Shown piece after piece: positions 1 to 64,000 of a stretch of DNA of 64,000 nt. Below the pieces are notes generated by a model. That model was given only the letters and a program-made list of their open reading frames with translations. It did not search any database and was not told the origin of the DNA. The DNA is from Methanomassiliicoccus luminyensis B10 (GTDB taxonomy: Archaea; Thermoplasmatota; Thermoplasmata; Methanomassiliicoccales; Methanomassiliicoccaceae): NCBI RefSeq assembly GCF_000308215.1, contig NZ_CAJE01000012.1:504894-568893 (forward strand), in the 5' to 3' direction. The translations under genes were made by a program, and so were the position numbers. The stretch's first letter is position 1. The number at the start of each line of letters is the position of its first letter.

Positions 1-82
1 GCACTTCATGCCTGCGGCGAGCGGGGAGGTTGGATAGATAGTTGTGCTTGGGATTCGCTGGCGATAGGTCCCCGAAAATGCC

Positions 83-499
83 TCATGGATCGATCCATGC
101 CACCAGCACTTCGCCGTAGGGCGCGCGAGTGCTGTCGCCGGTGAGCACGTGTCCGTCCAACGTCTCGATGCTCACCGTCAAAATGCCGAAGCCCTCATCG
201 ACCTTCTGGACAGCCGCCCCGGCATGCATGCTGTCGCTGTCCCGCTGTATGTTGTACGATGCCAGCCCGGTTCCCTTATATATGGCAGAATCGGCGCCGC
301 CGAGTGAAGCGATCCAGCTGCCGTCGTAGTTGATGACCACCTTGACCTGCATGATCTTGCTGTCGCCCCCATCGGACAACGTGACCGTATCGATGGCACA
401 AGCGGCGATGATGACCCAGGCTACCACCATCAATACAAGTGTAAGGATTGCCAAGCCTTTGGCTTTCCCCTTTGTAATATCCGGCTGCGTGTCGGTCAT
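83..499 (-). CDS. hypothetical membrane-anchored protein (N-terminal TM helix)
   Basis: 138-aa ORF with an N-terminal hydrophobic segment (LAILTLVLMVVAWVIIAACA) followed by a Gly/Ser/Thr-rich soluble region. No recognisable family. Confidence 0.4.
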   Translation of the reverse strand: MTDTQPDITKGKAKGLAILTLVLMVVAWVIIAACAIDTVTLSDGGDSKIMQVKVVINYDGSWIASLGGADSAIYKGTGLASYNIQRDSDSMHAGAAVQKVDEGFGILTVSIETLDGHVLTGDSTRAPYGEVLVAWIDP

Positions 500-658
500 T
501 GATGATGAAATAACTACTTGAATAAAAATAATTTATTGATTATGATGCCTGCAGAAATGCGCTGAGAAATAGATGCATATCCATTGGGTTCGCCGGGGAG
601 ACGTCGGCGATGCTGTTTTGTTATATATTCACAGGATGATGTCGGCGGCGGGGGCGAC

Positions 659-1180
659 ATGAGCGCGTCGAGAGAGGATCGGGCATGGCGGGCGGTGCTG
701 GTCGTGGCGCTGGTAGTGATCGCGATACTGTCGGCCGCCATATGGCAGGACATCGCGCAGGCCAACGAGCCGATCGACGGGGACAACAAGAAGTACTCTC
801 CCCAGACGCTCCCGGCTGGCTCCAACAGCAACAGCGCCTCCAAGGTCGAGGTCCACGAGCTGCGGGGGATCGAGGCCGGAGATACTTTCCCCGTCGACCT
901 CACTGGGTACAACGTCCCGGAGGGGACGAAGCTCCTGGCCCTCAATGTCACGCTGACCAACAATCTCAGGGTCGACGACACGGTCTACAGCTTCCTGCTC
1001 ATCACCGACGACGGGGGCAGGCACTACCGCACCATCCTGGAGCCGGACAACGTCCCCGCGACCATTGGGAGCAATAGGACCTCTGCAACGTTCTGGCTAG
1101 TATATGAGGTGGACGAGGATGCCACGGCCGCTCAGCTGGAGTACGCCAAGCCATCCTTTGAGATCCTTGTCCCACTGTGA
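659..1180 (+). CDS. hypothetical membrane-anchored extracytoplasmic protein (DUF4352-like beta-sandwich?)
   Basis: ORF 584-1180 with an internal ATG at 659 preceding a signal-anchor (AVLVVALVVIAILSAAIW). Non-repetitive composition and plausible codon usage. Confidence 0.45.
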   Translation: MSASREDRAWRAVLVVALVVIAILSAAIWQDIAQANEPIDGDNKKYSPQTLPAGSNSNSASKVEVHELRGIEAGDTFPVDLTGYNVPEGTKLLALNVTLTNNLRVDDTVYSFLLITDDGGRHYRTILEPDNVPATIGSNRTSATFWLVYEVDEDATAAQLEYAKPSFEILVPL

Positions 1181-1348
1181 CCATGGCTTGTTGATCATCA
1201 AGGCCTCCGGATTTGAGAGCCCGCTCTCGGTAGATGCCTGCATCCCGGGCAGCTGCCGACCGAGGCAGCCGCTCGATGTCAGCACGTCCCTGCCGCCCAA
1301 GGCTCAAAGGTGCTCGGGTCCACCCCGGTCGCAATAGGGCTTAGCGCT

Positions 1349-1855
1349 TCACTGCTCCTCGGGAGGCTTGTCGCCTATCGTTATCGGGGTGGGGGTGTCG
1401 CAGAGGGCCTCGTCCTGCTCCAGCTCGTGGTCATGGTCGTCGTCGCCCTTCTTGGCGCCCGGGGGCAACGGTGGTTCCCTTCCCTGCTTCCGGAGATAGT
1501 CATGAATGGCCTCGTGCAGTGCGTCGGCCGCCAGGTTGGAGCAGTGCATCTTCTGCGGGGGCAGTCCGCCCAGCTCGCTCGCGACGTTCTGACGGGTTAT
1601 CTTAAGCCCCTCCTGGATGGTCTTGCCCCTCGCCAGCTCGGTGACCATGCTGCTGGTGGCGATGGCCGCGCCGCAGCCGAAGGTCTTGAACTTGACATCG
1701 GTCAGAATGTCGTCCTTGACCTTGATGTAGATCCACATTAAGTCGCCACAGATCGGGTTCCCTACTTCGCCTATCCCGTCGGCGTCCGGTATCTCTCCTA
1801 CATTGCGCGGGTTGGTGAAGTGGTCCATCACCTTCTCAGTGTACTGTGGGGACAT
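1349..1855 (-). CDS. iscU: Fe-S cluster assembly scaffold protein IscU/NifU-like, with acidic C-terminal extension
   Basis: N-terminal NifU/IscU motifs (GDLMWIYIKV, FKTFGCGAAIATSS, MHCSNLAADAL). Overlaps the upstream cysteine desulfurase gene by 20 nt, consistent with an operon. Confidence 0.85.
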   Translation of the reverse strand: MSPQYTEKVMDHFTNPRNVGEIPDADGIGEVGNPICGDLMWIYIKVKDDILTDVKFKTFGCGAAIATSSMVTELARGKTIQEGLKITRQNVASELGGLPPQKMHCSNLAADALHEAIHDYLRKQGREPPLPPGAKKGDDDHDHELEQDEALCDTPTPITIGDKPPEEQ

Positions 1856-3032
1856 TGTATTTCACCTCGTCAGACAGTGGGGACATCTTCCTCAGGTTCG
1901 CGATGATGGGCGGGAGGACCTTGATGAACTCCTCCGCCTCTTCCATCGTGTTGAATTTTGATAGGGACAGTCTCAGGGAGCCGTGGCACTGCTCGTGCCT
2001 CAGGCCCAGCGCTCTCAGCACGTGGGACGGCTCCAGGCTCTTCGTCGAGCAGGCGGAGCCAGTCGACGCCGCCACGCCCTTCATGTCGAGGTGCAGGATC
2101 ATCCCCTCGCCCTCGATGTAATCGAAGCGGAAGTGAGCGTTGTTGCACAGCCTCTTGCCGCTCTCGGGCCTCGGCCCGTTCAGGTACGATCGCGGCACCG
2201 CGGCCAGCACACCCTCGATCAGGCGGTCCCTGATCTTGATCATCTTGGCCACGCTCTCGTCCATCTCGTTCATCCCGATCTCGATGGCTTTTCCCATTCC
2301 CACGATGCCGGGGACGTTCTCGGTGGACGACCTGAGCCCGCGCTCGTGCCCGCCGCCATACACTATGGGGCGGAGCTTAACCCCCTTGCGGAGGTAGAGG
2401 GCCCCCACGCCCTTGGGGCCGTGGAACTTATGGGCCGACAGAGCCATGAGGTCGATGCCCAGCGCGTCGACGTTGACCGGCATCTTGGTGATGGCCTGGA
2501 CCGCGTCGGTGTGGAATATCGCGCCGCCCTCGTGGGCGACCGCGGCCAGCTCCTTGAGCGGCTGGACGGACCCAATCTCGTTGTTGGCGGCCATGATGCT
2601 GACCAGGGTGGTCTCCTTGGTCATGGCGTTCTTGAGGCTTTCGACGGGCAGAAGGCCCTCGCTGTCCGCTGGTATGTAGGTGACCTTGAATCCCTGCTTC
2701 TCCAGGAACTGGCAGGTGTGCAGTACCGCGTGGTGCTCCACCGCGGAGGTGATTATGTGCTTGCCTTTGGCCGCATTGGCATAGGCGGCCCCCTGCAGGG
2801 CAAGGTTGTCCGATTCCGTTCCCCCGGACGTGAATATGACGTCCCGGGGCTGGGAGCCGATGGCCTTGGCCACCTCCTCCCTGGCCGCTTCCATGCCGTC
2901 GTAGGCCTCATGGCCGAACGAATGCAGCGAGGAAGGGTTGCCGTACTTCTCCAAGAAGTAGGGCATCATGGCCTCGATCACCCGATCGTCGACCTTGGTA
3001 GTGGCGCTGTTGTCAAAGTAGATCCTGTCCAT
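1836..3032 (-). CDS. iscS: cysteine desulfurase (NifS/IscS, class V aminotransferase)
   Basis: 398-aa ORF with a PLP-lysine motif region (SAHKFHGPKGVGALY). The N-terminus (MDRIYFDNSATTKVD) is typical of NifS/IscS. Confidence 0.9.
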   Translation of the reverse strand: MDRIYFDNSATTKVDDRVIEAMMPYFLEKYGNPSSLHSFGHEAYDGMEAAREEVAKAIGSQPRDVIFTSGGTESDNLALQGAAYANAAKGKHIITSAVEHHAVLHTCQFLEKQGFKVTYIPADSEGLLPVESLKNAMTKETTLVSIMAANNEIGSVQPLKELAAVAHEGGAIFHTDAVQAITKMPVNVDALGIDLMALSAHKFHGPKGVGALYLRKGVKLRPIVYGGGHERGLRSSTENVPGIVGMGKAIEIGMNEMDESVAKMIKIRDRLIEGVLAAVPRSYLNGPRPESGKRLCNNAHFRFDYIEGEGMILHLDMKGVAASTGSACSTKSLEPSHVLRALGLRHEQCHGSLRLSLSKFNTMEEAEEFIKVLPPIIANLRKMSPLSDEVKYNVPTVH

Positions 3033-3236
3033 CAGTTCGCCTCAGAGCGCATATTTTCTTGCATTATTTTAAACTTCACGATTGTGAAACGATTTCTTGG
3101 AAGAGTAATGGCCCGCCGCGCGGGCGCACGATACATCCAATAGGCGCTTCAGAGCTTATAATTCATTGGGAGGGTCCGCTTTTTCCCGTTTTTCCCAAAC
3201 CTGATATACGAGATAGCCGAATCCCAGGTCGTTCCC

Positions 3237-4448
3237 ATGGATGCTGAGAGGCTGCGCGAGGACTTTCCCATATACTCGTCCCAGGATAGGGACATCATCT
3301 ACCTGGACAACGCGTGCCAGACCTTCCGCCCCCGCCAGGTCATCGAGGCTATGAACAGCTATTATGCCGACTTCCCGGCCTGCGGCGGCCGCTCCGTCCA
3401 CCGCCTCGCCACGCTGGTATCCCTTAAGCTGGACGAGGCCCGCGAGAAGGTGGCCGGATTCATAGGCTGCTCCGACCCCGACCGCATCGTGTTCACCAAG
3501 AACTGCACCGAGGCGCTGAACCTGGTGGCCAAGGGCTACCCGTTCAAGAAGGGCGACGCCGTACTCACCACCGACATGGAGCACAACAGCAACCACGTCC
3601 CCTGGCTCCAGATGTCCGAGCGCGCCGAGCTGAGGCATCGCTATGTCGCGACCCCGTCGTCCGGCATCTTCGACGTCCAGGCATACCGCGGCGCGCTGAT
3701 GCCGGACGTCCGCATGGTCTCCATGGTCCACACCAACAATGTCACCGGGACCACCATCCCCGAGAAGGAGGTCATCGAGCTGGCGCACGAGCGCAACATC
3801 CCCGTGATGCTGGACGGCGCACAGTCGGTCCCGCACCGCAAGATCGACGTGGAGGCCCTGGATGTGGATCTGCTCACATTCTCCGTGCACAAGATGCTCG
3901 GCCCCGCCGGGGTGGGGGTGCTGTACGCCAAGGAGGGTATGCTGGAGAGGATCGAGCCGCTCATAGGGGGCGGGGGCGGCGTCGGAACCACGGACTACGG
4001 CAGCGCGGAGTTCCTTCCACCACCCGAAAAGTTCGAGTCCGGCCTCCAGAACTATTCCGGGATCATCGGCTCGGGGGCGGCGGTGCAGTACCTCGAGTCC
4101 ATCGGCATGGACGAGGTCAGGGAGCACGAGGCCCGGCTGAACACCCTGGTGACTGACGGACTCAAGGACATCGAGCAGGTCAGCATCCTCAAGCCCCTGG
4201 ACCCCCGCCTCCGCAGCGGGGTGTTCTCCTTCAACGTGCGGGGGATGAGCTCCCATGACGTGGCCATGATCATCGACGAGATGGCCAAGGTGCAGATGCG
4301 CTCCGGCATGCACTGCGTGCACCCGTTCTTCCTGTCCCGGAACATTGACGGGTGCGCTCGCGCCTCATTCTATGTCTACAACACCGAGGCGGAGTGCAAG
4401 AGGTTCGTGGAAGCGGTGAAGGAGATCGTGGACACCTTCTCGAGCTGA
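3237..4448 (+). CDS. cysteine desulfurase, SufS/CsdA-like class V aminotransferase
   Basis: 403-aa ORF with the IYLDNACQT N-terminal motif and a PLP Lys region (FSVHKMLGPAGVGVLY). Divergent from iscS-iscU. Confidence 0.8.
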   Translation: MDAERLREDFPIYSSQDRDIIYLDNACQTFRPRQVIEAMNSYYADFPACGGRSVHRLATLVSLKLDEAREKVAGFIGCSDPDRIVFTKNCTEALNLVAKGYPFKKGDAVLTTDMEHNSNHVPWLQMSERAELRHRYVATPSSGIFDVQAYRGALMPDVRMVSMVHTNNVTGTTIPEKEVIELAHERNIPVMLDGAQSVPHRKIDVEALDVDLLTFSVHKMLGPAGVGVLYAKEGMLERIEPLIGGGGGVGTTDYGSAEFLPPPEKFESGLQNYSGIIGSGAAVQYLESIGMDEVREHEARLNTLVTDGLKDIEQVSILKPLDPRLRSGVFSFNVRGMSSHDVAMIIDEMAKVQMRSGMHCVHPFFLSRNIDGCARASFYVYNTEAECKRFVEAVKEIVDTFSS

Positions 4449-4852
4449 ACCGTCACGAGCACTTTGCTGTCCACTATTCTGTTCTCCAGGCGCACGCTCT
4501 GCCCGTACCGCAGCTCCAGCGTTGCGGCGGCCTCGCCGTTGGAACACAAGAGCACGGGGGCGCTGCACTCCACCGCCGTCCTCTTCCCGTCGTGCATCGT
4601 CCATACCGAACCGTTGGCCACGATCAGGCTGTGCTCGGGGGTCGGCAGGAACCTCGACGCCTCGATCACCATGCTGGCTCCCTCCCCGCACCCCGGAAAA
4701 CGCTCCAGGAGCTCGCCGAGCTCAGTGGCACCGTCGATCGCGGCCCGGTCCGTGCTGGAATCGTCCAGCGAGGCGAAGGAGGCCATGATGACCGCCATCA
4801 CCGCCAACCCGCAAGCGGTCAGGGCCACCCGGGACCACAGGAACTCGATCAC
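4376..4852 (-). CDS. small membrane-anchored protein, third gene of pilin-like operon (GTG start)
   Basis: In-frame GTG at 4850-4852 overlaps the stop of the upstream gene (GTGA). It encodes a hydrophobic N-terminus (VIEFLWSRVALTACGLAVMAVIMA) followed by a soluble domain. The 3' end overlaps the convergent sufS-like gene by ~70 nt. Confidence 0.4.
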   Translation of the reverse strand: MIEFLWSRVALTACGLAVMAVIMASFASLDDSSTDRAAIDGATELGELLERFPGCGEGASMVIEASRFLPTPEHSLIVANGSVWTMHDGKRTAVECSAPVLLCSNGEAAATLELRYGQSVRLENRIVDSKVLVTVQLEKVSTISFTASTNLLHSASVL

Positions 4853-5328
4853 GCCGTCACCTCCATCAGGACCACCAGGCGGCTGTCGGAGCGGATGCAG
4901 GACAGCGTAACTTCGGTGATACCGGGACCGATGCTGATCTCGCCGCCCGGGGCGATGAGGTGCACCGGAGGATCGCTCATGTACTCGGTATGGAACACCG
5001 CGCCGTTGTACACGCAACGCACCCCTAAGGAGAATGAAATGCCTGTGGCACCGCCGACCTCGATCCGCCCGTCGCCGCGGGAGGCCGATGAGGATATCTC
5101 CACCGCCACGGTCCTGACGTTGCCCTCCCCGGCCACCAGGACCTCGGTGGCGGCTGCGGCAAGCTCCTCGGCGGAGGTCCGCATTGACGCCTTGGCCACC
5201 GATGCCTCGTAGCTGTCGAGGCTCCCTATCACGGCGGGGAGGGCGAGGGACACCATCAGGCTTATCAGCATCAGCTTCAGCGGAAGGCCTTCGATGCCCC
5301 TCTTGTTCCAATTCTTCATCCTTATCAC
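4849..5328 (-). CDS. archaeal type IV pilin-like protein (class III signal peptide-like N-terminus)
   Basis: 159 aa: MIRMKNWNKRG|IEGLPLKLMLISLMVSLALPAVIG, i.e. a basic stretch, Gly, then a hydrophobic helix, followed by a Thr/Gly/Ser-rich beta-rich domain. Overlaps the upstream gene by 4 nt. Confidence 0.55.
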   Translation of the reverse strand: MIRMKNWNKRGIEGLPLKLMLISLMVSLALPAVIGSLDSYEASVAKASMRTSAEELAAAATEVLVAGEGNVRTVAVEISSSASRGDGRIEVGGATGISFSLGVRCVYNGAVFHTEYMSDPPVHLIAPGGEISIGPGITEVTLSCIRSDSRLVVLMEVTA

Positions 5329-5801
5329 TCAGAGACGACCGGTATGGTCAAGCTGTTGTCGCTGCCCATGCCGCTCTTGGTGGCGGTGACGGTGATGAAC
5401 CCGACGGACTTACCGGTCTGCGAGGCCGTGAGCCCGGTGAAGGTCACCTTGCCCAGGCCGTCGGTGGTCCCATGCACCTGCTTGCCGTCCTTGAGCACGT
5501 TGCACCCGTCAAGCACCACGGTGGTGCCGGGCACGGCGTCCCCGTTCTGGTCCATGACCGTGATGGTCAGGCTCATGCCGGAGATGGTGTAGATCCCATC
5601 CTTGTCGCCATCGGCCAGCACTATCTCGGTCGGATTGGAATACACGGCGTCGATGGAGCTGGGGGCGCTCAGCCCGCCCATCCATCCCAATATCAGAGCG
5701 GTCCCCAGCCCCGCTATTACGACCATTATCATCAGCTGCAGGGGCAGTCCCTCGATCCCGGCCTTCTTGTCGTTCTTTATGCTCTTCTTGAACAGGCTCA
5801 T
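5325..5801 (-). CDS. archaeal type IV pilin-like protein (class III signal peptide-like N-terminus)
   Basis: Internal ATG (MSLFKKSIKNDKKAG|IEGLPLQLMIMVVIAGLG) within ORF 5325-6020. It shares the conserved GIEGLPL[KQ]LM motif with the downstream paralog and is Thr/Gly-rich. Confidence 0.55.
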   Translation of the reverse strand: MSLFKKSIKNDKKAGIEGLPLQLMIMVVIAGLGTALILGWMGGLSAPSSIDAVYSNPTEIVLADGDKDGIYTISGMSLTITVMDQNGDAVPGTTVVLDGCNVLKDGKQVHGTTDGLGKVTFTGLTASQTGKSVGFITVTATKSGMGSDNSLTIPVVSE

Positions 5802-5871
5802 GTTTCTCCCGGGGTCGGGGAGGGCCGGGTGGAGTATCAATGACCTGCGACTACAGTGAATATTCGGCCGG

Positions 5872-6432
5872 CTACGGGCTGTTGAGGACGATCTCTTCCA
5901 GGGTAGTATACTGGGGGCCACACCGGGTGAGCACGCTCTTCTTGAGCTGGATGCGGTCCACCCTCTGCTCGCCGAAGTCGTCTTCAGCGTGGTTCTCGAT
6001 GATCTGCCGCAGGGTGGCATTGGACGTCTCCACCTTGGCCCGGGCGACCGTGAGATGGGGCGCGAACGCCCTGGCCTCTCGGGAGAAGCCCAGTTCGGTC
6101 AGGCTTTCGTCCAGCCTACCGGCCATGGTGGCCATGGGCAGAGCGTCGTTCATCCCCACCCAGATCACTCTGATCCTGGATCTGCCGGGGAACGAGCTGA
6201 CGCCCTTGAACCTGATGGTGAAAGGGCCCACACCCTGGGCGGCGTCCCTCATGGCCTCGGCGAGGCGGGAGACCAGCTTCTCATCGGTGTCGCCCAGGAA
6301 CTTCAAGGTCACATGGATCTGCCCCGGGTCCACCACCTTAAGCGTTGGGTCAGCGTTCTTCAGCTCGGCGGCGAAGTCCTCGATCCTCTGCTCCCTGGCG
6401 AGGTCAACGGAGATGAAGGCCCTGATGGTCAT
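5872..6432 (-). CDS. thpR: RNA 2',3'-cyclic phosphodiesterase (2H phosphoesterase, LigT/ThpR)
   Basis: Two H-x-T-x motifs (HVTLKF and HLTVAR) within a ~185-aa protein. Confidence 0.8.
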   Translation of the reverse strand: MTIRAFISVDLAREQRIEDFAAELKNADPTLKVVDPGQIHVTLKFLGDTDEKLVSRLAEAMRDAAQGVGPFTIRFKGVSSFPGRSRIRVIWVGMNDALPMATMAGRLDESLTELGFSREARAFAPHLTVARAKVETSNATLRQIIENHAEDDFGEQRVDRIQLKKSVLTRCGPQYTTLEEIVLNSP

Positions 6433-6481
6433 CCATGGAGCATCTGCTCCGGTGAGGCATCAAGCTATCGACCGCACGCCG

Positions 6482-6952
6482 TCACCTGTTCGCCATCGTG
6501 CTGGCCGGGACCCCGACTCGGGTCAGCTCGGCCTGGGTCTTCCGGTACTTGTCAGCGAGCTCGTTGATCTCTTCCTGGGTGAAGTGGCCCGCTATGGCCC
6601 CGAAGGTGATGTCCTCCTCCGACTCCATATGCCTCTGGAAGAGGTCCCGGAGGAGCTGCAGCTTGGCCGTCCAGTGCTCGTGATCAAGGCCCTTGTACAG
6701 CAGGTCGTTGAGCACCGCCCTGGCCATATAGTGGTCCTCCTCGTTGCGGAGCCCGATCGAACGGTACACGCCCTGCAGCTGCTCTATCGCCGGGTATATG
6801 GAGTGCTCTTCCGCGCTCATGTGCGTGAGCGCCCTGACGATCAGGTCCCCCATGGTATCGACCCGATCGGCGGGATCGCTGCCGATCAGGCGTTCCGTCG
6901 CTTTCATTATCTCCTTGTGCTCCTTGCGGATCATCTCGAACAGGTCCATCAT
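6482..6952 (-). CDS. hemerythrin-like (HHE cation-binding) domain protein
   Basis: The likely start is the tandem ATG at 6950-6952, 4 nt downstream of a GGAGG RBS. The His/Glu-rich helical protein (EHxxI, HMxxEE, HEHW) is typical of hemerythrin-like proteins. Confidence 0.7.
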   Translation of the reverse strand: MMDLFEMIRKEHKEIMKATERLIGSDPADRVDTMGDLIVRALTHMSAEEHSIYPAIEQLQGVYRSIGLRNEEDHYMARAVLNDLLYKGLDHEHWTAKLQLLRDLFQRHMESEEDITFGAIAGHFTQEEINELADKYRKTQAELTRVGVPASTMANR

Positions 6953-7220
6953 CGGCCTCCTGACAGCGCCACACATGTCATTTCTGTCCCTAACGTACAA
7001 AATAATACCCCTGTCCGGCCGCCTCCGCAGGGCGCGCCGGGGACTGTTCGGGACGCCATGATGCAGTGCGGACGGCCCGCCCGCAACGGTAGTATATGGC
7101 CGTTGCGCGCACGCTCCCGGCGGACGGCGCCCGGGATCCGCCGCTCCGGCAACGGTTTCCGAGGCCAGGTCCATTTAATGGCGAAAGTCTAAATTATTAT
7201 GGCTTGATTAACAACATTGC

Positions 7221-8165
7221 ATGTTGTTCGATCTCATTATCATTGGGGCCGGGCCGGCAGGCCTCACCGCGGGCATCTACGCCAGGACCCGCAAGCTCAA
7301 CACTCTCATCATCGACGCGACCGTTCCCGGGGGGCAGCTGGCGAGCCTGTACCCGGAAAAGGCCATCGAGAACTACCCTGGACTGGTCCAGACAGAAGCG
7401 GGGGCGCTGTCCGGCAACCTGGTCAACCACGCCAAGAGCATGGGGTGCGAGCTCCGGGAACACGAGAGGGCCCTGGGGATCGAGAACGCAGGAGATCATC
7501 TGAGGGTGAGGACGGAGAAGGGCACCCACGAGACCAAGGCAGTGATCCTGGCCATCGGGATGGGGCTGTTCAAGCCCAGGAAGCTGGGGGCCAAGGGCGA
7601 GACGGAGTTCGAGGGCAAGGGGGTATATTACAAGATGCCGGAGAAGGAGACCTTGCTCGGCAAGGACGTGATCTTCGTGGGCGGCGGCAACTCCGCACTG
7701 GAGATGGCCCTGCTCGCCTGCGACAACTCAGGCGCATGCGTCGTGCATCGCCGGGACCTGTTCCGGGCCGACGAGGCCATCGTGGAGAGGGTCCACAGCT
7801 CCAACATAGAGACGATGATGACCTCGGAGGTCGTGGAGATCAGGGGCAAGGACCGCGTGGAGAGCGTAGTGATAAAACAAGGCGACAAGCTCATCGAGCG
7901 GAAGGCCGACGCGGTGGTGGTCAACATCGGCACCGCCAACGAGCCCGAGGACATGACCAGGTGGGGGGTGGAAGCGGAGGGCGGCCTCATAAAGGTGGAT
8001 ACCGACATGTGCACCTCCCGCAAGGGGGTGTTCGCCTGCGGGGACGCGGTGGCTTACCGGGGCAAGTACAAGCAGATCGTGGTGGCCTGCGGGGAGGCCG
8101 CCATAGCGTCCAACAGCGCCTACAAGTTCATCAAGGAGCCGTACTGGGCGGAGACCCACAAATAA
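7221..8165 (+). CDS. thioredoxin reductase-like FAD/NAD(P)-binding flavoprotein (ferredoxin-NADP reductase type, no CxxC redox motif seen)
   Basis: GxGxxG FAD motif (IIGAGPAGLTAG), a second NAD(P) motif (FVGGGNSALE) and a C-terminal FACGD motif. The canonical TrxB CATC dithiol was not found. Confidence 0.8.
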   Translation: MLFDLIIIGAGPAGLTAGIYARTRKLNTLIIDATVPGGQLASLYPEKAIENYPGLVQTEAGALSGNLVNHAKSMGCELREHERALGIENAGDHLRVRTEKGTHETKAVILAIGMGLFKPRKLGAKGETEFEGKGVYYKMPEKETLLGKDVIFVGGGNSALEMALLACDNSGACVVHRRDLFRADEAIVERVHSSNIETMMTSEVVEIRGKDRVESVVIKQGDKLIERKADAVVVNIGTANEPEDMTRWGVEAEGGLIKVDTDMCTSRKGVFACGDAVAYRGKYKQIVVACGEAAIASNSAYKFIKEPYWAETHK

Positions 8166-8171
8166 GGATTT

Positions 8172-8921
8172 TCAGGCATTGTACCCTCCGATGCGCCAGC
8201 GGAGGTACAGCACCACCGCGAAGACCAGGACCAGAGAGAACAGCAGGCCGAACAGGGAGGCCGACGAGCCCAGCCTGCCCTCGAAAAGCTCTCCGAACGA
8301 GGCGAACAGGTTGAACGATGCGTGCATGAGCACGGCGATGCCGAAGTAGGGCCACCAGCGCCCCCCGTAGACCTTGGCCCTTGCTACCCCGTACCCAGCG
8401 ATGGAGGAGGCCGATGCGTGCATGAGGGTGGACGAGAAGCTCCTGACAATGGCCACGGCGAGGAACGCGGAGTACCCTCCCTGGAACAGGGCGGTGCTCT
8501 CGTACAGGAAGTTCTCGGTGGCGGCGAAGCCCAGGCCGCTGGCGGCCCCGAACACCAGGCCGTTGCGCGGCCTCCAGATATAGCGGGAGGAGAACCGTAT
8601 CACCCCCAGCACCTTGGCGAGCTCCTCCACCAGGGGGGCGATGACGATGATCAGCAGGAACGTGGCGGTGCTGGGGTTCCGGACGAAGAACTCGTACTCC
8701 CGCAGGATAACGAAGTCCAGCAGGGTGGTGGCCACCAGCTCCAGGGCGGTGGCGAACACCGCCGCCACCACCGCCCCGAAGAGGTAGGTTGGGATTATGT
8801 GCTCCCACCGCTCCTTCCTCCCTCTCTCCCCGGAGCGGAGCCAAAGCAGCGCCAGCAGCGTCGGCACGAAGGCGGCGAAGAGCAGCACCAGAACTGCCGC
8901 CACGTTATCGAGGGGGGACAT
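8172..8921 (-). CDS. PrsW-family intramembrane metalloprotease
   Basis: Multi-TM protein with EELAK, FAATEN and HASFN motifs characteristic of PrsW/CPBP-type proteases. Confidence 0.75.
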   Translation of the reverse strand: MSPLDNVAAVLVLLFAAFVPTLLALLWLRSGERGRKERWEHIIPTYLFGAVVAAVFATALELVATTLLDFVILREYEFFVRNPSTATFLLIIVIAPLVEELAKVLGVIRFSSRYIWRPRNGLVFGAASGLGFAATENFLYESTALFQGGYSAFLAVAIVRSFSSTLMHASASSIAGYGVARAKVYGGRWWPYFGIAVLMHASFNLFASFGELFEGRLGSSASLFGLLFSLVLVFAVVLYLRWRIGGYNA

Positions 8922-9037
8922 GCAGGCGTTATTTCAGGCCTGAAGGTATATGAACGTGCCCGGAGCAGGCCGGGGACATGATGAAAATCAAAGAAGGGTG
9001 GAGCGAAGCTCCAGTTGGGTGTGGTCCGACGGAACGT

Positions 9038-9211
9038 TCAGTCCATCGAGATGGCGGAATTGGGGCACTCGTCAACGCAAGCGCCGCAGTCAACGCAGTC
9101 CTTCTCGTTGATGACCGCGATGTCGTTCTCGATCTTGATGGCCGACTGGGGGCAAACGTCCTCGCAGGCTCCGCATCCAACGCACTCTTCGTTCTTTACT
9201 TTCACTGCCAA
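9038..9211 (-). CDS. 2x[4Fe-4S] ferredoxin
   Basis: Two CxxCxxCxxxCP motifs (CVGCGACEDVCP and CVDCGACVDECP). The likely TTG/GTG start lies just after a GAGGTG RBS; the ORF was trimmed from 9038-9289. Confidence 0.75.
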   Translation of the reverse strand: MAVKVKNEECVGCGACEDVCPQSAIKIENDIAVINEKDCVDCGACVDECPNSAISMD

Positions 9212-9327
9212 ACTGAACACCTCGATTGTGGAAGTGCGAAACGAATGTTTGTATAAAAATCCTTTCACTGCGGCATCTACGTCCATCAATCAAAATAAAG
9301 AAAGAAAAGAGGTGAGGCGGGGGCGCC

Positions 9328-10746
9328 TCAAGAGAAGATATTGTACCTGAATTCGTAGCCCTCGGTCCTCACCAGGTTCGGCAGCTCCCCCCGGCCTATG
9401 AGCTGGAAGGCGTGGCGGATGACGGCCTCATAGAACTCGCAGTAGGGGCTCTTTCCGAAGATGGTGCCATTCTCGCTGTACACCTCCCCGGGGCACGGCG
9501 CCCCGCAGATGTTGCGCAGGGCGCAGGTGCCACAGGTAGGGATGTTCTCCGCCCAGCGGGACCGGACCAGAGAGAGGGCGGGGGACCTGACGGCCCTCTC
9601 CACCCCTCCGGCCTGGAACACGCTCTCGGTCCTGAAGTCCGCCAGGCCGAGGAATTCGCTGCACGGGTAGATGGAGCCGTCAGAGGCTACCGAGACAAAG
9701 CACCGCCCCCCGCCGCAGGGAGTGATGTCGCACATCAGCCTCCGGCCCATGGGGGCGATGATCCCCAGGACCAGGTTAGAGAAGTCGGCGATGGTGATCC
9801 TCTGCCCGCCCTTGGTCCTCTCCACCGCCCTCTCTACCGCGGCCATGAACTGGGGGATCAGCAGCTCGTTGGCCGGCCTGATCTTCCTCGCCACCTCTTG
9901 CGTTCCCCTCACCGGGTTCATCAATACAGAGGGCACTTTCCTGTCGGCGAGGAAGTCGATCATCTGAGGCAGCGTGCCCACGTTCATCGAGCTGATGGTG
10001 CAGATGACGCTCATCGCCTTGTAGCCATCGAGGCGCTCGATCACGTGGACGGCCTTATCGTAGGTCCCCCCGCTCCCTCCGCGCAGCGGCCGGATGCGGT
10101 CGTTGACCTCCTTTATCGGAGAGTCAAGGGACACTCCGACCGACACTTTGTGGTCCATGAAGAAGTCGCAGGTACCGTCATCGAGGTGAAAGCCGTTGGT
10201 CTGGACCCCGAAGGCGAAGCGGTCGGAGTAGTCGAGAACCACCTGCTTCAGGACGTCCTTCACCAAGAGCGGCTCGCTGCCGTGGAAGATGATCACCGGG
10301 CGCTTGCCGTCGCGGTTGCGCATCACCGAGCCGGGATAGTTCTCGAAGAAGTCGTGGAGATTGTCCAGGGCCAGGGACACCTGGGCATAGGTCATGTGCG
10401 GCCCCGCCGCCCTGAGGTCGTCGGGGAGATAGCAGTACTTGCAGCTGGCGTTGCACATGCCGGTAGGATTGAAGTACACCGCGCTGAAGCGCTCCGATTC
10501 ACGGAACTCGCGAAGCTCCTTGCGCATGCTCTCGGCGTGCTCGCTGTACATAGGGAGGATCTCGTTCTGCAGGGACGAACTTAGGTCCCGGTCCTTGGAG
10601 ACCATCGCCCAGAACATGGTGTCGGGGTCCAACAGGGCGTACCATTGCCCTACATCTATGAGCTGGAGATGCGGCCCTTGGCCGGAGTTCAGCCCGAACG
10701 GGATCACAGAGCTTGCGCTGGGTTGGGGATTTTCTGACATCATCAA
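9328..10746 (-). CDS. radical SAM/SPASM-domain enzyme (peptide-maturase/anSME-like) with ~100-aa N-terminal extension
   Basis: CNASCKYC (Cx3Cx2C) radical SAM cluster motif. The C-terminal SPASM cysteines are present (CDITPCGGGRCF ... CSEF ... CGTCALRNICGAPCPGE). An AGGTG RBS lies upstream of the ATGATGATG start. Confidence 0.85.
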   Translation of the reverse strand: MMMSENPQPSASSVIPFGLNSGQGPHLQLIDVGQWYALLDPDTMFWAMVSKDRDLSSSLQNEILPMYSEHAESMRKELREFRESERFSAVYFNPTGMCNASCKYCYLPDDLRAAGPHMTYAQVSLALDNLHDFFENYPGSVMRNRDGKRPVIIFHGSEPLLVKDVLKQVVLDYSDRFAFGVQTNGFHLDDGTCDFFMDHKVSVGVSLDSPIKEVNDRIRPLRGGSGGTYDKAVHVIERLDGYKAMSVICTISSMNVGTLPQMIDFLADRKVPSVLMNPVRGTQEVARKIRPANELLIPQFMAAVERAVERTKGGQRITIADFSNLVLGIIAPMGRRLMCDITPCGGGRCFVSVASDGSIYPCSEFLGLADFRTESVFQAGGVERAVRSPALSLVRSRWAENIPTCGTCALRNICGAPCPGEVYSENGTIFGKSPYCEFYEAVIRHAFQLIGRGELPNLVRTEGYEFRYNIFS

Positions 10747-10784
10747 ATATCACACCTTTGAGGAAAAGGTTTGGGGAAAGGGGT

Positions 10785-10880
10785 TTAGAAGGGCAGTTCG
10801 CCCGCACCGTCGTAGATGATGTAGTGCGAGAGCCCGTTTCCGTCCACCTTGCACTCCATCCTACACATCACAACGCTCAT
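10785..10880 (-). CDS. candidate 31-aa precursor peptide MSVVMCRMECKVDGNGLSHYIIYDGAGELPF
   Basis: Small ORF immediately upstream of the rSAM/SPASM gene on the same strand (38-nt gap). An AGGAG RBS sits 11 nt upstream of the ATG. A TATA box and palindrome lie upstream. It contains two Cys residues. Confidence 0.35.
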   Translation of the reverse strand: MSVVMCRMECKVDGNGLSHYIIYDGAGELPF

Positions 10881-10897
10881 TTTTTCACACGCTCCTC

Positions 10898-10918
10898 AGT
10901 TGGATGATACATCCAACT
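10898..10918. promoter_or_regulatory. 21-bp perfect palindrome AGTTGGATGATACATCCAACT just downstream of a TATA box (minus-strand promoter of peptide/rSAM operon)
   Basis: Read directly from the sequence. A TTATATA element (plus 10945-10951) lies ~25 bp upstream on the minus strand. The same 15-bp core recurs at 59193-59211. Confidence 0.6.
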
Positions 10919-11077
10919 AACACGGAAACTAAAATCCCGACTATATAACCATTACTGCATGTAAATTACAGTTGGATGTATGCTCCAACCAATCTGGCCC
11001 ATTGGATTGTTTCCACTTTTTTCAAGGCGATGCCGCACATACATGTTTGAAATACTGGGGTCCCGTTTTTCTCCCCG

Positions 11078-12145
11078 ATGCAGTACGTTTCGGGGCAGCT
11101 GCTGACCGAGGAGGGCTTCGTCGAGGGGCACGTCGGCTTCGAGGATGGGGTCGTCGCCGAGGTGGGCAGGGGGAAGGCAAAGGACAGCGTGTCCGAGGGG
11201 CTCATCCTCCCCACGTTCGTGAATGCGCACACCCATATCGCCGACTACGTCGTGCCGGTGGACCCCTTGCTGTCCCTGGCCGAGGTGGTAGCGCCGCCCC
11301 ATAGCCTCAAGTACCGTGTGCTTGCTGCTACACCTGAATCGAAGCAGCGGGAGGCCATCGGCTACCTCTCGGAGCGCATGGCTAGGGGCGGGACCTCGGT
11401 GTTCTCGGACTTCCGCGAGGGCGGCATTGGCGGCGCGAGGCTGATGTCCTCGGCCGAGGGAGCGAGGGCGTTCGTCCTCGGAAAGCCCCAGGCCCCTCAT
11501 TTCGACCGCGAGGAGATCTCCGCCCTCCTGGATGTCGCTGAGGGCATCGGCCCGTCGGCCATCTCGGACTGGGACTACGAGGAGCTGCGGGAGCTGGCCT
11601 CGTTCGTCCGCTCCCGGGGGAAGGTGTTCGCCATCCACTGCTCTGAGAGGATCAGAGAGGACCTGGACAAGGTCCTGGACCTGAGGCCGTCGTACCTCGT
11701 CCACATGACCCAGGCCACCGACGCGGACCTGGAGAGATGCGCCCAGCTCGACGTTCCCGTGGTGGTGTGCCCGAGGTCCAACATGTTCTTCGGCATGGCC
11801 CCGCCCCTGGCCCGCATGGTCCGCCACGGCGTGACCGTAGCGCTCGGCACCGACAACGCCATGATATCCATGCCCGACCTATTCGTGGAGATGGAGTTCG
11901 CGGGGAGACTGCTCCGGCAGCAGGGCGAAAAGCGGCTGGACTGCGTAATTCGTATGGCGGCCAGTCATGGCAGAAAAATTATAAATCGTAGCCCACTAAT
12001 AGAGATTGACCCGGGCGCGCCATGCGACTTCATGGTGGTCCGGTCCCAGAACGGCGATCCCGTCACCGACCTTGTCCTGCGGACCGCAGGGGAACAGCCC
12101 CTCCTGGTATGCATGGGAGGTAGGACATGGAGAGGACCACAATGA
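11078..12145 (+). CDS. amidohydrolase-family metal-dependent hydrolase (chlorohydrolase/deaminase-like)
   Basis: N-terminal metal-binding HxH motif (FVNAHTHIADY) and later H/D residues. Length ~355 aa. Confidence 0.7.
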   Translation: MQYVSGQLLTEEGFVEGHVGFEDGVVAEVGRGKAKDSVSEGLILPTFVNAHTHIADYVVPVDPLLSLAEVVAPPHSLKYRVLAATPESKQREAIGYLSERMARGGTSVFSDFREGGIGGARLMSSAEGARAFVLGKPQAPHFDREEISALLDVAEGIGPSAISDWDYEELRELASFVRSRGKVFAIHCSERIREDLDKVLDLRPSYLVHMTQATDADLERCAQLDVPVVVCPRSNMFFGMAPPLARMVRHGVTVALGTDNAMISMPDLFVEMEFAGRLLRQQGEKRLDCVIRMAASHGRKIINRSPLIEIDPGAPCDFMVVRSQNGDPVTDLVLRTAGEQPLLVCMGGRTWRGPQ

Positions 12146-12591
12146 ACCAGTTCAAGAGGATACTTATACCAACAGACGGAAGCGAGTACACCAAGGCCGC
12201 TATAGCTCAGGGTCTGGAACTCGCTAGGCTCATGAACGCCGAGGTCACCGCGTTGTACGTGGTGGACCAGACATCGTTCGTCAACTTCCCCATGGACTCC
12301 ACCGTGGTATCGGTGTACTCTCTGCTGGAGAAGGAGGGCAAGGATGCGGTCGACTACGTCAGGCAGGAAGGCGAGAGGCTGGGCGTGAAGGTCGACGTGG
12401 CGGTGGTAGAGGGGTCCCCGGCCAAGAAGATCGTGGACGAGGCCAAGGACTATGATATGGTGGTCATGGGCACTCTCGGCCGCAGCGGATTCTCCAAGCT
12501 CCTGCTGGGCAGCGTGGCCGAGAGGGTCGTCCGGTTCGCTCCCTGCCCCGTGCTGGTGGTGCGCGCCGCCCCCAGGGAGGAGAAGGCATGA
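12127..12591 (+). CDS. universal stress protein (UspA family)
   Basis: USP motifs (ILIPTDGSEYT ... VVMGTLGRSGFSKLLLGSVAERVV). Confidence 0.8.
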   Translation: MERTTMNQFKRILIPTDGSEYTKAAIAQGLELARLMNAEVTALYVVDQTSFVNFPMDSTVVSVYSLLEKEGKDAVDYVRQEGERLGVKVDVAVVEGSPAKKIVDEAKDYDMVVMGTLGRSGFSKLLLGSVAERVVRFAPCPVLVVRAAPREEKA

Positions 12592-13433
12592 CCACGGTCG
12601 AACAGGTCATGACCCACAACCCCATCGTAGGACAGATACCGGGCTCACGCACCGATGTCCTCAAGCTCATGGTAAAGCACAACCTGACCGGCATCCCCAT
12701 CGTCAAGAAGAACGATGGCTCGCTGGCCGGGATGATCACGCGCAACGATATATTCCAGAAGCCGGAGGAGGACCAGCTGGCCATGATCATGACCAAGAAC
12801 CCCGTCACCATACTCCCCGGCTGCCAGGTGGAGGAGGCGGCCCGCCTGATGCTGCGGACCCAGGTCACCCACATGCCGGTGGTGGACGACGGGAAGCTGG
12901 TAGGCATACTCACCCCCACCGATCTCCTGTACGAGGTGGAGAAGAAGGCCTCCGGCGTTCCGGTAGGGGAACTGGCCCTGTCGCCGTGCGTGCCCATCTA
13001 TCAGGACGCTCCATTAAGAGTGGCTTTGATGACCTTCCGGGTGAGCAAGGTGAACGCGCTCCCGGTCCTGGACAGCAATGGAAAGCTGGCTGGCATCCTC
13101 ACCGACCGCGACGTGTTCAACAAGAGCCTCATCAACGGCTCCATGGCCATGTCCGCCCTGGGCATCGCCGGGGACGAGGACGAGTGGACCTGGGAGGGGC
13201 TCCGCGACGTCATGAAGCTGTGGTTCGAGGTCTCCAAGATCGAGCTGCCTGCCGTCCCCGTCAGGGACATCATGAGGCGCTCGCCCACAACAGTTTTTAG
13301 TAAGACCAACGTATCCGAGGCCGCTAGGACCATGCGCCGCAACGATTTCGGGCAGCTTCCGGTGGTCGACTCCAAGGACAACCTGGCGGCAATGCTCTAC
13401 GACATCGACGTGGTGTCGATACTGGCCAAGTGA
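12588..13433 (+). CDS. CBS domain-containing protein (4 CBS repeats)
   Basis: Repeated CBS-domain pattern (hydrophobic-x-hydrophobic ... G-hydrophobic-hydrophobic-T-x-x-D). Translationally coupled to usp (ATGA overlap). Confidence 0.8.
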   Translation: MTTVEQVMTHNPIVGQIPGSRTDVLKLMVKHNLTGIPIVKKNDGSLAGMITRNDIFQKPEEDQLAMIMTKNPVTILPGCQVEEAARLMLRTQVTHMPVVDDGKLVGILTPTDLLYEVEKKASGVPVGELALSPCVPIYQDAPLRVALMTFRVSKVNALPVLDSNGKLAGILTDRDVFNKSLINGSMAMSALGIAGDEDEWTWEGLRDVMKLWFEVSKIELPAVPVRDIMRRSPTTVFSKTNVSEAARTMRRNDFGQLPVVDSKDNLAAMLYDIDVVSILAK

Positions 13434-13454
13434 TATCCCAATAGAGGAATTCAG

Positions 13455-15161
13455 ATGGATGCTTCGGACGTTCTTTCGCTCTGCAAGCGCAGAGGCTTTC
13501 TATTTCCCTCTTTCGAGGTGTACGGCGGCGTCGCCGGCATGTACGACTACGGCCCGCTGGGCACGGCGTTGAAGAACAACATCGTGGAGATCTGGAGGAG
13601 GCTCTACACCCTTGGCGAGGGGTTCGTGGAGATCGATTCCGAGACCATCGGGCCGGAGATCGTGTTCAAGGCGTCCGGCCACGTGGACGAGTTCGCCGAC
13701 AAGATGGTGAAGTGCAAGTCCTGCGAGGAGCCGTACCGCGCCGACCACCTGGTGAAGGACAAGCATCCTAATCCAGGGGTCCTTAAGGAGAAGGAGCTGG
13801 ACGATCTCATCCGCGCCAACGGCATAGTCTGCCCCGCTTGCGGCGGCGAGCTATCCTCGGTGGAGGAGTTCAATCTCATGTTCAAGACCGTCATCGGCCC
13901 CGGCTCCGGCCGGGTCGGGTACATGCGCCCGGAGACGGCCCAGGGCATCTTCGTCAACTTCCCCAACCTGTACCGGTACAATCGCGAGAAGCTTCCCCTC
14001 GGCGTCATCCAGGTAGGCCGCGGGTACCGCAACGAGATCTCCCCCCGCCAGGGCGTCATCAGGCTGAGAGAGTTCAACATGATGGAGTGCGAGCTGTTCG
14101 TGGACCCCGAGGACAAGACCTGGCCGCGCTTCGACGATGTCAAGGACGAGAAGCTGAAGCTCCTGGCCAACGACGGCCGGGACATCGAGATCACCGTCGG
14201 TGACGCCGTCGAGCAGCGAGTCATCTGCAACCAGGTGCTCGCCTACTTCATGTGGTTCACCCAGGAGTTCCTCAAGGCCGTGGGTGTGGACGGGGCGCGC
14301 ATGCGCTTCCGCCAGCACGAGAAGGACGAGATGGCCCACTACGCCGCGGACTGCTGGGACGTGGAAGCTTTGCTCACTTACGGCTGGACCGAGATCGTGG
14401 GCATCGCCGACCGGGGCTGCTGGGACCTATCCAGGCACAGCCAGTTCTCCGGCGCGGACATGACCGCGTTCAAGCGGTTCGATGAGCCCAAGGAGATGGA
14501 AAAGGACGTCATCAAGCCGAAGTACGACCTGCTGGGCCCGAAGTACAAGGGCAAGGCCGGTAAGATCGGCAAGGCCATGGAGGCCGCCGACCCCAGTTCC
14601 ATGAAGGACGGGGCCATCACCGTGGAGGTGGATGGGGAGAAGTTCACGCTCGGCAAGGAGACCTTTGAGGTCGCCAGGGTCAAGGAGAAGGTCACCGGGG
14701 TCAAGGTCATCCCCCACGTCATAGAGCCGTCGCACGGTCTGGACCGCATCACCTACACGGTCCTGGAGCATGCCTTCAGCCAGAACAAGGAGAGCGCCGT
14801 GCTGAGGCTGTCGCCCGCCGTCGCTCCCATCAAGGTGGGGGTCTTCCCTCTGATGAACAGGGACGATCTGGACTCCATCGCCGAGGAGATCGAGCAGGAG
14901 ATCCGCTACAGCGGCATCGAGACCAACTACGACGATTCCGGGTCCATCGGCCGCCGGTATGCCAGGATGGACGAGATCGGCACCCCTTGGTGTATCACCG
15001 TGGACTATCAGACCAAGGAGGATGGTACGGTCACGATCAGGGAGAGGGATACCAACAAGCAGATCCGGGTCCGTGCCGGCGACGTGGTCAACGTGGTCCG
15101 CGCGGCCCTGTGCGGGATGGACCTGCAGCAGTTCGCTGTCGGCACTGAGCCGTCGCAATAA
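13455..15161 (+). CDS. glyS: glycine--tRNA ligase (archaeal/eukaryotic-type dimeric GlyRS)
   Basis: 568 aa with class II aaRS motifs. N-terminus is RGFLFPSFEVYGGVAGMYDYGPLG and the C-terminus contains an anticodon-binding domain. Confidence 0.9.
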   Translation: MDASDVLSLCKRRGFLFPSFEVYGGVAGMYDYGPLGTALKNNIVEIWRRLYTLGEGFVEIDSETIGPEIVFKASGHVDEFADKMVKCKSCEEPYRADHLVKDKHPNPGVLKEKELDDLIRANGIVCPACGGELSSVEEFNLMFKTVIGPGSGRVGYMRPETAQGIFVNFPNLYRYNREKLPLGVIQVGRGYRNEISPRQGVIRLREFNMMECELFVDPEDKTWPRFDDVKDEKLKLLANDGRDIEITVGDAVEQRVICNQVLAYFMWFTQEFLKAVGVDGARMRFRQHEKDEMAHYAADCWDVEALLTYGWTEIVGIADRGCWDLSRHSQFSGADMTAFKRFDEPKEMEKDVIKPKYDLLGPKYKGKAGKIGKAMEAADPSSMKDGAITVEVDGEKFTLGKETFEVARVKEKVTGVKVIPHVIEPSHGLDRITYTVLEHAFSQNKESAVLRLSPAVAPIKVGVFPLMNRDDLDSIAEEIEQEIRYSGIETNYDDSGSIGRRYARMDEIGTPWCITVDYQTKEDGTVTIRERDTNKQIRVRAGDVVNVVRAALCGMDLQQFAVGTEPSQ

Positions 15162-15168
15162 GCCTTCC

Positions 15169-15212
15169 GGGGGCCCGCCCCCGTTCTCGTTGTTTTTCTG
15201 TTCTTTTTCGAA
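15169..15212 (+). terminator. GC hairpin (CGGGGG-CCCG-CCCCCG) followed by a T-rich tract
   Basis: Read from the sequence immediately after the glyS stop. Archaeal oligo-T terminator-like. Confidence 0.5.
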
Positions 15213-15367
15213 GCATTCTGTCGGATTTCCTACTAACACCTCCTCTATTTCTGATAATCATAAGCAACATTGAATACCATAGAACGCCCATCAATGGCTG
15301 TCAGAACAGTTGAACGACCGCAAGGTAAACCGCTTCAAATCTTTCCCAACTCGTTTGGAGGGAAAAA

Positions 15368-16567
15368 ATGAACGCACAGGAACTAGCGGGAATGAAGAAG
15401 AGAGAGCAGCTGAGGTCGATTATCGAGTCCATGACTATCGGCGACCTCATGAGCAAGGGTTTTGAATATGTAGGCCCGGACGAACAGCTCTCCGATGTGC
15501 TCAAGAAGATGGGGGCGCTCGACCTTCACGAGATCCCCATCAGCCCGGACGGCAAGAGGCTGGCAGGAGTGGTAAGCTACGGCACGCTCCTAAAGCGCAG
15601 GAACCTCTCGACCTCCACCAAGGCCGGCTCCATCGCGGTAATGCCGCAGGAGATCGGACCGGATTCCTCGGTCACCGAGGTAGCGGAGGCCTTCCTCACC
15701 TCCGGATACAGACAGATACCCGTCGTCAAGGGAGGCATGATCCAGGGGATCATCTCCCGCGCGGACCTCATCAAGGTGGTCCCCAACATCCGCGACCTCA
15801 AGGAGCTGAAGGTCGAGGACATCATGACCGAGGAGGTCCAGACGGTCCGGTCCGCGGACCCCGTGGAAAAGGCCCTCATGACCATGAAGAACCTCAGCAT
15901 TCGGACCCTGCCGGTGGTCGATGACGCCGGCGCGCTCACCGGGATCGTGGGCATCAAGCAGGTCGCCGACTACAACTGGAGGGAGCGGAAGCGCGAGACC
16001 GTCGGCGAGATCACCGGCAGCAACACCCCGGTGGAGGTGAAGGTGTCCTCCATAGCTCACGACACGGTCTTCACCACCGAGGCGGACGCCGAACTGGGCA
16101 AGGCCGTCGACCTCATGCTCAGCAAGAAAGTATCCACCCTCCCAGTGATGGACGGCGATGAACTGGCGGGGATACTGACGAAGTACGATATCATCGAGCT
16201 ACTGGCGTCCTTCCGCCAGAGGGACATGGTGTACACGCAGATCACCGGCCTGGAGCAGGACGACCGCTTCGCCCTGGACCAGATGGAGAGGGAGATCACC
16301 ACCTCGCTGCAGAAGATCGCCAAGATCTCCCGGCCCATGCTGTTCACCATGCATGTGACCAAGTACAACTCCCAGGGCAACAACTACAAGTACGCGCTCA
16401 ACGGGAGGCTCATCACGGAGAACAAGATCTGGGTCGCCTCGGCGGTGGAGTGGGACCTCATCAAGTCCACGCAGTCCCTGATGCAGCATTTCGAGCGGAG
16501 GGTCATCGAGAGGAAGGAAGAGAAGCTGAACCACCGCAAGAGGGCCCGCACCATCGGTCACTCTTGA
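15368..16567 (+). CDS. CBS-domain pair protein with C-terminal uncharacterised domain
   Basis: At least four CBS repeats in the N-terminal 280 aa, followed by a ~120-aa C-terminal domain. Confidence 0.75.
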   Translation: MNAQELAGMKKREQLRSIIESMTIGDLMSKGFEYVGPDEQLSDVLKKMGALDLHEIPISPDGKRLAGVVSYGTLLKRRNLSTSTKAGSIAVMPQEIGPDSSVTEVAEAFLTSGYRQIPVVKGGMIQGIISRADLIKVVPNIRDLKELKVEDIMTEEVQTVRSADPVEKALMTMKNLSIRTLPVVDDAGALTGIVGIKQVADYNWRERKRETVGEITGSNTPVEVKVSSIAHDTVFTTEADAELGKAVDLMLSKKVSTLPVMDGDELAGILTKYDIIELLASFRQRDMVYTQITGLEQDDRFALDQMEREITTSLQKIAKISRPMLFTMHVTKYNSQGNNYKYALNGRLITENKIWVASAVEWDLIKSTQSLMQHFERRVIERKEEKLNHRKRARTIGHS

Positions 16568-16584
16568 GCGAATCCCTAACGGAA

Positions 16585-16620
16585 CGGGGCCCCGAGCCCT
16601 TTTTTTCTTGTTTTCTTTTC
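16585..16620. terminator. bidirectional terminator-like element: CGGGGCCCCG palindrome plus T-rich tract between convergent genes
   Basis: Read from the sequence between the CBS gene (+) and the MATE gene (-). Confidence 0.5.
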
Positions 16621-17998
16621 ATTTGATCTCCGGCCCTGAGAGGGTGGAAGACCCCTCACTCGCGCCTGCGCTCATGTCCTTTCTGTAGTGGGTCCTCAGG
16701 ATAACAATGGCCAGGACCGCGGTCGTCAAGCACGTGAACGGCATGTTGAGCCAGAGCCCGTCCAGTCCGAGAGGTCCCAGTAGGAAGAGGAACGTGATCG
16801 GAAAGACGAGGACCATGGATAGGGATATAGCAGCCGCATGGCCCGGTTTTCCAATCGCGGACATGTAGCTCTGCGTGGCCAGCGATACCCACCGGGTCAG
16901 GTAGGCGAAAGCGAACAGGGACAGCGCGTGCACTGACAAGGCGACCAGGGCCGCATCCTCCGCTCTCACGAAGATGCTGACGATTGGTTCTTTCGCGAAC
17001 GTCATGATCGCGGCCATCGCCATGGACAGCACTGCGCAGGCGCCGAAACATCGGCGCATGATGGCCGAGATGCGGCGGTAGTTCTTGGCTCCATGGTTGT
17101 ATCCAACGGCTGGTTGCAGGGAATCGCAAAGGCCGTAGAGTACCGGCTGCATGATGCTGTCGGCATACATCAACACTCCATATGCCGATACCGCCATGGC
17201 CCCGCCTAAACGAAGCAGGAACACGTTGATGATTATCTCGGTGAAACGGCCGGCGATGTTGTTGAGGAAGGTGGGGGCACCGTTCATGAAGATGATCCTC
17301 ATTGTCTTGCGGTCGATCCTTGGCCTGGTGAAACGAAGCTGCATTTTGCCACGGAAGAACGGCACGAAGGCGATGATGACGCATATGGACATACCCAGGC
17401 AGGTCCCCAGCGCTGCGCCCCATATGCCGAAGCGCAGAACGAACAGGAACAAGAACTCCAGCGATATGCTGAGGACCGCCATAAGTATGTTTACCACCAT
17501 GCTGTAGTGGACCTTGCCGCAGATGCGGAGGTAGTTGTCCACCGCGAACAGGATCGTTGTGAACGGCGAGAAGGCTGCGTAGACGCGCAAATATTGAGAG
17601 CCCATTAACACCAGCTGTTCGTCGGCGCCTATGATCCGCACGAAGCTCTCGGCGAAAATGAAAATGATCACGCCGAGAACTATCCCTGCTCCGACTATCA
17701 TCAGGCAGGCGCTTGAAAAGATGTTGTTTGCCCCTTCCTCATCCTTTTCACCGAGCTTGATAGCAATGGGTACCGATGAACCGACACCTATCAGATCGGC
17801 GATTGAAAAGTTGATTATCACGAGCGGCATGACGAGGGTCAGTGCGGCGAACGCCTCGGAGCCCAGGATCTGCCCGACGAACGCCCCGTCGATGATCACA
17901 TATAGTGACGACACGAGCATGCTGATGATGCCAGGGATCGCAACGATGACGAATAACCTGGTCGGTGGTGTTTTTTCGTATAACGCCTTGTAGTCCAT
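16619..17998 (-). CDS. MATE-family multidrug/oligosaccharidyl-lipid/polysaccharide efflux transporter
   Basis: 459 aa, ~12 TM helices, typical MATE N-terminus (IPGIISMLVSSLYVIIDGAFVGQ). Confidence 0.85.
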   Translation of the reverse strand: MDYKALYEKTPPTRLFVIVAIPGIISMLVSSLYVIIDGAFVGQILGSEAFAALTLVMPLVIINFSIADLIGVGSSVPIAIKLGEKDEEGANNIFSSACLMIVGAGIVLGVIIFIFAESFVRIIGADEQLVLMGSQYLRVYAAFSPFTTILFAVDNYLRICGKVHYSMVVNILMAVLSISLEFLFLFVLRFGIWGAALGTCLGMSICVIIAFVPFFRGKMQLRFTRPRIDRKTMRIIFMNGAPTFLNNIAGRFTEIIINVFLLRLGGAMAVSAYGVLMYADSIMQPVLYGLCDSLQPAVGYNHGAKNYRRISAIMRRCFGACAVLSMAMAAIMTFAKEPIVSIFVRAEDAALVALSVHALSLFAFAYLTRWVSLATQSYMSAIGKPGHAAAISLSMVLVFPITFLFLLGPLGLDGLWLNMPFTCLTTAVLAIVILRTHYRKDMSAGASEGSSTLSGPEIK

Positions 17999-18287
17999 GT
18001 GGTGCCTGTCTTATCTCGCTTGTCGTTCTTCCTCAACCGTCCTTTGTCGTTCGTGCGTTGGTGCCATTATTTCATAGACATGCCGTTCGTCATCGAGTTC
18101 GGCAAGATGAGATGTGGATCGTCTCTCCACCTACCGAGCCTTGTTTAGCAAGTACATTGGCCGCAACCGGTCGTTCTTGTCCATGACAGATGTGCGCCAT
18201 TCAACCCACAGGAGGAACGCTCCCCTTTCCGGCGCATTCCGACGGCGTCGCGAACGGACCACATGCCGCTGATGCAGGGTCGGCAAT

Positions 18288-18782
18288 TCAGTGGTACCGG
18301 TCGTTTTTCAAAAAACGTTCCGATTCCGCCCGGAACAGCTCATGATATTTTCGGCTGCATTCCATTAGGGTTCTGCGCTCAACATGGTTCATTTTCTGGA
18401 AAGCTAACTGCTCCGCCTCAAAAACCATGTCGATATTTTCCTGAGCGAATTTAACGCCCTTCTCGGTGAGAATGACATATTTTCCGCGCCTATCGATTTC
18501 CGACGGTTCCAAAGTGATATAGCCTCTCTTTTCCAGTCCCTTCAGCGCGGAGTTGATGGTCTGCTTGGTTATGGCCCATTGATCGCAGATCTCCTTTTGA
18601 GTACGTTTCCCATCCTCTTCTCGAATCGAACACATCAGCCAGAAGGCACTGATCGACAGACCGCTCTGTTTGGCAAATTCACCATATATCGCATCGCCTT
18701 CCTTGAAAAGAGAAATGAGTTCTCTCAGTTGTCGATGTGCCTCCTCGCGGTCCGAAGCATTGCCTAATTGGTCCGATTTCAT
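18288..18782 (-). CDS. MarR-family transcriptional regulator
   Basis: Winged-HTH region (QKEICDQWAITKQTINSALKGLEKRGYITLEPSEIDRRGKYVILTEKG). The internal ATG at 18780-18782 is taken as the start. Adjacent to the MATE transporter. Confidence 0.75.
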   Translation of the reverse strand: MKSDQLGNASDREEAHRQLRELISLFKEGDAIYGEFAKQSGLSISAFWLMCSIREEDGKRTQKEICDQWAITKQTINSALKGLEKRGYITLEPSEIDRRGKYVILTEKGVKFAQENIDMVFEAEQLAFQKMNHVERRTLMECSRKYHELFRAESERFLKNDRYH

Positions 18783-19240
18783 ACTAAATAGGGCATACTG
18801 AACATTCCATATATAAGCTGCGGTCAAGACATTTCATGGGCACATACCAAGCCCAGTAGAAGGAGGGCATTCCCAGGAATCGGTGTGATAAGCACCTCTC
18901 GGCTACCTTTTCGTTGGTATGCTGGGGAACAACAGACCTCAATCTATCATGAAATATTCGTATGTGCCCCCTGTGCGGCGGAGCACTAGACATTATTATT
19001 TTATTTAATATTATATGAATGAATATATCTGAATCAATTTATCTTTAACTTTCCGTGACGGGTCAAAAGTAAGTAGCAATCCTGCGGGCCGGATCATAGC
19101 CCCCTGCCCTCACTCATCAGCCAGAATGTGGCAACAGATAAAAAAAATAGAAGTTATGGCCAGTGGCGGTCTTTTTAGACCACACTAATCGAATGAAAAG
19201 ATGCGGTTAAGACTATGGTTGGTGGTCGATGTTCGTCATC

Positions 19241-19885
19241 TCACGAAGTACTATCCGCTCGGTCCCGGGCGAGCTCCTTAGTCCGGGCCAAAGCTTCGGC
19301 CAAAACAGACAGTGTTCCCCCTCTGCATTCATGCCTCAGCTTCAGTTCAGCGGCGAACTGCCTAGATAGATCCATGTACTCTCCCATGTCGCCCCCACAC
19401 CCGTCGTCGATGAACAGTATCCTGGAGTATCCGTTGTACAACATTTCAAGGTACCAGTCGACGGTGAGGCCGAGTTCCTTGTAATTAGGCATCTCTCTCC
19501 TAAGCCATTCCTCATGCCATTCTCTGCCCTGAAGACTGAAGTAGGGAGTGTTGTAAAACGTTCCAGCGCACTTCTTCCTCTCGCGGTCGTACTCCTCCGG
19601 AGTAAGCAAGATCGCAATGCAATCATCACCAACCGGCTGCACCGTTGGGACCCGAAACTGCTTGGTGATATCCTTCAGCGAATTGCAAACACCATAGCCT
19701 AGGAGGACCGCATCCACCCTTCCTTCTAGATCGTTGACCTTTTCTATGACTGTTTTCTTCAAATTATCCGGCACCATATGAAGGCCAAACTCGAGATATT
19801 CTACGTATACGACGTCCGGATCTCCCTGTGTGAGATGATCGAGATTGCGCTTGAATGCTTCGCAGGCGATGATGCCTATTCGCAT
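19241..19885 (-). CDS. DUF1638 domain protein
   Basis: The likely start is MRIGIIACEAF (ATG at 19883-19885). The family is frequently found next to corrinoid methyltransferase genes in methanogens. Confidence 0.6.
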   Translation of the reverse strand: MRIGIIACEAFKRNLDHLTQGDPDVVYVEYLEFGLHMVPDNLKKTVIEKVNDLEGRVDAVLLGYGVCNSLKDITKQFRVPTVQPVGDDCIAILLTPEEYDRERKKCAGTFYNTPYFSLQGREWHEEWLRREMPNYKELGLTVDWYLEMLYNGYSRILFIDDGCGGDMGEYMDLSRQFAAELKLRHECRGGTLSVLAEALARTKELARDRADSTS

Positions 19886-19940
19886 TAGGCCACTCCCAGA
19901 ACGTGCACGTTTGTAGTCAAGTTCATGCCTTTCATCCCGG

Positions 19941-19954
19941 GTCGCTCTAGAGCG
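19941..19954. promoter_or_regulatory. 14-bp perfect palindrome TCGCTCTAGAGCGA in divergent promoter region
   Basis: Read from the sequence. It lies between the DUF1638 gene (-) and the ArsR-like gene (+). Confidence 0.45.
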
Positions 19955-19969
19955 ATGGAAATATTTATT

Positions 19970-19982
19970 TATGACTGAGTCA
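19970..19982. promoter_or_regulatory. 13-bp palindrome ATGACTGAGTCAT ~18 bp upstream of ArsR-like regulator start, adjacent to AT-rich TATA-like element
   Basis: Read from the sequence. Confidence 0.45.
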
Positions 19983-19999
19983 TACTTTATTATTACATT

Positions 20000-20728
20000 A
20001 TGAAGGACACAGATATCCAAAAGCAGCTGGACATCATGCACGAGGAGATCAGGAATGTGAATGCTTTCCTCTCCCGCCTCAGACCAGAAGACATCAGAAC
20101 GGTGTTCGGAGATCAGACGAAACCTATCCTGATGGAATGGATAGAAAGATTTTTCCAGCAAAGAGCACAGAAGGTAGGGAAAACTAAAGAAGATACATGT
20201 CTCAAGGCTCGACTAATCGAGGCTGTGGAGGGTACTGACCGGGCAGTGCGGGGGGAAGGCCGAGACGAGGCCAAGATGATCCTCAATCAACTCGAGGGGG
20301 ACTTTGTATCGCCATCCTCAGCGAACGACCCCGACCGCCGAAGGTTTGTGCTCGATCTCATCAGGCAGGCCAGATGGTACATCGAAGAATCCGACAGAAT
20401 GATATGGATAGCGGGTGAGCAAAGAGGGCCCGCCATAACCGACACGGGACCGCTGTCCCCGGGCACGGTGGAGGAGACCCTGGTGCCTCTGGCGAATTCC
20501 CTAAGGCTCCGGATAATGTTGATACTGTCGAAGGAGGAAGAGCGTCTGGTGGACCTATGCAGGGCGATGGAGATGCAGAAAGGGCACATCCAGTACCACC
20601 TGAAGACCCTAATGGGGCGTGGGTACATCAGGTATGACCGCAAAAGCAGACTATACTCCCTTACCGGCCGGGGCACAGTGGCCCTGGACGGGCTAGCTAA
20701 GCTGACCGATGATATTCTTTCGGCGTAA
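20000..20728 (+). CDS. ArsR-family winged-helix transcriptional regulator with ~150-aa N-terminal uncharacterised domain
   Basis: C-terminal HTH (LANSLRLRIMLILSKEEERLVDLCRAMEMQKGHIQYHLKTLMGRGYI). Confidence 0.6.
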   Translation: MKDTDIQKQLDIMHEEIRNVNAFLSRLRPEDIRTVFGDQTKPILMEWIERFFQQRAQKVGKTKEDTCLKARLIEAVEGTDRAVRGEGRDEAKMILNQLEGDFVSPSSANDPDRRRFVLDLIRQARWYIEESDRMIWIAGEQRGPAITDTGPLSPGTVEETLVPLANSLRLRIMLILSKEEERLVDLCRAMEMQKGHIQYHLKTLMGRGYIRYDRKSRLYSLTGRGTVALDGLAKLTDDILSA

Positions 20729-20893
20729 GAGCTTGATGTGAGGCAAAAGAGCTCTTGCCCTCCCAGTGTAATAAAAAAATATTACGGTTGAATCTATAAT
20801 TATTACTTATGCGCTAGGGAGAGGCATGTCTGACGGCTGCGGAAGATACGCAGAAAAGAATTCAGGCTAGACAAGTAGCCGTGAGGGCGTCCG

Positions 20894-23089
20894 ATGGGCC
20901 ATGTACACAACACGAAGATAGCGATATACGGCAAGGGCGGCATCGGCAAGTCCACTGTCAGCGCTAACCTGTCCGCTACTCTCGCTAATGACGACAAGAA
21001 AGTCCTCCAGATAGGGTGCGATCCAAAGCACGATTCTACTCGCATGCTTCTTGGTGGAGCGTCCGTTCCCACGGTCCTTGACTATATTAAAGAGATACCG
21101 GCGAGCAGCAGGAAGCTGGATGATATCCTGCGCTGCGGCTATGGAGGGACGAGGTGCGTGGAGGCAGGAGGCCCGCAGCCCGGCGTAGGATGCGCTGGCC
21201 GCGGCATACTCAGCACGTTCGAGACGCTCGCCGAGCTCGGCATCGACGATATTGAATTCAACATCACCATCTACGACGTCCTCGGCGACGTGGTGTGCGG
21301 GGGCTTCGCCGTCCCCCTGAGAAAAGAGTACGCCGACATCGTGCTCATTGTGACATCAGGCGAATACATGTCGCTGTACGCGGCCAACAACATCTTGCGC
21401 GGGGTGGCCAGCTACGACGGCGCATCCTCTAGAGTGGGTGGCATCATATTCAACGGACGTGGCCTCGTTGATGAGGGGAGAATGGTGAGGACCTTTGCTC
21501 ATGAGGTCGGTCTTCCCGTTCTCACGTCGATACCACGCAGCAATGTGTTCGCGCAGGCCGAGGCCAAAGGGTGCACGGTAGTCGAAGGGTACCCGGACTC
21601 TGCTGAGGCGGCACTGTTCAAAGAACTGGCAATTCGCGTCGAATCGTTGGCTTCCGGCCTGAGCCCGTTGTACCATGCACGACCGCTGACCGACGAGACC
21701 ATGGAGAGGGTGTTGCTTGGCAGGTGCCATGAGACTTCCGCGTTACCATACGCCCATCCCTCATCAGCACAGCCCGTACCGGCTACCACGGGGATGGGAA
21801 CGACCAAACGCAAGAGGAGTCGCATCGATGCTGACAGAATAATACATGGATGCGCCTTTGCCGGCGCCGCAGCAATCACTACCCAGGTAAGGAATGCCGT
21901 CACTGTGGTGCATGGGCCGCTCAGCTGCGCCAACGTCGCCCTATACTATATCTCTTGCAACCTCACTCGGGACCCCCCTGACCGTCTCGAAAGAGTCAGA
22001 CCGCTGCAGCGGATAGTTTCCACCGCCATGGACGAGAGGTCCATGGTATTCGGCGGCACATCCGACCTCGAGTACGTGACAAAGAAGGCACTCGAGAAGG
22101 GCTACGAGGCTGCGTTCATAATCACTACCTGCCCCTCCGGCCTAATGGGCGAGGATATCTATCCGGTCGCTAAGAGGGTAGAGAGTTCGATGCCGGCAAA
22201 AAAAGTTGTAGTAGTCCCTGCTGGCGGGAACATCCATGGTAACTTCTCCAGTGGGATCACTCTTGCCCTTGTGTCCGCCGCCTCGCTGATCGACCCATCC
22301 GTACCAAAAGAACAGGGAACCGTTAACATCGTTGGCGAGAAAAACATGGTCGCCAACAGGGACCGCAACTACAAGGCGATTGTAGAGATGCTCTCGAAGC
22401 TTGATATTAAGGTGAACTGTAGGTACATCAGCGGCGCCTCGGTGCAAGACATTGTCGGCTTCCAGAAGGGAGAGGTGTGCCTCCCCGCTAACCACGACCT
22501 GGCCACCAGGGAGACCATCTCTTTTCTGTCCTCCCGAGCGCAAGTAGAGGATTTCCCCCTCCCATTCCCCCGGGGATTCCAGGAGACTTCGGTCTGGCTT
22601 ACCGCCCTGGGTGAGAGATTCGGGAAGGAGAGGGAAGCGACCTCGCTCATCTCGGCGTGCCGGGGGAAGTACGAGAGGGAGATCAGCGCGCTGTCACCAG
22701 GACTGAAAGAAAAGAAGGTCCTATTGGCCTCCGCTGACCCCCAAATCAATTGGATCGCTGACCTCATAAGGGATCTGGGAATGGTGATGCTGAAGGCAGG
22801 TATAGTCTCGACGGGGAAGGATATCCTATCCGCCTCCTCGCCCCACCATAGCTACCAGTTGAATTATTCACTAGAGCTTCTGGAAGAGGATATCAAGATG
22901 CTCCATCCAGACCTCGTGATAGTCCAACCTTACCCAGGAGTGGAGAGCCTGGGAACGAGGTTTGCATTGATCCCGTACAACCCTGACGTAGGCATCGATG
23001 CCGGGATATCGATGGCAAATGAGTGGTCGGTCCTGATGAGGGTACCTGCCGTCGAAGGATGGCGAAAGGGAGCAGGGGTCCGTCCATGA
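20894..23089 (+). CDS. nitrogenase-like fusion protein: NifH-like ATPase (N-terminal ~290 aa) fused to NifD/NifE/CfbD-like catalytic subunit (C-terminal ~430 aa)
   Basis: N-terminus has the Walker A motif (IYGKGGIGKST) plus CAGRG and VCGGF [4Fe-4S] ligand motifs. After a basic linker (TTKRKRSRID), the C-terminus carries HGPLSCA, YISCN and ITTCPSG nitrogenase-component-1-type motifs. A single uninterrupted 731-aa ORF. Confidence 0.8.
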   Translation: MGHVHNTKIAIYGKGGIGKSTVSANLSATLANDDKKVLQIGCDPKHDSTRMLLGGASVPTVLDYIKEIPASSRKLDDILRCGYGGTRCVEAGGPQPGVGCAGRGILSTFETLAELGIDDIEFNITIYDVLGDVVCGGFAVPLRKEYADIVLIVTSGEYMSLYAANNILRGVASYDGASSRVGGIIFNGRGLVDEGRMVRTFAHEVGLPVLTSIPRSNVFAQAEAKGCTVVEGYPDSAEAALFKELAIRVESLASGLSPLYHARPLTDETMERVLLGRCHETSALPYAHPSSAQPVPATTGMGTTKRKRSRIDADRIIHGCAFAGAAAITTQVRNAVTVVHGPLSCANVALYYISCNLTRDPPDRLERVRPLQRIVSTAMDERSMVFGGTSDLEYVTKKALEKGYEAAFIITTCPSGLMGEDIYPVAKRVESSMPAKKVVVVPAGGNIHGNFSSGITLALVSAASLIDPSVPKEQGTVNIVGEKNMVANRDRNYKAIVEMLSKLDIKVNCRYISGASVQDIVGFQKGEVCLPANHDLATRETISFLSSRAQVEDFPLPFPRGFQETSVWLTALGERFGKEREATSLISACRGKYEREISALSPGLKEKKVLLASADPQINWIADLIRDLGMVMLKAGIVSTGKDILSASSPHHSYQLNYSLELLEEDIKMLHPDLVIVQPYPGVESLGTRFALIPYNPDVGIDAGISMANEWSVLMRVPAVEGWRKGAGVRP

Positions 23090-24378
23090 TAGGCATTGAC
23101 GGCTTCAGTGCCACCATACTCGCCGCCGAGGGCATCGCCGACGCCACCGTGCTGCTGAACGGACCGCTGGGCTGCAAGTACTATCAAGGTCGCTTCGCCG
23201 ATCGATGGTTCCCGAAAGATATTTTCCCAGGGAGATATGGGCATCTCTGCGATCTCAGCTACTTCGGCCAACCGCGAGTGCCGTGCACCTTCCTCGACGA
23301 GGAAGATTACATTGACGGCGCACAAGAGAAGTTGGAAGTGGCTCTTCCCATCGTTGCGAAGAGGGCGAGCGGACCGATCATAATTGTGAACTCCCCAGGG
23401 GCTGCGCTTATCGGGGACGATATCGGTCGATCCGTCCGGGAACTCGGCCTCACGGACCGTGCGATCATCATCGAGAGCCCCGCCTTCTCTGCGCCGGCGT
23501 CGCAAGGCTTCGAGGAAACGATGATGCGCGTCGTGGAGGCGTTGGTGCCAAAGAGGGCACCAGCGCCCGACAGGTCAGTGAACCTCCTTGGCCTATCGAT
23601 AATGCACAAGCATTGGCAGGGGACGGTTCTCGAACTGAAGCGCGTCCTTGGACTTATGGGCCTCGATGTAAAAGCGGTGCCGGGGGCGGGCTCCTCCACG
23701 GACGAGCTTCGTTCATCGGTCGACGCGTCGCTCAACATAGTGCTGTGCCCGGAGTACGGTGCGAAGCTGGCGCGATACTATAAGGAGGAGCACGGGACGT
23801 CTTACCTGGTACCGTCGAAAGGAGCACCCCTGGGCTTCGATGCCACGGAATGCTTCATCCGCGAGGTGGCCTCAGCGATGAAAATGGATCCATCACCGGC
23901 GCTGCGCGATCTGCAGGCGTCGATGAATCGAGCGGCCCAAGTCCTGGCGCGATGCGCCTCCAGATTAAATTCGGTTAAAGGATCGACGTTCGCTCTCCGC
24001 GCCGACAGTTCTATCGCCTATCCGCTCACAGAGTGGCTCTACTCATACATGGGGATGTGGCCAGAGGCCGTCGAGCTGCTACCGCGCTCAGACCCCCTGT
24101 TCAGCGAGAAGCTCCGATCGTTCCTAGAGACTATCGGCGCGATTGATGCATTGATGAGGCCGGTGGAATCGACCCCTGCCGACACGGTATTCGCAGAAGG
24201 AAGGCTGGTGGAACAGCTGAAGGAGGAGGGGCAATGCATCGCCGGAGTGGATATCGCCATGCCTGAAGGCGAGCATATCTGCTTCGCTCCGAGAACCCAT
24301 TGGGGATCGGTCGGACCGCTATACCTCCTGGAAGAGATGGTCAACGACCTGGTATGGGGGAGCGAAGACTCGGCGTAG
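23086..24378 (+). CDS. nitrogenase component 1-type oxidoreductase (NifK/NifN/BchB-like partner subunit)
   Basis: NGPLGC motif. ~430 aa. The start overlaps the stop of the fusion gene (ATGA), so the two are likely co-translated. Confidence 0.7.
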   Translation: MIGIDGFSATILAAEGIADATVLLNGPLGCKYYQGRFADRWFPKDIFPGRYGHLCDLSYFGQPRVPCTFLDEEDYIDGAQEKLEVALPIVAKRASGPIIIVNSPGAALIGDDIGRSVRELGLTDRAIIIESPAFSAPASQGFEETMMRVVEALVPKRAPAPDRSVNLLGLSIMHKHWQGTVLELKRVLGLMGLDVKAVPGAGSSTDELRSSVDASLNIVLCPEYGAKLARYYKEEHGTSYLVPSKGAPLGFDATECFIREVASAMKMDPSPALRDLQASMNRAAQVLARCASRLNSVKGSTFALRADSSIAYPLTEWLYSYMGMWPEAVELLPRSDPLFSEKLRSFLETIGAIDALMRPVESTPADTVFAEGRLVEQLKEEGQCIAGVDIAMPEGEHICFAPRTHWGSVGPLYLLEEMVNDLVWGSEDSA

Positions 24379-24568
24379 GGGCGGGAGAACTGTCCTGTGC
24401 AATATTATCGCATGTTCCGTAGGTTAATGAAAATGACTAGTTCATCAAAAGATAAAGAGATACGAGGCAACAATGACATTTGATTGGCACGATAAAAATT
24501 GCAATGTCCTGCGATATGAAAAATGCTTATTCCTATCGGAAAATGATGAAATCTGACCAGGCGAAGAT

Positions 24569-25219
24569 ATGAAAAATCCATGGGAAGAGATTGAACTGGT
24601 GGACTACGAGAACCATATGAAGTTAAGTTCGGTTTTGCAACATCAAACAATGAACATTATGATGAAAAAACAGCTTTACCAGTATCCCGCCGGAGTAATT
24701 ATGATATTAGGTATTGCGGGCGGAAACGGTTTGGAGCATATCGATCCTCGAATAATAAAGAAAGTGTATGGTGTTGACATAAACAAGGTATATTTAGAAG
24801 AGTGCGAAAAGCGCTATCCGCAACTAAACGGGAAACTACATCTTTTTTGCGTTGATTTATTGGGAGATGTTGCCACATTACCATATGCGGATCTAGTTGT
24901 TGCGAATCTACTGTTAGAATACATTGGATGTGCTTGCTTCCAAAAAGTGATAAAATGGGTTGAACCCAGATATGTGTCCTGTATCATTCAGATTAACACC
25001 GATGCATGTTTTGTATCCGAATCGCCCTACAGTCATGCATTTGACGGCCTAAGTAGAGTATATCATAAAATAGAGGAGCGATCGCTCATAAGGGCCATGG
25101 AGAACATAGATTATTGTGTAGTTTTAAGAGAGGAAATCAGTTTGCCTAATCATAAAAAACTGGTTAGATTAGATTTTGAGCAGCAAATAAAAAATATTAG
25201 CGAGCGCAGGCGGTCCTGA
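24569..25219 (+). CDS. class I SAM-dependent methyltransferase
   Basis: Motif I (IMILGIAGGNGLE) and motif II (VYGVDIN). The gene lies in a conspicuously AT-rich ~0.9 kb patch. Confidence 0.7.
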   Translation: MKNPWEEIELVDYENHMKLSSVLQHQTMNIMMKKQLYQYPAGVIMILGIAGGNGLEHIDPRIIKKVYGVDINKVYLEECEKRYPQLNGKLHLFCVDLLGDVATLPYADLVVANLLLEYIGCACFQKVIKWVEPRYVSCIIQINTDACFVSESPYSHAFDGLSRVYHKIEERSLIRAMENIDYCVVLREEISLPNHKKLVRLDFEQQIKNISERRRS

Positions 25220-25483
25220 ACTACCTCGCTCCATCTCCCTCCTGATTATCGATTAAAAAGACGATAGCCCTTGTCTTTTCATGGGGCATGGGCCGACGTC
25301 CGCACCACCAGCCGCATCCATAAAGCGATTATCCCCAATCAATGTGGACGCTAGATATATCTCGATGAGCACACGGCGTAAGGACGTCCGCGTCGGAACA
25401 GTGCCCGCTCAAAGAAAAAAGTGATTAAAGGGAGGCAAGACGCCTCGTTACTATTGCAGTGGTCTCGAGCCTCGTGAGCTCGA

Positions 25484-26692
25484 TCAGAGGGCCTTGACCC
25501 GCCGGGCCAAGTCCCTTCCCAGCTCAGTGGCCCGCTCCAGGTCTGCGCTCTCGGGCCGGTACTGGACCCCGAAGCCGTCGTTGATGACATCTATGCCCGC
25601 AGCCTTCAGGTCGGCGGAGATGAGCTTTATCGCCACCACGCTGCCGCCGTGAGAACCGAAGGCGAAGCCGAGCTTCTTCTTGCCCAGCTTCCCTGGCTTC
25701 AGTCCCTTCAGGTAGCTCAGGAAGTCCGCCACCGTTGGGTATAGCTGGTTCTGCAGGTTGGGGGAGCCGACCAGCAGCGCCTTGGAATCAAGGACGTCGG
25801 CCATGATGTTGCTGCGGTGGGTACCCTCGGACTTCCCGTCCTTGAGCAGGCAGACCTTAACTTCCACGCCCTCCTCCATGATGCCCTCGGCAAAGGCTTT
25901 AGCCAGCGTGCCCGTGGAGCCGTGCATGGAATCGTACACGATGGTCACCTTGTCCTTGGATGCCCCCTTGCTCCAGTTCAAATAGGCGTTCACGATGTCA
26001 CTGGCGTACGAGCGCCAGATCACACCATGACTTGGCGCGATCATGTTTATCACGATGCCCAACGAACCGACCTCTTCCAGCTTCTTCAGCACGCGCGGCG
26101 CCAGGGGTGTGATCAGGTTCCCGTAGAATTTCTGGGCCTCCTTCAGGGCCACGTCCCTGCCCAGCTCGTCGTCGAACCGTTCGGACGAGGCGATGTGCTG
26201 GCCGAAAGCATCGTTCGGGAAGAGGATCTTCTCCTCCGCGTAGTAGGTGAACATGCTGTCCGGCCAGTGCAGCAGGGGCGCCTCCAGGAAGGCTAGGGTC
26301 TTGCCGCCCAGGTCCAGGGTGTCCCCGCTCTTTACGACATGGAAGTTCCAGTCCTTGGTATCATAGTGCTTCTGGAAACCGGTCTTCCCGTTCGCCGTGC
26401 AGTAGATGGGGACGCCGGGCAACATCTTGGTGAGGGCGGGAAGGGTCCCTGAATGGTCCACTTCCACATGGTTCCCGATCAGCACGTCGATCTCCTTCGG
26501 GTCCACCACCGAGCGGACACGCTCGATGATCTGGTCATCGAACCCGGGATATGCGCTGTCGATGAGGGCTATCTTGTCGTCCCCTACCACCAAGTACGCG
26601 TTGTACGTGGTCCCCGGGAGCGTGTATCCATGGTAGTCGCGCAGGTCCCAATCTATCGCTCCGACCCAATATACTCCATTGACTATCTCGAT
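25484..26692 (-). CDS. fprA: flavodiiron protein FprA (type A flavoprotein; metallo-beta-lactamase + flavodoxin domains), start codon uncertain
   Basis: The listed ORF starts at a TTG (26591-26593). However, the conserved FprA N-terminus (IEIVNGVYWVGAIDWDLRDYHGYTLPGTTYNAYLV) is encoded in-frame upstream with no ATG/GTG/TTG. A GGAGGAG element and a TTTATATA element lie just upstream. Confidence 0.8.
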   Translation of the reverse strand: MEIVNGVYWVGAIDWDLRDYHGYTLPGTTYNAYLVVGDDKIALIDSAYPGFDDQIIERVRSVVDPKEIDVLIGNHVEVDHSGTLPALTKMLPGVPIYCTANGKTGFQKHYDTKDWNFHVVKSGDTLDLGGKTLAFLEAPLLHWPDSMFTYYAEEKILFPNDAFGQHIASSERFDDELGRDVALKEAQKFYGNLITPLAPRVLKKLEEVGSLGIVINMIAPSHGVIWRSYASDIVNAYLNWSKGASKDKVTIVYDSMHGSTGTLAKAFAEGIMEEGVEVKVCLLKDGKSEGTHRSNIMADVLDSKALLVGSPNLQNQLYPTVADFLSYLKGLKPGKLGKKKLGFAFGSHGGSVVAIKLISADLKAAGIDVINDGFGVQYRPESADLERATELGRDLARRVKAL

Positions 26693-26723
26693 CGATTTTA
26701 TATAAATCTCCTCCGATGTCTTT

Positions 26724-26745
26724 ATGTTCGTATGTACACGAACAT
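26724..26745. promoter_or_regulatory. inverted repeat ATGTTCG-N8-CGAACAT (operator-like) in fprA/regulator divergent promoter
   Basis: Read from the sequence. A second copy lies at 26785-26806 and a half-site at 26818-26824. Confidence 0.5.
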
Positions 26746-26784
26746 TTTGGTAAAGGCGCGAAAGAGTATTTGTAATTTAAGGCA

Positions 26785-26806
26785 ATGTTCGCACTATATC
26801 GAACGT
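26785..26806. promoter_or_regulatory. second inverted repeat ATGTTCG-N8-CGAACgT
   Basis: Read from the sequence. Confidence 0.45.
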
Positions 26807-26849
26807 TCTACGTCCCACGAACATTAATTATTTGTAGTCCCGAGGCGAT

Positions 26850-27626
26850 TTGATCCAACACAGCATGAAGACCGCCAAGAAGGGGAAAAGAACGGTCGAG
26901 ATGTTCGCCACTCCCGGCGGGATCAAGACCGTGGACAGCCAGGTCAGGATGGGCATCCTGTCGATGTTGCTTGAGAAGGAGATGAGCTTCGACGAGATAG
27001 TAGCCTCCTCGGGGAAGGTCAAGTCCACAGTGTCAGTTCACCTGAAAGGCCTAACCGATGAAGGGATCATCGGGTCGAGGCCGGACCCCCGCGATGCAAG
27101 GAAGAAGATATTTTACATAAAGTCCAGTTATTTGGGCGGCCTCTCCCAGAGAAGGAAAGTGGACAAGGACATGGAGGAATACATCTCCAACTTCACTTGG
27201 GGGTCCGGGGACCCGTTCAAGTTCTTCCGCCTCGTGTTCCGGACGTTCCGGGTCTCCCTGCTCAACGAGGGCATTGATATCGACCCCGTGCTGCATGACG
27301 CGGGCATGAGGGTGGGGGAGGCACTGTACCAAAAGGTAGGGGACCAGGACATCGATGTGCTGCTTAGCAATCTGGCAGCGTTCTGGGGCGAGCAAAAGCT
27401 GGGGCGGCTGGAGGTCGAGAGCGTCGAACCGCTGGCCATCCGCATCTATGATTGCTACGAGTGCCAGGACCTGCCGCAGTTGGGAAGGCCTGCCTGCGCC
27501 TTCGATTCTGGCATCCTGGGGAAGGTCTTTTCCATGCATTTCGGCGCCGAGATGAAGGCGATAGAGACCCACTGCTACGCCATGGGGGACGACCACTGCC
27601 GCTTCGAGGTAAAGCTTCAGGATTGA
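26850..27626 (+). CDS. winged-helix (ArsR/TrmB-like) transcriptional regulator with C-terminal V4R (4-vinyl reductase) domain
   Basis: N-terminal wHTH (MGILSMLLEKEMSFDEIVASSGKVKSTVSVHLKGL). C-terminal Cys pattern typical of V4R domains (CYECQDLPQLGRPACAF ... HCYAMGDDHCRFEV). Divergent from fprA. Confidence 0.65.
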   Translation: MIQHSMKTAKKGKRTVEMFATPGGIKTVDSQVRMGILSMLLEKEMSFDEIVASSGKVKSTVSVHLKGLTDEGIIGSRPDPRDARKKIFYIKSSYLGGLSQRRKVDKDMEEYISNFTWGSGDPFKFFRLVFRTFRVSLLNEGIDIDPVLHDAGMRVGEALYQKVGDQDIDVLLSNLAAFWGEQKLGRLEVESVEPLAIRIYDCYECQDLPQLGRPACAFDSGILGKVFSMHFGAEMKAIETHCYAMGDDHCRFEVKLQD

Positions 27627-27663
27627 GGCGGCCTCATGGCCGCGGACAATGAGGATGGCATGA

Positions 27664-27843
27664 TCATTTCGATCTGCCCTTGGGAGGCATGAACAGCGTG
27701 GCGAACTTCCCCAGCGCCACGAACGCCAGGAACCCGAACGACGCGAACATGGCCTTCCCGACGTCCAATATGGCCCGCCCTATTGCCGCGACACCCACCG
27801 AGGCCGCCAGGGCCAGCATGCTTTCTGTCAGTCCGGACAACAT
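27664..27843 (-). CDS. possible small two-TM membrane protein (59 aa)
   Basis: Hydrophobic ORF in the otherwise empty gap between the regulator and valS. Support is weak. Confidence 0.25.
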   Translation of the reverse strand: MLSGLTESMLALAASVGVAAIGRAILDVGKAMFASFGFLAFVALGKFATLFMPPKGRSK

Positions 27844-27999
27844 CGTTCGATCCCTGTCGTGACAGCTCCTAGCTGGCGCATTAGTCTTGTGAATGTATTG
27901 TCCATTCATCTCCGTAGAGCTCCAAGTCCCAATCCGGTGAACGACCCAGCCTCAGATACATAACCCTTTTAAGCATTTCTGCCATTTGCTTCCCCGTCC

Positions 28000-30615
28000 A
28001 TGTCTCAGTATGAAGCAGTTCCTACGGAAAGGAAGTGGCAAGCGAAGTGGAAGGAGTGGGAGATCTACCGGTTCGACCCGAAATCCTCTGCCCCGGTCTA
28101 CAGCATTGACAACCCCCCGCGCTACACTTCCGGCTCCCTTCACCTTGGCCACGCTACAGGTTACTCGCTCATCGACTTCGCCGCGCGGTACCGGAGGATG
28201 CGCGGCTACAACGTCTTCTTCCCCCTGTGCTTCGACGTCAACGGAACCCCGACCGAGGTGAAGGTGGAGAAGAAGTACGGCATCAGCAAGCTGACCGTCC
28301 CCCGGCAGGAGTACATTCGGCTGTGCTCGGAGTTCGCCAACTCCTTCATCGCCGAGATGACCCGCCAGTTCGAGATCCTGGGAGAGAGCATGGACCCGTC
28401 CATCTACTACCAGACGGACGCCCCGTACTACCGCAGGATCACCCAGATCACCTTCCTCCGGCTGCTGGAGAGAGGGCTGGTGTACAAGGGCTCCTACCCG
28501 GTCAACTGGTGCCCCTGCTGCATCACCGCGCTGGCGGACGCCGAGGTAGAGTACGAGGACAACATCACCAAGCTCAACTACATCAAGTTCAAGGTGAAGG
28601 AGACGGGCGAGGACGTGCTGGTCGCCACCACCAGGCCGGAGCTGCTTTCCGCCTGCCAGCTGGTCGCGGTGCACCCCGAGGACAAGGACAAAGGGAGGCT
28701 GGTCGGGAAGACCCTTCAGACCCCCGTCTACGGGAAGGAGATCAAGGTCATCGCCGACGAGAAGGTCGACCCCGCCTTCGGCACCGGAGTGGTGATGATC
28801 TGCACCATCGGCGACAAGACCGACCTGGAATGGGTCATGAAGTACTCCCTGCCGCTGGACAAGGCCATCGACGAGCAGGGGAAGATGACCGCTATCGCTG
28901 GCAAGTACCAGGGTATGAGCGTCAAGGAGGCCAAGAAGGCCATCATCGAGGATATGAAAGAGCAGGGGCTCCTGGTCAAGCAGGAGGACACCAAGCAGAA
29001 CGTGGGCTGCTGCTGGCGCTGCCACGCCCCCATCGAGTTCCTCAAGGTGCCCCAGTGGTTCCTCAAGACCATGGACTACAAGGACGAGGTGCTGAAGCTC
29101 GCCGACCAGCTCAACTGGTACCCTGAGTTCATGAAGGTCCGCCTGCTGGACTGGGTCAACAGCCTGCAGTGGGACTGGGTCATATCGAGGCAAAGGTTCT
29201 TCGCCACCCCCATCCCGGTGTGGGAGTGCAAGGACTGCGGCTACGTGGTCCCCGCCCGTGAGGAGGACGCCTACGTTGATCCGACCGTGGACAAGCCCCC
29301 CATGGACCGCTGCCCCCTGTGCGGCGGAAAGCTGGTGGGATGCACCGACGTGTTCGACACCTGGATGGATTCCAGCATCTCCCCGCTGTACAACACTTTC
29401 TGGGGCCGGGACGAGGAGATGTTCAAGAGGCTGTATCCCATGTCCATGAGGCCCCAGAGCCACGACATCATCCGCACCTGGGCGTTCTACACCCTGCTGC
29501 GGTGCCACCTCATGACCGGGGAGAAGGCTTGGAGCGACATCATGATCCACGGGTTCATCATGTCGCCGGACGGGACGCCGATGCACTCCTCGCTAGGGAA
29601 TGTCATCGACCCGGTGCCTATCCTGGAGGAGTACGGCGCGGACGCCCTGCGCTACTATGCCTGCACCTGCGCCCTGGGCGAGGACAACGCCTTCCGGGAG
29701 AAGGACGTCATTCACGGGAAGAGGCTTTGCACCAAGCTGTGGAACATCGGCAAGTTCACTGGCATGGTCGTCAAGGAGAAGCCGGAGATGAAGGGGCTCC
29801 AGCCCATGGACCGCTGGATCCTCAGCAGATACTCCAAGGTGGTGGAGAAGGCCACCCAGTACTATGAGCAGTACTCCTTCGACAAGGCCATGAGGGAGAT
29901 CGAGGAGTTCGCCTGGCACGAGTATGCTGATCATTACCTGGAACTGGTGAAGCACCGCACCAGGGAGGGCGACGACGGGGTCCGCTTCACGCTCTACACC
30001 ATCACCCTGGGCATCGCCAAGATGCTGGCGCCCCTGCTGCCGCACGTCACCGAGGACATCTACCAGGACTTCGCCGAGCTCGACGGCGCGAAGAGCGTAC
30101 ACGTCTCGAAGTGGCCGGAGCCGGTGCTCATCTCCGAGGAGGATGAGAAGCGCGGCGACCTGGTCAAGGACGTGGTGTCCGCCATCCGCGCCTGGAAGGC
30201 TGAGAATAAGCTCCCCCTGAACAGGGAGCTGGAGCTTTTGGAGCTGGTCGGTCCGGCGGCCCTTTCGCTGAAAGGCTACGAGAGCGACATACTGGAGACG
30301 TCGAGGGCCAAGGACCTCAAGATCGTGGCCGAGGCCTCTCTGGAAGAGAAAGTGATGGCGGTCAAGCCGGTCAAGTCCAAGGTCGGGCCGACCTTCAAGG
30401 AGAAGGGCAAGGAGGTCCTGCAGCTGCTGGAGAAGGCGGACCCCCAGGAGGCCGCCGCCGCGCTGGACAAGGGCGGTCTTGAGCTGACCCTGTCCGACGG
30501 CTCCATGGTGACGCTGGACCCTAGCTTCGTAGAGGTGCAGAAGAAGCTGACCCTCGGCGGCAAGGCCGTCGACACCCTGCAGGTCGGGGATATCCTCATC
30601 GCCCTGAGCCCGTGA
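28000..30615 (+). CDS. valS: valine--tRNA ligase (class I aaRS; assignment Val vs Leu from KMSKS-like PMHSSLGN)
   Basis: 871 aa. HIGH-type motif (SGSLHLGHATGY), a CP1 editing-domain region and a KMSKS variant. The length fits archaeal ValRS. Confidence 0.7.
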   Translation: MSQYEAVPTERKWQAKWKEWEIYRFDPKSSAPVYSIDNPPRYTSGSLHLGHATGYSLIDFAARYRRMRGYNVFFPLCFDVNGTPTEVKVEKKYGISKLTVPRQEYIRLCSEFANSFIAEMTRQFEILGESMDPSIYYQTDAPYYRRITQITFLRLLERGLVYKGSYPVNWCPCCITALADAEVEYEDNITKLNYIKFKVKETGEDVLVATTRPELLSACQLVAVHPEDKDKGRLVGKTLQTPVYGKEIKVIADEKVDPAFGTGVVMICTIGDKTDLEWVMKYSLPLDKAIDEQGKMTAIAGKYQGMSVKEAKKAIIEDMKEQGLLVKQEDTKQNVGCCWRCHAPIEFLKVPQWFLKTMDYKDEVLKLADQLNWYPEFMKVRLLDWVNSLQWDWVISRQRFFATPIPVWECKDCGYVVPAREEDAYVDPTVDKPPMDRCPLCGGKLVGCTDVFDTWMDSSISPLYNTFWGRDEEMFKRLYPMSMRPQSHDIIRTWAFYTLLRCHLMTGEKAWSDIMIHGFIMSPDGTPMHSSLGNVIDPVPILEEYGADALRYYACTCALGEDNAFREKDVIHGKRLCTKLWNIGKFTGMVVKEKPEMKGLQPMDRWILSRYSKVVEKATQYYEQYSFDKAMREIEEFAWHEYADHYLELVKHRTREGDDGVRFTLYTITLGIAKMLAPLLPHVTEDIYQDFAELDGAKSVHVSKWPEPVLISEEDEKRGDLVKDVVSAIRAWKAENKLPLNRELELLELVGPAALSLKGYESDILETSRAKDLKIVAEASLEEKVMAVKPVKSKVGPTFKEKGKEVLQLLEKADPQEAAAALDKGGLELTLSDGSMVTLDPSFVEVQKKLTLGGKAVDTLQVGDILIALSP

Positions 30616-30713
30616 AACCCCTTATCCACATTCCATTTTTTCCAGCCTCTTAGAGCGTACCCAGGATAAGTAAGGTTTAAATGCAAAGAGCATATTCCTT
30701 GATTCGCTCACCT

Positions 30714-30789
30714 GCGGGCGTGGTGTAGCTGGTTATCACTTAACCTTGCCAAGGTTAGAACTCGGGTTCGAATCCCGACGCCCGCACCA
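30714..30789 (+). tRNA. tRNA-Gly (anticodon GCC)
   Basis: Manual fold. 7-bp acceptor stem GCGGGCG/CGCCCGC. Anticodon stem TAACC/GGTTA with loop TTGCCAA. T-arm TCGGG-TTCGAAT-CCCGA. Discriminator A plus an encoded CCA. Confidence 0.85.
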
Positions 30790-30940
30790 ATCACATCATG
30801 ATTCTTCAGTGATGTTTCTCAATAATGCCTCTTAATGCATATGCGGGGGCATTGAACGCCCTCGCGATCTTAACACAGCGTTAATCCAAATCTCTGGATT
30901 CGTTTATAAATCCAATAGCGAATATCCCGCCGGAGAGTCC

Positions 30941-33061
30941 ATGGTAGGGATCGGAACCGTAATTGGAATTATAGCAGTCGTAGCAGTAGCGATATTCGCT
31001 TATTTTGGATTTTACCTGATCCAGGACAACCAGGTAGGAATCAAGCGAAGGAGGATGTTCGGGAAGGCCATGCCGCAGGGGCACATAATCGCCATTGACG
31101 GCGAGGTGGGCATTCAGGCAGACACTTTGATGCCCGGCCTTTACTGGAAGATGCCCATCGTCTGGAAGGTCGAGAAGGTCAATGTCATCTACATCAGCCC
31201 TGACTCCATCGGCGTGGTCAATGCCATCGACGGCGCCCCCATGCCCAAAGGCAGGGTGCTGGGCGACGAGGTGGATAGCAACAACTTCCAGGACGCCAAG
31301 CTGTTCCTGCAGAACGGCGGCATCAAGGGGCCGCAGGTGGCCATCCTGAGGCCCGGGGTGTACCGTATCAACACCGGTGCTTTCAACGTGACCGTGGCCA
31401 AGGCCACCAAGATCGGGGAGGAGATGATCGGAGTGGTCATAGCCGAGGACGGCAGGCCGCTGCCCTCGGGGTACCTCATCGCCCCCAAGCCCCCCGAGGC
31501 TGCGTCGCAGGAGTGCCCGTACGCGAGGACGCACAAGCACTTCACCGACGGGCAGGCCTTCATCGACTCCGGCGGGTACAGGGGAACGCAGCAGGAGTCC
31601 CTGCAGCCGGGTGTCTATTACATCAACCCGCTGTTCTTCACGGTGAAGCCCGTTAACATCCAGGAGGTGCCTCCGGGCTACGTCGCGGTCATCCGGTCCA
31701 ACATCGGGGTGGAGCTGGAATCGAAGCAAGGGGCCCCGAGCTTCAACACCGGGCAGGACGACATCACCACCCCGGTGCACGAGGAATCGGAGACGTTGCT
31801 GATCTCGGACAAGAACGTCCGCGGCATCTGGAAGGACCCGGTGGCGCCAGGCAAGTACAACCTGAACCCGCTGGCCTTCACCCCATATCTGGTGCCGACC
31901 AGCGCCATCACCATCGACTGGGCCAACGATCTCCAGAAGAGGCACGAGCCGGACTCGCTCAACAAGAAGACCGACGATTTCTTCAAGTTCAGCCAGCTAA
32001 AGGTCACCAGCTCCGACGCGTTCACCTTGGACGTGGACGTCAGGATGATCATCCGCATCAGGCCGGAGAACGCGCCGTTCGTCATCGCCAGGTTCGGCTC
32101 GGTGGAGAACCTGATCCAGCAGATCGTTCACCCCCTGATCGACTCGTCCTTCCGCAACAAGGCCGGGAACGAGAAGGCCATCGAGTTCATCAAGAGCAGG
32201 ACCAGGCTCCAGGAGGAAGCGCTCAACACCGCCAGGCTGGAGTTCGACAAGTACCACGTGGAAGCCCAGAACCTGCTGGTGTCGTACATCCTCGCTCCTC
32301 CCGAGCTCATGAAGACCCAGACCGACAAGGAGATCGCCGAGCAGCAGCTGGCCCAGTTCCAGAAGCAGGCCGAGGCCCAGGAGATGAGGAAGGACGTCAT
32401 GTCCAAGACCGCCCAGGCCGACAAGCAGGGCGAGGTGGTGGCGGCGCAGCTCTCCATTGAGATCGAGCGCAGCCGGGCCAATGCACGGAGGGAGTCCGCG
32501 GAAGGCGACAAAGCCTCTGCCATGATCATCGCCGAGGGCGAGAGCTACAAGCTGCAGAAGATGGCGGAAGGTGAGGCGGCCAAGATCAAGTCCATAGCAG
32601 AGGCGGAGGCCGCCAAGATCGAGATGACCGGCAAGGCGGACGGGGCCAAGATCAAGTACATCGGGGAAGCGGACGCCATGAAGGTCAAGTACATGGGCGA
32701 TGCCGAAGCGTCCCGCATCAAGGCAGTCGGGCAGGCCGAGGCCTATTCCGAGAAATCGGTCGGCGAGGGGCTGGCCGACGCGTTCAAGGCCCAAGTGGAG
32801 GCGATGGGGGGCGACAACATCGCCCGGCTGAAGATAGTGGAGGCCATCGCCGCCGGGAAGGTGCAGATCGTCCCCGAAATCCTGGTGTCCAGCAACGGGC
32901 CCAGCGGAGGCGGCAGCCTCGGCGATGTCCTGACGCTCCTATTCACCCAGAAGGTGGCGGAGGAGGCCAAGAAGGCCGAGGCCGCCAAGAAGCCGGAGAC
33001 GATAGACATCAAGAGCGCCGAGCTGCCCGTCAAGAAGCCCGAGGAAGCGGAAACCTTTTGA
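30941..33061 (+). CDS. flotillin-like SPFH/band-7 domain protein with long C-terminal coiled-coil/Ala-Glu-Lys repeat region
   Basis: N-terminal TM anchor, SPFH core, then ~250 aa of EA-rich heptad-like repeats (KIKSIAEAEAAKIEMTGKADGAKIKYIGEADAMKVKYMG...). Confidence 0.8.
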   Translation: MVGIGTVIGIIAVVAVAIFAYFGFYLIQDNQVGIKRRRMFGKAMPQGHIIAIDGEVGIQADTLMPGLYWKMPIVWKVEKVNVIYISPDSIGVVNAIDGAPMPKGRVLGDEVDSNNFQDAKLFLQNGGIKGPQVAILRPGVYRINTGAFNVTVAKATKIGEEMIGVVIAEDGRPLPSGYLIAPKPPEAASQECPYARTHKHFTDGQAFIDSGGYRGTQQESLQPGVYYINPLFFTVKPVNIQEVPPGYVAVIRSNIGVELESKQGAPSFNTGQDDITTPVHEESETLLISDKNVRGIWKDPVAPGKYNLNPLAFTPYLVPTSAITIDWANDLQKRHEPDSLNKKTDDFFKFSQLKVTSSDAFTLDVDVRMIIRIRPENAPFVIARFGSVENLIQQIVHPLIDSSFRNKAGNEKAIEFIKSRTRLQEEALNTARLEFDKYHVEAQNLLVSYILAPPELMKTQTDKEIAEQQLAQFQKQAEAQEMRKDVMSKTAQADKQGEVVAAQLSIEIERSRANARRESAEGDKASAMIIAEGESYKLQKMAEGEAAKIKSIAEAEAAKIEMTGKADGAKIKYIGEADAMKVKYMGDAEASRIKAVGQAEAYSEKSVGEGLADAFKAQVEAMGGDNIARLKIVEAIAAGKVQIVPEILVSSNGPSGGGSLGDVLTLLFTQKVAEEAKKAEAAKKPETIDIKSAELPVKKPEEAETF

Positions 33062-33818
33062 AACCCATTTTCTTTCTTATTTCTTTTTTGACCAGATAGC
33101 AAGGTTATTCTGGACAGGTGCCACTTCATAGAGAGTGTCCGCGACTGCTACACCGCGGGATGCGTGAAACCGCAGAAGTCAGTCGTCAGCCGCACCATGC
33201 TCAAGAAGACCTCAGGATCATATCCGTCCTCGAACGCCTCCCAAAGGCAGTTATGGGGCGCGAATCGTACCAGCCGATGACCTATTCCACTTTTCTTCTT
33301 TTTTTATCGAGGGGAGATTACGGAGCATCACTATATCCTGCGCGACCCTAGTCGCAGGGAGGTAACAATGCGGCATCAGGCATCCTCAGCCCGTTCCAGG
33401 TGAAGAATGTCAGCTTCGCCAACAGGGGGTCACGTCACCTATGGTGCGATTCGTGATCCCAGGCAAGGGTGACATAACGGGCGAAAAAATGATGGGTAGT
33501 TGCCTGGAAAGGCTGGCCAGGACATGCTGACAGAATATGAGCTGCCCGGAACGGGGACTCATTCATCCAAGTAGCGAGGATATGTTAGAAGACCAGCCTC
33601 GACGGCATCGATTCCCATGGGGCCACATAACTTCTTCCTGAACATGATAGCCTCCGCGCACCCCAATAAGCGAAGGGACCGTTACGGCGGCGACCTGAAA
33701 GGGAGGCTGACCCTGGCCAGATATAATGCAAAGCTAAAAAAATTCGGTTTCGATGAGACTCTTATCGAATCGCTGACATCTTTGTAATATATAAATAACA
33801 ACAATAAGGTTCTGGATT

Positions 33819-35498
33819 ATGGATTTCGATAGGAAGATATACTTTGGAGATTACAGGTGTACGAATCTCAAGAAGTTGGCAGCATACATCGAGGAGCTGA
33901 ACGAAACAATCGAGCCGTTGTTCGATGCGCACCCTTTATTTAAGGGAGAGTACGCACTCGATTACTACGAATATTTGAGTAGATGTGAGTTGAACAGCGA
34001 ACCTATCGAACCCAAAAAGGTGTTCGAGTACATCGCTCCACTATACTCGAATCTTCCAGATTGGCGCAATCCGGGAACCATGATTAATGTTATCCCAGCC
34101 GTTAATCTAGTTTCAGCGGCCACATCTAGTGTCACTCAGATGTTCAATCCGAATTTTGCTCAGGACACGTATTCCGGAAACCTCACACTTGCCGAACTCG
34201 AGTCTGTCAAGTATCTTTCGCAGATAATCGGATGGGACTGGGAGAAGAGTTGCGGTGTGTTCACTTTCGGAGGCACGGGAACTAACATGTACGCCACGAA
34301 GCTTGCATTATGTAACGCCGATGCAGAGTCTGGAAAGTACGGGGCAGTCAAGGGAAGGTACTTCACGCTTACCAGCAAGAATGGTCATCCAACTCATTAC
34401 CAGATCTGTGACTGGCTTGGGATCGGGAGCGACAGCTGCATCGAGATTGAATGCAATCCCGACGGAAGGATTAATGTTTCCGAAGTGAAAAGGGTCATCC
34501 GCGAGAACATCGAGGTTGGGAGGACATTTCTCGGCTACAATATGACTGGCGGAAGTACCAACGAGCTTATCGTGGATCCGATTAAGGAGATCTATGACCT
34601 CAATGACGAGATAGTGAAAGATTACGACCTGCCGTACAAGCCCATGATCCATGTGGATTCGGTGTTGGGTTGGATATTCTTGTTTTTCAGATATTACGAC
34701 TTCGAAAAGAATCCTAATGATTATCCAGATGATGTCTTGAAACGGATTAAGTCCATGTACGACCATGTTTTCGAGTTTAAATATGCCGATACATTGGGCG
34801 TTGATTTCCATAAGACTGGTTTCTGCCCATATATCACCAGTGCGTTTGTGGTGAAGGACCGGTCCAAATTCTTTAATCTCAACCCGTCCACTTCGATCGA
34901 TTTAAAGGATATGAAGTATGGGGATTACAATCCATTCTACACATCGTTGGAGTACTCCAGAACGGGTGTCGGACCTATGGCTGCACTTACGTGTCTAAAG
35001 TCGCTAGGCACCAATTCATTCTGTAAATTGGTGGGCGATCTTGTTTTGGCGACACACATTTTCAGGAAGAGATTGAAGGACAACCCGCATGTGTTCATGC
35101 TCAGTGATGGGTCGGAAGGATTTGCTACACTGTTCCTTCTCGTTCCACCTAGGTACGGAAAACTGACATATAGTACGGTCTTTAGTCTTACTGATGGGCA
35201 GACCAAGGAAATCAAGGATTACAATACCAGGTATGGGAAGTTCGTCCTTCGCGAATGTATAGAAAGAAAAACTAATTTCTTATTCACATCTTCCAGAAGC
35301 TATACGTTGCCTGGGACTGATATAAAGATAGGCGCCATCAAGGCATATCCATTTTCGATATTCCTTACAGAAGAGAATGCCGAGGTATTGGCCAAAGAGG
35401 TTGGTGAAAGCATCCAGAGATTTACAGACCAAGATGGCGATCAGGCATGCACTAGAGACGAGTATTTTGTGGACATGACAACTGCGGGCAAGAAGTGA
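33819..35498 (+). CDS. PLP-dependent group II amino-acid decarboxylase-like protein (559 aa)
   Basis: Conserved decarboxylase lysine context (LGVDFHKTGFCPY) and an upstream GTGTNMYA region. Confidence 0.65.
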   Translation: MDFDRKIYFGDYRCTNLKKLAAYIEELNETIEPLFDAHPLFKGEYALDYYEYLSRCELNSEPIEPKKVFEYIAPLYSNLPDWRNPGTMINVIPAVNLVSAATSSVTQMFNPNFAQDTYSGNLTLAELESVKYLSQIIGWDWEKSCGVFTFGGTGTNMYATKLALCNADAESGKYGAVKGRYFTLTSKNGHPTHYQICDWLGIGSDSCIEIECNPDGRINVSEVKRVIRENIEVGRTFLGYNMTGGSTNELIVDPIKEIYDLNDEIVKDYDLPYKPMIHVDSVLGWIFLFFRYYDFEKNPNDYPDDVLKRIKSMYDHVFEFKYADTLGVDFHKTGFCPYITSAFVVKDRSKFFNLNPSTSIDLKDMKYGDYNPFYTSLEYSRTGVGPMAALTCLKSLGTNSFCKLVGDLVLATHIFRKRLKDNPHVFMLSDGSEGFATLFLLVPPRYGKLTYSTVFSLTDGQTKEIKDYNTRYGKFVLRECIERKTNFLFTSSRSYTLPGTDIKIGAIKAYPFSIFLTEENAEVLAKEVGESIQRFTDQDGDQACTRDEYFVDMTTAGKK

Positions 35499-36343
35499 AT
35501 AATGTGAAGAACGATGCTTTGATGAATAATTTGTCCGAAGAGATACAGCGCCTGAAAGATTACTTGTTGAACGATTTGTTTTCATTGAAAATCACGTGTA
35601 TCACTGCATTCGGCAACTGTGTCCGTAACGCGACCACAGTGCCGAATTATTCGGACGTGGACATCGTAGCTTATTCGGATATGGTGAGCTATGAGAACAT
35701 AGACCTGATACTGAGGACGATTTACGGATCATACAAAGATTTCTGTGATAAACCGCCGAGGTTTATCACAGACTCCATAGCTCCTCGCATAGAATGGTTT
35801 ATGCGGATTAATGATGTCAAATTTGATCTCAATCTCATGCCCACCTATCTCCCCGGATATGAAAGGATGATGGTCGATCCAGTCCATGATACGGTCGATA
35901 TAATTATTGGAGCGATGTATCTGAATGCAATAACGCTCCATGGGGAGATACCATTCAGGCAGCTCGTCGAATCGGAGATGATTCCATTTTATAATGATGA
36001 GCTGAGGCTTAACAGGATGAAGATACTGGGGGGGAGGATTGATGAACAATTGAGCATAATCGAAGGCATTCAGGACGGTGATGGCGAGAATGTGTTGTAT
36101 TACACATTCAAAACCCAGGCATATGTGACAAAATGGATTTTCATCGCTTGTCGTAAGTACCCTCTCGATGCCCAAAGGCATCTCGGAACGCAGCTCGCAG
36201 GACTGGAATGTATGTCTTCGGAGGAGATTGAGAGCATTATGTTGAAGAACGGTGAGAATATAAAGGCGATTGTTTGGAATTTCATCAAAGGAACGAGAGA
36301 AGTCATGATTAGGTTAGGCAGACCCTCAGAGGTCGAAGAATGA
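35495..36343 (+). CDS. putative nucleotidyltransferase (Pol-beta-like NTase fold)
   Basis: GN/GS-x(9-13)-DxD-like motif (FGNCVRNATTVPNYSDVDIVAY). Translationally coupled to neighbours (4-nt overlaps). Confidence 0.45.
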   Translation: MNNVKNDALMNNLSEEIQRLKDYLLNDLFSLKITCITAFGNCVRNATTVPNYSDVDIVAYSDMVSYENIDLILRTIYGSYKDFCDKPPRFITDSIAPRIEWFMRINDVKFDLNLMPTYLPGYERMMVDPVHDTVDIIIGAMYLNAITLHGEIPFRQLVESEMIPFYNDELRLNRMKILGGRIDEQLSIIEGIQDGDGENVLYYTFKTQAYVTKWIFIACRKYPLDAQRHLGTQLAGLECMSSEEIESIMLKNGENIKAIVWNFIKGTREVMIRLGRPSEVEE

Positions 36344-37218
36344 TTGTAGAGCATGAATATGACGGAAAAAAGGTATTCATACTAGCTTGTTCCAGTTGCA
36401 ATGTTGTTTGCAAACATTGCTACATCAATTTTAAAGGTGATATGGGCCTAGAGAAACTTGTAACGACCATATACGCTCTCAAAGATAGATATGTGCTCAA
36501 TATCACTGGAGCGGAACTGCTGATTGATTCTGAATACGTTCGGAGAATAACTGAATCCAATCAGAAAGGGTTTATGACTAACGGTCTCGCTCTTTATAAG
36601 AACGTCAATCTGTTGGATAAACTCTTAGAATGGGGCGTGAAATACGTGGCCCTTTCATACCACCATATGGTTCAGGAAGAGTATTCACCCATTCCAAAAT
36701 ACAAGGTGGAATGGGTGATTAAGGAATTGATAACAAGAAGAATAGACGTGAGCCTTATGTCCACAGTGACGAAGGTAAACTATGACAAGATTGACGATGC
36801 CTGCAGAATCGCAGAATCGCTCGGGGCCAAAAGGATACATTTCACCAATTTCACGGCGCAGGGCAATGCTCGTAAGATATCTGACATGTGGAAACTGAAT
36901 GATAAGGAGATTCAGGTATTTTTTGAGAGATATCGCGAATGTGTGGAGAACTATCCAAATCTCATTGTGGAGAAGTGTTGCAGTTTCGGTAAAGATGTTA
37001 ACGAGCCCTGTGCACAAGTATGTGCTGCTGGAAAGGACAAGGTCGCGATCACTCCTGATGGAAACGTATATCCCTGTTTCTTCCTTGCCGAAAAAGGAAA
37101 TGAGATCGGGCGTTTCGATAATGGCATTATAACCATCTTCCGTGAGATCGACTGGGATGGGACAGATTGTCTTTCGAAGCGTGTTCTCAACTACAACGGG
37201 GCGCTAAATTATAAATGA
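36340..37218 (+). CDS. radical SAM enzyme with C-terminal SPASM/twitch-like Cys-rich domain
   Basis: CSSCNVVCKHC contains Cx3Cx2C. A C-terminal CAQVCAAGKDKVAITPDGNVYPCFF motif is present. Confidence 0.8.
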   Translation: MIVEHEYDGKKVFILACSSCNVVCKHCYINFKGDMGLEKLVTTIYALKDRYVLNITGAELLIDSEYVRRITESNQKGFMTNGLALYKNVNLLDKLLEWGVKYVALSYHHMVQEEYSPIPKYKVEWVIKELITRRIDVSLMSTVTKVNYDKIDDACRIAESLGAKRIHFTNFTAQGNARKISDMWKLNDKEIQVFFERYRECVENYPNLIVEKCCSFGKDVNEPCAQVCAAGKDKVAITPDGNVYPCFFLAEKGNEIGRFDNGIITIFREIDWDGTDCLSKRVLNYNGALNYK

Positions 37219-37432
37219 ATGTTGTCTGAGCGGTTTCATGCGCCCGTTTCACATGGATGAGAATCCTTCTTGACGCAATTGGTAGCGATGGGATATCAGG
37301 ATACGACTCACCAGTCACGGGGTCCAAGGTGGCGCGATATTTGCCTGATTTAATCCGAGATATTATATGGCAATAGATGGTGATGCCTCTTAGCAAACCT
37401 TTTTTCATTATCTATCATTCTGGAGTTAGGGA

Positions 37433-38212
37433 ATGAGAAGAATCGCTATCTATGGCAAGGGCGGCATAGGGAAGTCTACGACAGCATCCAATATTTCCTC
37501 GGCATTATCTGAAGTTGGATTGAAAGTGATGCAGATTGGGTGTGACCCCAAAGCTGATTCAACCCGAATATTGACGCATGGAAAAATACCGACGGTACTC
37601 GATGCTCTCTACAGCAAAGGTCATCCTGAACTGAAAGACATAATATTCGAAGGAGACAATGGAATCCTTTGTGTGGAATGCGGTGGGCCGCGTCCTGGAG
37701 AAGGATGCGCTGGCAGGGGGATAATCGCCGCGTTCGAGAAGATCGAGGAGCTTAAAGCTGTTGAGGCATACAAACCAGACGTAATATTGTACGATGTCCT
37801 CGGTGATGTGGTCTGTGGCGGCTTTGTCATGCCGATACGTAATGGGTATGCAAAGGATGTGTTTGTGATATCCTCGGGCGAGATGATGTCGCTTTATGCT
37901 GCATCAAATATAATCAGTGCCGTCAATACCATGTCGTACATGGGCTATGCCAAATTCGGAGGCATCATTCAGAATTCACGCGGCATCGTGAATGAGGATG
38001 CGATTGTGAATAAGGTTGCCGTGGAGATGGGGGCCGATGTAATCTATAGGCTCCCTAGGAGTCCAGTGGTCCAATCCTGCGAGAATGCTGATAATTCTGT
38101 CGTTTTTGGTGCACCGCAATCATACATGGCTTCGGCATACAGAGAATTATCTAAAGTTATCTTGAAACGCACCGAAGATATTGCTGGAAAAATGAAACTT
38201 TGTATTCAATAA
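37433..38212 (+). CDS. NifH-like ATPase/Fe protein homolog (CfbC/BchL/NifH family)
   Basis: Walker A (IYGKGGIGKSTT), switch regions, and both [4Fe-4S] Cys ligand motifs (CAGRG, VCGGF). 259 aa. Confidence 0.85.
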   Translation: MRRIAIYGKGGIGKSTTASNISSALSEVGLKVMQIGCDPKADSTRILTHGKIPTVLDALYSKGHPELKDIIFEGDNGILCVECGGPRPGEGCAGRGIIAAFEKIEELKAVEAYKPDVILYDVLGDVVCGGFVMPIRNGYAKDVFVISSGEMMSLYAASNIISAVNTMSYMGYAKFGGIIQNSRGIVNEDAIVNKVAVEMGADVIYRLPRSPVVQSCENADNSVVFGAPQSYMASAYRELSKVILKRTEDIAGKMKLCIQ

Positions 38213-39132
38213 TGTCCGATGGTAAGATGGTTCCCGTGGAAGACAGAAACCCCAGGATATATGCAAAATGTGCGATTGCAATGCCGTTCTTGGCTAGTAG
38301 ACACACACAAGCTTTGGAGCTGTGCATGAAGTCGATTCTGAGATACGGTCCCGAATCCATGGACATATTCATATCTGTGGATGCTAAAGGGTCTGTATCT
38401 GACATATTTCCGAAGGAAAGAATCCAGTCCATCAGCGATAGGATAAATATCATCCCTCTTGATGATAAAAATTACAAGCAGGCGTTGCTAAATTACATGG
38501 CATCGCTGGATTATGACTACACATATGTAATCCATAGTGATGTTTTCTTTACGGGAAATAAGGCCTTAAATAAGCTTTTGAAAGCATTGGTAGATAAGTC
38601 GGATGCTGTGTTGAGTTACTATGATGTTCCGTTATGCATACATGAAAGTACCTATCATATGAGCGGGGAGTCCAAACGTAAATACGTGTTGTCTCCGCGC
38701 GTCAGTACATGGATTATGTGTTTCAATGTTGGAAATTACAGAAAGATAAAGAAGAAATACGGTATGAAGATTGATTTTGTCCGTGTATGGATGAATCTTA
38801 ATGACGATTACTTCGAAGAATACAATCAGTGGATGAGGAGCCAGAAAGAATTTGATTTGATATATAGCTCCTTTCCGTTCGATGAGTATATGGTGGATAT
38901 CGGCGGACTCATTAAATACCAGATAGACACGGGGAACGTAAATGGAGTGTCCGTTGGTTCGGAGTCTAATCCGGATTTCAACTCCATGAATCTGAACAAA
39001 AGGTCCGACGAGTATGTCCATATTGAACAATTTGATCCATCGCGTTACAATGATAGATTGTATTCCAAGGGTTTGTTAGATACGAGGGCCAATCAGATAA
39101 AAGATTACATGAAGAGAAACTACCCGGAGTGA
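38200..39132 (+). CDS. hypothetical protein (possible GT-A-like fold), island-specific
   Basis: 310-aa ORF between the NifH-like and NifD-like genes, AT-rich codon usage, no motif confidently recognised. Confidence 0.4.
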   Translation: MYSIMSDGKMVPVEDRNPRIYAKCAIAMPFLASRHTQALELCMKSILRYGPESMDIFISVDAKGSVSDIFPKERIQSISDRINIIPLDDKNYKQALLNYMASLDYDYTYVIHSDVFFTGNKALNKLLKALVDKSDAVLSYYDVPLCIHESTYHMSGESKRKYVLSPRVSTWIMCFNVGNYRKIKKKYGMKIDFVRVWMNLNDDYFEEYNQWMRSQKEFDLIYSSFPFDEYMVDIGGLIKYQIDTGNVNGVSVGSESNPDFNSMNLNKRSDEYVHIEQFDPSRYNDRLYSKGLLDTRANQIKDYMKRNYPE

Positions 39133-39136
39133 GTTA

Positions 39137-40381
39137 ATGTACTGCGAGCCATTCAAATCATGTTACTTATTCGGTTCGCTTAGAATCGTGTCGAATTTCA
39201 AGAATTGTGTTTATCTGATCAATGGACCTTCAGGATGTGCCTTTTTCTGTAGGAACTCTGTTTTGTTGCTCAATGGATACACACATATGCCTTATTCAGT
39301 GAATCTGCCAAGGATATTTACCACCAATCTGACTGATAAGGATGTGGTGTTCGGTTCCACAGATAGATTGGAAGAGGATGTGCTGGAGATCGATGTCAAA
39401 TACAATCCAGATGCCATATTTATTTTCAATTGTTGTGTTTCTGAGATTATCGGCATGTATATTGAAGATTTGGAGAAGAAACTAGAAAAAATAACGAAGG
39501 CTAAGATTATTGCTGTTCCAAGCGCCGGCTTTAAAGGGGATCATAAGATAGGCATGAAGGTTGCGAATAAAAAAATCTTCGAAAAGGTCGTTAAGCGCCC
39601 CACTATGAAGGTTCCGTATTCGGTCAATATACTTGGCGATGCGGATAGATTTGGGCACACGACGAAAGAACTCAGGTCATTCCTAGATGAAAACAACATC
39701 AGCATCATCACCAGTATCCCCGGAGATGTGGATATGAAAAGTGTCTCGGAATCATCCGAGGCGTCCTTGAATATCATCGTTTGCGGTACTGCGGGATATG
39801 GTATGGCCAAACTTTACTTAGAGGAATATGGCGTCCCGTTCGTGGGAGGTCAATCGTCGGTATTCGGAATTAATCACACGTTCGAACTTTACAAAGCAAT
39901 ACTCGACCACTTCGGTAAGTCCTTGGATGACCTGGAACAAAGAAGACAGACTGCATTTGATAACATCAGAAGATTCAGAACAGAATTGTCAGATAAGAAA
40001 GCATTCATCATCGCGGGTGCACGCAGATCCTTTGGATATGCCGCTCTTTTGAAAGAGCTTGGGATGTCGGTGGAATACATATTCACGGAATCTAATGATT
40101 GTGTTCTGAGGGAAGAAGATGCCCTGAGAATGATATCTAAACAAATAATATATGATGAATGGGATGAAGAGTTACGTAACCGTATAAGAATGAAAAGGCC
40201 GGATCTGGTTCTCTCCACGCTGCCGGAGTTGATCATTCCTGAAAAATACGTCTCCAGGACACTAGATGATTTTGCTGGATTCTCCGGTGCAGAGAGATTT
40301 GCCCAGTATATCTACGATACGATAATATTGCAAAAAATGGAAGAAGTAGTATTCATCCGGGCCAAGGATGACAATCTCTGA
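39137..40381 (+). CDS. nitrogenase component 1-type oxidoreductase (NifD/NifE/CfbD/BchN-like)
   Basis: INGPSGCAFFC and FNCCVSE Cys motifs in a ~410-aa alpha/beta Rossmann-like repeat architecture. Confidence 0.8.
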   Translation: MYCEPFKSCYLFGSLRIVSNFKNCVYLINGPSGCAFFCRNSVLLLNGYTHMPYSVNLPRIFTTNLTDKDVVFGSTDRLEEDVLEIDVKYNPDAIFIFNCCVSEIIGMYIEDLEKKLEKITKAKIIAVPSAGFKGDHKIGMKVANKKIFEKVVKRPTMKVPYSVNILGDADRFGHTTKELRSFLDENNISIITSIPGDVDMKSVSESSEASLNIIVCGTAGYGMAKLYLEEYGVPFVGGQSSVFGINHTFELYKAILDHFGKSLDDLEQRRQTAFDNIRRFRTELSDKKAFIIAGARRSFGYAALLKELGMSVEYIFTESNDCVLREEDALRMISKQIIYDEWDEELRNRIRMKRPDLVLSTLPELIIPEKYVSRTLDDFAGFSGAERFAQYIYDTIILQKMEEVVFIRAKDDNL

Positions 40382-40396
40382 CTAGCATCGTTCAAT

Positions 40397-41038
40397 TCAG
40401 AGGAGGTCTTGAAGAGAATTGATGCATGTGCATCCTGTCAATTCTTTGCAAAAGATTCCACTCAGGCGATTTATAATGACGCAATCAATGTTCGCATACG
40501 CTGATGCCATAACGTCTTCTTGCTCATTTCCTACATAAACAGTACGCTTTGCATTATACGTCTCATATAGTCCCATGCATTTTAAAATTGGAGAGGGGTC
40601 GGGTTTGTGAATCTCAGTGTCTTCGAATCCGATTATGTGGTCAACGTATTGAATCATGTTATCTCGTCTCAATAATTCTTCGACCTTCCATCTTTTTTTA
40701 CCTGTGACTATGGAAACGTTCTTGCCCAACGATTTTAGGGATTTCAGAACCATTAACGAATCGGGGAAAGGCACGGATTTCAGATATGAATCACAGACGA
40801 CTTCGTTGAAAATTTTCATGTATGTTTCAGTCTCTGTCCCTCCCAGCCCGTAATATCCGCATATATACTCTGGGGATTTTCCAATGAACTCCGGCACCAT
40901 ATCCTCAGAAAGATAGATATTCATACCGTCAAGCGCCAATCTCAGAACGTGGTACACATCCATGATTTTATCATACAAAGTGTAATCGAAATCGAACAGA
41001 TATGTATCGTACTTCTGCATAAGAGTTATACTCCTTAT
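40397..41038 (-). CDS. HAD-superfamily hydrolase/phosphatase
   Basis: The start is taken at MQKYDTYLFDFDYTLYD (a DxDxT motif 8 aa from the N-terminus). Downstream motif pattern is KxxxxxxxxGNEQEDV. An AGGAG RBS lies upstream. Confidence 0.65.
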   Translation of the reverse strand: MRSITLMQKYDTYLFDFDYTLYDKIMDVYHVLRLALDGMNIYLSEDMVPEFIGKSPEYICGYYGLGGTETETYMKIFNEVVCDSYLKSVPFPDSLMVLKSLKSLGKNVSIVTGKKRWKVEELLRRDNMIQYVDHIIGFEDTEIHKPDPSPILKCMGLYETYNAKRTVYVGNEQEDVMASAYANIDCVIINRLSGIFCKELTGCTCINSLQDLL

Positions 41039-41063
41039 ATCCAAAAATATATTTGGCGCATAG

Positions 41064-42791
41064 ATGCGACCTAAGTTGAACTTCGAATTATTGAAATCCA
41101 ATCTATTGACCATAGCATCCATAACAGGTATAGATTCGTTTGTCGTTCGCGGCAAGTATAGCATTTATCTCCTGTCCCAGGATGTTGCAGATGGTATGAT
41201 AGATATCATTGTGAAACCACATATCTTCAATTATTGTGTGGAATCGCTCCCACGCAATGATATCGGTTGTTTTCGGTATCAGATGTGCTTTAGAGGTCGC
41301 AGATATGATGCAGTTCAAATAAAGATCCCATGTGCGATTGTACGGTTGATCGCCATGGATGATGATACGGACTATTGTCTAATAAATTATGATGTGTGTT
41401 CAATAAAGTATCCTTCGATGGAAATCGAAAACGTATGCGAGTTGAAAGAAGAGTGTCATATACTACCGGGCGATATCTGTCCTCTTCCTGGAAGTCCGTT
41501 TGAAATCATTCGAAGAATCATCGGGTCTGCTTTTATATCCGACACAGAGGAATCTGAAGACAACATAGTACGTTGCATCGAATCCGTTTTACAGATGGCA
41601 TCGTTTCGTAAGATATGTGACGAATATTTTGATTTGATAGCTCCGCTGAACTGTTTGGAAATGATATGTAGCTGTAGATACTTGGGAGACTGTTCGATGC
41701 GCGATCTGTTGATCCACATCATTCGTAAGATCATTCCAAAAGCTGACATATCGTTTGTGTCGGACTATATAGATAATATGAAATCGGAACGCACAATTGG
41801 TGCTATTCCGAGCCCGGATTTTGAAGATACAGATTTCTTATTCATACTAGATCGCATGTATGAAATATTTAAGAAGGGCAATGTGGATTGCTATGAGAAT
41901 CTTTGTTTAAGATTCGCCCACATATCCGGCATCGATTCCAAATCCGAAATCCGCTCTGTGGGAATTGGACATTCTGACGACCTCAAATTCGAAGTAGTGA
42001 ACGGAAATGAACACTCCTTTGTGCGAGTATGTACGGGCGTATCTGAGAAGAGACTCGAATGCATCAAAGAGCTGTCTTCTAGAAATGGTGAAGGGAAGCT
42101 GACGGATGTTATTCGTATCAAAAATCTAGACGTATTGGTTTTTGAATGGATCGACGGAAGGTCTGTTCGCGATGTGATGAATGGAACAACAAATCGCGAG
42201 CATTTTTACTGGGGTTATAGATCAGGAATTAAACTGAAGAAACTACACGAAATCCCATTATTCGCTAAACCTGATGTTAGTAATTTCGTGAAAAGTCTGA
42301 ATGATTTGCTCGACCGCTGCAGGTATTTTTCAGAAGCTATTCCAGGCTATGATAGAATAGTGTCTCGTATACACCAGTACTTACCCAAAATAACAGAAGC
42401 TGATTTTGCTATTTGTCACGGAGATTACAATGTTGACAACATACTTGTCTCCAATCAGGAGTTAATGGTGATAGATTTCGAATATTCCCGGATTGGAAGT
42501 GTATATGAAGATGTGGACACCTTGATGCTATTTGATGGATACGATCCTTACTTCTCTGCAGGTATGATCTATGGATATTGTGGCGGATTCGGAGATCAAA
42601 GCTTTTGGAGAAATTTATCATTCTATCACAATGTTTACCTGTTGAATTATTACTGTAGGACATTCGTATATAATTACGGCAACATGGCATTATTACATCG
42701 AGTCGATGAATATAATTACAAATATTGCGAGGATGGGCAAGGAGTCCCGGGGTGGTTCGTCAAAATCCTCGATGAAATGGCATTGCTATGA
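41064..42791 (+). CDS. aminoglycoside/choline-kinase-like phosphotransferase (APH fold) with ~270-aa Cys-rich N-terminal region; start uncertain
   Basis: C-terminal catalytic motifs (ICHGDYNVDNILV and MVIDFEYSRIG). Confidence 0.6.
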   Translation: MRPKLNFELLKSNLLTIASITGIDSFVVRGKYSIYLLSQDVADGMIDIIVKPHIFNYCVESLPRNDIGCFRYQMCFRGRRYDAVQIKIPCAIVRLIAMDDDTDYCLINYDVCSIKYPSMEIENVCELKEECHILPGDICPLPGSPFEIIRRIIGSAFISDTEESEDNIVRCIESVLQMASFRKICDEYFDLIAPLNCLEMICSCRYLGDCSMRDLLIHIIRKIIPKADISFVSDYIDNMKSERTIGAIPSPDFEDTDFLFILDRMYEIFKKGNVDCYENLCLRFAHISGIDSKSEIRSVGIGHSDDLKFEVVNGNEHSFVRVCTGVSEKRLECIKELSSRNGEGKLTDVIRIKNLDVLVFEWIDGRSVRDVMNGTTNREHFYWGYRSGIKLKKLHEIPLFAKPDVSNFVKSLNDLLDRCRYFSEAIPGYDRIVSRIHQYLPKITEADFAICHGDYNVDNILVSNQELMVIDFEYSRIGSVYEDVDTLMLFDGYDPYFSAGMIYGYCGGFGDQSFWRNLSFYHNVYLLNYYCRTFVYNYGNMALLHRVDEYNYKYCEDGQGVPGWFVKILDEMALL

Positions 42792-43043
42792 TTGAGGAGC
42801 AGTCATAGCAATGCCATTCGGGTTTGTAATACTGTTCTATCATTATTCAGGCAGATATGCCCGATCGGATATGCCAGGGCCAGTTATGCAATTCGCTAAA
42901 GGCAACTGGGAATCATCTTTAACATGCCATCAAATTCATATACACTGAAGAAAAGGAGAGTTAGCGACCCGTGGACGTATGCTAAGGGACAGAGTCCCTG
43001 CCTAGCAGAATCACATACTTGGGATCGCGGATGGCTTGAGCCC

Positions 43044-44234
43044 TCACTCCACGCCCCTCACTCTGAGGGCGTCGTGGAGCAGGGAGTTCCCGTCGCACCG
43101 GAAGCAGTGATTGTCCGTACCGGGCGGCACTCCGGCCGACTTCACTATGTCAGCCGCTTCGAGCATCGTCTCGACATACCACTCGCTCGACGGGGCCCGA
43201 TGGCCTTCCAGCTTCGAGCCGGGGTTGGGCGCCCACACGAACGGCAGGACGTTCGCGCCGATGGAGGACAATTCCCTTATTCCTTCCAGGAAGGTCTTCT
43301 TCGGCTCCAGTCCCGCTACGAATACGGCCCATGCGTTGCCCTCGCCGAAGATGTCCACGGCGTGCTTGACCGACTGCACGAACTCGTCGTGGCTGACGCT
43401 CTTGGACTTCCCGGGGCACACGGCCTTGTACATCTTCTCGTCCCAGATCTCAAGGCTGAAGCCTATGCCGTTGATGCCCGAATCATAATACTTCTGGAGG
43501 TCCTCCTTCCTCTTGGCCGGGGAAGGAAGGATAGTTCCGGGCACGCGCTCGCGCCCGATGTGCTCGGCGATGGAGCCGACAATACGGGAAACAAGTTCGA
43601 TCTCCTTCTGGGAGTTCAGGCACCCTCCCGTCATCATGATGTGCTTCGTCTCTCCCTCCCTGAACGCCTCGGCGGCCACCTCCCCGATGTCCTGGGGGCT
43701 CTTCTTCCGCATGACCGAGTCGTAGGTGTCCGAGGTGGACACCAGATTGCAGAACAGACATTGTTCGTCCCTGGCGAAGTGGCTGCAGTAGTTCTGGTAA
43801 CAGAAGAACAGGCAGTCCGCCCCGCCGAGCTGCCCGATCCTCACCATGTCATGGCCGGACGAGGTCTTCTTGCTATAGAACTCCGGCTGGGGGAGCCATT
43901 TTACCGTGCACAGGTCCTCCTTCCCATTGCTCAACACGAGCTTCCCGTCCCTGAGGTCTATGAGATAGGGAGAGCGGCGGTTCTTCCGGAACTGTACGAT
44001 GGTGCCGTCGGGGAGCTCGAAATCATCCGGGACCGCCAAGTCCACGTGGTTCTCGAAGTCCCAACCGAACAGGCCGTGGTTCTGGGCCTTGTACGATGTA
44101 CCCACTCCCTGCAGGGCCGCGGGGGTGGCCTCCAGGCCCACGGTGAGAAGCTCCGCCTTGATCTCCAAATACTTCGTGCCGCTATTCTCGAACAGGTCGG
44201 TGTTGCTGTGACCCAGGTAATCGGTGTTGCTCAT
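43044..44234 (-). CDS. hypothetical Cys-rich protein (CLFFCYQNYCSHF...CLFC; radical-SAM-like or metal-binding), co-oriented with corrinoid protein and MtaA-like methyltransferase
   Basis: 396-aa ORF with coding-like composition, whereas the plus-strand overlap ORF is not. Cx3Cx4C-x7-CxxC cluster plus an MMTGGC glycine-rich stretch. Confidence 0.5.
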   Translation of the reverse strand: MSNTDYLGHSNTDLFENSGTKYLEIKAELLTVGLEATPAALQGVGTSYKAQNHGLFGWDFENHVDLAVPDDFELPDGTIVQFRKNRRSPYLIDLRDGKLVLSNGKEDLCTVKWLPQPEFYSKKTSSGHDMVRIGQLGGADCLFFCYQNYCSHFARDEQCLFCNLVSTSDTYDSVMRKKSPQDIGEVAAEAFREGETKHIMMTGGCLNSQKEIELVSRIVGSIAEHIGRERVPGTILPSPAKRKEDLQKYYDSGINGIGFSLEIWDEKMYKAVCPGKSKSVSHDEFVQSVKHAVDIFGEGNAWAVFVAGLEPKKTFLEGIRELSSIGANVLPFVWAPNPGSKLEGHRAPSSEWYVETMLEAADIVKSAGVPPGTDNHCFRCDGNSLLHDALRVRGVE

Positions 44235-44399
44235 GAGATATCACCTTAGATTGCATGGTGAGAGACTGAATGGCCGGAGCGCCCGGTCCATTCACAATCG
44301 TTAATGCACATGGGAATGATGTTGCTTTCGGATTTGCGGGCCGATGCGGCGGCCGCGCGCGAACATAAAGAATTGATGGGGGGTTTGGGGCCGGGAGGC

Positions 44400-45239
44400 T
44401 CAGTGCTGCTCCTCCCTGACCGTTCTCCAGTCCTTGCCCGAGGCCACCTTCTCAGCGATCCTCACCGCGTCGATGGGGGACTTGCCGTACACGGCGTTGT
44501 CGAACGTCTCCACGAAGGTCTTGGAGACGGCGGAACCACCTGCGGCCAGGGGGACATCGAGCTTCCCATCCTTGATCATCTCCGCGATCTGCTTCAGGCT
44601 TCCCTTGGTGGTGCTCATCAGGGTGGAACCGTTGACCAGGATCAGCTTGCCGGACCTGATGGTGTCGATGACCCTCTCCGCCGGGACGTCCCTGCCCAGG
44701 TCCAGGACCTCGAAGCCGTTGGCCCGCAGGATGGCCGCCACGATGTTCTTGCCGATGTCGTGCAGGTCACCTTCGACCACGAAGGTGGCAACGGTCCCCT
44801 TCTTGGGGACATCGCCGAGCTTTTCCTGGGCGAGCCTGATGCCCTCGAGCATGGTGTTGCTGGAGATCAGTATCTCCGGGACGTAGGCCTTCCCCAGGTC
44901 GTACAGCTCGCACTGCGCCTGGATGCCGGGCATCAGGGCATTGGACACCAGGTCCACGGGGTCCGCCCCCTGCGCGATGAGGGCCGCGGTCCGCTCCTTG
45001 ACCTTGGGCTTGTTGCCGGCGATGACGGCGTCGGCGATCTCGGCGTACGAGGGGTTCTCCGGCCTGTACCGGGCGCGGATGTCCTCGGGAGTGTCGGTCT
45101 TCAACCCCTTGGCGTTGACGTCGAAGCCCAGCTCGGTGAGCAGGCCTTCGTTGACCAGATGATCGTACCGCGCGGGGTCCTTTTCCCTCACTTCGAATAT
45201 CTTCTCTATGAGCAGGTCCAAATGCAGCACCATGTTCAC
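44400..45239 (-). CDS. corrinoid (cobalamin-binding) protein of methyltransferase system (MtaC/MtbC-like)
   Basis: B12-binding DxHxxG motif ([11 protein letters not shown]) with an N-terminal helical cap domain. 279 aa. Confidence 0.85.
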
Positions 45240-46342
45240 GCACCTCCCAGGGTCTCGGCCTTGATGCGCTTGGCCTTGGCCGCACCGATGGCGCGGATGG
45301 CGTCCTCCACGTTGTCCTGGGGATCGGGTATCGGCGTCTCCTTGGCCGCCCGGACGTACGCCTTGATGTTATCCAGCGAGGTGCCGTAGGAGACGTCGCA
45401 GCCGGAGCCGACGATGTCGACCCCTTGCTGGATGCATTCCACGGTGCGGGCGTACACCTGCTCCGGGGTGCCGTTAGGCATCAGGTCGATGACGTCCAAG
45501 CTGCCGAGCAGGGACACCTTGTTGCCGAGAATCTTGCGAGCATACCACACCGGGGTCTTGACGTCGAAGGAGAAGGCATCGAAGCCCGCTTCCCTGATGT
45601 ACGGCAGCAGGGGCTTGGTGTTGCCGCAGATGTGCAGGACCTTTGGGGCGCTGATGCTGGATGCCAGCTTCTTGTGGTACGGGAGCACGAACTCCCTGTA
45701 CGTTTCGCCGGAGATCAGGTCGCCGGACGCGGACGGGTCAGCGGGGAAGAGGATGTGAGCCCCGTAAGCGGTCTGCAGCCTGCCGTATTCGATGCAGAAG
45801 TCGGTGGCGGCGGAGATGAACTTATGCGCTTTCTCCGGGTCCGTCACTGTCCACAGGACCAGGTTCTCTACGCCGGCGATGTGGCCGGCCACGGTGAACG
45901 GGGCCGTTAGCACGGGAATTATGGGAAGGTTTCCGTCGTAGCGCTTCCTCAATATGTCGATGGCGCCGAGGACGTGGGGTATCCTGTCGGCGTTCTCCAG
46001 GTCAGTAGGCCAGGTGACGTCTTTGGGATCAGTATAGGCCGGACCCGTCACCGGCGGCCGGTCGGGCTTGTTCCAATCCAGCTTGCAGCCCAGGACCTCC
46101 GCTTCCAGCGAAATATCGAATTGAGGCCTGGCGGCCTCGACGCCGCATACCTCGTGCGGCGCGGCGGCCAGATCTGCCATCAGCTTCGCGTCGTAGTGCG
46201 CCTTGGGCCATGACGCCTTCACGATGTTCATCAGCTCATTGGTCGTTTGCGCCAGCGGATTGGCTGGCGGAGTATAGTCCACTCGGCCTCCTAGCACGGC
46301 TGCCAATGCTCTCCTCGTCGGGGTCAGATCAATCCTTGCCAT
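45236..46342 (-). CDS. methylcobamide:CoM methyltransferase (MtaA/MtbA-type, uroporphyrinogen decarboxylase family)
   Basis: URO-D fold with the HICGNT motif typical of MT2 enzymes. 4-nt overlap with the corrinoid gene. Confidence 0.8.
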
Positions 46343-47064
46343 TCTGGATCACCATACAACAGATCGCAATAGTTCACGATAGTTAACTGTCCTGGAAGAG
46401 GAGTGAACCGCTATTTATTGGAAAATGCGGGGAATATTCAAAAGTGAATAATTCGATCGTAGATACCGCGGGCCTCTGGCTGACCTGGTCGCCTGACATC
46501 CAGCTTCAGATGCGAGCGGGGTGCGGACAAAATATTAATTCAAGACTGTATAGCACGGGGTGTCAATGGGCCCCGTCGCCGCAATTCTCGGAGCGATGCG
46601 TTTCTCGGTCGGCTCACTGCTCACCGCCATCTCCTTTCCGCTGTAGGACCGGAAGGTGGACGTGAACGGCCTGTACGGCGTACGCATCTCCAAGAGCTTC
46701 AAGCCGGAGGAGAGCGGAGTTACTCCCTCGGCGCCCACTTTGGCAAGAGATCATCTGGTGGGCCGCAGGCATGATATTGTTCTCCCCAATGAGCGTATTC
46801 TCCCATATCAGGGCAGCTGCACGTTCCTCATATTCTTCTCCTTCGCGCCCCCCCGCTGTTCATTGCCCCTGGTAGCGCGGACGCTGCTATACGCCCAGAA
46901 GCTGGATCGAGCGCGATATGACGCATCGGGCGGATCGTTCGGAATATCGGGGCGTGCCGAACCCCCAGAGCGGCAACAAGTCATATAATCAAAAGGCGTT
47001 ACTGCCGCCCCGTCGGCGCTCCGGCATCCGATGACGTAGTGGCGTTGACATAGGAGACCGCCGA

Positions 47065-47865
47065 ATGAACGCACAGAGAATAGCCGAGCAGTTCATCGCA
47101 CTGAGAGCCAAACGTCCCCTGGTCCACCACATCACCAACTACGTGACCGTGAACGACTGCGCCAACATCACCTTGAGCATCGGGGGCGCTCCGGTGATGG
47201 CCGAAGCGCATCAGGAGGTCGCGGAGATGGTCTCCATGGCCGGGGCGCTGGTGCTCAACATCGGCACCCTGAGGTCGGAGCAGGTCGAGGCCATGGTCCT
47301 GGCCGGCCGCCGCGCCAACGAGATCGGTGTCCCCATCGTCCTCGACCCCGTGGGGGCCGGTGCCACGAGATACCGCACCGAGACGGCCAGGAAGCTGCTC
47401 GATGAGCTTGACATCACCGTGCTCAAAGGCAACGCCGGGGAGATCGGCGTGCTCGCCGGCACCGGCGGCGTGGTCAAGGGGGTCGACTCCCACGGCATGA
47501 GCGGCGATCCCGTCAGCGTGTGCAGGGACCTCGCAGAGAGGGAGAAGCTTATCGTGGCCATGAGCGGCGCCACCGACATCGTCTCCGACGGCACGACCAC
47601 CTACCTGGTCGATAACGGGCATGAGATGATGGGGAGGATATCCGGCACCGGGTGCATGGCCACCTCCATCGTGGGAGCGTTCATCGCCTCCTCTGACGAC
47701 AAGCTGCTCGGCTCGGCCGGGGCGCTGTCGGCGTTCGGCATCGCCGGGGAGAACGCGGCGCGGAACGCCAGGGGGCCGTACGCGGTCAAGACGGCATTGT
47801 TCGACGAGGTCGCCTCCCTCACCCCCGAGGTGATGGCGCAGCGCGCCAAGGTCCGGTCGGCATGA
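47065..47865 (+). CDS. thiM: hydroxyethylthiazole kinase
   Basis: ThiM motifs ([16 protein letters not shown] and ISGTGCM). Confidence 0.85.
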
Positions 47866-48533
47866 GCGCGAGATACGATCTCTACGTAATAACGGACGAG
47901 GGGCTGTCCCGTGGCCTCACCCACATCGAGCTCGCTCGAAGGGCCGTCGAAGGAGGCGCGGACGTCATCCAGCTCCGAGACAAGAAGATGAGCGGAGGGG
48001 ACCTGTTCCTCGCCGCTTCCGAGATGCGGGACATCTGCAGAAAGGCCGGGGCGCTGTTCATCGTGAACGACCGATTGGACATCGCTCTCGCCTCCGGCGC
48101 CGACGGCGTGCATCTGGGACAGAACGACCTGCCAGTGGGAGCGGCCCGGCGCATCGTGCCGGAAGGCTTCATCATCGGCGTCTCCGTTTCCTCGGCGGAA
48201 CAGGCCGTCATCGCTGAAAGGAACGGGGCGGACTACGTGGGCTTCGGCCCGGTGTTCCCGACCAGCTCCAAGGCCGACGCGGGAGAGGAGCGCGGGTTCG
48301 CCGAGCTCGCGAGGGTACGCCGCAGCGTGCGGGTCCCGGTGGTGGCGATAGGAGGGATCAACGAGGGGAACGCCGCGGAAGTGGTCCGCGCCGGCGCCGA
48401 CGGGATCTCAGTAATTTCGGCGGTGGTTAGCCAAGAGGATGTCTCTGCCGCGGCCGCGAGGCTCAAGGCGCTGATAGCAAAGGTCAAGGCGGGCCCGCTC
48501 ACGGGACCACAGCAACTGAGTTCTACCCCCTAG
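47862..48533 (+). CDS. thiE: thiamine-phosphate synthase
   Basis: ThiE motifs ([34 protein letters not shown]). Confidence 0.85.
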
Positions 48534-48556
48534 ATGATACGGTCACGGGACGATAG

Positions 48557-49141
48557 ATGATACTGGTAGGCGTGGGTTGCGGTCCGGACCTGATAACAGT
48601 GCAGGCGGCGAAGATCATTTTCAACGCCAAGAGAGTGGCCGGCTCCTCCAAAGCCCTCGCCCTGGTCGAGGAGTATATCCAGGAGGACTGCAGGGTCTTC
48701 GTGATCGAGGGCAGCTTCAGGCTCGATGAGTATCCTGATGACACGGTCATCCTCTCCACCGGCGATCCCATGCTGGTGGGCTACGAGCCCAAGGACGGGG
48801 ACGTGATACCGGGCATATCGTCCCTCCAGGTGGCCTTCGCCCGCCTGGTGATACCCATCGAGACGGTGAGCGTGGTGCCGGCTGTCGGCAAGAGCTTTCA
48901 CGGCGGCTCGATCGAGAGCATACTGGAAGAAGCGAAGAGAGGCAGGAACGTGTTCGTGCTCGCGGACCCCCAGTTCAACGTTCCCGGTCTCGCCAAGAGG
49001 CTCAAGGATAGATCCATAAAATGCAAGATCGCGGTGTGCGAGAACCTCGGGTACGAGGATGAGAGGATCGCCGTGGGGACGCCGTCGAAGCCGCCCAAAG
49101 CGGGATCTAAGCTGTTCTCGCTGGTGGTCGGCAACTGGTGA
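48557..49141 (+). CDS. cbiE: cobalt-precorrin-7 (C5)-methyltransferase / precorrin-6Y methylase CbiE-like (tetrapyrrole methylase domain)
   Basis: N-terminal ILVGVGCGP tetrapyrrole-methylase signature. ~194 aa. Confidence 0.65.
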   Translation: MILVGVGCGPDLITVQAAKIIFNAKRVAGSSKALALVEEYIQEDCRVFVIEGSFRLDEYPDDTVILSTGDPMLVGYEPKDGDVIPGISSLQVAFARLVIPIETVSVVPAVGKSFHGGSIESILEEAKRGRNVFVLADPQFNVPGLAKRLKDRSIKCKIAVCENLGYEDERIAVGTPSKPPKAGSKLFSLVVGNW

Positions 49142-49211
49142 CCGGCCCGGCCTCGCACCGGCCACGTCTTTTCTAAATTATCCAACCAGCCAGAAAAAAC
49201 CTTATCCCTCC

Positions 49212-49640
49212 ATGGTGGTCCCGGTCAGGATGTACAAGCAGTGCCCTTCCTGCCAGGCCACCGTTCCCGCCACGTCCAAGTTCTGCCCGGCCTGCGGGAC
49301 CTTGGTGAACGCCCAGGCCCCGCCCGACCCCGTAGCTGCGGTCAAGGAGTCGGCGGACACTCGGTCCATGCTGTGCGCCATGTTCGGAGGGATGCTGCTG
49401 TTCTTCAGCTTCGGGTTCCTGCTCCCGGGCGTGCTGGCCGAGCCAGGGTTCCTCATAGTGTCAGGAATCCTGGCCCTGGCGGGGACCATCCTGATCCTCA
49501 TGTGGTACGCCATCAGGAAGCGGTCCCGCGTGAAGATCGAGGAGCTGAAGATATCGATGCGCGTGCAGTGCGAATATTGCAACGGCTCCAACCCCAAGGA
49601 GGCGCACAAGTGCGCCTTCTGCGGCGCGCCGCTGTGGTGA
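49212..49640 (+). CDS. zinc-ribbon domain membrane protein
   Basis: N-terminal CPSC...CPAC zinc ribbon, two TM helices, and a C-terminal CEYC...CAFC zinc ribbon. Confidence 0.5.
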   Translation: MVVPVRMYKQCPSCQATVPATSKFCPACGTLVNAQAPPDPVAAVKESADTRSMLCAMFGGMLLFFSFGFLLPGVLAEPGFLIVSGILALAGTILILMWYAIRKRSRVKIEELKISMRVQCEYCNGSNPKEAHKCAFCGAPLW

Positions 49641-49690
49641 GAAGAAGAGCACGAGTTCGTTCCTTTCCTGCTCATTGTTCCGGCCGTCCT

Positions 49691-50272
49691 TCACAGGAGC
49701 GTGTACTCCCCGGACTTCTGCACGCGGAGGGAGCCGTTGGACGGGTCGAAGTGCACAGTACGGCCTTTCGAACCCCCCACGTCCTCGGCTATCAGGAGTA
49801 TTCTCTCCTCCTCCAAGGTCCTCCGGGCCGTCTGGCAGTTCCTAAGGCCGATGTTCAGGAAATCGGACGATGCGAACGAGAACATCTGCGCGCCTCCCGC
49901 CATCTTGGCCCGGAGCGCCGAGCGGCTGGCGCCCATCTCCACCAGGTCGTCTGCCATCAGCATGATGGCGGAGTCGACGTATTTGGACGCCTTGGTCTTG
50001 TCCCTGCCGTCAGCGTAGCGGGGCAGCATGGCGTGGATGAGCCCGCCGATCCCCCGATCGAGGTCGAATATGGCCACTCCCACGCATGACCCTAGGCCGA
50101 TGCACATGAGCCGCCGCGGCGCCGTCACCACACTGTACTCACCCACGCCCACCACATGCTCGTCGCCTATGCGGTGGACGCTGGGGATGCCCGCGCATCG
50201 GGACGGTGACGTCCTGAAGGGATACCGACCCCCCGAAGTCCCGCTGACACTTTGATCGTGCACCGGGCTCAC
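49691..50272 (-). CDS. cheD: chemoreceptor glutamine deamidase CheD
   Basis: CIGLGSCVGV active-site region. Confidence 0.8.
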   Translation of the reverse strand: MSPVHDQSVSGTSGGRYPFRTSPSRCAGIPSVHRIGDEHVVGVGEYSVVTAPRRLMCIGLGSCVGVAIFDLDRGIGGLIHAMLPRYADGRDKTKASKYVDSAIMLMADDLVEMGASRSALRAKMAGGAQMFSFASSDFLNIGLRNCQTARRTLEEERILLIAEDVGGSKGRTVHFDPSNGSLRVQKSGEYTLL

Positions 50273-50892
50273 ATCACCCTAAATTTCTCCATCAGTGCGG
50301 CCTGGGAGCCGCGATCAGGCATATACAGCATGAACCCTAGACAGGACTCATGGCCGTACACGAACCGGGTCTTGATGACGACAGAGCAGTCGGACTCCGC
50401 CTCCGCCAGGGCGGCGGGGTACTGCAGGATGGCGCGGAGCATGTCCACCGCCACACCCGGCGGCGAGGGCAGCAGGGTGGTCCCCAGGAACTTGGCCACC
50501 GCGCTCAGGTAGGCGGACGCGCAGATGTTCCCAATCTCGCAGATGGCGTCCCGGTCCATGTCATCCAGCGCGCGCGACTCCTGGTGCTCCCGGCCCAGCA
50601 CCATGTCGGCCAGCTCGGTGGCCATGTGCTGGTCCAGTATCAGCATGATCTCCCCCTTTCCCGTCCCGTACGCTTCGAGCAGCACCGCCACCACGATCTC
50701 TTGGGCGTCGCCGAAGGCCGAGGGAAGATCCTGGGCCTTGCACATGAAGCATTCCGAGACCTCCACCAGGATGTCCTTCCCCACCAGCGTCGATAATGCA
50801 GATGACGCGTGGGCAGCCCCGATGCTGCCCATCTCCCTCAACCCGTCCATTTTCATGTCGTCCAATCCTCCCGTGATATGAATGTCTATCAT
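50269..50892 (-). CDS. cheC: CheY-P phosphatase CheC
   Basis: Duplicated CheC motifs (E-x3-N type: EMGSIGAAHAS / EIGNICAS). Confidence 0.8.
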   Translation of the reverse strand: MIDIHITGGLDDMKMDGLREMGSIGAAHASSALSTLVGKDILVEVSECFMCKAQDLPSAFGDAQEIVVAVLLEAYGTGKGEIMLILDQHMATELADMVLGREHQESRALDDMDRDAICEIGNICASAYLSAVAKFLGTTLLPSPPGVAVDMLRAILQYPAALAEAESDCSVVIKTRFVYGHESCLGFMLYMPDRGSQAALMEKFRVM

Positions 50893-50923
50893 GCGTTCCC
50901 CACCGTCTTTCGTAAGCTGCCGC

Positions 50924-52888
50924 TCATATGAACGCCCCGACGTCCAATATCATGGCGACCTTTCCGTCGCCAAGTATGGTGGCACCGGAGAAATACCCGG
51001 TCCGCCGGAGGTCCTTGCCCACGTTCTTGACCACAATCTCCTGCTGCCCGATGAGGCGGGACACCAGGAGGCAGGCGCGGCTGTCGTTCTTCTCTACTAT
51101 GATCGCGGGAGCGTCCCCAGCAGAAAGCATGGTCTCCGCTCCCCCGAACTCCTCGTTCACGTCCAGGACCGGCAGCACCTCGTCGCGCAGCTTGAACACC
51201 GCCTGCGAGGCGACCTCGTGCACGGCGTCCCGGGGCACCCGGACCGTCTCCCTCACGTTCTCCAGAGGGATAGCGTACTTCTCCGCGTTGACCTCCACCA
51301 GCATGGCCCGTATTATGGACATGCTGGGAGGGAGCCGGAGAGTGATCTTGGACCCCTTCCCGAGGACGGTGTCGAGGCGGACCACCCCGCCGAGGCTCTC
51401 GATCTTGGTCTTCACCACGTCCATTCCCACGCCCCTGCCGGAGATGTCGGTGATCTTCTCCGCAGTGCTGAGGCCGGGAAGGAACACCAGCTGGAGCTTG
51501 GCGCGGTCGTCCATCTTCTCAGCGTCCTCCTCGGAGATCAGGCCCTTCGATACCGCCTTTGCCGCGATCTTCCCCGCATCCATCCCCCTGCCGTCGTCCT
51601 CCACGGTGATGACTATGCTGCTCTGCTCCTGATAGGCGGAAAGCACCACCGTTCCCTGGGGCCTCTTGCCGGCGGCCGTGCGCGCTTCCTTGGGCTCGAT
51701 GCCATGGTCCACGGCGTTCCTCAACAGATGCACCAGGGAATCGCCGATCTCGTCCAGGAGCCCCCGGTCGATCTCGATGTCGTTCCCCTTCATGGTGAAC
51801 TCAATTTCCTTCCCATGGTCCTGGGCGATGTCTCTGACGATGCGGGGGAACCTCTTGAATATGAAGTCCACCGGGACCATGCGCGTCCTCAGCACGATGT
51901 CCTGAAGCTCCCCCACGAGGCGGGAGTTGTTCTTCAGCGCCTGCTTCAGCTCGCGGTGCTTGATGTCATTGGAGATCTGGTTGATCCGGATGTTGCTGAT
52001 CATGGTCTCGCCGACCAGGTCCAGCAGCTGGTCCAGCAGCTTGGTCCTCACCCGGATGGTGGCCACGGCGGGTACTATCGGGGAGCATTTCTCGTCCTCC
52101 TTGGTCTCCCTCTTTGGCGCCTCTTTTGCCGACGCGCTAGGAGGTGCTTCCGGCGCCCCTCTGAACGGGCAGGCCGCGGCGTCCTTGATCCCAGTTACTC
52201 CTCGGGCCGCTGCGGCGAGGTCATCCCCCGCCCGGTCGGTGGCGACCAGCAGGGTGAGCTGGGGCGCGGCGTCGGGGAGGCCTTCCACGACCGGCGCGGA
52301 AGCCACCACCACGCCCAGCTTGGACATCTCCCGCACCACCTGATAGGCCCGGCCCTCGCGCAACTTCAGGCCCGGTTCGAACGTAGCCCTGATCTCCCAG
52401 GGGCGCTTCCCCTCGGCCTTCAGCTCCTCCAGCCGGGAGAGGTGCTCGGGTGACGGCTTCAGCTCCGCCGAAGAGTCAACGCGCTCCGGGGCGGCCGGAG
52501 CGGCCTGGTCCCGCAGGATGGCCATCTTGGCGATGAGGTCCCTGGCCATCACCGAGGTCGTGCCGGTCCGCTCCAGGTCGTCCAGCATCTTCTCGATGCG
52601 GTCGGCCCCGGCGAACAGCAGCTGCAACATTGCTTTCTCGGGCGCCTCCTTGCTCTTGCGCAGGATGTCGAAAAGGTCCTCCATGACGTGGGCCAGCTCG
52701 CTGATCGGCTCGATGCCGATGACCCCCGCGGTGCCCTTGATGGTGTGGACGACCCTGAAGGCCTCGTCCATCCGCGCCTCGTCGAACCCCTTTTCCTCCA
52801 GTGACAGGAGTACGCTGTTGACCACCTGGAGGTTCTCCTTGGCCTCTTCGATGAACACGTCCAGGTACTTTGATGGTTCCATGCTCAC
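50924..52888 (-). CDS. cheA: chemotaxis histidine kinase CheA
   Basis: HPt domain (HTIKGTAG), dimerisation domain, HATPase_c domain (GRGVGMDVV), and a C-terminal CheW-like domain. Confidence 0.9.
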   Translation of the reverse strand: MSMEPSKYLDVFIEEAKENLQVVNSVLLSLEEKGFDEARMDEAFRVVHTIKGTAGVIGIEPISELAHVMEDLFDILRKSKEAPEKAMLQLLFAGADRIEKMLDDLERTGTTSVMARDLIAKMAILRDQAAPAAPERVDSSAELKPSPEHLSRLEELKAEGKRPWEIRATFEPGLKLREGRAYQVVREMSKLGVVVASAPVVEGLPDAAPQLTLLVATDRAGDDLAAAARGVTGIKDAAACPFRGAPEAPPSASAKEAPKRETKEDEKCSPIVPAVATIRVRTKLLDQLLDLVGETMISNIRINQISNDIKHRELKQALKNNSRLVGELQDIVLRTRMVPVDFIFKRFPRIVRDIAQDHGKEIEFTMKGNDIEIDRGLLDEIGDSLVHLLRNAVDHGIEPKEARTAAGKRPQGTVVLSAYQEQSSIVITVEDDGRGMDAGKIAAKAVSKGLISEEDAEKMDDRAKLQLVFLPGLSTAEKITDISGRGVGMDVVKTKIESLGGVVRLDTVLGKGSKITLRLPPSMSIIRAMLVEVNAEKYAIPLENVRETVRVPRDAVHEVASQAVFKLRDEVLPVLDVNEEFGGAETMLSAGDAPAIIVEKNDSRACLLVSRLIGQQEIVVKNVGKDLRRTGYFSGATILGDGKVAMILDVGAFI

Positions 52889-53913
52889 ATCCCCGCGCTG
52901 AGCATGACGATGATGCTCTTTGCGATGTCCTGCAGCGGGACCACCTTGTCGGCGGCCCCCAGCTCCACCACGGCCTTGGGCATACCATAGACGGTGCAGG
53001 TATCCTCGTCCTGCACCACGGTCTTCCCGCCGTTCATCTTTATGTGGCGCATCCCCTCGGCCCCGTCTGAGCCCATGCCAGTAAGGATCACCCCTACCGC
53101 CCGGGGCCCGTAGATGGGGGCCACGCTCATCATGAGGACGTCCACCGCCGGGCGGACGTAGTTGACCTTGGGGCCGTCGTCGAGCATGATCTTGTTGTCG
53201 GCCACGGTCATATGGCGGTTGCCGGGGGCCAGATACACCATGCCCTTCCTTATGTCCTCCCCGTCCTCGGCCTCCTTGACCTCCAGCGAGGTCGACCAGC
53301 TCAGCCTTTCAGCGAAGGAGTGGGTGAAGCCTTCCGGCATGTGCTGTACCACCAGGACCGCCGCCGGCAGGCTCCCGGGCAGCCGGGACAGCACCTCGGG
53401 GAGGGCCTTGGGCCCGCCTGTAGACGCCCCGATGACCACCAGCCAGTCCCCGCTCAGGGTGGGCACCGCCACCGGCTCGATGCCGAATGCGGGGGAACGG
53501 CGGGGGGAGACTTTGGCGTCGGCCGCGGCCTTGACCTTCTCCAGCACCTCCCTGCGGACGTGCTCAAGGTCCAGGGACAGAGAGCCGGAGGTCTTGGATA
53601 TGAAGTCCACCGCGCCCAGGTCCATGGCCTTGAAGGTGATGTTAGCCTGCCTCTTGTCCATGGAGCTGAGCATCACCACCGGGAGAGGGCATTCTGCCAT
53701 GATGTGCTGCAGCGAGGTCAGGCCGTCCATGACCGGCATCTCTATGTCCATGGTGACCAGGTCCGGACCCAGCTCCCTCACCATCTCGATGGCCTCGGCG
53801 CCGTTCTTGGCCGTCCCCACTACCTCCAGCTCTTCATCGGAGGACAGCAGGTCCGTGATTATCCGGCGCATCACCGCTGAGTCGTCGACCACCAGCACCT
53901 TTCGCTTCACCAT
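52885..53913 (-). CDS. cheB: chemotaxis response regulator protein-glutamate methylesterase CheB
   Basis: REC domain plus a methylesterase domain (GASTGGP, HMPEGFT). Confidence 0.9.
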   Translation of the reverse strand: MVKRKVLVVDDSAVMRRIITDLLSSDEELEVVGTAKNGAEAIEMVRELGPDLVTMDIEMPVMDGLTSLQHIMAECPLPVVMLSSMDKRQANITFKAMDLGAVDFISKTSGSLSLDLEHVRREVLEKVKAAADAKVSPRRSPAFGIEPVAVPTLSGDWLVVIGASTGGPKALPEVLSRLPGSLPAAVLVVQHMPEGFTHSFAERLSWSTSLEVKEAEDGEDIRKGMVYLAPGNRHMTVADNKIMLDDGPKVNYVRPAVDVLMMSVAPIYGPRAVGVILTGMGSDGAEGMRHIKMNGGKTVVQDEDTCTVYGMPKAVVELGAADKVVPLQDIAKSIIVMLSAGM

Positions 53914-53914
53914 T

Positions 53915-54283
53915 TCATCTCGCCGTCTTGCGGGCCGCTTCCAGCAGGTCCTTGTTCTCGAACGGCTTTACCAGGAACTCCCTGGCCCCGTTGTCCATGG
54001 CCTGCATCACCAGGCTCTTCTGGTTCAGGCCGCTTACCACCACGATGCGGGCGTCCTTATCCAGCTCCACGAGCCTCTTGACGACATCGGTCCCGTGCTC
54101 CCCGGGCATGATTATGTCCATGGTGACCAGGTCCGGCCTGAGCTGCTGGTACTGCTCCAAGGCCTCCTTTCCGTTCTTGGCCTGGCCGACGACCTCGAAG
54201 CCGTCCTTGGTCAGGACATCCTTGATCATAGCCCGCATTACCATGGAATCGTCCACGATGAGTACCCTCTTCTGACTGCTCAT
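53915..54283 (-). CDS. cheY: chemotaxis response regulator CheY
   Basis: 122-aa REC domain (DD...D...K pattern). Confidence 0.9.
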   Translation of the reverse strand: MSSQKRVLIVDDSMVMRAMIKDVLTKDGFEVVGQAKNGKEALEQYQQLRPDLVTMDIIMPGEHGTDVVKRLVELDKDARIVVVSGLNQKSLVMQAMDNGAREFLVKPFENKDLLEAARKTAR

Positions 54284-54296
54284 TTCGAAACCTCCG

Positions 54297-54821
54297 TTAT
54301 CCTGTGCTGATAGCCTTCTGCTCCCTCTCGTTCTGCATGATCTTCATCAGCTCATCCTCCCCCATGATGCGGTCCATGTCCAGCATCATGATCAGCTTAG
54401 TGGGAAGGGTGCATATCCCGTTGAGGCCGTTCACCCCGACCGCCGTGATGAGGTTCTTGGGCGGTTCGGTGATGCTCTGTTTGGGCACCCGCATGACGTC
54501 CTCGACCGCGTCCACGATGAGGCCGAGCTGGTTGCCCCCGATCTCGGCGACGATGATGCGGGACTGGGCGCTCCTCAGCTGCCCGTCCTCGGGAGCTATG
54601 TTGAACCTCTTCCGGAGATCGACCACCGTGGTGATCTGCCCCCTCAAGTTCATGACCCCCTCGATGAAGTCGGGCATCCGGGGTATCCTGGTGATGTCCT
54701 GGACCTTGCCGATCTCGCGGACCTGGGCCACCTTCACCCCGAAGGTCTCCTTGCCCAGGCGAAAGGACACTATCTGCTCCGCCTCCCCGGTTATCTCCAC
54801 CTTTTCCCGTCTCCGTCGCAT
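54297..54821 (-). CDS. cheW: chemotaxis coupling protein CheW
   Basis: CheW fold motifs (FGVKVAQVREI ... NLRGQI). Confidence 0.85.
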   Translation of the reverse strand: MRRRREKVEITGEAEQIVSFRLGKETFGVKVAQVREIGKVQDITRIPRMPDFIEGVMNLRGQITTVVDLRKRFNIAPEDGQLRSAQSRIIVAEIGGNQLGLIVDAVEDVMRVPKQSITEPPKNLITAVGVNGLNGICTLPTKLIMMLDMDRIMGEDELMKIMQNEREQKAISTG

Positions 54822-54830
54822 TCCATCACC

Positions 54831-57800
54831 TCATTCGCTGGTGTCTATCCCTCTCTTGGCCAGTGCCTCCCTGACCTTGACGGGGACCTTGGCGGCCTCT
54901 TTGACGGGGGGCTTCTTCTCCTGCTTCTTCTGGTAGACCACCCGGGGAGGCTCCTCTTCCTCCTCCGGCTCGTCCTCGTCGACCTTGAACTGGGCGGCGA
55001 TCCTCTTCAGGTTGATGGCCATCTCGCTGAGCGATTGCGCCCTGGCGGTCATGTCCTCCATCGAGGCGGTCAGCTCTTCCGTGGACGATGCCGACTCCTC
55101 GGCCGCCGAGGCGGTCTCCTCGGCGATAGAGGCTATGCCGTCCACCGACTTGGCGGCCTTCTGGGTACCCTCCTTCTGCGCCTCCATCAACGTGGCGATG
55201 GTGGTCATCTCCGACGACGACTGGGCGACGCTCGACGAGATCTCCTGGAAGGCCTTCCCGGTCTGGTCCACGATCTTCATGCCCTCGGCCGCCTCCTTGG
55301 TGCCGCGGCCCATGGCCTCTACCGCCTTGGAGGTTTCCTGCTGCACTTCCTTGATCATCTTGGCGATGCGTTCCGCGGCCTCGCGGGAATCCTCGGCCAG
55401 GTTCTTGACCTCCTCGGCCACTACCGCGAACCCTCTTCCCTGGTCCCCGGCGCGGGCGGCCTCGATGGCCGCGTTCAGCGCCAGCAAGTTGGTTTGATCG
55501 GATATATTGGTGATTACGTCGACGATCTGCCCGATCTCCTCGGACCTCTTGCCGAGGACCGCGATGACCTTGGCGGACTCCTCCACCACCTTCTGGATCT
55601 CCTGCATCTTGTTGACGGTGCTCTCCACGGCGGCCTGTCCCTTCTCGGCGGCCTCCGCGCCCTTCTTGGCGGACTGGGTGGCGAATTGGGTCCGGTCGAC
55701 CACCTGAATGACCGCGGTGGACATCTCCGCCATGGCCTTGGCCGTTTCGTCCACCTGGGCGGACTGGCTCTGCGCGCCCTTGCTGATCTGCTGGATGGCC
55801 GCGGACACCTGCTCGGTGGAGGCGTTCATCTCTTCAGCGGACGAGGCCAGCTCCTGCGAGGTGGAGGACACCATGTCCACGGAGTGATTGACCTCCTTAA
55901 CCAGCGAGGTGAGGCTCTCCCCGATCTTGTCGAGGCTGTCGGCGAAGGTAGTGAAATCGCCTTGGGTCTCCACCTCCAGGCGGGCGGTGAGGTCACCGTT
56001 GGCGAAGGAGTCGGCCACCCTCATGGCGTCCTCCAGCGGCCGTATCACCGCGTCCATGGTATCGTTGACGCCCTTCACGATGGTCTGGTAGTCTCCTTTG
56101 TGCACCGAGATGTCGGTCCTGGTGGAAAGCTGGCCGGCGATGGCCGCCTTGCTCAGCATCTCGGTGTCCCTTACCAGCGCGTCGATGGCATCGATGCACT
56201 GGTTGAGGTTTACTTTAATAGTGTTGAAGTCCCCGTTGTACTCCTTGGTGATCTTGCTGGGGATGTTGCCCTTGGAAATCCTGTCCACGTACGCCGCGGC
56301 TACCTTCAGGGGGGTTATGAGCGCATCCAGGGTATCATTGACGCCCTCGATGACCTTCTGGTACTCCCCCTGATGCTTGCTCGCGTCGGCGCGCGAGGAG
56401 AGCTTTCCCTGCACCGCCGACTTGGACAGGGTGTTGACGTCGTCCACCAGAGTGGATATGGCGTTCCTGGCCTGGCCCATGTTGTCCATTATCTTAACGA
56501 AGTTGTCGTGGATCTCCTGGGTGTACTGGTCGGGGTTGGCCACGTTGAGGTCCATGACGAGGTTGCCGCAGGCCAGGTTCTGGAGGTTCAGCGCCATCCT
56601 CTCCACCTCGGCGGCCTGGTACTTGCGCTGGCGGATGGCCTTGGTGATGTCCTGCAGCACCTCGCAGTGGCCGATGGATTCGCCCTTGGCGTTCTTGATA
56701 TATGTCGCGTCCACCTGGAGGGCCTTGCCGTCACGGTCCGAGACCGTCCTTCCGGTCCCTTCCCTAAGCCGCACTATGCCGCAGTTCTTGGTGCGGCAGA
56801 TGGGGCCGTTCCAGTTGTGGCAGGGCTTTCCGGCCATTTCCCCCTTCTTGACCTTGAGCATGTCCAGGGAGGCCTGGTTCAGGTAGGTGATGTTCATGTC
56901 CATGTCCGTGACGGACAGGGGGAACGGCACCGAGTCCAGTATCTGCTCGTACCAGAACATCTTGTCCACGACCGTGCCGAGGGTCTCGTTGACACCTTCC
57001 ACCACCTTGCGGTATTCCCCGTGATGGTTGGTGGCATCGACCCTCTGGGTGAAGTTGCCCTTGTTGGCCGCCTCCGACAGGCCGTTGACGTCGTGCACCA
57101 GTCCCCTGATGGAGTCGATGCAGATGTTGAGATTGTTCTTGATAAGGTTCATGTCCCCCTTGAAGTCGTCCTCGACCTTCTGCGACAGGTCGCCCTGGGC
57201 CACTTTCTCGATGTGCTCCGCGGTGATCAGCATGGGACTGGTGACCGCGTCCAGGGTCTCGTTGAACCCCGAGATTATGGATCGGTAATTGCCGTCGAAG
57301 CGGGATGGGTCGGCCCGGGCCTTGAGGTTCCCGGCCAAGGTCTCGTCCACCAGGCGGTGCACCTCCGAGGTTATCTCCGTCTCCTTGGCAATATCAAGGA
57401 TGAACTCCACCGCGCCGACGATATTGCCCTGCTTATCCTTGAGCGGCCCCACCATCCCGCGGATGGGGGTGTCCCCGCTGGGCAGGTGGGCGATGGCGTC
57501 CCCCACGAAGGAGCGGTCCTCGGCCATGGCGCGCCTGGTCGCGCAGTTACCGCCCTTGCAGTGATCGGTGCGCATGAACTCGTGGCAGGGCTTGCCCTTT
57601 ACCTCATCCTGGGTCCGGCCGGTCATCTCCAGGGCCGAGGCGTTCATGAACATTACCCGGAGGTCCTTGTCCATCGCCAGAACGGGAGTGGGAAGGCTGT
57701 TGAGGTAGTTTAGGTGGTCATCGTCGCCCTCATAGCGGACGTTGACGAATCCCATGGACCCGGAGGCCTTGCCGGTCTTATCCTTGAGGGGCTTGGCGCT

Positions 57801-58091
57801 CACGGTGCAGATGACCGTCTCGTCGTCGTTGTTGGTGAACTTGATGTTCTCGGCATACACGCTCCGCCCGGCGCCGATGGCCTCGAACACCGGGCAGCCC
57901 TTCTTGCCGATGGCCCCATTGAAGACGTCGCGGACCCTCAGGCCCACGGCCTCGTGGACGGGGATGCCGGTGAGCGCCTCGGCGGCCTCGTTGAACATGG
58001 TGATCTTCCAGTGAGAATCGGCCGCGTAGGCGGCGATGGGCATAGTGGCTATCAACTCTTCGACAGCGGTCTTTTCCTTCTCCGCTTGCAT
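54831..58091 (-). CDS. soluble (no TM) methyl-accepting chemotaxis protein with three N-terminal PAS domains, tandem HAMP-like repeat array and C-terminal MCP signalling domain
   Basis: 1086 aa. Contains PAS folds, repeated ~90-aa GEY..V.GVN.TLD units, and an MCP methylation/signalling core. No TM helix is apparent. Confidence 0.9.
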
Positions 58092-58297
58092 AATTCAACC
58101 CCATTCGGCCAGTTACCAGATTTTGGCCATAAATATCAATTTAGAAAAATTCTTTAGTATATATGTATTAAGAACCCAATATCGATAATGATTACAATCT
58201 TTTTATTTATGTCCTCGTCCTATGTCTGCTTCCGACATATTTATCCCTGTTCATCAATAGACAAGTTTTATAATCGCAGTTTCTCGATGGAGCGCGG

Positions 58298-59137
58298 ATG
58301 CCCAGCAAGAAGACCGCCGACCCGGAGTTCATCGCCCTGAAGAAGGAGGTTTACAGGAAGACCTCCCTCGATTGCGAGCAGTTCAAGGACTCCTATCTTC
58401 GGCGGAGGTTCGCGGCCCGCATGCGCTCCCGGGGGGTGCAGCAGTACGCTGACTACATCGCCCTGCTGGGCTCCGACCCCGCCGAGGCGGGGGAGCTTAT
58501 GAGGGACATCACCATCAACGTGACCCAGTTCTTCCGGGACGCCCCCGTGTTCAAGGCATTGGAAGAAGAGGTCGTCCCGCTCCTGATCTACCGGAAGGTG
58601 AAGGAGGGAAGGCCTATCATCAAGGTGTGGAGCGCCGGCTGCTCGAGCGGCGAGGAGCCCTATTCCGTAGCCATCATCCTGCGCGACCTCCTGGGAGAGG
58701 AGTATGATAAATTCTCCGTATCCATCGTGGCGACGGACATAGATAGGGAGTGCCTGATGTCTGGCCAGGAAGGGATCTATCTCCCACGTCAGCTGATGAA
58801 CGTGGCCCCGGAGCACTTGAGGAAATATTTCGTGCAGGAGGGGGAGAGGCACCGGGTGGTCCCGGAGATAAGGGACATGGTGGACTTCCTGGAGCTTGAC
58901 CTGTTCTCGGGGACGGCCGGCACCAACTTCGACCTCATCCTGTGCCGGAACGTGGCCATCTACTTCACCAAGGAGATGCAGGAAAGACTGTACATGAAGT
59001 TCGTCCGGGCCCTGGGCGAGGGGGGTTACTTCGTGATGGGCAACACCGAGAACCTGGTGGGGGACGCTTCCAGGATGCTGACCACGGTAAGGACCAGGGA
59101 GCGGATCTATCAGAAAGCGGCTAGGGAGCGGCGATAG
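58298..59137 (+). CDS. cheR: chemotaxis protein methyltransferase CheR
   Basis: CheR N-terminal and SAM-binding motifs (VWSAGCSSGEEPYS). Confidence 0.85.
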   Translation: MPSKKTADPEFIALKKEVYRKTSLDCEQFKDSYLRRRFAARMRSRGVQQYADYIALLGSDPAEAGELMRDITINVTQFFRDAPVFKALEEEVVPLLIYRKVKEGRPIIKVWSAGCSSGEEPYSVAIILRDLLGEEYDKFSVSIVATDIDRECLMSGQEGIYLPRQLMNVAPEHLRKYFVQEGERHRVVPEIRDMVDFLELDLFSGTAGTNFDLILCRNVAIYFTKEMQERLYMKFVRALGEGGYFVMGNTENLVGDASRMLTTVRTRERIYQKAARERR

Positions 59138-59192
59138 CCCCCTAACGTTCGTTCCAGGTGCATGTACGAATCGCATCCGATTATTTATACCA

Positions 59193-59211
59193 GCTGGATG
59201 ATACATCCAGC
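59193..59211. promoter_or_regulatory. 19-bp perfect palindrome GCTGGATGATACATCCAGC directly downstream of TATA-like TTATTTATA, upstream of cbiA
   Basis: Read from the sequence. It shares the 15-bp core TGGATGATACATCCA with the palindrome at 10898-10918. Confidence 0.6.
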
Positions 59212-59259
59212 GACGTTGGCCCGGGGTCCGCCGGGCACTTCCGGACGGAGGAAAGGACG

Positions 59260-60612
59260 ATGAAGGCACCAAGGTTCGTGATCGCCGGAGAGCGGAGCGG
59301 GGTCGGGAAATCCACCATTACCGTAGGCATACTGCTCTCGCTCAAGGCCAGGGGGCTGGACCCCCAGCCGTTCAAGACCGGCCCCGATTTCCTCGACCCC
59401 ATGCACCACAGCATCGTGCTGGGCAAGCCGTCGCGGAACCTGGACACCTGGATGTTCGGCCCGCGGGTCAAGGATACCTTCGCGCGCGGGGCCAAGGGCT
59501 CAGGGATATCGGTCATCGAGGGCGTTATGGGGCTGTTCGACGGCGACGGGGGCCGGCGCGAGGAAGGGTCCACCGCACACCTCTCCAAGGTGCTGAACGC
59601 TCCGGTGGTGCTCATCGTCAACGCGGCCAACACCGCGCGCAGCGCGGGGGCCATCGCCCTGGGGTTCAAGAACTATGACCCCGATGTCAACATCGCAGGG
59701 GTCATCTTCAATAACGTGTCCAGCAAGAGGCACCTCGGCATGCTGGAGGATTCGCTGAGGGGCATGGAAAGCCTTGGCGGCATCCCCGCGGTGAAGGACG
59801 TGCGCCTGGCGAGCAGGCATCTAGGGCTGGTGCCGGCCGGGGAAACGTACGATGCCGACAGGTACGAGCGCATCCGGTTCATGATCGAGGAGAACCTGAA
59901 CATGGACCGCCTGATCGAGATCGCCCGCTCCGTTCCGGATATGGAGGAAGCGGAGGCGCCGGTGATGAAAGGCCGGCCGCGGGCCCGTATCGGGGTCGCC
60001 CAGGACAAGGCCTTCAACTTCTACTATTATGACAACTTCGATATCCTGAGGGGGTTCGGGGCGGAGATCGTGCCGTTCTCTCCCATGTACGACGACCTGC
60101 CGGACGTGGACGGCCTGTACTTCGGGGGCGGATATCCAGAGACGTACGCTCAGCAGCTGCAGGACAACTCGTCCATGCGCCGGAAGGTGAGGGAGCGCGC
60201 CTACGAGGGCATGCCCATCTACGCCGAGTGCGGGGGCATGATGTACGCCTGCGACAGGGTGAGGGACTTCGACGGGAGAACGTACTCCATGACCGGCATC
60301 TTCGACCCCGAGGTGGAGATGACCGACAAGCTCCAGGCGGTGGGGTACGTGGAGGCGGAAGCGGAAAGGGAGAACGTGCTGTGCGGGAAGGGGTGGACCA
60401 CCCGCGGGCACGAGTTCCACTACTCCCGCGTGCTGGGGTCGGGAGAGAAGGAGTACGCGTACAGTCTCAAGCGGGGCAAGGGGATCGCCGGGAACAAGGA
60501 CGGGCTGATAGCCCACAACACCATGGCCTCGTACCTGCATCTGCACTTCGCGTCCTGCCCCCAGTTCGCCGAGCGTTTCGTGGGGAGCTGCGCCGATCAT
60601 GCGAGGCGATGA
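59260..60612 (+). CDS. cbiA: cobyrinate a,c-diamide synthase (CbiA/CobB family; could alternatively be the F430-pathway paralog CfbB)
   Basis: P-loop (GERSGVGKST) in the N-terminus and a C-terminal glutamine amidotransferase domain (ECGGMMY). The internal ATG at 59260 follows a GGAGGAAAGG RBS. Confidence 0.8.
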   Translation: MKAPRFVIAGERSGVGKSTITVGILLSLKARGLDPQPFKTGPDFLDPMHHSIVLGKPSRNLDTWMFGPRVKDTFARGAKGSGISVIEGVMGLFDGDGGRREEGSTAHLSKVLNAPVVLIVNAANTARSAGAIALGFKNYDPDVNIAGVIFNNVSSKRHLGMLEDSLRGMESLGGIPAVKDVRLASRHLGLVPAGETYDADRYERIRFMIEENLNMDRLIEIARSVPDMEEAEAPVMKGRPRARIGVAQDKAFNFYYYDNFDILRGFGAEIVPFSPMYDDLPDVDGLYFGGGYPETYAQQLQDNSSMRRKVRERAYEGMPIYAECGGMMYACDRVRDFDGRTYSMTGIFDPEVEMTDKLQAVGYVEAEAERENVLCGKGWTTRGHEFHYSRVLGSGEKEYAYSLKRGKGIAGNKDGLIAHNTMASYLHLHFASCPQFAERFVGSCADHARR

Positions 60613-60613
60613 G

Positions 60614-62419
60614 ATGAAGGATTACTGGTTCAAGGTCCGCGAGCAGCTCCGGGACTTTCGGCCCGGTCCGAACGTCCGATGCGAATGGTACCCCTGCCAT
60701 TTCAAGGGGCAGGACTGTAGTCTGTGCTTCTGTCCCCTCTACCCTTGCCACGATGAGCGCCTGGGCGAGTTCATCTCCGGCAAGGACGGATCGCGGATAT
60801 GGAGCTGCAAGGAGTGCTTCTGGCCCCACCGGAGCGACGTGGCCAGGGACATCTATGCCCGGCTCGGCGCGCCGGAGGAGCGGCCGTCCGGGGAGGACCT
60901 GAGGAGGATCAAGGAGGAGATAGAGGCCCGGCATCCCGTGTCGGCCATGCCCATCATGGTGCTCGGCGCGACATCGGGAGCGGGAAAGAGCCTGCTGGCG
61001 GCGGCACTATGCCGCATCTTCTCAGACATGGGCTACAACGTCGCGCCGTTCAAGTCCCAGAACATGTCCCTCAACTCCATGGTGACGCCGGAGGGAGAGG
61101 AGATCTCCAGGGCCCAGGCGCTGCAGGCAGCGGCGGCCCGTACCGTTCCGGACGCGCACATGAACCCTATATTGATGAAACCGAAGAAGGACGACATCTC
61201 CCAGATCATCGTGGAGGGGCGGCCGTACAGGGACATGGCCGTGCCCGAGTACTTCGGCGGCTTCACCAACGGGGAGGGGATGGAGATCCTCCGGAGGAAC
61301 TGGGAGCTGCTCCGGCGGACCCGCGACGTGGTGGTGATTGAGGGCGCGGGGTCCCCCGCGGAGATCAACCTGATGGACACCGAGATCGCCAACATGCGGA
61401 CGGCGGAGGTCGCCAGCGCGCCCTGCCTGCTGGTGGTGAACATCGAGTGGGGCGGGGCCTTCGCCTACGCCTACGGCACCATCATGCTGCTGCCTCCCGA
61501 GCAGCGGAGAATGTTCAAGGGCATAATCATCAACAACCTCTACGGAGACCCGGCGTCCCTGCAAGGCGGCATCAAGGAGCTGGAGGAGCGGTTGGGGATC
61601 CCGGTGCTGGGAATCGTTCCGCACGCCGACCACGCGCTGCCGGACGAGGATTCCCAGGACCTCCGCAAGGTGCGGGGGAAGGGAGGGCTGCAGATCGGGG
61701 TGGTGCACCTGCCCCGCATCGCCAACTTCACCGACTTCGACGCGCTCGCTCTGGAAGGCGCTTCGGTCCGCTTCGTCAAGGACCCGGGGGCGTTGAGGGG
61801 CGTGGACGCCGTGGTGATACCCGGAACCAAGAACACCGTGGCCGACCTGAAATGGCTGAGGGGGAGCGGGCTCTTCGACGCCATCAGGGAGCTGAAGGGA
61901 AAGGTGCCCATTCTGGGCATATGCGGCGGCTATCAGATGCTGGGAAAGGAGGTCATCGACCTCAAGGGCCTGGAAGGGGACGAGAAGAAGGCCTGGGAAG
62001 GACTGGGGCTGCTGGACATCTCCACCAACTTCGAGGCCTACGAGAAGAGGACCGTGCTGGTCAACGGCCGCATGAACGCCGGGAACGGCGGCAAGGTGCG
62101 CGGGTACGAGATCCACATGGGGAGGTCGGAGAGCAGGGAAGCGCCCCTGTTCTACCTGGAGGAGAACGGGAAGGACCGGCCGGAGGGGGCGATATCCCCC
62201 GACGGCATGGTGATGGGGTCCTACGTCCACGGCATGTTCGACCTGCCCTCGTTCCGCTCCTACTTCCTGGGCAAGGCGCCGGGGGAAGGGCAGCGGGCGG
62301 AAGCGGAGGTCGACTACGAGGCCTCCGTGGACCAGGGCCTGGACCGGCTCGCCGCGGTGGTGCGGGAGAACCTGGATATGGATAAGCTCGTGAGCATCCT
62401 GAAGGAGGGGCTGCCGTGA
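60614..62419 (+). CDS. cobQ: cobyric acid synthase CobQ/CbiP with N-terminal Cys-rich zf-like small domain
   Basis: N-terminal ~110 aa with CEWYPCHFKGQDCSLCFCPLYPCHDE...CKEC. It is followed by the CobQ ATPase domain (GATSGAGKS) and a GATase domain (GICGGYQMLG ... H). Confidence 0.8.
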   Translation: MKDYWFKVREQLRDFRPGPNVRCEWYPCHFKGQDCSLCFCPLYPCHDERLGEFISGKDGSRIWSCKECFWPHRSDVARDIYARLGAPEERPSGEDLRRIKEEIEARHPVSAMPIMVLGATSGAGKSLLAAALCRIFSDMGYNVAPFKSQNMSLNSMVTPEGEEISRAQALQAAAARTVPDAHMNPILMKPKKDDISQIIVEGRPYRDMAVPEYFGGFTNGEGMEILRRNWELLRRTRDVVVIEGAGSPAEINLMDTEIANMRTAEVASAPCLLVVNIEWGGAFAYAYGTIMLLPPEQRRMFKGIIINNLYGDPASLQGGIKELEERLGIPVLGIVPHADHALPDEDSQDLRKVRGKGGLQIGVVHLPRIANFTDFDALALEGASVRFVKDPGALRGVDAVVIPGTKNTVADLKWLRGSGLFDAIRELKGKVPILGICGGYQMLGKEVIDLKGLEGDEKKAWEGLGLLDISTNFEAYEKRTVLVNGRMNAGNGGKVRGYEIHMGRSESREAPLFYLEENGKDRPEGAISPDGMVMGSYVHGMFDLPSFRSYFLGKAPGEGQRAEAEVDYEASVDQGLDRLAAVVRENLDMDKLVSILKEGLP

Positions 62420-63264
62420 AGTGCGTGATGGTGCAGGGCACCAGCTCCGGCGCGGGCAAGACCACCGTCGCCGCGCTGCTGTGCCGGCACTTCGCCCGGC
62501 AGGGCCTGAGGGTCGCGCCGTTCAAGGCCCAGAACCTGTCGCTGAACTCCTTCGTCACCGCCAGGGGCGAGGAGATGGGCATCTCGCAGGCGTTCCAGGC
62601 ATGGGCCTGCGGGCGCGAGCCGGAGGGGGACATGAACCCCATCCTGCTGAAGCCCCGCTCCGAGGGGAGCTGCCAGATCATACTGTCGGGAAGGCCGTAC
62701 GCCGACGTGGGGCGAGGGGGTGCGACGGCCCACCGCGAAGCGCTGCTGAAAGCAGTGAGGGAGTCCTATGGCCGGTTGGCCGCATCGAACGATGTGGTGA
62801 TCATAGAGGGTTCCGGCTCCCCGGCGGAGATCAACCTGCGTTCGACGGACATTGCCAATATGACCACCGCGGAGATGGCGCGAAGCCCGGTGATACTGGT
62901 AGGGGATATCGAGCGCGGCGGGGTGTTCGCCGCCGTCTACGGCACCTATGGGCTGCTGGAGGAGCGCCACCGCGACCTGGTCAAGGCGTTCGTGATAAAC
63001 CGCTTCAGGGGGGACGCGTCCATCCTGGGGCCGGGGATGGCGAAGCTGCAGGACCTCATGAAGGTGCCCTGCCTGGGAGTATTGCCGTTCGTGGACCTCC
63101 GCTTCCCCTCCGAGGACAGCCTTGACCTCGGCCGGCAGCAGGGCCGGGGGGCGTCGGGGGAGGACATCAGGGAGGCCTGGCTGAAGAACCTTGACCAGTT
63201 CTACGATACGTCCCGCTCGCACATCGACTACGGGATCTTGGAAGCCATCGTGAACGGGCGCTGA
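62416..63264 (+). CDS. CobQ/CobB/MinD-type nucleotide-binding domain protein (CobQ N-domain paralog lacking glutaminase domain)
   Basis: Walker A (GTSSGAGKTT). Alignable to the ATPase half of the upstream cobQ, but it stops at ~280 aa. 4-nt overlap with cobQ. Confidence 0.65.
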   Translation: MKCVMVQGTSSGAGKTTVAALLCRHFARQGLRVAPFKAQNLSLNSFVTARGEEMGISQAFQAWACGREPEGDMNPILLKPRSEGSCQIILSGRPYADVGRGGATAHREALLKAVRESYGRLAASNDVVIIEGSGSPAEINLRSTDIANMTTAEMARSPVILVGDIERGGVFAAVYGTYGLLEERHRDLVKAFVINRFRGDASILGPGMAKLQDLMKVPCLGVLPFVDLRFPSEDSLDLGRQQGRGASGEDIREAWLKNLDQFYDTSRSHIDYGILEAIVNGR

Positions 63265-63379
63265 GAGCGCCAGGAAGACGGCAGACCGGCGCCTACAGCG
63301 ATGGAGCGGGCGTCGGGCCGTCGCGACAGTGGCCAAAGCTAATAGGCAGCATCATCTGAGATAATGTTCGGCCAAAGTG

Positions 63380-64000
63380 ATGCGGCGATCCAATTCTGCG
63401 TTCGTGCTAGGGGTCAGCACGCCCAATGGCGTGGGCGTGGTAAGAAGCCTTGGAAGGGAGGGCATACCCCTGGTTGCGGTGGATTTCGTGAAGAAAGCCC
63501 CGGGCCTTCGCTCGAGGTACGCGAGGCCTCTGCTAGTCCCCGATCCCGTGAAGGATCCCCAGGGCGTCCTGGATATCCTGCTCAGGGATGGCGATAGCGG
63601 CAGCAGGAGCGTTCTGTACCCCACCTCGGACGCCTTCGTCCTGTTCATGTCGCGGTACCGCGACGAGCTGTCGGAGAGGTTCATCTTCAACATCCCTTCC
63701 GAGAGGGTGCTGGAGGGGATGGTGAACAAGCGGCTCCAATACGAGGAGGCCAACAGAGTGGGCACGCCCATCGCCAACACCCATTACCCCACTGACATGG
63801 CGGACATCGAGAGGATAGAGCATGACCTCGATTACCCGGTGTTCATCAAGCCATTGTACTCCCACCTGTGGCACGAGCGGTTCGGGAACAAGGGATTCAA
63901 GGTGGCGAACCCCCGCGAACTAGGCGCCAGGTTCGAGGAGATCTTCGCCGCGGGCCTGGAGGCGCTGGTGCAGTCGATAATTCTGGGCCCCAATACCAAC
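63380..64000 (+). CDS. ATP-grasp family enzyme (COG3919-like), 5' partial in window (runs off the end)
   Basis: Manually translated open frame from the ATG at 63380 to the window end. N-terminus is AFVLGVSTPNGVGVVRSLGREGIPLVAVD, typical of the predicted ATP-grasp enzymes. It was not in the ORF track because it is unterminated. Confidence 0.5.
   Translation, partial: MRRSNSAFVLGVSTPNGVGVVRSLGREGIPLVAVDFVKKAPGLRSRYARPLLVPDPVKDPQGVLDILLRDGDSGSRSVLYPTSDAFVLFMSRYRDELSERFIFNIPSERVLEGMVNKRLQYEEANRVGTPIANTHYPTDMADIERIEHDLDYPVFIKPLYSHLWHERFGNKGFKVANPRELGARFEEIFAAGLEALVQSIILGPNTN

Follow-up and report, generated by a model that had tools for sequence, protein, structure and literature searches.

A stretch of 64,000 nucleotides from the human-gut methanogen Methanomassiliicoccus luminyensis B10 (hereafter the window, to which all positions refer) was found to contain a block of foreign, horizontally acquired DNA encoding a nitrogenase-like pair, NflH and NflD. 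We read this block, with a probability only slightly above even (roughly 55%), as a mosaic island of gut-bacterial (Firmicutes-like) origin carrying a specialized-metabolite cluster, built around a NifB-dependent, homomeric nitrogenase-like reductase of an undescribed clade.

The G+C content of the block (~33.7–42.9 kb, ~9 kb) is 0.42 compared with 0.60 in its flanks. In 500-nt windows it falls from 0.60–0.65 to 0.38–0.49 between ~33.5 and 43.0 kb, while in 1-kb windows the island averages 0.425 with a maximum of 0.470, against 0.602 ± 0.045 outside. GC3 is 0.41–0.55 in the eight island genes versus 0.68–0.91 in twelve host genes. An initial annotation had described a lower G+C content than in the ~60% flanks, which these values bear out, composition across the region being far from uniform. 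It had placed the island at 33,100–42,900; its right end stands (~42,920, shortly past a hairpin overlapping the kinase stop codon, the last stop of the island), but its left end does not, as the sharp drop in G+C occurs at ~33,700–33,750 (100-nt resolution). The spacer before this drop contains only ORFs of 77 aa or shorter and matches neither Pfam nor Rfam. Searches of the island for integrase, transposase and capsid domains were negative, in agreement with the earlier view that it is neither phage nor transposon, and the search of the flanks for direct repeats proposed there returned none. Two assemblies contain the island, on contigs of 765 and 786 kb, which rules out an assembly artefact.

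At the 90% identity level, no island protein has a counterpart outside M. luminyensis, and the closest relatives are bacterial or metagenomic. In a neighbor-joining tree (drawn without support values and without CfbD, BchN/Y, MarD, IsrD or Group VI references) the M. luminyensis NflD nests within a bacterial family. Together with the G+C and GC3 contrast, these observations establish the foreign origin that had been claimed for the block.

The features of the island are as follows:

33060..33750, no strand: non-coding spacer from the host Band-7 gene to the island, of intermediate GC (0.49–0.58)
33819..35498, plus strand: PLP-dependent group II-type decarboxylase deC, 559 aa, WP_019177189.1 (PF00282, 45 bits; DFHK lysine motif)
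35495..36343, plus strand: Pol-beta-type nucleotidyltransferase (NTase), 282 aa, partner of deC (similarity to deC-adjacent NTases; GN...DVD motif)
36340..37218, plus strand: small radical SAM/SPASM(twitch) enzyme, 292 aa (weak but consistent PF13186 and PF04055 matches; CxxxCxxC)
37433..38212, plus strand: NflH, NifH-type ATP-dependent Fe protein, 259 aa (PF00142, 280 bits)
38200..39132, plus strand: GT-A-fold transferase, orf310 (RefSeq models of 298 or 306 aa)
39137..40381, plus strand: NflD, single NifD/NifE-like catalytic subunit, 414 aa, WP_081579851.1 (PF00148, 224 bits)
40397..41020, minus strand: HAD-IA phosphatase, 207 aa from M49, WP_026068848.1 (PF13419, 97 bits)
41064..42791, plus strand: APH/choline-kinase-type small-molecule kinase (PF01636, 54–55 bits)
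42776..42818, plus strand: hairpin with a 19-nt perfect stem, a terminator-like island end (inverted repeat I2, 95% complementary)

All eight predicted ORFs exist as listed, and the domain calls of the initial annotation hold in Pfam and NCBIfam searches, that of the NTase via its homologs; only the 310-aa protein, described there as unknown, is now recognized as a GT-A-fold transferase. The deC, NTase and radical SAM genes overlap successively by 4 nt each, NflH and orf310 overlap by 13 nt, and orf310 and NflD are separated by 4 nt. The longest ORF of the HAD phosphatase extends to 41,164, with the DxDxT motif directly past M49. The kinase domain occupies 41,697–42,791 (RefSeq model, 364 aa; a 575-aa form is also on record) and is preceded by an open, Cys-rich extension of 211 codons (15 Cys) with no Pfam match.

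NflH aligns with Clostridium pasteurianum NifH (239 bits) at the P-loop and at both cluster cysteines, confirming the [4Fe-4S] ligands noted earlier, and is 40–45% identical to the NflH partners of related loci. Both proteins nevertheless fall below every curated NCBIfam cut-off, namely CfbC (the best model, 314 vs. 402 bits) and nifH (297 vs. 394) for NflH, and NifE (162 vs. 505) and CfbD (46 vs. 268) for NflD. This additional nitrogenase-like pair thus lies outside every curated family, as had been proposed. NflD scores 27–88 bits on the BchY/N/B models and 71–107 bits against the NifD, NifEN and MarD structures, and it is 23–25% identical to NifD, NifE and VnfD. Its own family comprises ~38 clusters at 34–46% identity, mainly from gut and other metagenomes, with anything else at 26% or less. 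Among 185,579 species genomes only three true members were found (34–39% identity), namely in Blautia glucerasea and in two MAGs, one of Lachnospiraceae and one of Bacilli. This small, rare family is monophyletic. Its invariant residues C9, C34, C99/C100 and C216 correspond to NifD C62, C88, C154 and C275, the first three being P-cluster cysteines and the last the equivalent of the cofactor ligand Cys275, while the position of NifD His442 is occupied by Ala or Phe. No second PF00148 gene (K partner) was found in any family locus examined. A literature search returned no paper describing this island or family, and no group of such make-up appears in a 2026 review of nitrogenase-like systems; the NflD clade is apparently an undescribed branch of the nitrogenase superfamily.

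The initial annotation had suggested that the cluster reductively matures or decorates a tetrapyrrole or similar cofactor, with the kinase, decarboxylase and NTase attaching a phospho-amino-alcohol arm in parallel to the aminopropanol-phosphate/nucleotide-loop branch of cobamide biosynthesis. DPOR, COR, CfbCD and, by proposal, Group VI do act on tetrapyrroles (2026 review), the host is a methanogen using F430 and corrinoids, CfbC is the model nearest to NflH, and a gene for a methylcobamide:CoM methyltransferase is found 2.4 kb downstream. However, that MtaA gene has a host-like G+C content and bona fide cfbCD genes are located elsewhere in the host genome. NflD resembles NifD/NifE more than the [4Fe-4S] tetrapyrrole reductases, both in model scores (NifE over CfbD and BchY/N/B) and in retaining the P-cluster cysteines and the Cys275 equivalent. 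Its family keeps this cysteine and travels with NifB, whereas the known tetrapyrrole systems do neither, DPOR, COR and CfbCD having no true NifB partner according to the review. No tetrapyrrole or corrinoid gene was detected in about a dozen related neighborhoods, and the deC–NTase pair is widespread without Nfl genes. This proposal, including its cobamide parallel, is now considered very unlikely.

The neighborhoods of the relatives, mostly on short metagenomic contigs, represent ~10 distinct architectures. Bacterial NflD adjoins NflH and a NifB which is always present. This is a bona fide minimal NifB, matching TIGR01290 with 80–265 bits (model positions 10–276) and the solved minimal NifBs 6Y1X and 7BI7/7JMA over the full length with 202 and 182 bits, respectively. 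The cysteines of its HxCF, CxxxCxxC and C-terminal CxxC motifs are fully conserved, and RADA follows in most members. The GT-A protein recurs in loci L012, L023/24, L026 and L027, in L003, L026 and L027 an APH kinase neighbors either NflH or the GT-A protein, and a radical SAM/SPASM enzyme recurs in L004, L012 and L023. Aminoacyl-tRNA synthetase (aaRS) genes are directly adjacent in 6 of the ~10 architectures (His/HisZ-like, Thr twice, Met, Pro and Arg), an arrangement which could have a reason other than self-resistance. The remaining neighbors vary and include AMP-binding/PCP proteins, B12-radical SAM enzymes, ABC exporters, methyltransferases, a polyprenyl synthase, anthranilate-synthase/TrpD-like/U32 proteins, NeuB/CMP-sugar genes and sugar-nucleotide enzymes. 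The gut-bacterial Nfl genes sit in variable, "natural-product-like" clusters and not in pigment or cofactor pathways. The sugar-nucleotide enzymes, GT-A protein, kinase and HAD phosphatase could just as well serve to decorate cell-surface glycans.

The NifB association also bears on the idea that NifB, NflH and NflD form a catabolic or nutrient-scavenging reductase like methylthio-alkane reductase (MAR) or isethionate reductase (ISR), cleaving a C–S, C–P, C–N or similar bond of a gut metabolite so that an assimilable element is freed, with the kinase, phosphatase and decarboxylase processing the substrate. Among the other nitrogenase-like systems only MAR and ISR have a dedicated NifB homolog, MarB likewise lacks a NifX domain, and the ligand pattern of NflD (P-cluster cysteines plus the Cys275 equivalent) is MAR-like. 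L009 adjoins a pst/pho phosphate-uptake operon, but this is absent from its sister locus L011, and neither sulfur/sulfonate metabolism nor matching uptake transporters recur in Nfl loci. Since MAR and ISR are DK heterotetramers while the NflD family has D only, and since its neighbors are biosynthetic in type (AMP-binding/PCP, B12-radical SAM, methyltransferases, ABC-2 exporters, GT-A, PqqD), a catabolic function appears improbable.

The eight genes had been regarded as one arrangement, which proved not to be the case. There are >1,600 homologs of deC (up to 56% identity), and in loci L018–L022 the deC homolog always adjoins an NTase that is 35–38% identical to that of the island. The island NTase has no direct Pfam match, but the L018 NTase passes PF01909 (27 bits vs. 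a cut-off of 21). The two genes form a separate, widespread module, and since it is found without Nfl genes the eight genes are not a single conserved cassette; the set recurrently linked to Nfl consists of NflH, the GT-A protein, NflD, the radical SAM/SPASM enzyme and the APH kinase. With such enzymes a cell-envelope locus could be envisaged, in which the GT-A protein, kinase, NTase, decarboxylase and HAD phosphatase build a head group (phospho-amino-alcohol or sugar-phosphate) and join it to a glycan or lipid of the cell surface and NflHD supplies an unusual reduced building block. This is thought to be quite unlikely, as the island has no flippase, polymerase, undecaprenyl- or dolichol-linked enzyme, membrane protein, or LicD or LicC Pfam match, and aaRS, PCP/adenylation, B12-radical SAM and PqqD neighbors are not of envelope type.

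The radical SAM/SPASM enzyme was ruled out as a NifB, having no similarity to NifB-like proteins. A 243-aa alignment shows 27% identity (E = 1e-14) with its homolog, the corresponding enzyme of L023. In L023/L024 NflH and the GT-A protein are directly followed by radical SAM/SPASM, a PqqD-like RiPP-recognition protein and a methyltransferase, and in L005 an AgrB/47-aa pair adjoins NflD. GT2-type enzymes glycosylate peptides in glycocins. A RiPP-type pathway, in which the radical SAM/SPASM enzyme, the GT-A glycosyltransferase and NifB–NflHD modify a ribosomal peptide, is nonetheless considered quite unlikely. Neither the intergenic regions of the window nor L023, where the small ORFs are copies of a repeat element, yielded a convincing precursor peptide, and genes for PqqD, a protease or an exporter are absent from the window. 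PqqD occurs in one architecture only, at 27 bits against the TIGR03859 cut-off of 46. Moreover, the substrates of small SPASM/twitch enzymes include compounds other than peptides, as the top NCBIfam matches here illustrate (W-cofactor maturase, NirJ, MoaA and AhbD).

The island itself contains no NifB, aaRS, exporter or regulator gene and so may be an incomplete or inactive copy. In its strongest form this would make it a decaying, functionless remnant of a bacterial cluster which has lost NifB, aaRS and other parts, as the missing NifB-like, PqqD, aaRS and exporter genes, the restriction of the island to one species and the 690 bp of non-coding DNA at its left border could indicate. We consider this unlikely: none of the eight ORFs is disrupted or shorter than its family, catalytic and ligand residues are conserved, the genes are translationally coupled, and the 211-codon extension is free of stops in DNA of 40% GC, where ~13 would be expected by chance according to our own estimate. 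Furthermore, Borrel 2014 (Additional file 3) reports two nifB copies in the host, alongside nif and anf clusters.

For the preferred reading, a specialized-metabolite cluster around NflHD, the observed family with its ligand pattern, bacterial NifB association and recurrent partners suggests the following model. NflH would act as a NifH-type homodimeric ATPase passing low-potential electrons from its [4Fe-4S] cluster to NflD. A homomeric NifD/NifE-like assembly of the latter is suggested by a single observation, the absence of a K gene. The three P-cluster-type cysteines would hold an inter-subunit cluster, and Cys216 would bind a second, NifB-derived complex Fe-S(-C) cluster. This cofactor would come from the co-encoded minimal NifB in the bacterial relatives, and it is conjectured that one of the host's two nifB genes supplies it in trans in the archaeon. 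NflHD may then carry out a difficult ATP-driven reduction of a small molecule, or possibly of a peptide, which the GT-A transferase, APH-type kinase and radical SAM/SPASM enzyme would also process; to these the island would add the independently mobile decarboxylase–NTase pair and the HAD phosphatase. The logic of such a pathway would be that of a specialized (secondary) metabolite with phospho-, glycosyl- or nucleotidyl-intermediates.

The island was found to have a mean G+C content of 0.425 in 1-kb windows (maximum 0.470), compared with 0.602 ± 0.045 elsewhere in the window. In a sliding GC profile it forms a trough of 0.38–0.49 from ~33.5 to 43.0 kb, against 0.60–0.65 in the flanks, and the GC3 values of all eight island genes (0.41–0.55) lie below those of 12 host genes (0.68–0.91). 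The initial annotation had placed the island at 33100–42900. The low G+C content was verified, but the left edge had to be moved, as the sharp drop was located at ~33,700–33,750 at 100-nt resolution. The right edge lies at ~42,920, directly past a 19-nt hairpin overlapping the last stop codon. The left border and the last gene include the following features:

33060–33750 (~690 bp): non-coding spacer of intermediate G+C content separating the host Band-7/SPFH gene from the island
41064–41696, plus strand: N-terminal extension of the kinase, of 211 codons with 15 Cys and no recognisable domain, starting 43 nt from the start of the divergent HAD gene

The spacer was found to hold no credible ORF and no Rfam or Pfam match, and may represent the remains of a gene, a regulatory sequence or a scar left by an insertion. 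Neither flanking direct repeats nor att sites were found at the island borders, no integrase or transposase was detected in the island by domain search, and insertion next to a tRNA was not seen, the only tRNA (tRNA-Gly) being 2.3 kb away with a host gene in between.

The eight predicted ORFs of the island were as initially described, and the assignments of a PLP decarboxylase, a radical SAM/SPASM enzyme, NifH-like and NifD/K-like proteins, a HAD phosphatase and an APH-like kinase were confirmed with Pfam and NCBIfam. The nucleotidyltransferase (NTase) has no direct Pfam match; it is 35–38% identical to NTases adjoining the same decarboxylase elsewhere, one of which passes PF01909. Packing is tight, with 4-nt overlaps between the decarboxylase, NTase and radical SAM genes, a 13-nt overlap between the genes for NflH (the NifH-type Fe protein) and orf310, and a 4-nt gap between orf310 and the gene for NflD (the single NifD/NifE-like subunit). 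The RefSeq models of the HAD phosphatase (207 aa) and kinase (364 aa) are both shorter, and a 575-aa form of the kinase is also on record. The Cys-rich kinase extension is probably coding, since it consists of 211 stop-free codons at 40% GC where ~13 stops would be expected by chance on our estimate. At the 90% cluster level all island proteins are restricted to M. luminyensis (contigs of 765 and 786 kb), and NflD matches a protein of this species at 100% identity. No counterpart of the HAD phosphatase was seen in the related loci.

NflH was recognised by PF00142 (280 bits), and its GKGGIGKST, CAGRG and VCGGF motifs align with NifH of C. pasteurianum (239 bits), giving it the P-loop and both cluster cysteines of an Fe protein (equivalents of Av Cys97 and Cys132). 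NflD matches the component-1 profile PF00148 with 224 bits, its residues 9–396 covering profile positions 1–398 of 399. NflD falls under every curated cut-off, with 162 bits against 505 for NifE, 130 against 654 for nifD, 46 against 268 for CfbD, 53 against 420 for BchN, 88 against 490 for BchB and 27 against 425 for BchY, and NflH is likewise below those for CfbC (314 against 402), BchL (187 against 345) and BchX (165 against 331). When compared with solved structures, NflD gave 71–107 bits to NifD, NifEN and MarD, with BchN or CfbD no closer.

Among 5.8 billion protein clusters searched, ~38 relatives of NflD were identified at 34–46% identity, beyond which identity drops to ≤26%. Only three true members (34–39% identity) were present in 185,579 species genomes, namely in Blautia glucerasea MSK.18.94, a Lachnospiraceae MAG and a Bacilli MAG, and none was found on catalogued plasmids, which yielded only rhizobial nifE or nifD at ~26% identity. 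In the family alignment C9, C34, C99/C100 and C216 are invariant. According to HMMER alignments the first three correspond to NifD Cys62, Cys88 and Cys154, which form the half of the P-cluster on the alpha subunit, and C216 to the cofactor ligand Cys275; the position equivalent to His442 is occupied by Ala or Phe. In a neighbour-joining tree built on a limited reference set and carrying no support values, the family forms one clade on the D/E side, apart from NifD, VnfD, NifE, the K/N types and the host fused protein, with the archaeal NflD nested among bacterial sequences.

Every bacterial or metagenomic Nfl locus examined was found to carry one D-type gene, one NflH gene and no K-type gene. 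A co-travelling radical SAM protein of 263–272 aa is a true minimal NifB (NflB), which is present in the bacterial relatives and absent from the island of the window. Scores of bacterial NflB on the NifB model TIGR01290 reach 265 bits over positions 10–276, falling under the cut-off of 344 for lack of the NifX-type C-terminal part, and the protein aligns over its full length with the solved archaeal NifB structures 6Y1X and 7BI7/7JMA (202 and 182 bits, respectively). Residues C9, C28, C32, C35, C108, C255 and C258 are invariant (HxCF, CxxxCxxC and a C-terminal CxxC), with RADA next in most members. The island's own radical SAM protein was considered as the missing NifB and rejected, as it has no similarity to the NifB-like partners and no NifB among its NCBIfam matches, and is homologous to the SPASM enzyme of another Nfl locus (L023).

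The gene content around the Nfl core is variable. The proteins most similar to NflD of the window are encoded in loci with an ABC-2 exporter, a B12-radical SAM protein, adenylation/PCP proteins and methyltransferases. Other loci carry a polyprenyl synthase with a TrpD-like protein; a glycosyltransferase, aminotransferase, APH, PHP, Asn-synthase and adenylating enzyme; a radical SAM/SPASM enzyme with NeuB/CMP-sugar genes; or a sugar-1-P nucleotidyltransferase with an epimerase, APH and GT-A protein. The Blautia locus (L011) has TrpD-like, U32 and anthranilate-synthase/chorismate-mutase genes, and at 12983–16299 its U32-family protein is accompanied by a GATase and a chorismate-binding/chorismate-mutase fusion. 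As the U32 family is known for anaerobic hydroxylases that depend on prephenate, O2-independent hydroxylation of an aromatic intermediate may be a step encoded by this cluster. No tetrapyrrole or corrinoid genes were found in any of the related Nfl loci examined, and the tetrapyrrole- or cobamide-like pathway proposed in the initial annotation is thus unsupported.

The Nfl cluster of the Bacilli MAG (L012, 5717–17606) is flanked by genes for a large serine recombinase on one side and a T4SS coupling protein on the other, and is therefore likely to be carried on an integrative conjugative element. This locus also holds a RelA/SpoT homologue and a ProRS gene beside tRNA-Pro(UGG), and its NflD frame is split (9941–10240 and 10134–11192) by a frameshift or sequencing error. 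In L023, two copies of a ~150-bp GC-rich repeat (~4464–4650 and 12865–13017), translating to similar spurious peptides ('...CNPRLR.AA.PL.V'), enclose a ThrRS-NflB-NflD-NflH-GT-A-rSAM-PqqD-methyltransferase block and are possible boundaries of a mobile unit.

A 2026 review of nitrogenase-like (NFL) enzymes distinguishes Nfa (IV-A), CfbCD (IV-B), methylthio-alkane reductase (MAR, IV-C), isethionate reductase (ISR, IV-F), DPOR/COR (V) and Group VI, together with the uncharacterised IV-D and IV-E, for which no composition is given (PMC13474568). CfbCD is described there as homomeric with a [4Fe-4S] cluster and no NifB, MAR as a DK heteromer with NifB and an L-type cluster, ISR as a DK heteromer with a truncated NifB, and Group VI as having neither NifB nor Cys275 (PMC13474568). 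Assignment of NflD to NifD, VnfD or AnfD was rejected on the basis of its score, the lack of His442 and the lack of a K, E or N gene in the island or any family locus, and its assignment to NifE on the basis of its score, an identity of only 23% to Bradyrhizobium NifE and the lack of a NifN-like gene. The NifB-NifEN-NifH machinery is nevertheless similar in that NifE is the best curated model for NflD, both sharing Cys at position 275 and lacking His442, and the bacterial trio of minimal NifB, NifH-like and NifE-like proteins mirrors this assembly line. It differs in that the bacterial Nfl loci have no NifN partner or NifDK recipient, and their neighbourhood is unrelated to nitrogen fixation. 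A DPOR or COR identity of the island is contradicted by scores below cut-off, the single D-type gene and the absence of bch genes.

MarBHDK shares with the Nfl family an ATP-dependent Fe protein, a NifD-like subunit with the P-cluster cysteines and a Cys275 equivalent, a non-N2-fixing character and, in the bacterial relatives of the island, a dedicated NifB homologue without a NifX domain. However, MAR is a D2K2 heterotetramer while the Nfl family has D only, and the second ligand of MarD is His429 while no such invariant His was identified in the NflD family beyond H136 (GFKGDH motif). NflD also gives only 71 bits to MarD, and MAR is accompanied by sulfur-assimilation genes, the Nfl family by biosynthetic-type and aminoacyl-tRNA synthetase (aaRS) genes. 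The island was accordingly rejected as MAR or ISR, there being no K subunit in any locus and no sulfur genes among the neighbours. CfbCD has the simplest architecture, a homodimeric Fe protein with a homomeric D-type component and no K, and is also similar in its methanogen host and in CfbC being the best model for NflH. In contrast to the family, CfbD holds one [4Fe-4S] cluster via two Cys per subunit and needs no NifB, which the bacterial Nfl relatives carry. The island was rejected as CfbCD because of scores below cut-off, the location of the host cfbD/cfbE/cfbC genes at a different locus and the lack of an F430 gene context. Group VI (Elusimicrobia), uncharacterised like Group VII and itself proposed to be of tetrapyrrole type, resembles the family in that about one third of its members have NflH and NflD only. 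Judged by description only, it differs in having no NifB, no Cys275 or His442 and variable P-cluster cysteines, compared with NifB and invariant cysteines in the Nfl family. The NflD family combines CfbD-like subunit simplicity with MAR- or nitrogenase-like cofactor features, and could belong within the unnamed IV-D or IV-E clades. No description of it was found in the literature searched, including searches combining nitrogenase-like with RiPP, natural product, Lachnospiraceae or aaRS self-resistance.

Two modules are combined in the island, giving it a mosaic character. The first comprises NflH, orf310 and NflD with the radical SAM/SPASM enzyme and the kinase. A word-indexed search with orf310 returned only itself, while an exhaustive HMMER search found ~15 relatives at 29–37% identity, which come directly after NflH in L012, L023/24 and L026. 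On an alignment-based AlphaFold run, orf310 is a putative GT-A-fold transferase. The radical SAM/SPASM enzyme of the window is 27% identical over 243 aa (E 1e-14) to the L023 enzyme that follows the GT-A gene, and in L003, L026 and L027 an APH kinase gene adjoins that of NflH or of the GT-A protein. With regard to a possible RiPP pathway, no credible short precursor ORF was found in the island or L023, and PqqD is absent from the window, being present only in L023/L024.

The second module is the pair of decarboxylase and NTase. The decarboxylase family has >1,600 members with up to 56% identity in Clostridia, Bacilli, CPR bacteria and others, and in the loci sampled (L018–L022) the NTase is always adjacent, with no Nfl genes near. 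The pair appears to be a conserved module that is as yet uncharacterised. Some loci (L018–L020, 3994–9680) have it next to a type-2 (MupA/B-like) IleRS and sugar-nucleotide genes, whereas in others (L021–L022, 800–9683) its neighbours are a radical SAM-PHP fusion, a RelA/SpoT-type HD protein, Tpt1/KptA and PHP. The NTase, HD, Tpt1 and PHP neighbours prompted the consideration of a defence system, which was rejected, PADLOC giving only weak generic radical-SAM/viperin and P-loop matches.

A full-length aaRS gene was found directly beside the Nfl core in six of ~10 distinct architectures:

L001: HisRS with a HisZ-like protein
L004 and L023: ThrRS
L011 (Blautia glucerasea): MetRS
L012 (Bacilli MAG): ProRS
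L027: ArgRS

With ~22 aaRS genes per ~3,000-gene genome, this adjacency is far above chance (<1e-4 by a rough binomial estimate). A matched aaRS/tRNA pair occurs in L012 only (ProRS and tRNA-Pro), and in L001 a tRNA-Leu lies beside the HisRS-like genes. No T-box or other riboswitch was detected at the aaRS-linked loci, where the Rfam matches were two tRNAs only. An extra aaRS copy is a classic self-resistance marker in antibiotic clusters, as for mupirocin/IleRS, borrelidin/ThrRS and albomycin/SerRS. The Nfl family is similar to these clusters in having a full-length aaRS gene directly beside a biosynthetic core, and differs in that its aaRS are of varied specificity (His, Thr, Met, Pro, Arg), any self-resistance copies among them being putative. 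The island differs further in having no aaRS of its own, the ValRS gene 3.2 kb upstream having host composition.

The host flanks encode archaeal ValRS and GlyRS, MtaA/CmuA and thiamine genes. ValRS (28000–30615), GlyRS (13455–15161) and tRNA-Gly (30714–30789) all lie <20 kb upstream of the island; given the host codon usage, chance is the likely explanation for ValRS and GlyRS. Two further loci in the flanks are related to nitrogenase-like or radical SAM proteins:

20894–24378, plus strand: fused NifH-like and NifD/E-like protein (731 aa) followed by a NifN/BchB-like protein (451 aa), of near-host composition
43044–44234, minus strand: 'variant radical SAM' gene abutting the right edge of the island, of host G+C content (NF045502, 358 bits)

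M. luminyensis has been reported to carry a fused nifH/nifE, nifHI1I2DKEN, an anf cluster, cfbCD elsewhere and two nifB copies (Borrel et al., 2014, PMC4153887, including Additional file 3). The 'fused nifH/nifE' appears in the literature only as uncharacterised, and is conserved in Methanomassiliicoccales, some Firmicutes and Deltaproteobacteria. A search for a NifB outside the island found none near this second nitrogenase-like set (20.9–24.4 kb). Two more low-GC patches (0.43–0.50 against 0.60), at 18000–19500 and 24000–25200, may be extra small foreign insertions around the fused locus; the latter covers a 216-aa ORF (24569–25219) that weakly matches methyltransferases. The NCBIfam family of the 43044–44234 gene also has a member within the L012 cluster, beside NflH (12023–13168; 175 bits). 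A functional tie of the window's gene to the island was nonetheless rejected as a probable coincidence, due to its 23% identity to the L012 member and host-like composition.

By homology, an NflH dimer would couple ATP hydrolysis to electron delivery. As there is no K partner, NflD should form a homomer, in which two sets of three Cys would come together between the subunits, equalling the number that hold the P-cluster. C216 would provide a second site, of the kind holding FeMo-co, NifB-co or the MAR [Fe8S9C] cluster, and the obligatory NifB partner in bacteria points to a NifB-derived cluster at this site. The archaeal NflD, with no NifB in the island, would either borrow one of the two NifBs of the host or be inactive. 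The GT-A protein, small-molecule kinase, phosphatase, amine-forming decarboxylase, NTase and radical SAM/SPASM enzyme, together with the biosynthetic, exporter and aaRS genes of the relatives, would fit a specialised-metabolite pathway with intermediates that may be phosphorylated, glycosylated or nucleotidylated.

The most far-reaching reading is tentative, and is given about three chances in ten. It holds that a new clade of the nitrogenase superfamily, made up of an Fe protein, a single D-type subunit and a minimal NifB of its own, which makes a complex cluster containing carbide probable, was recruited as the core of specialised-metabolite clusters in gut anaerobes, which would make it the first nitrogenase-like enzyme in secondary metabolism. 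The products would be tied to aaRS, either as targets (the linked genes being self-resistance copies) or as suppliers of aminoacyl-tRNA, and a gut methanogen would have captured a NifB-less version, running it on its own nitrogenase cofactor machinery.

Known nitrogenase-like reactions are a handful, namely N2 fixation, three tetrapyrrole reductions, C-S cleavage by MAR and isethionate cleavage. Finding the functions of the remaining clades has been named as the main challenge of the field (PMC13474568). The Nfl family pairs a homomeric catalytic subunit, as in CfbD, with a dedicated NifB and the cofactor Cys, as in nitrogenase and MAR. This pairing has been unreported before, and it bears on the evolution of heterotetrameric complex-cluster enzymes from homomeric ancestors. 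The copy in a gut archaeon is a clear case of inter-domain transfer, and cultured carriers (Blautia glucerasea MSK.18.94 and M. luminyensis B10) make the question open to experiment. The occurrence of the family in variable biosynthetic clusters of human-gut Firmicutes, by aaRS genes, suggests that natural products of the microbiome involve reductive chemistry of a new kind.
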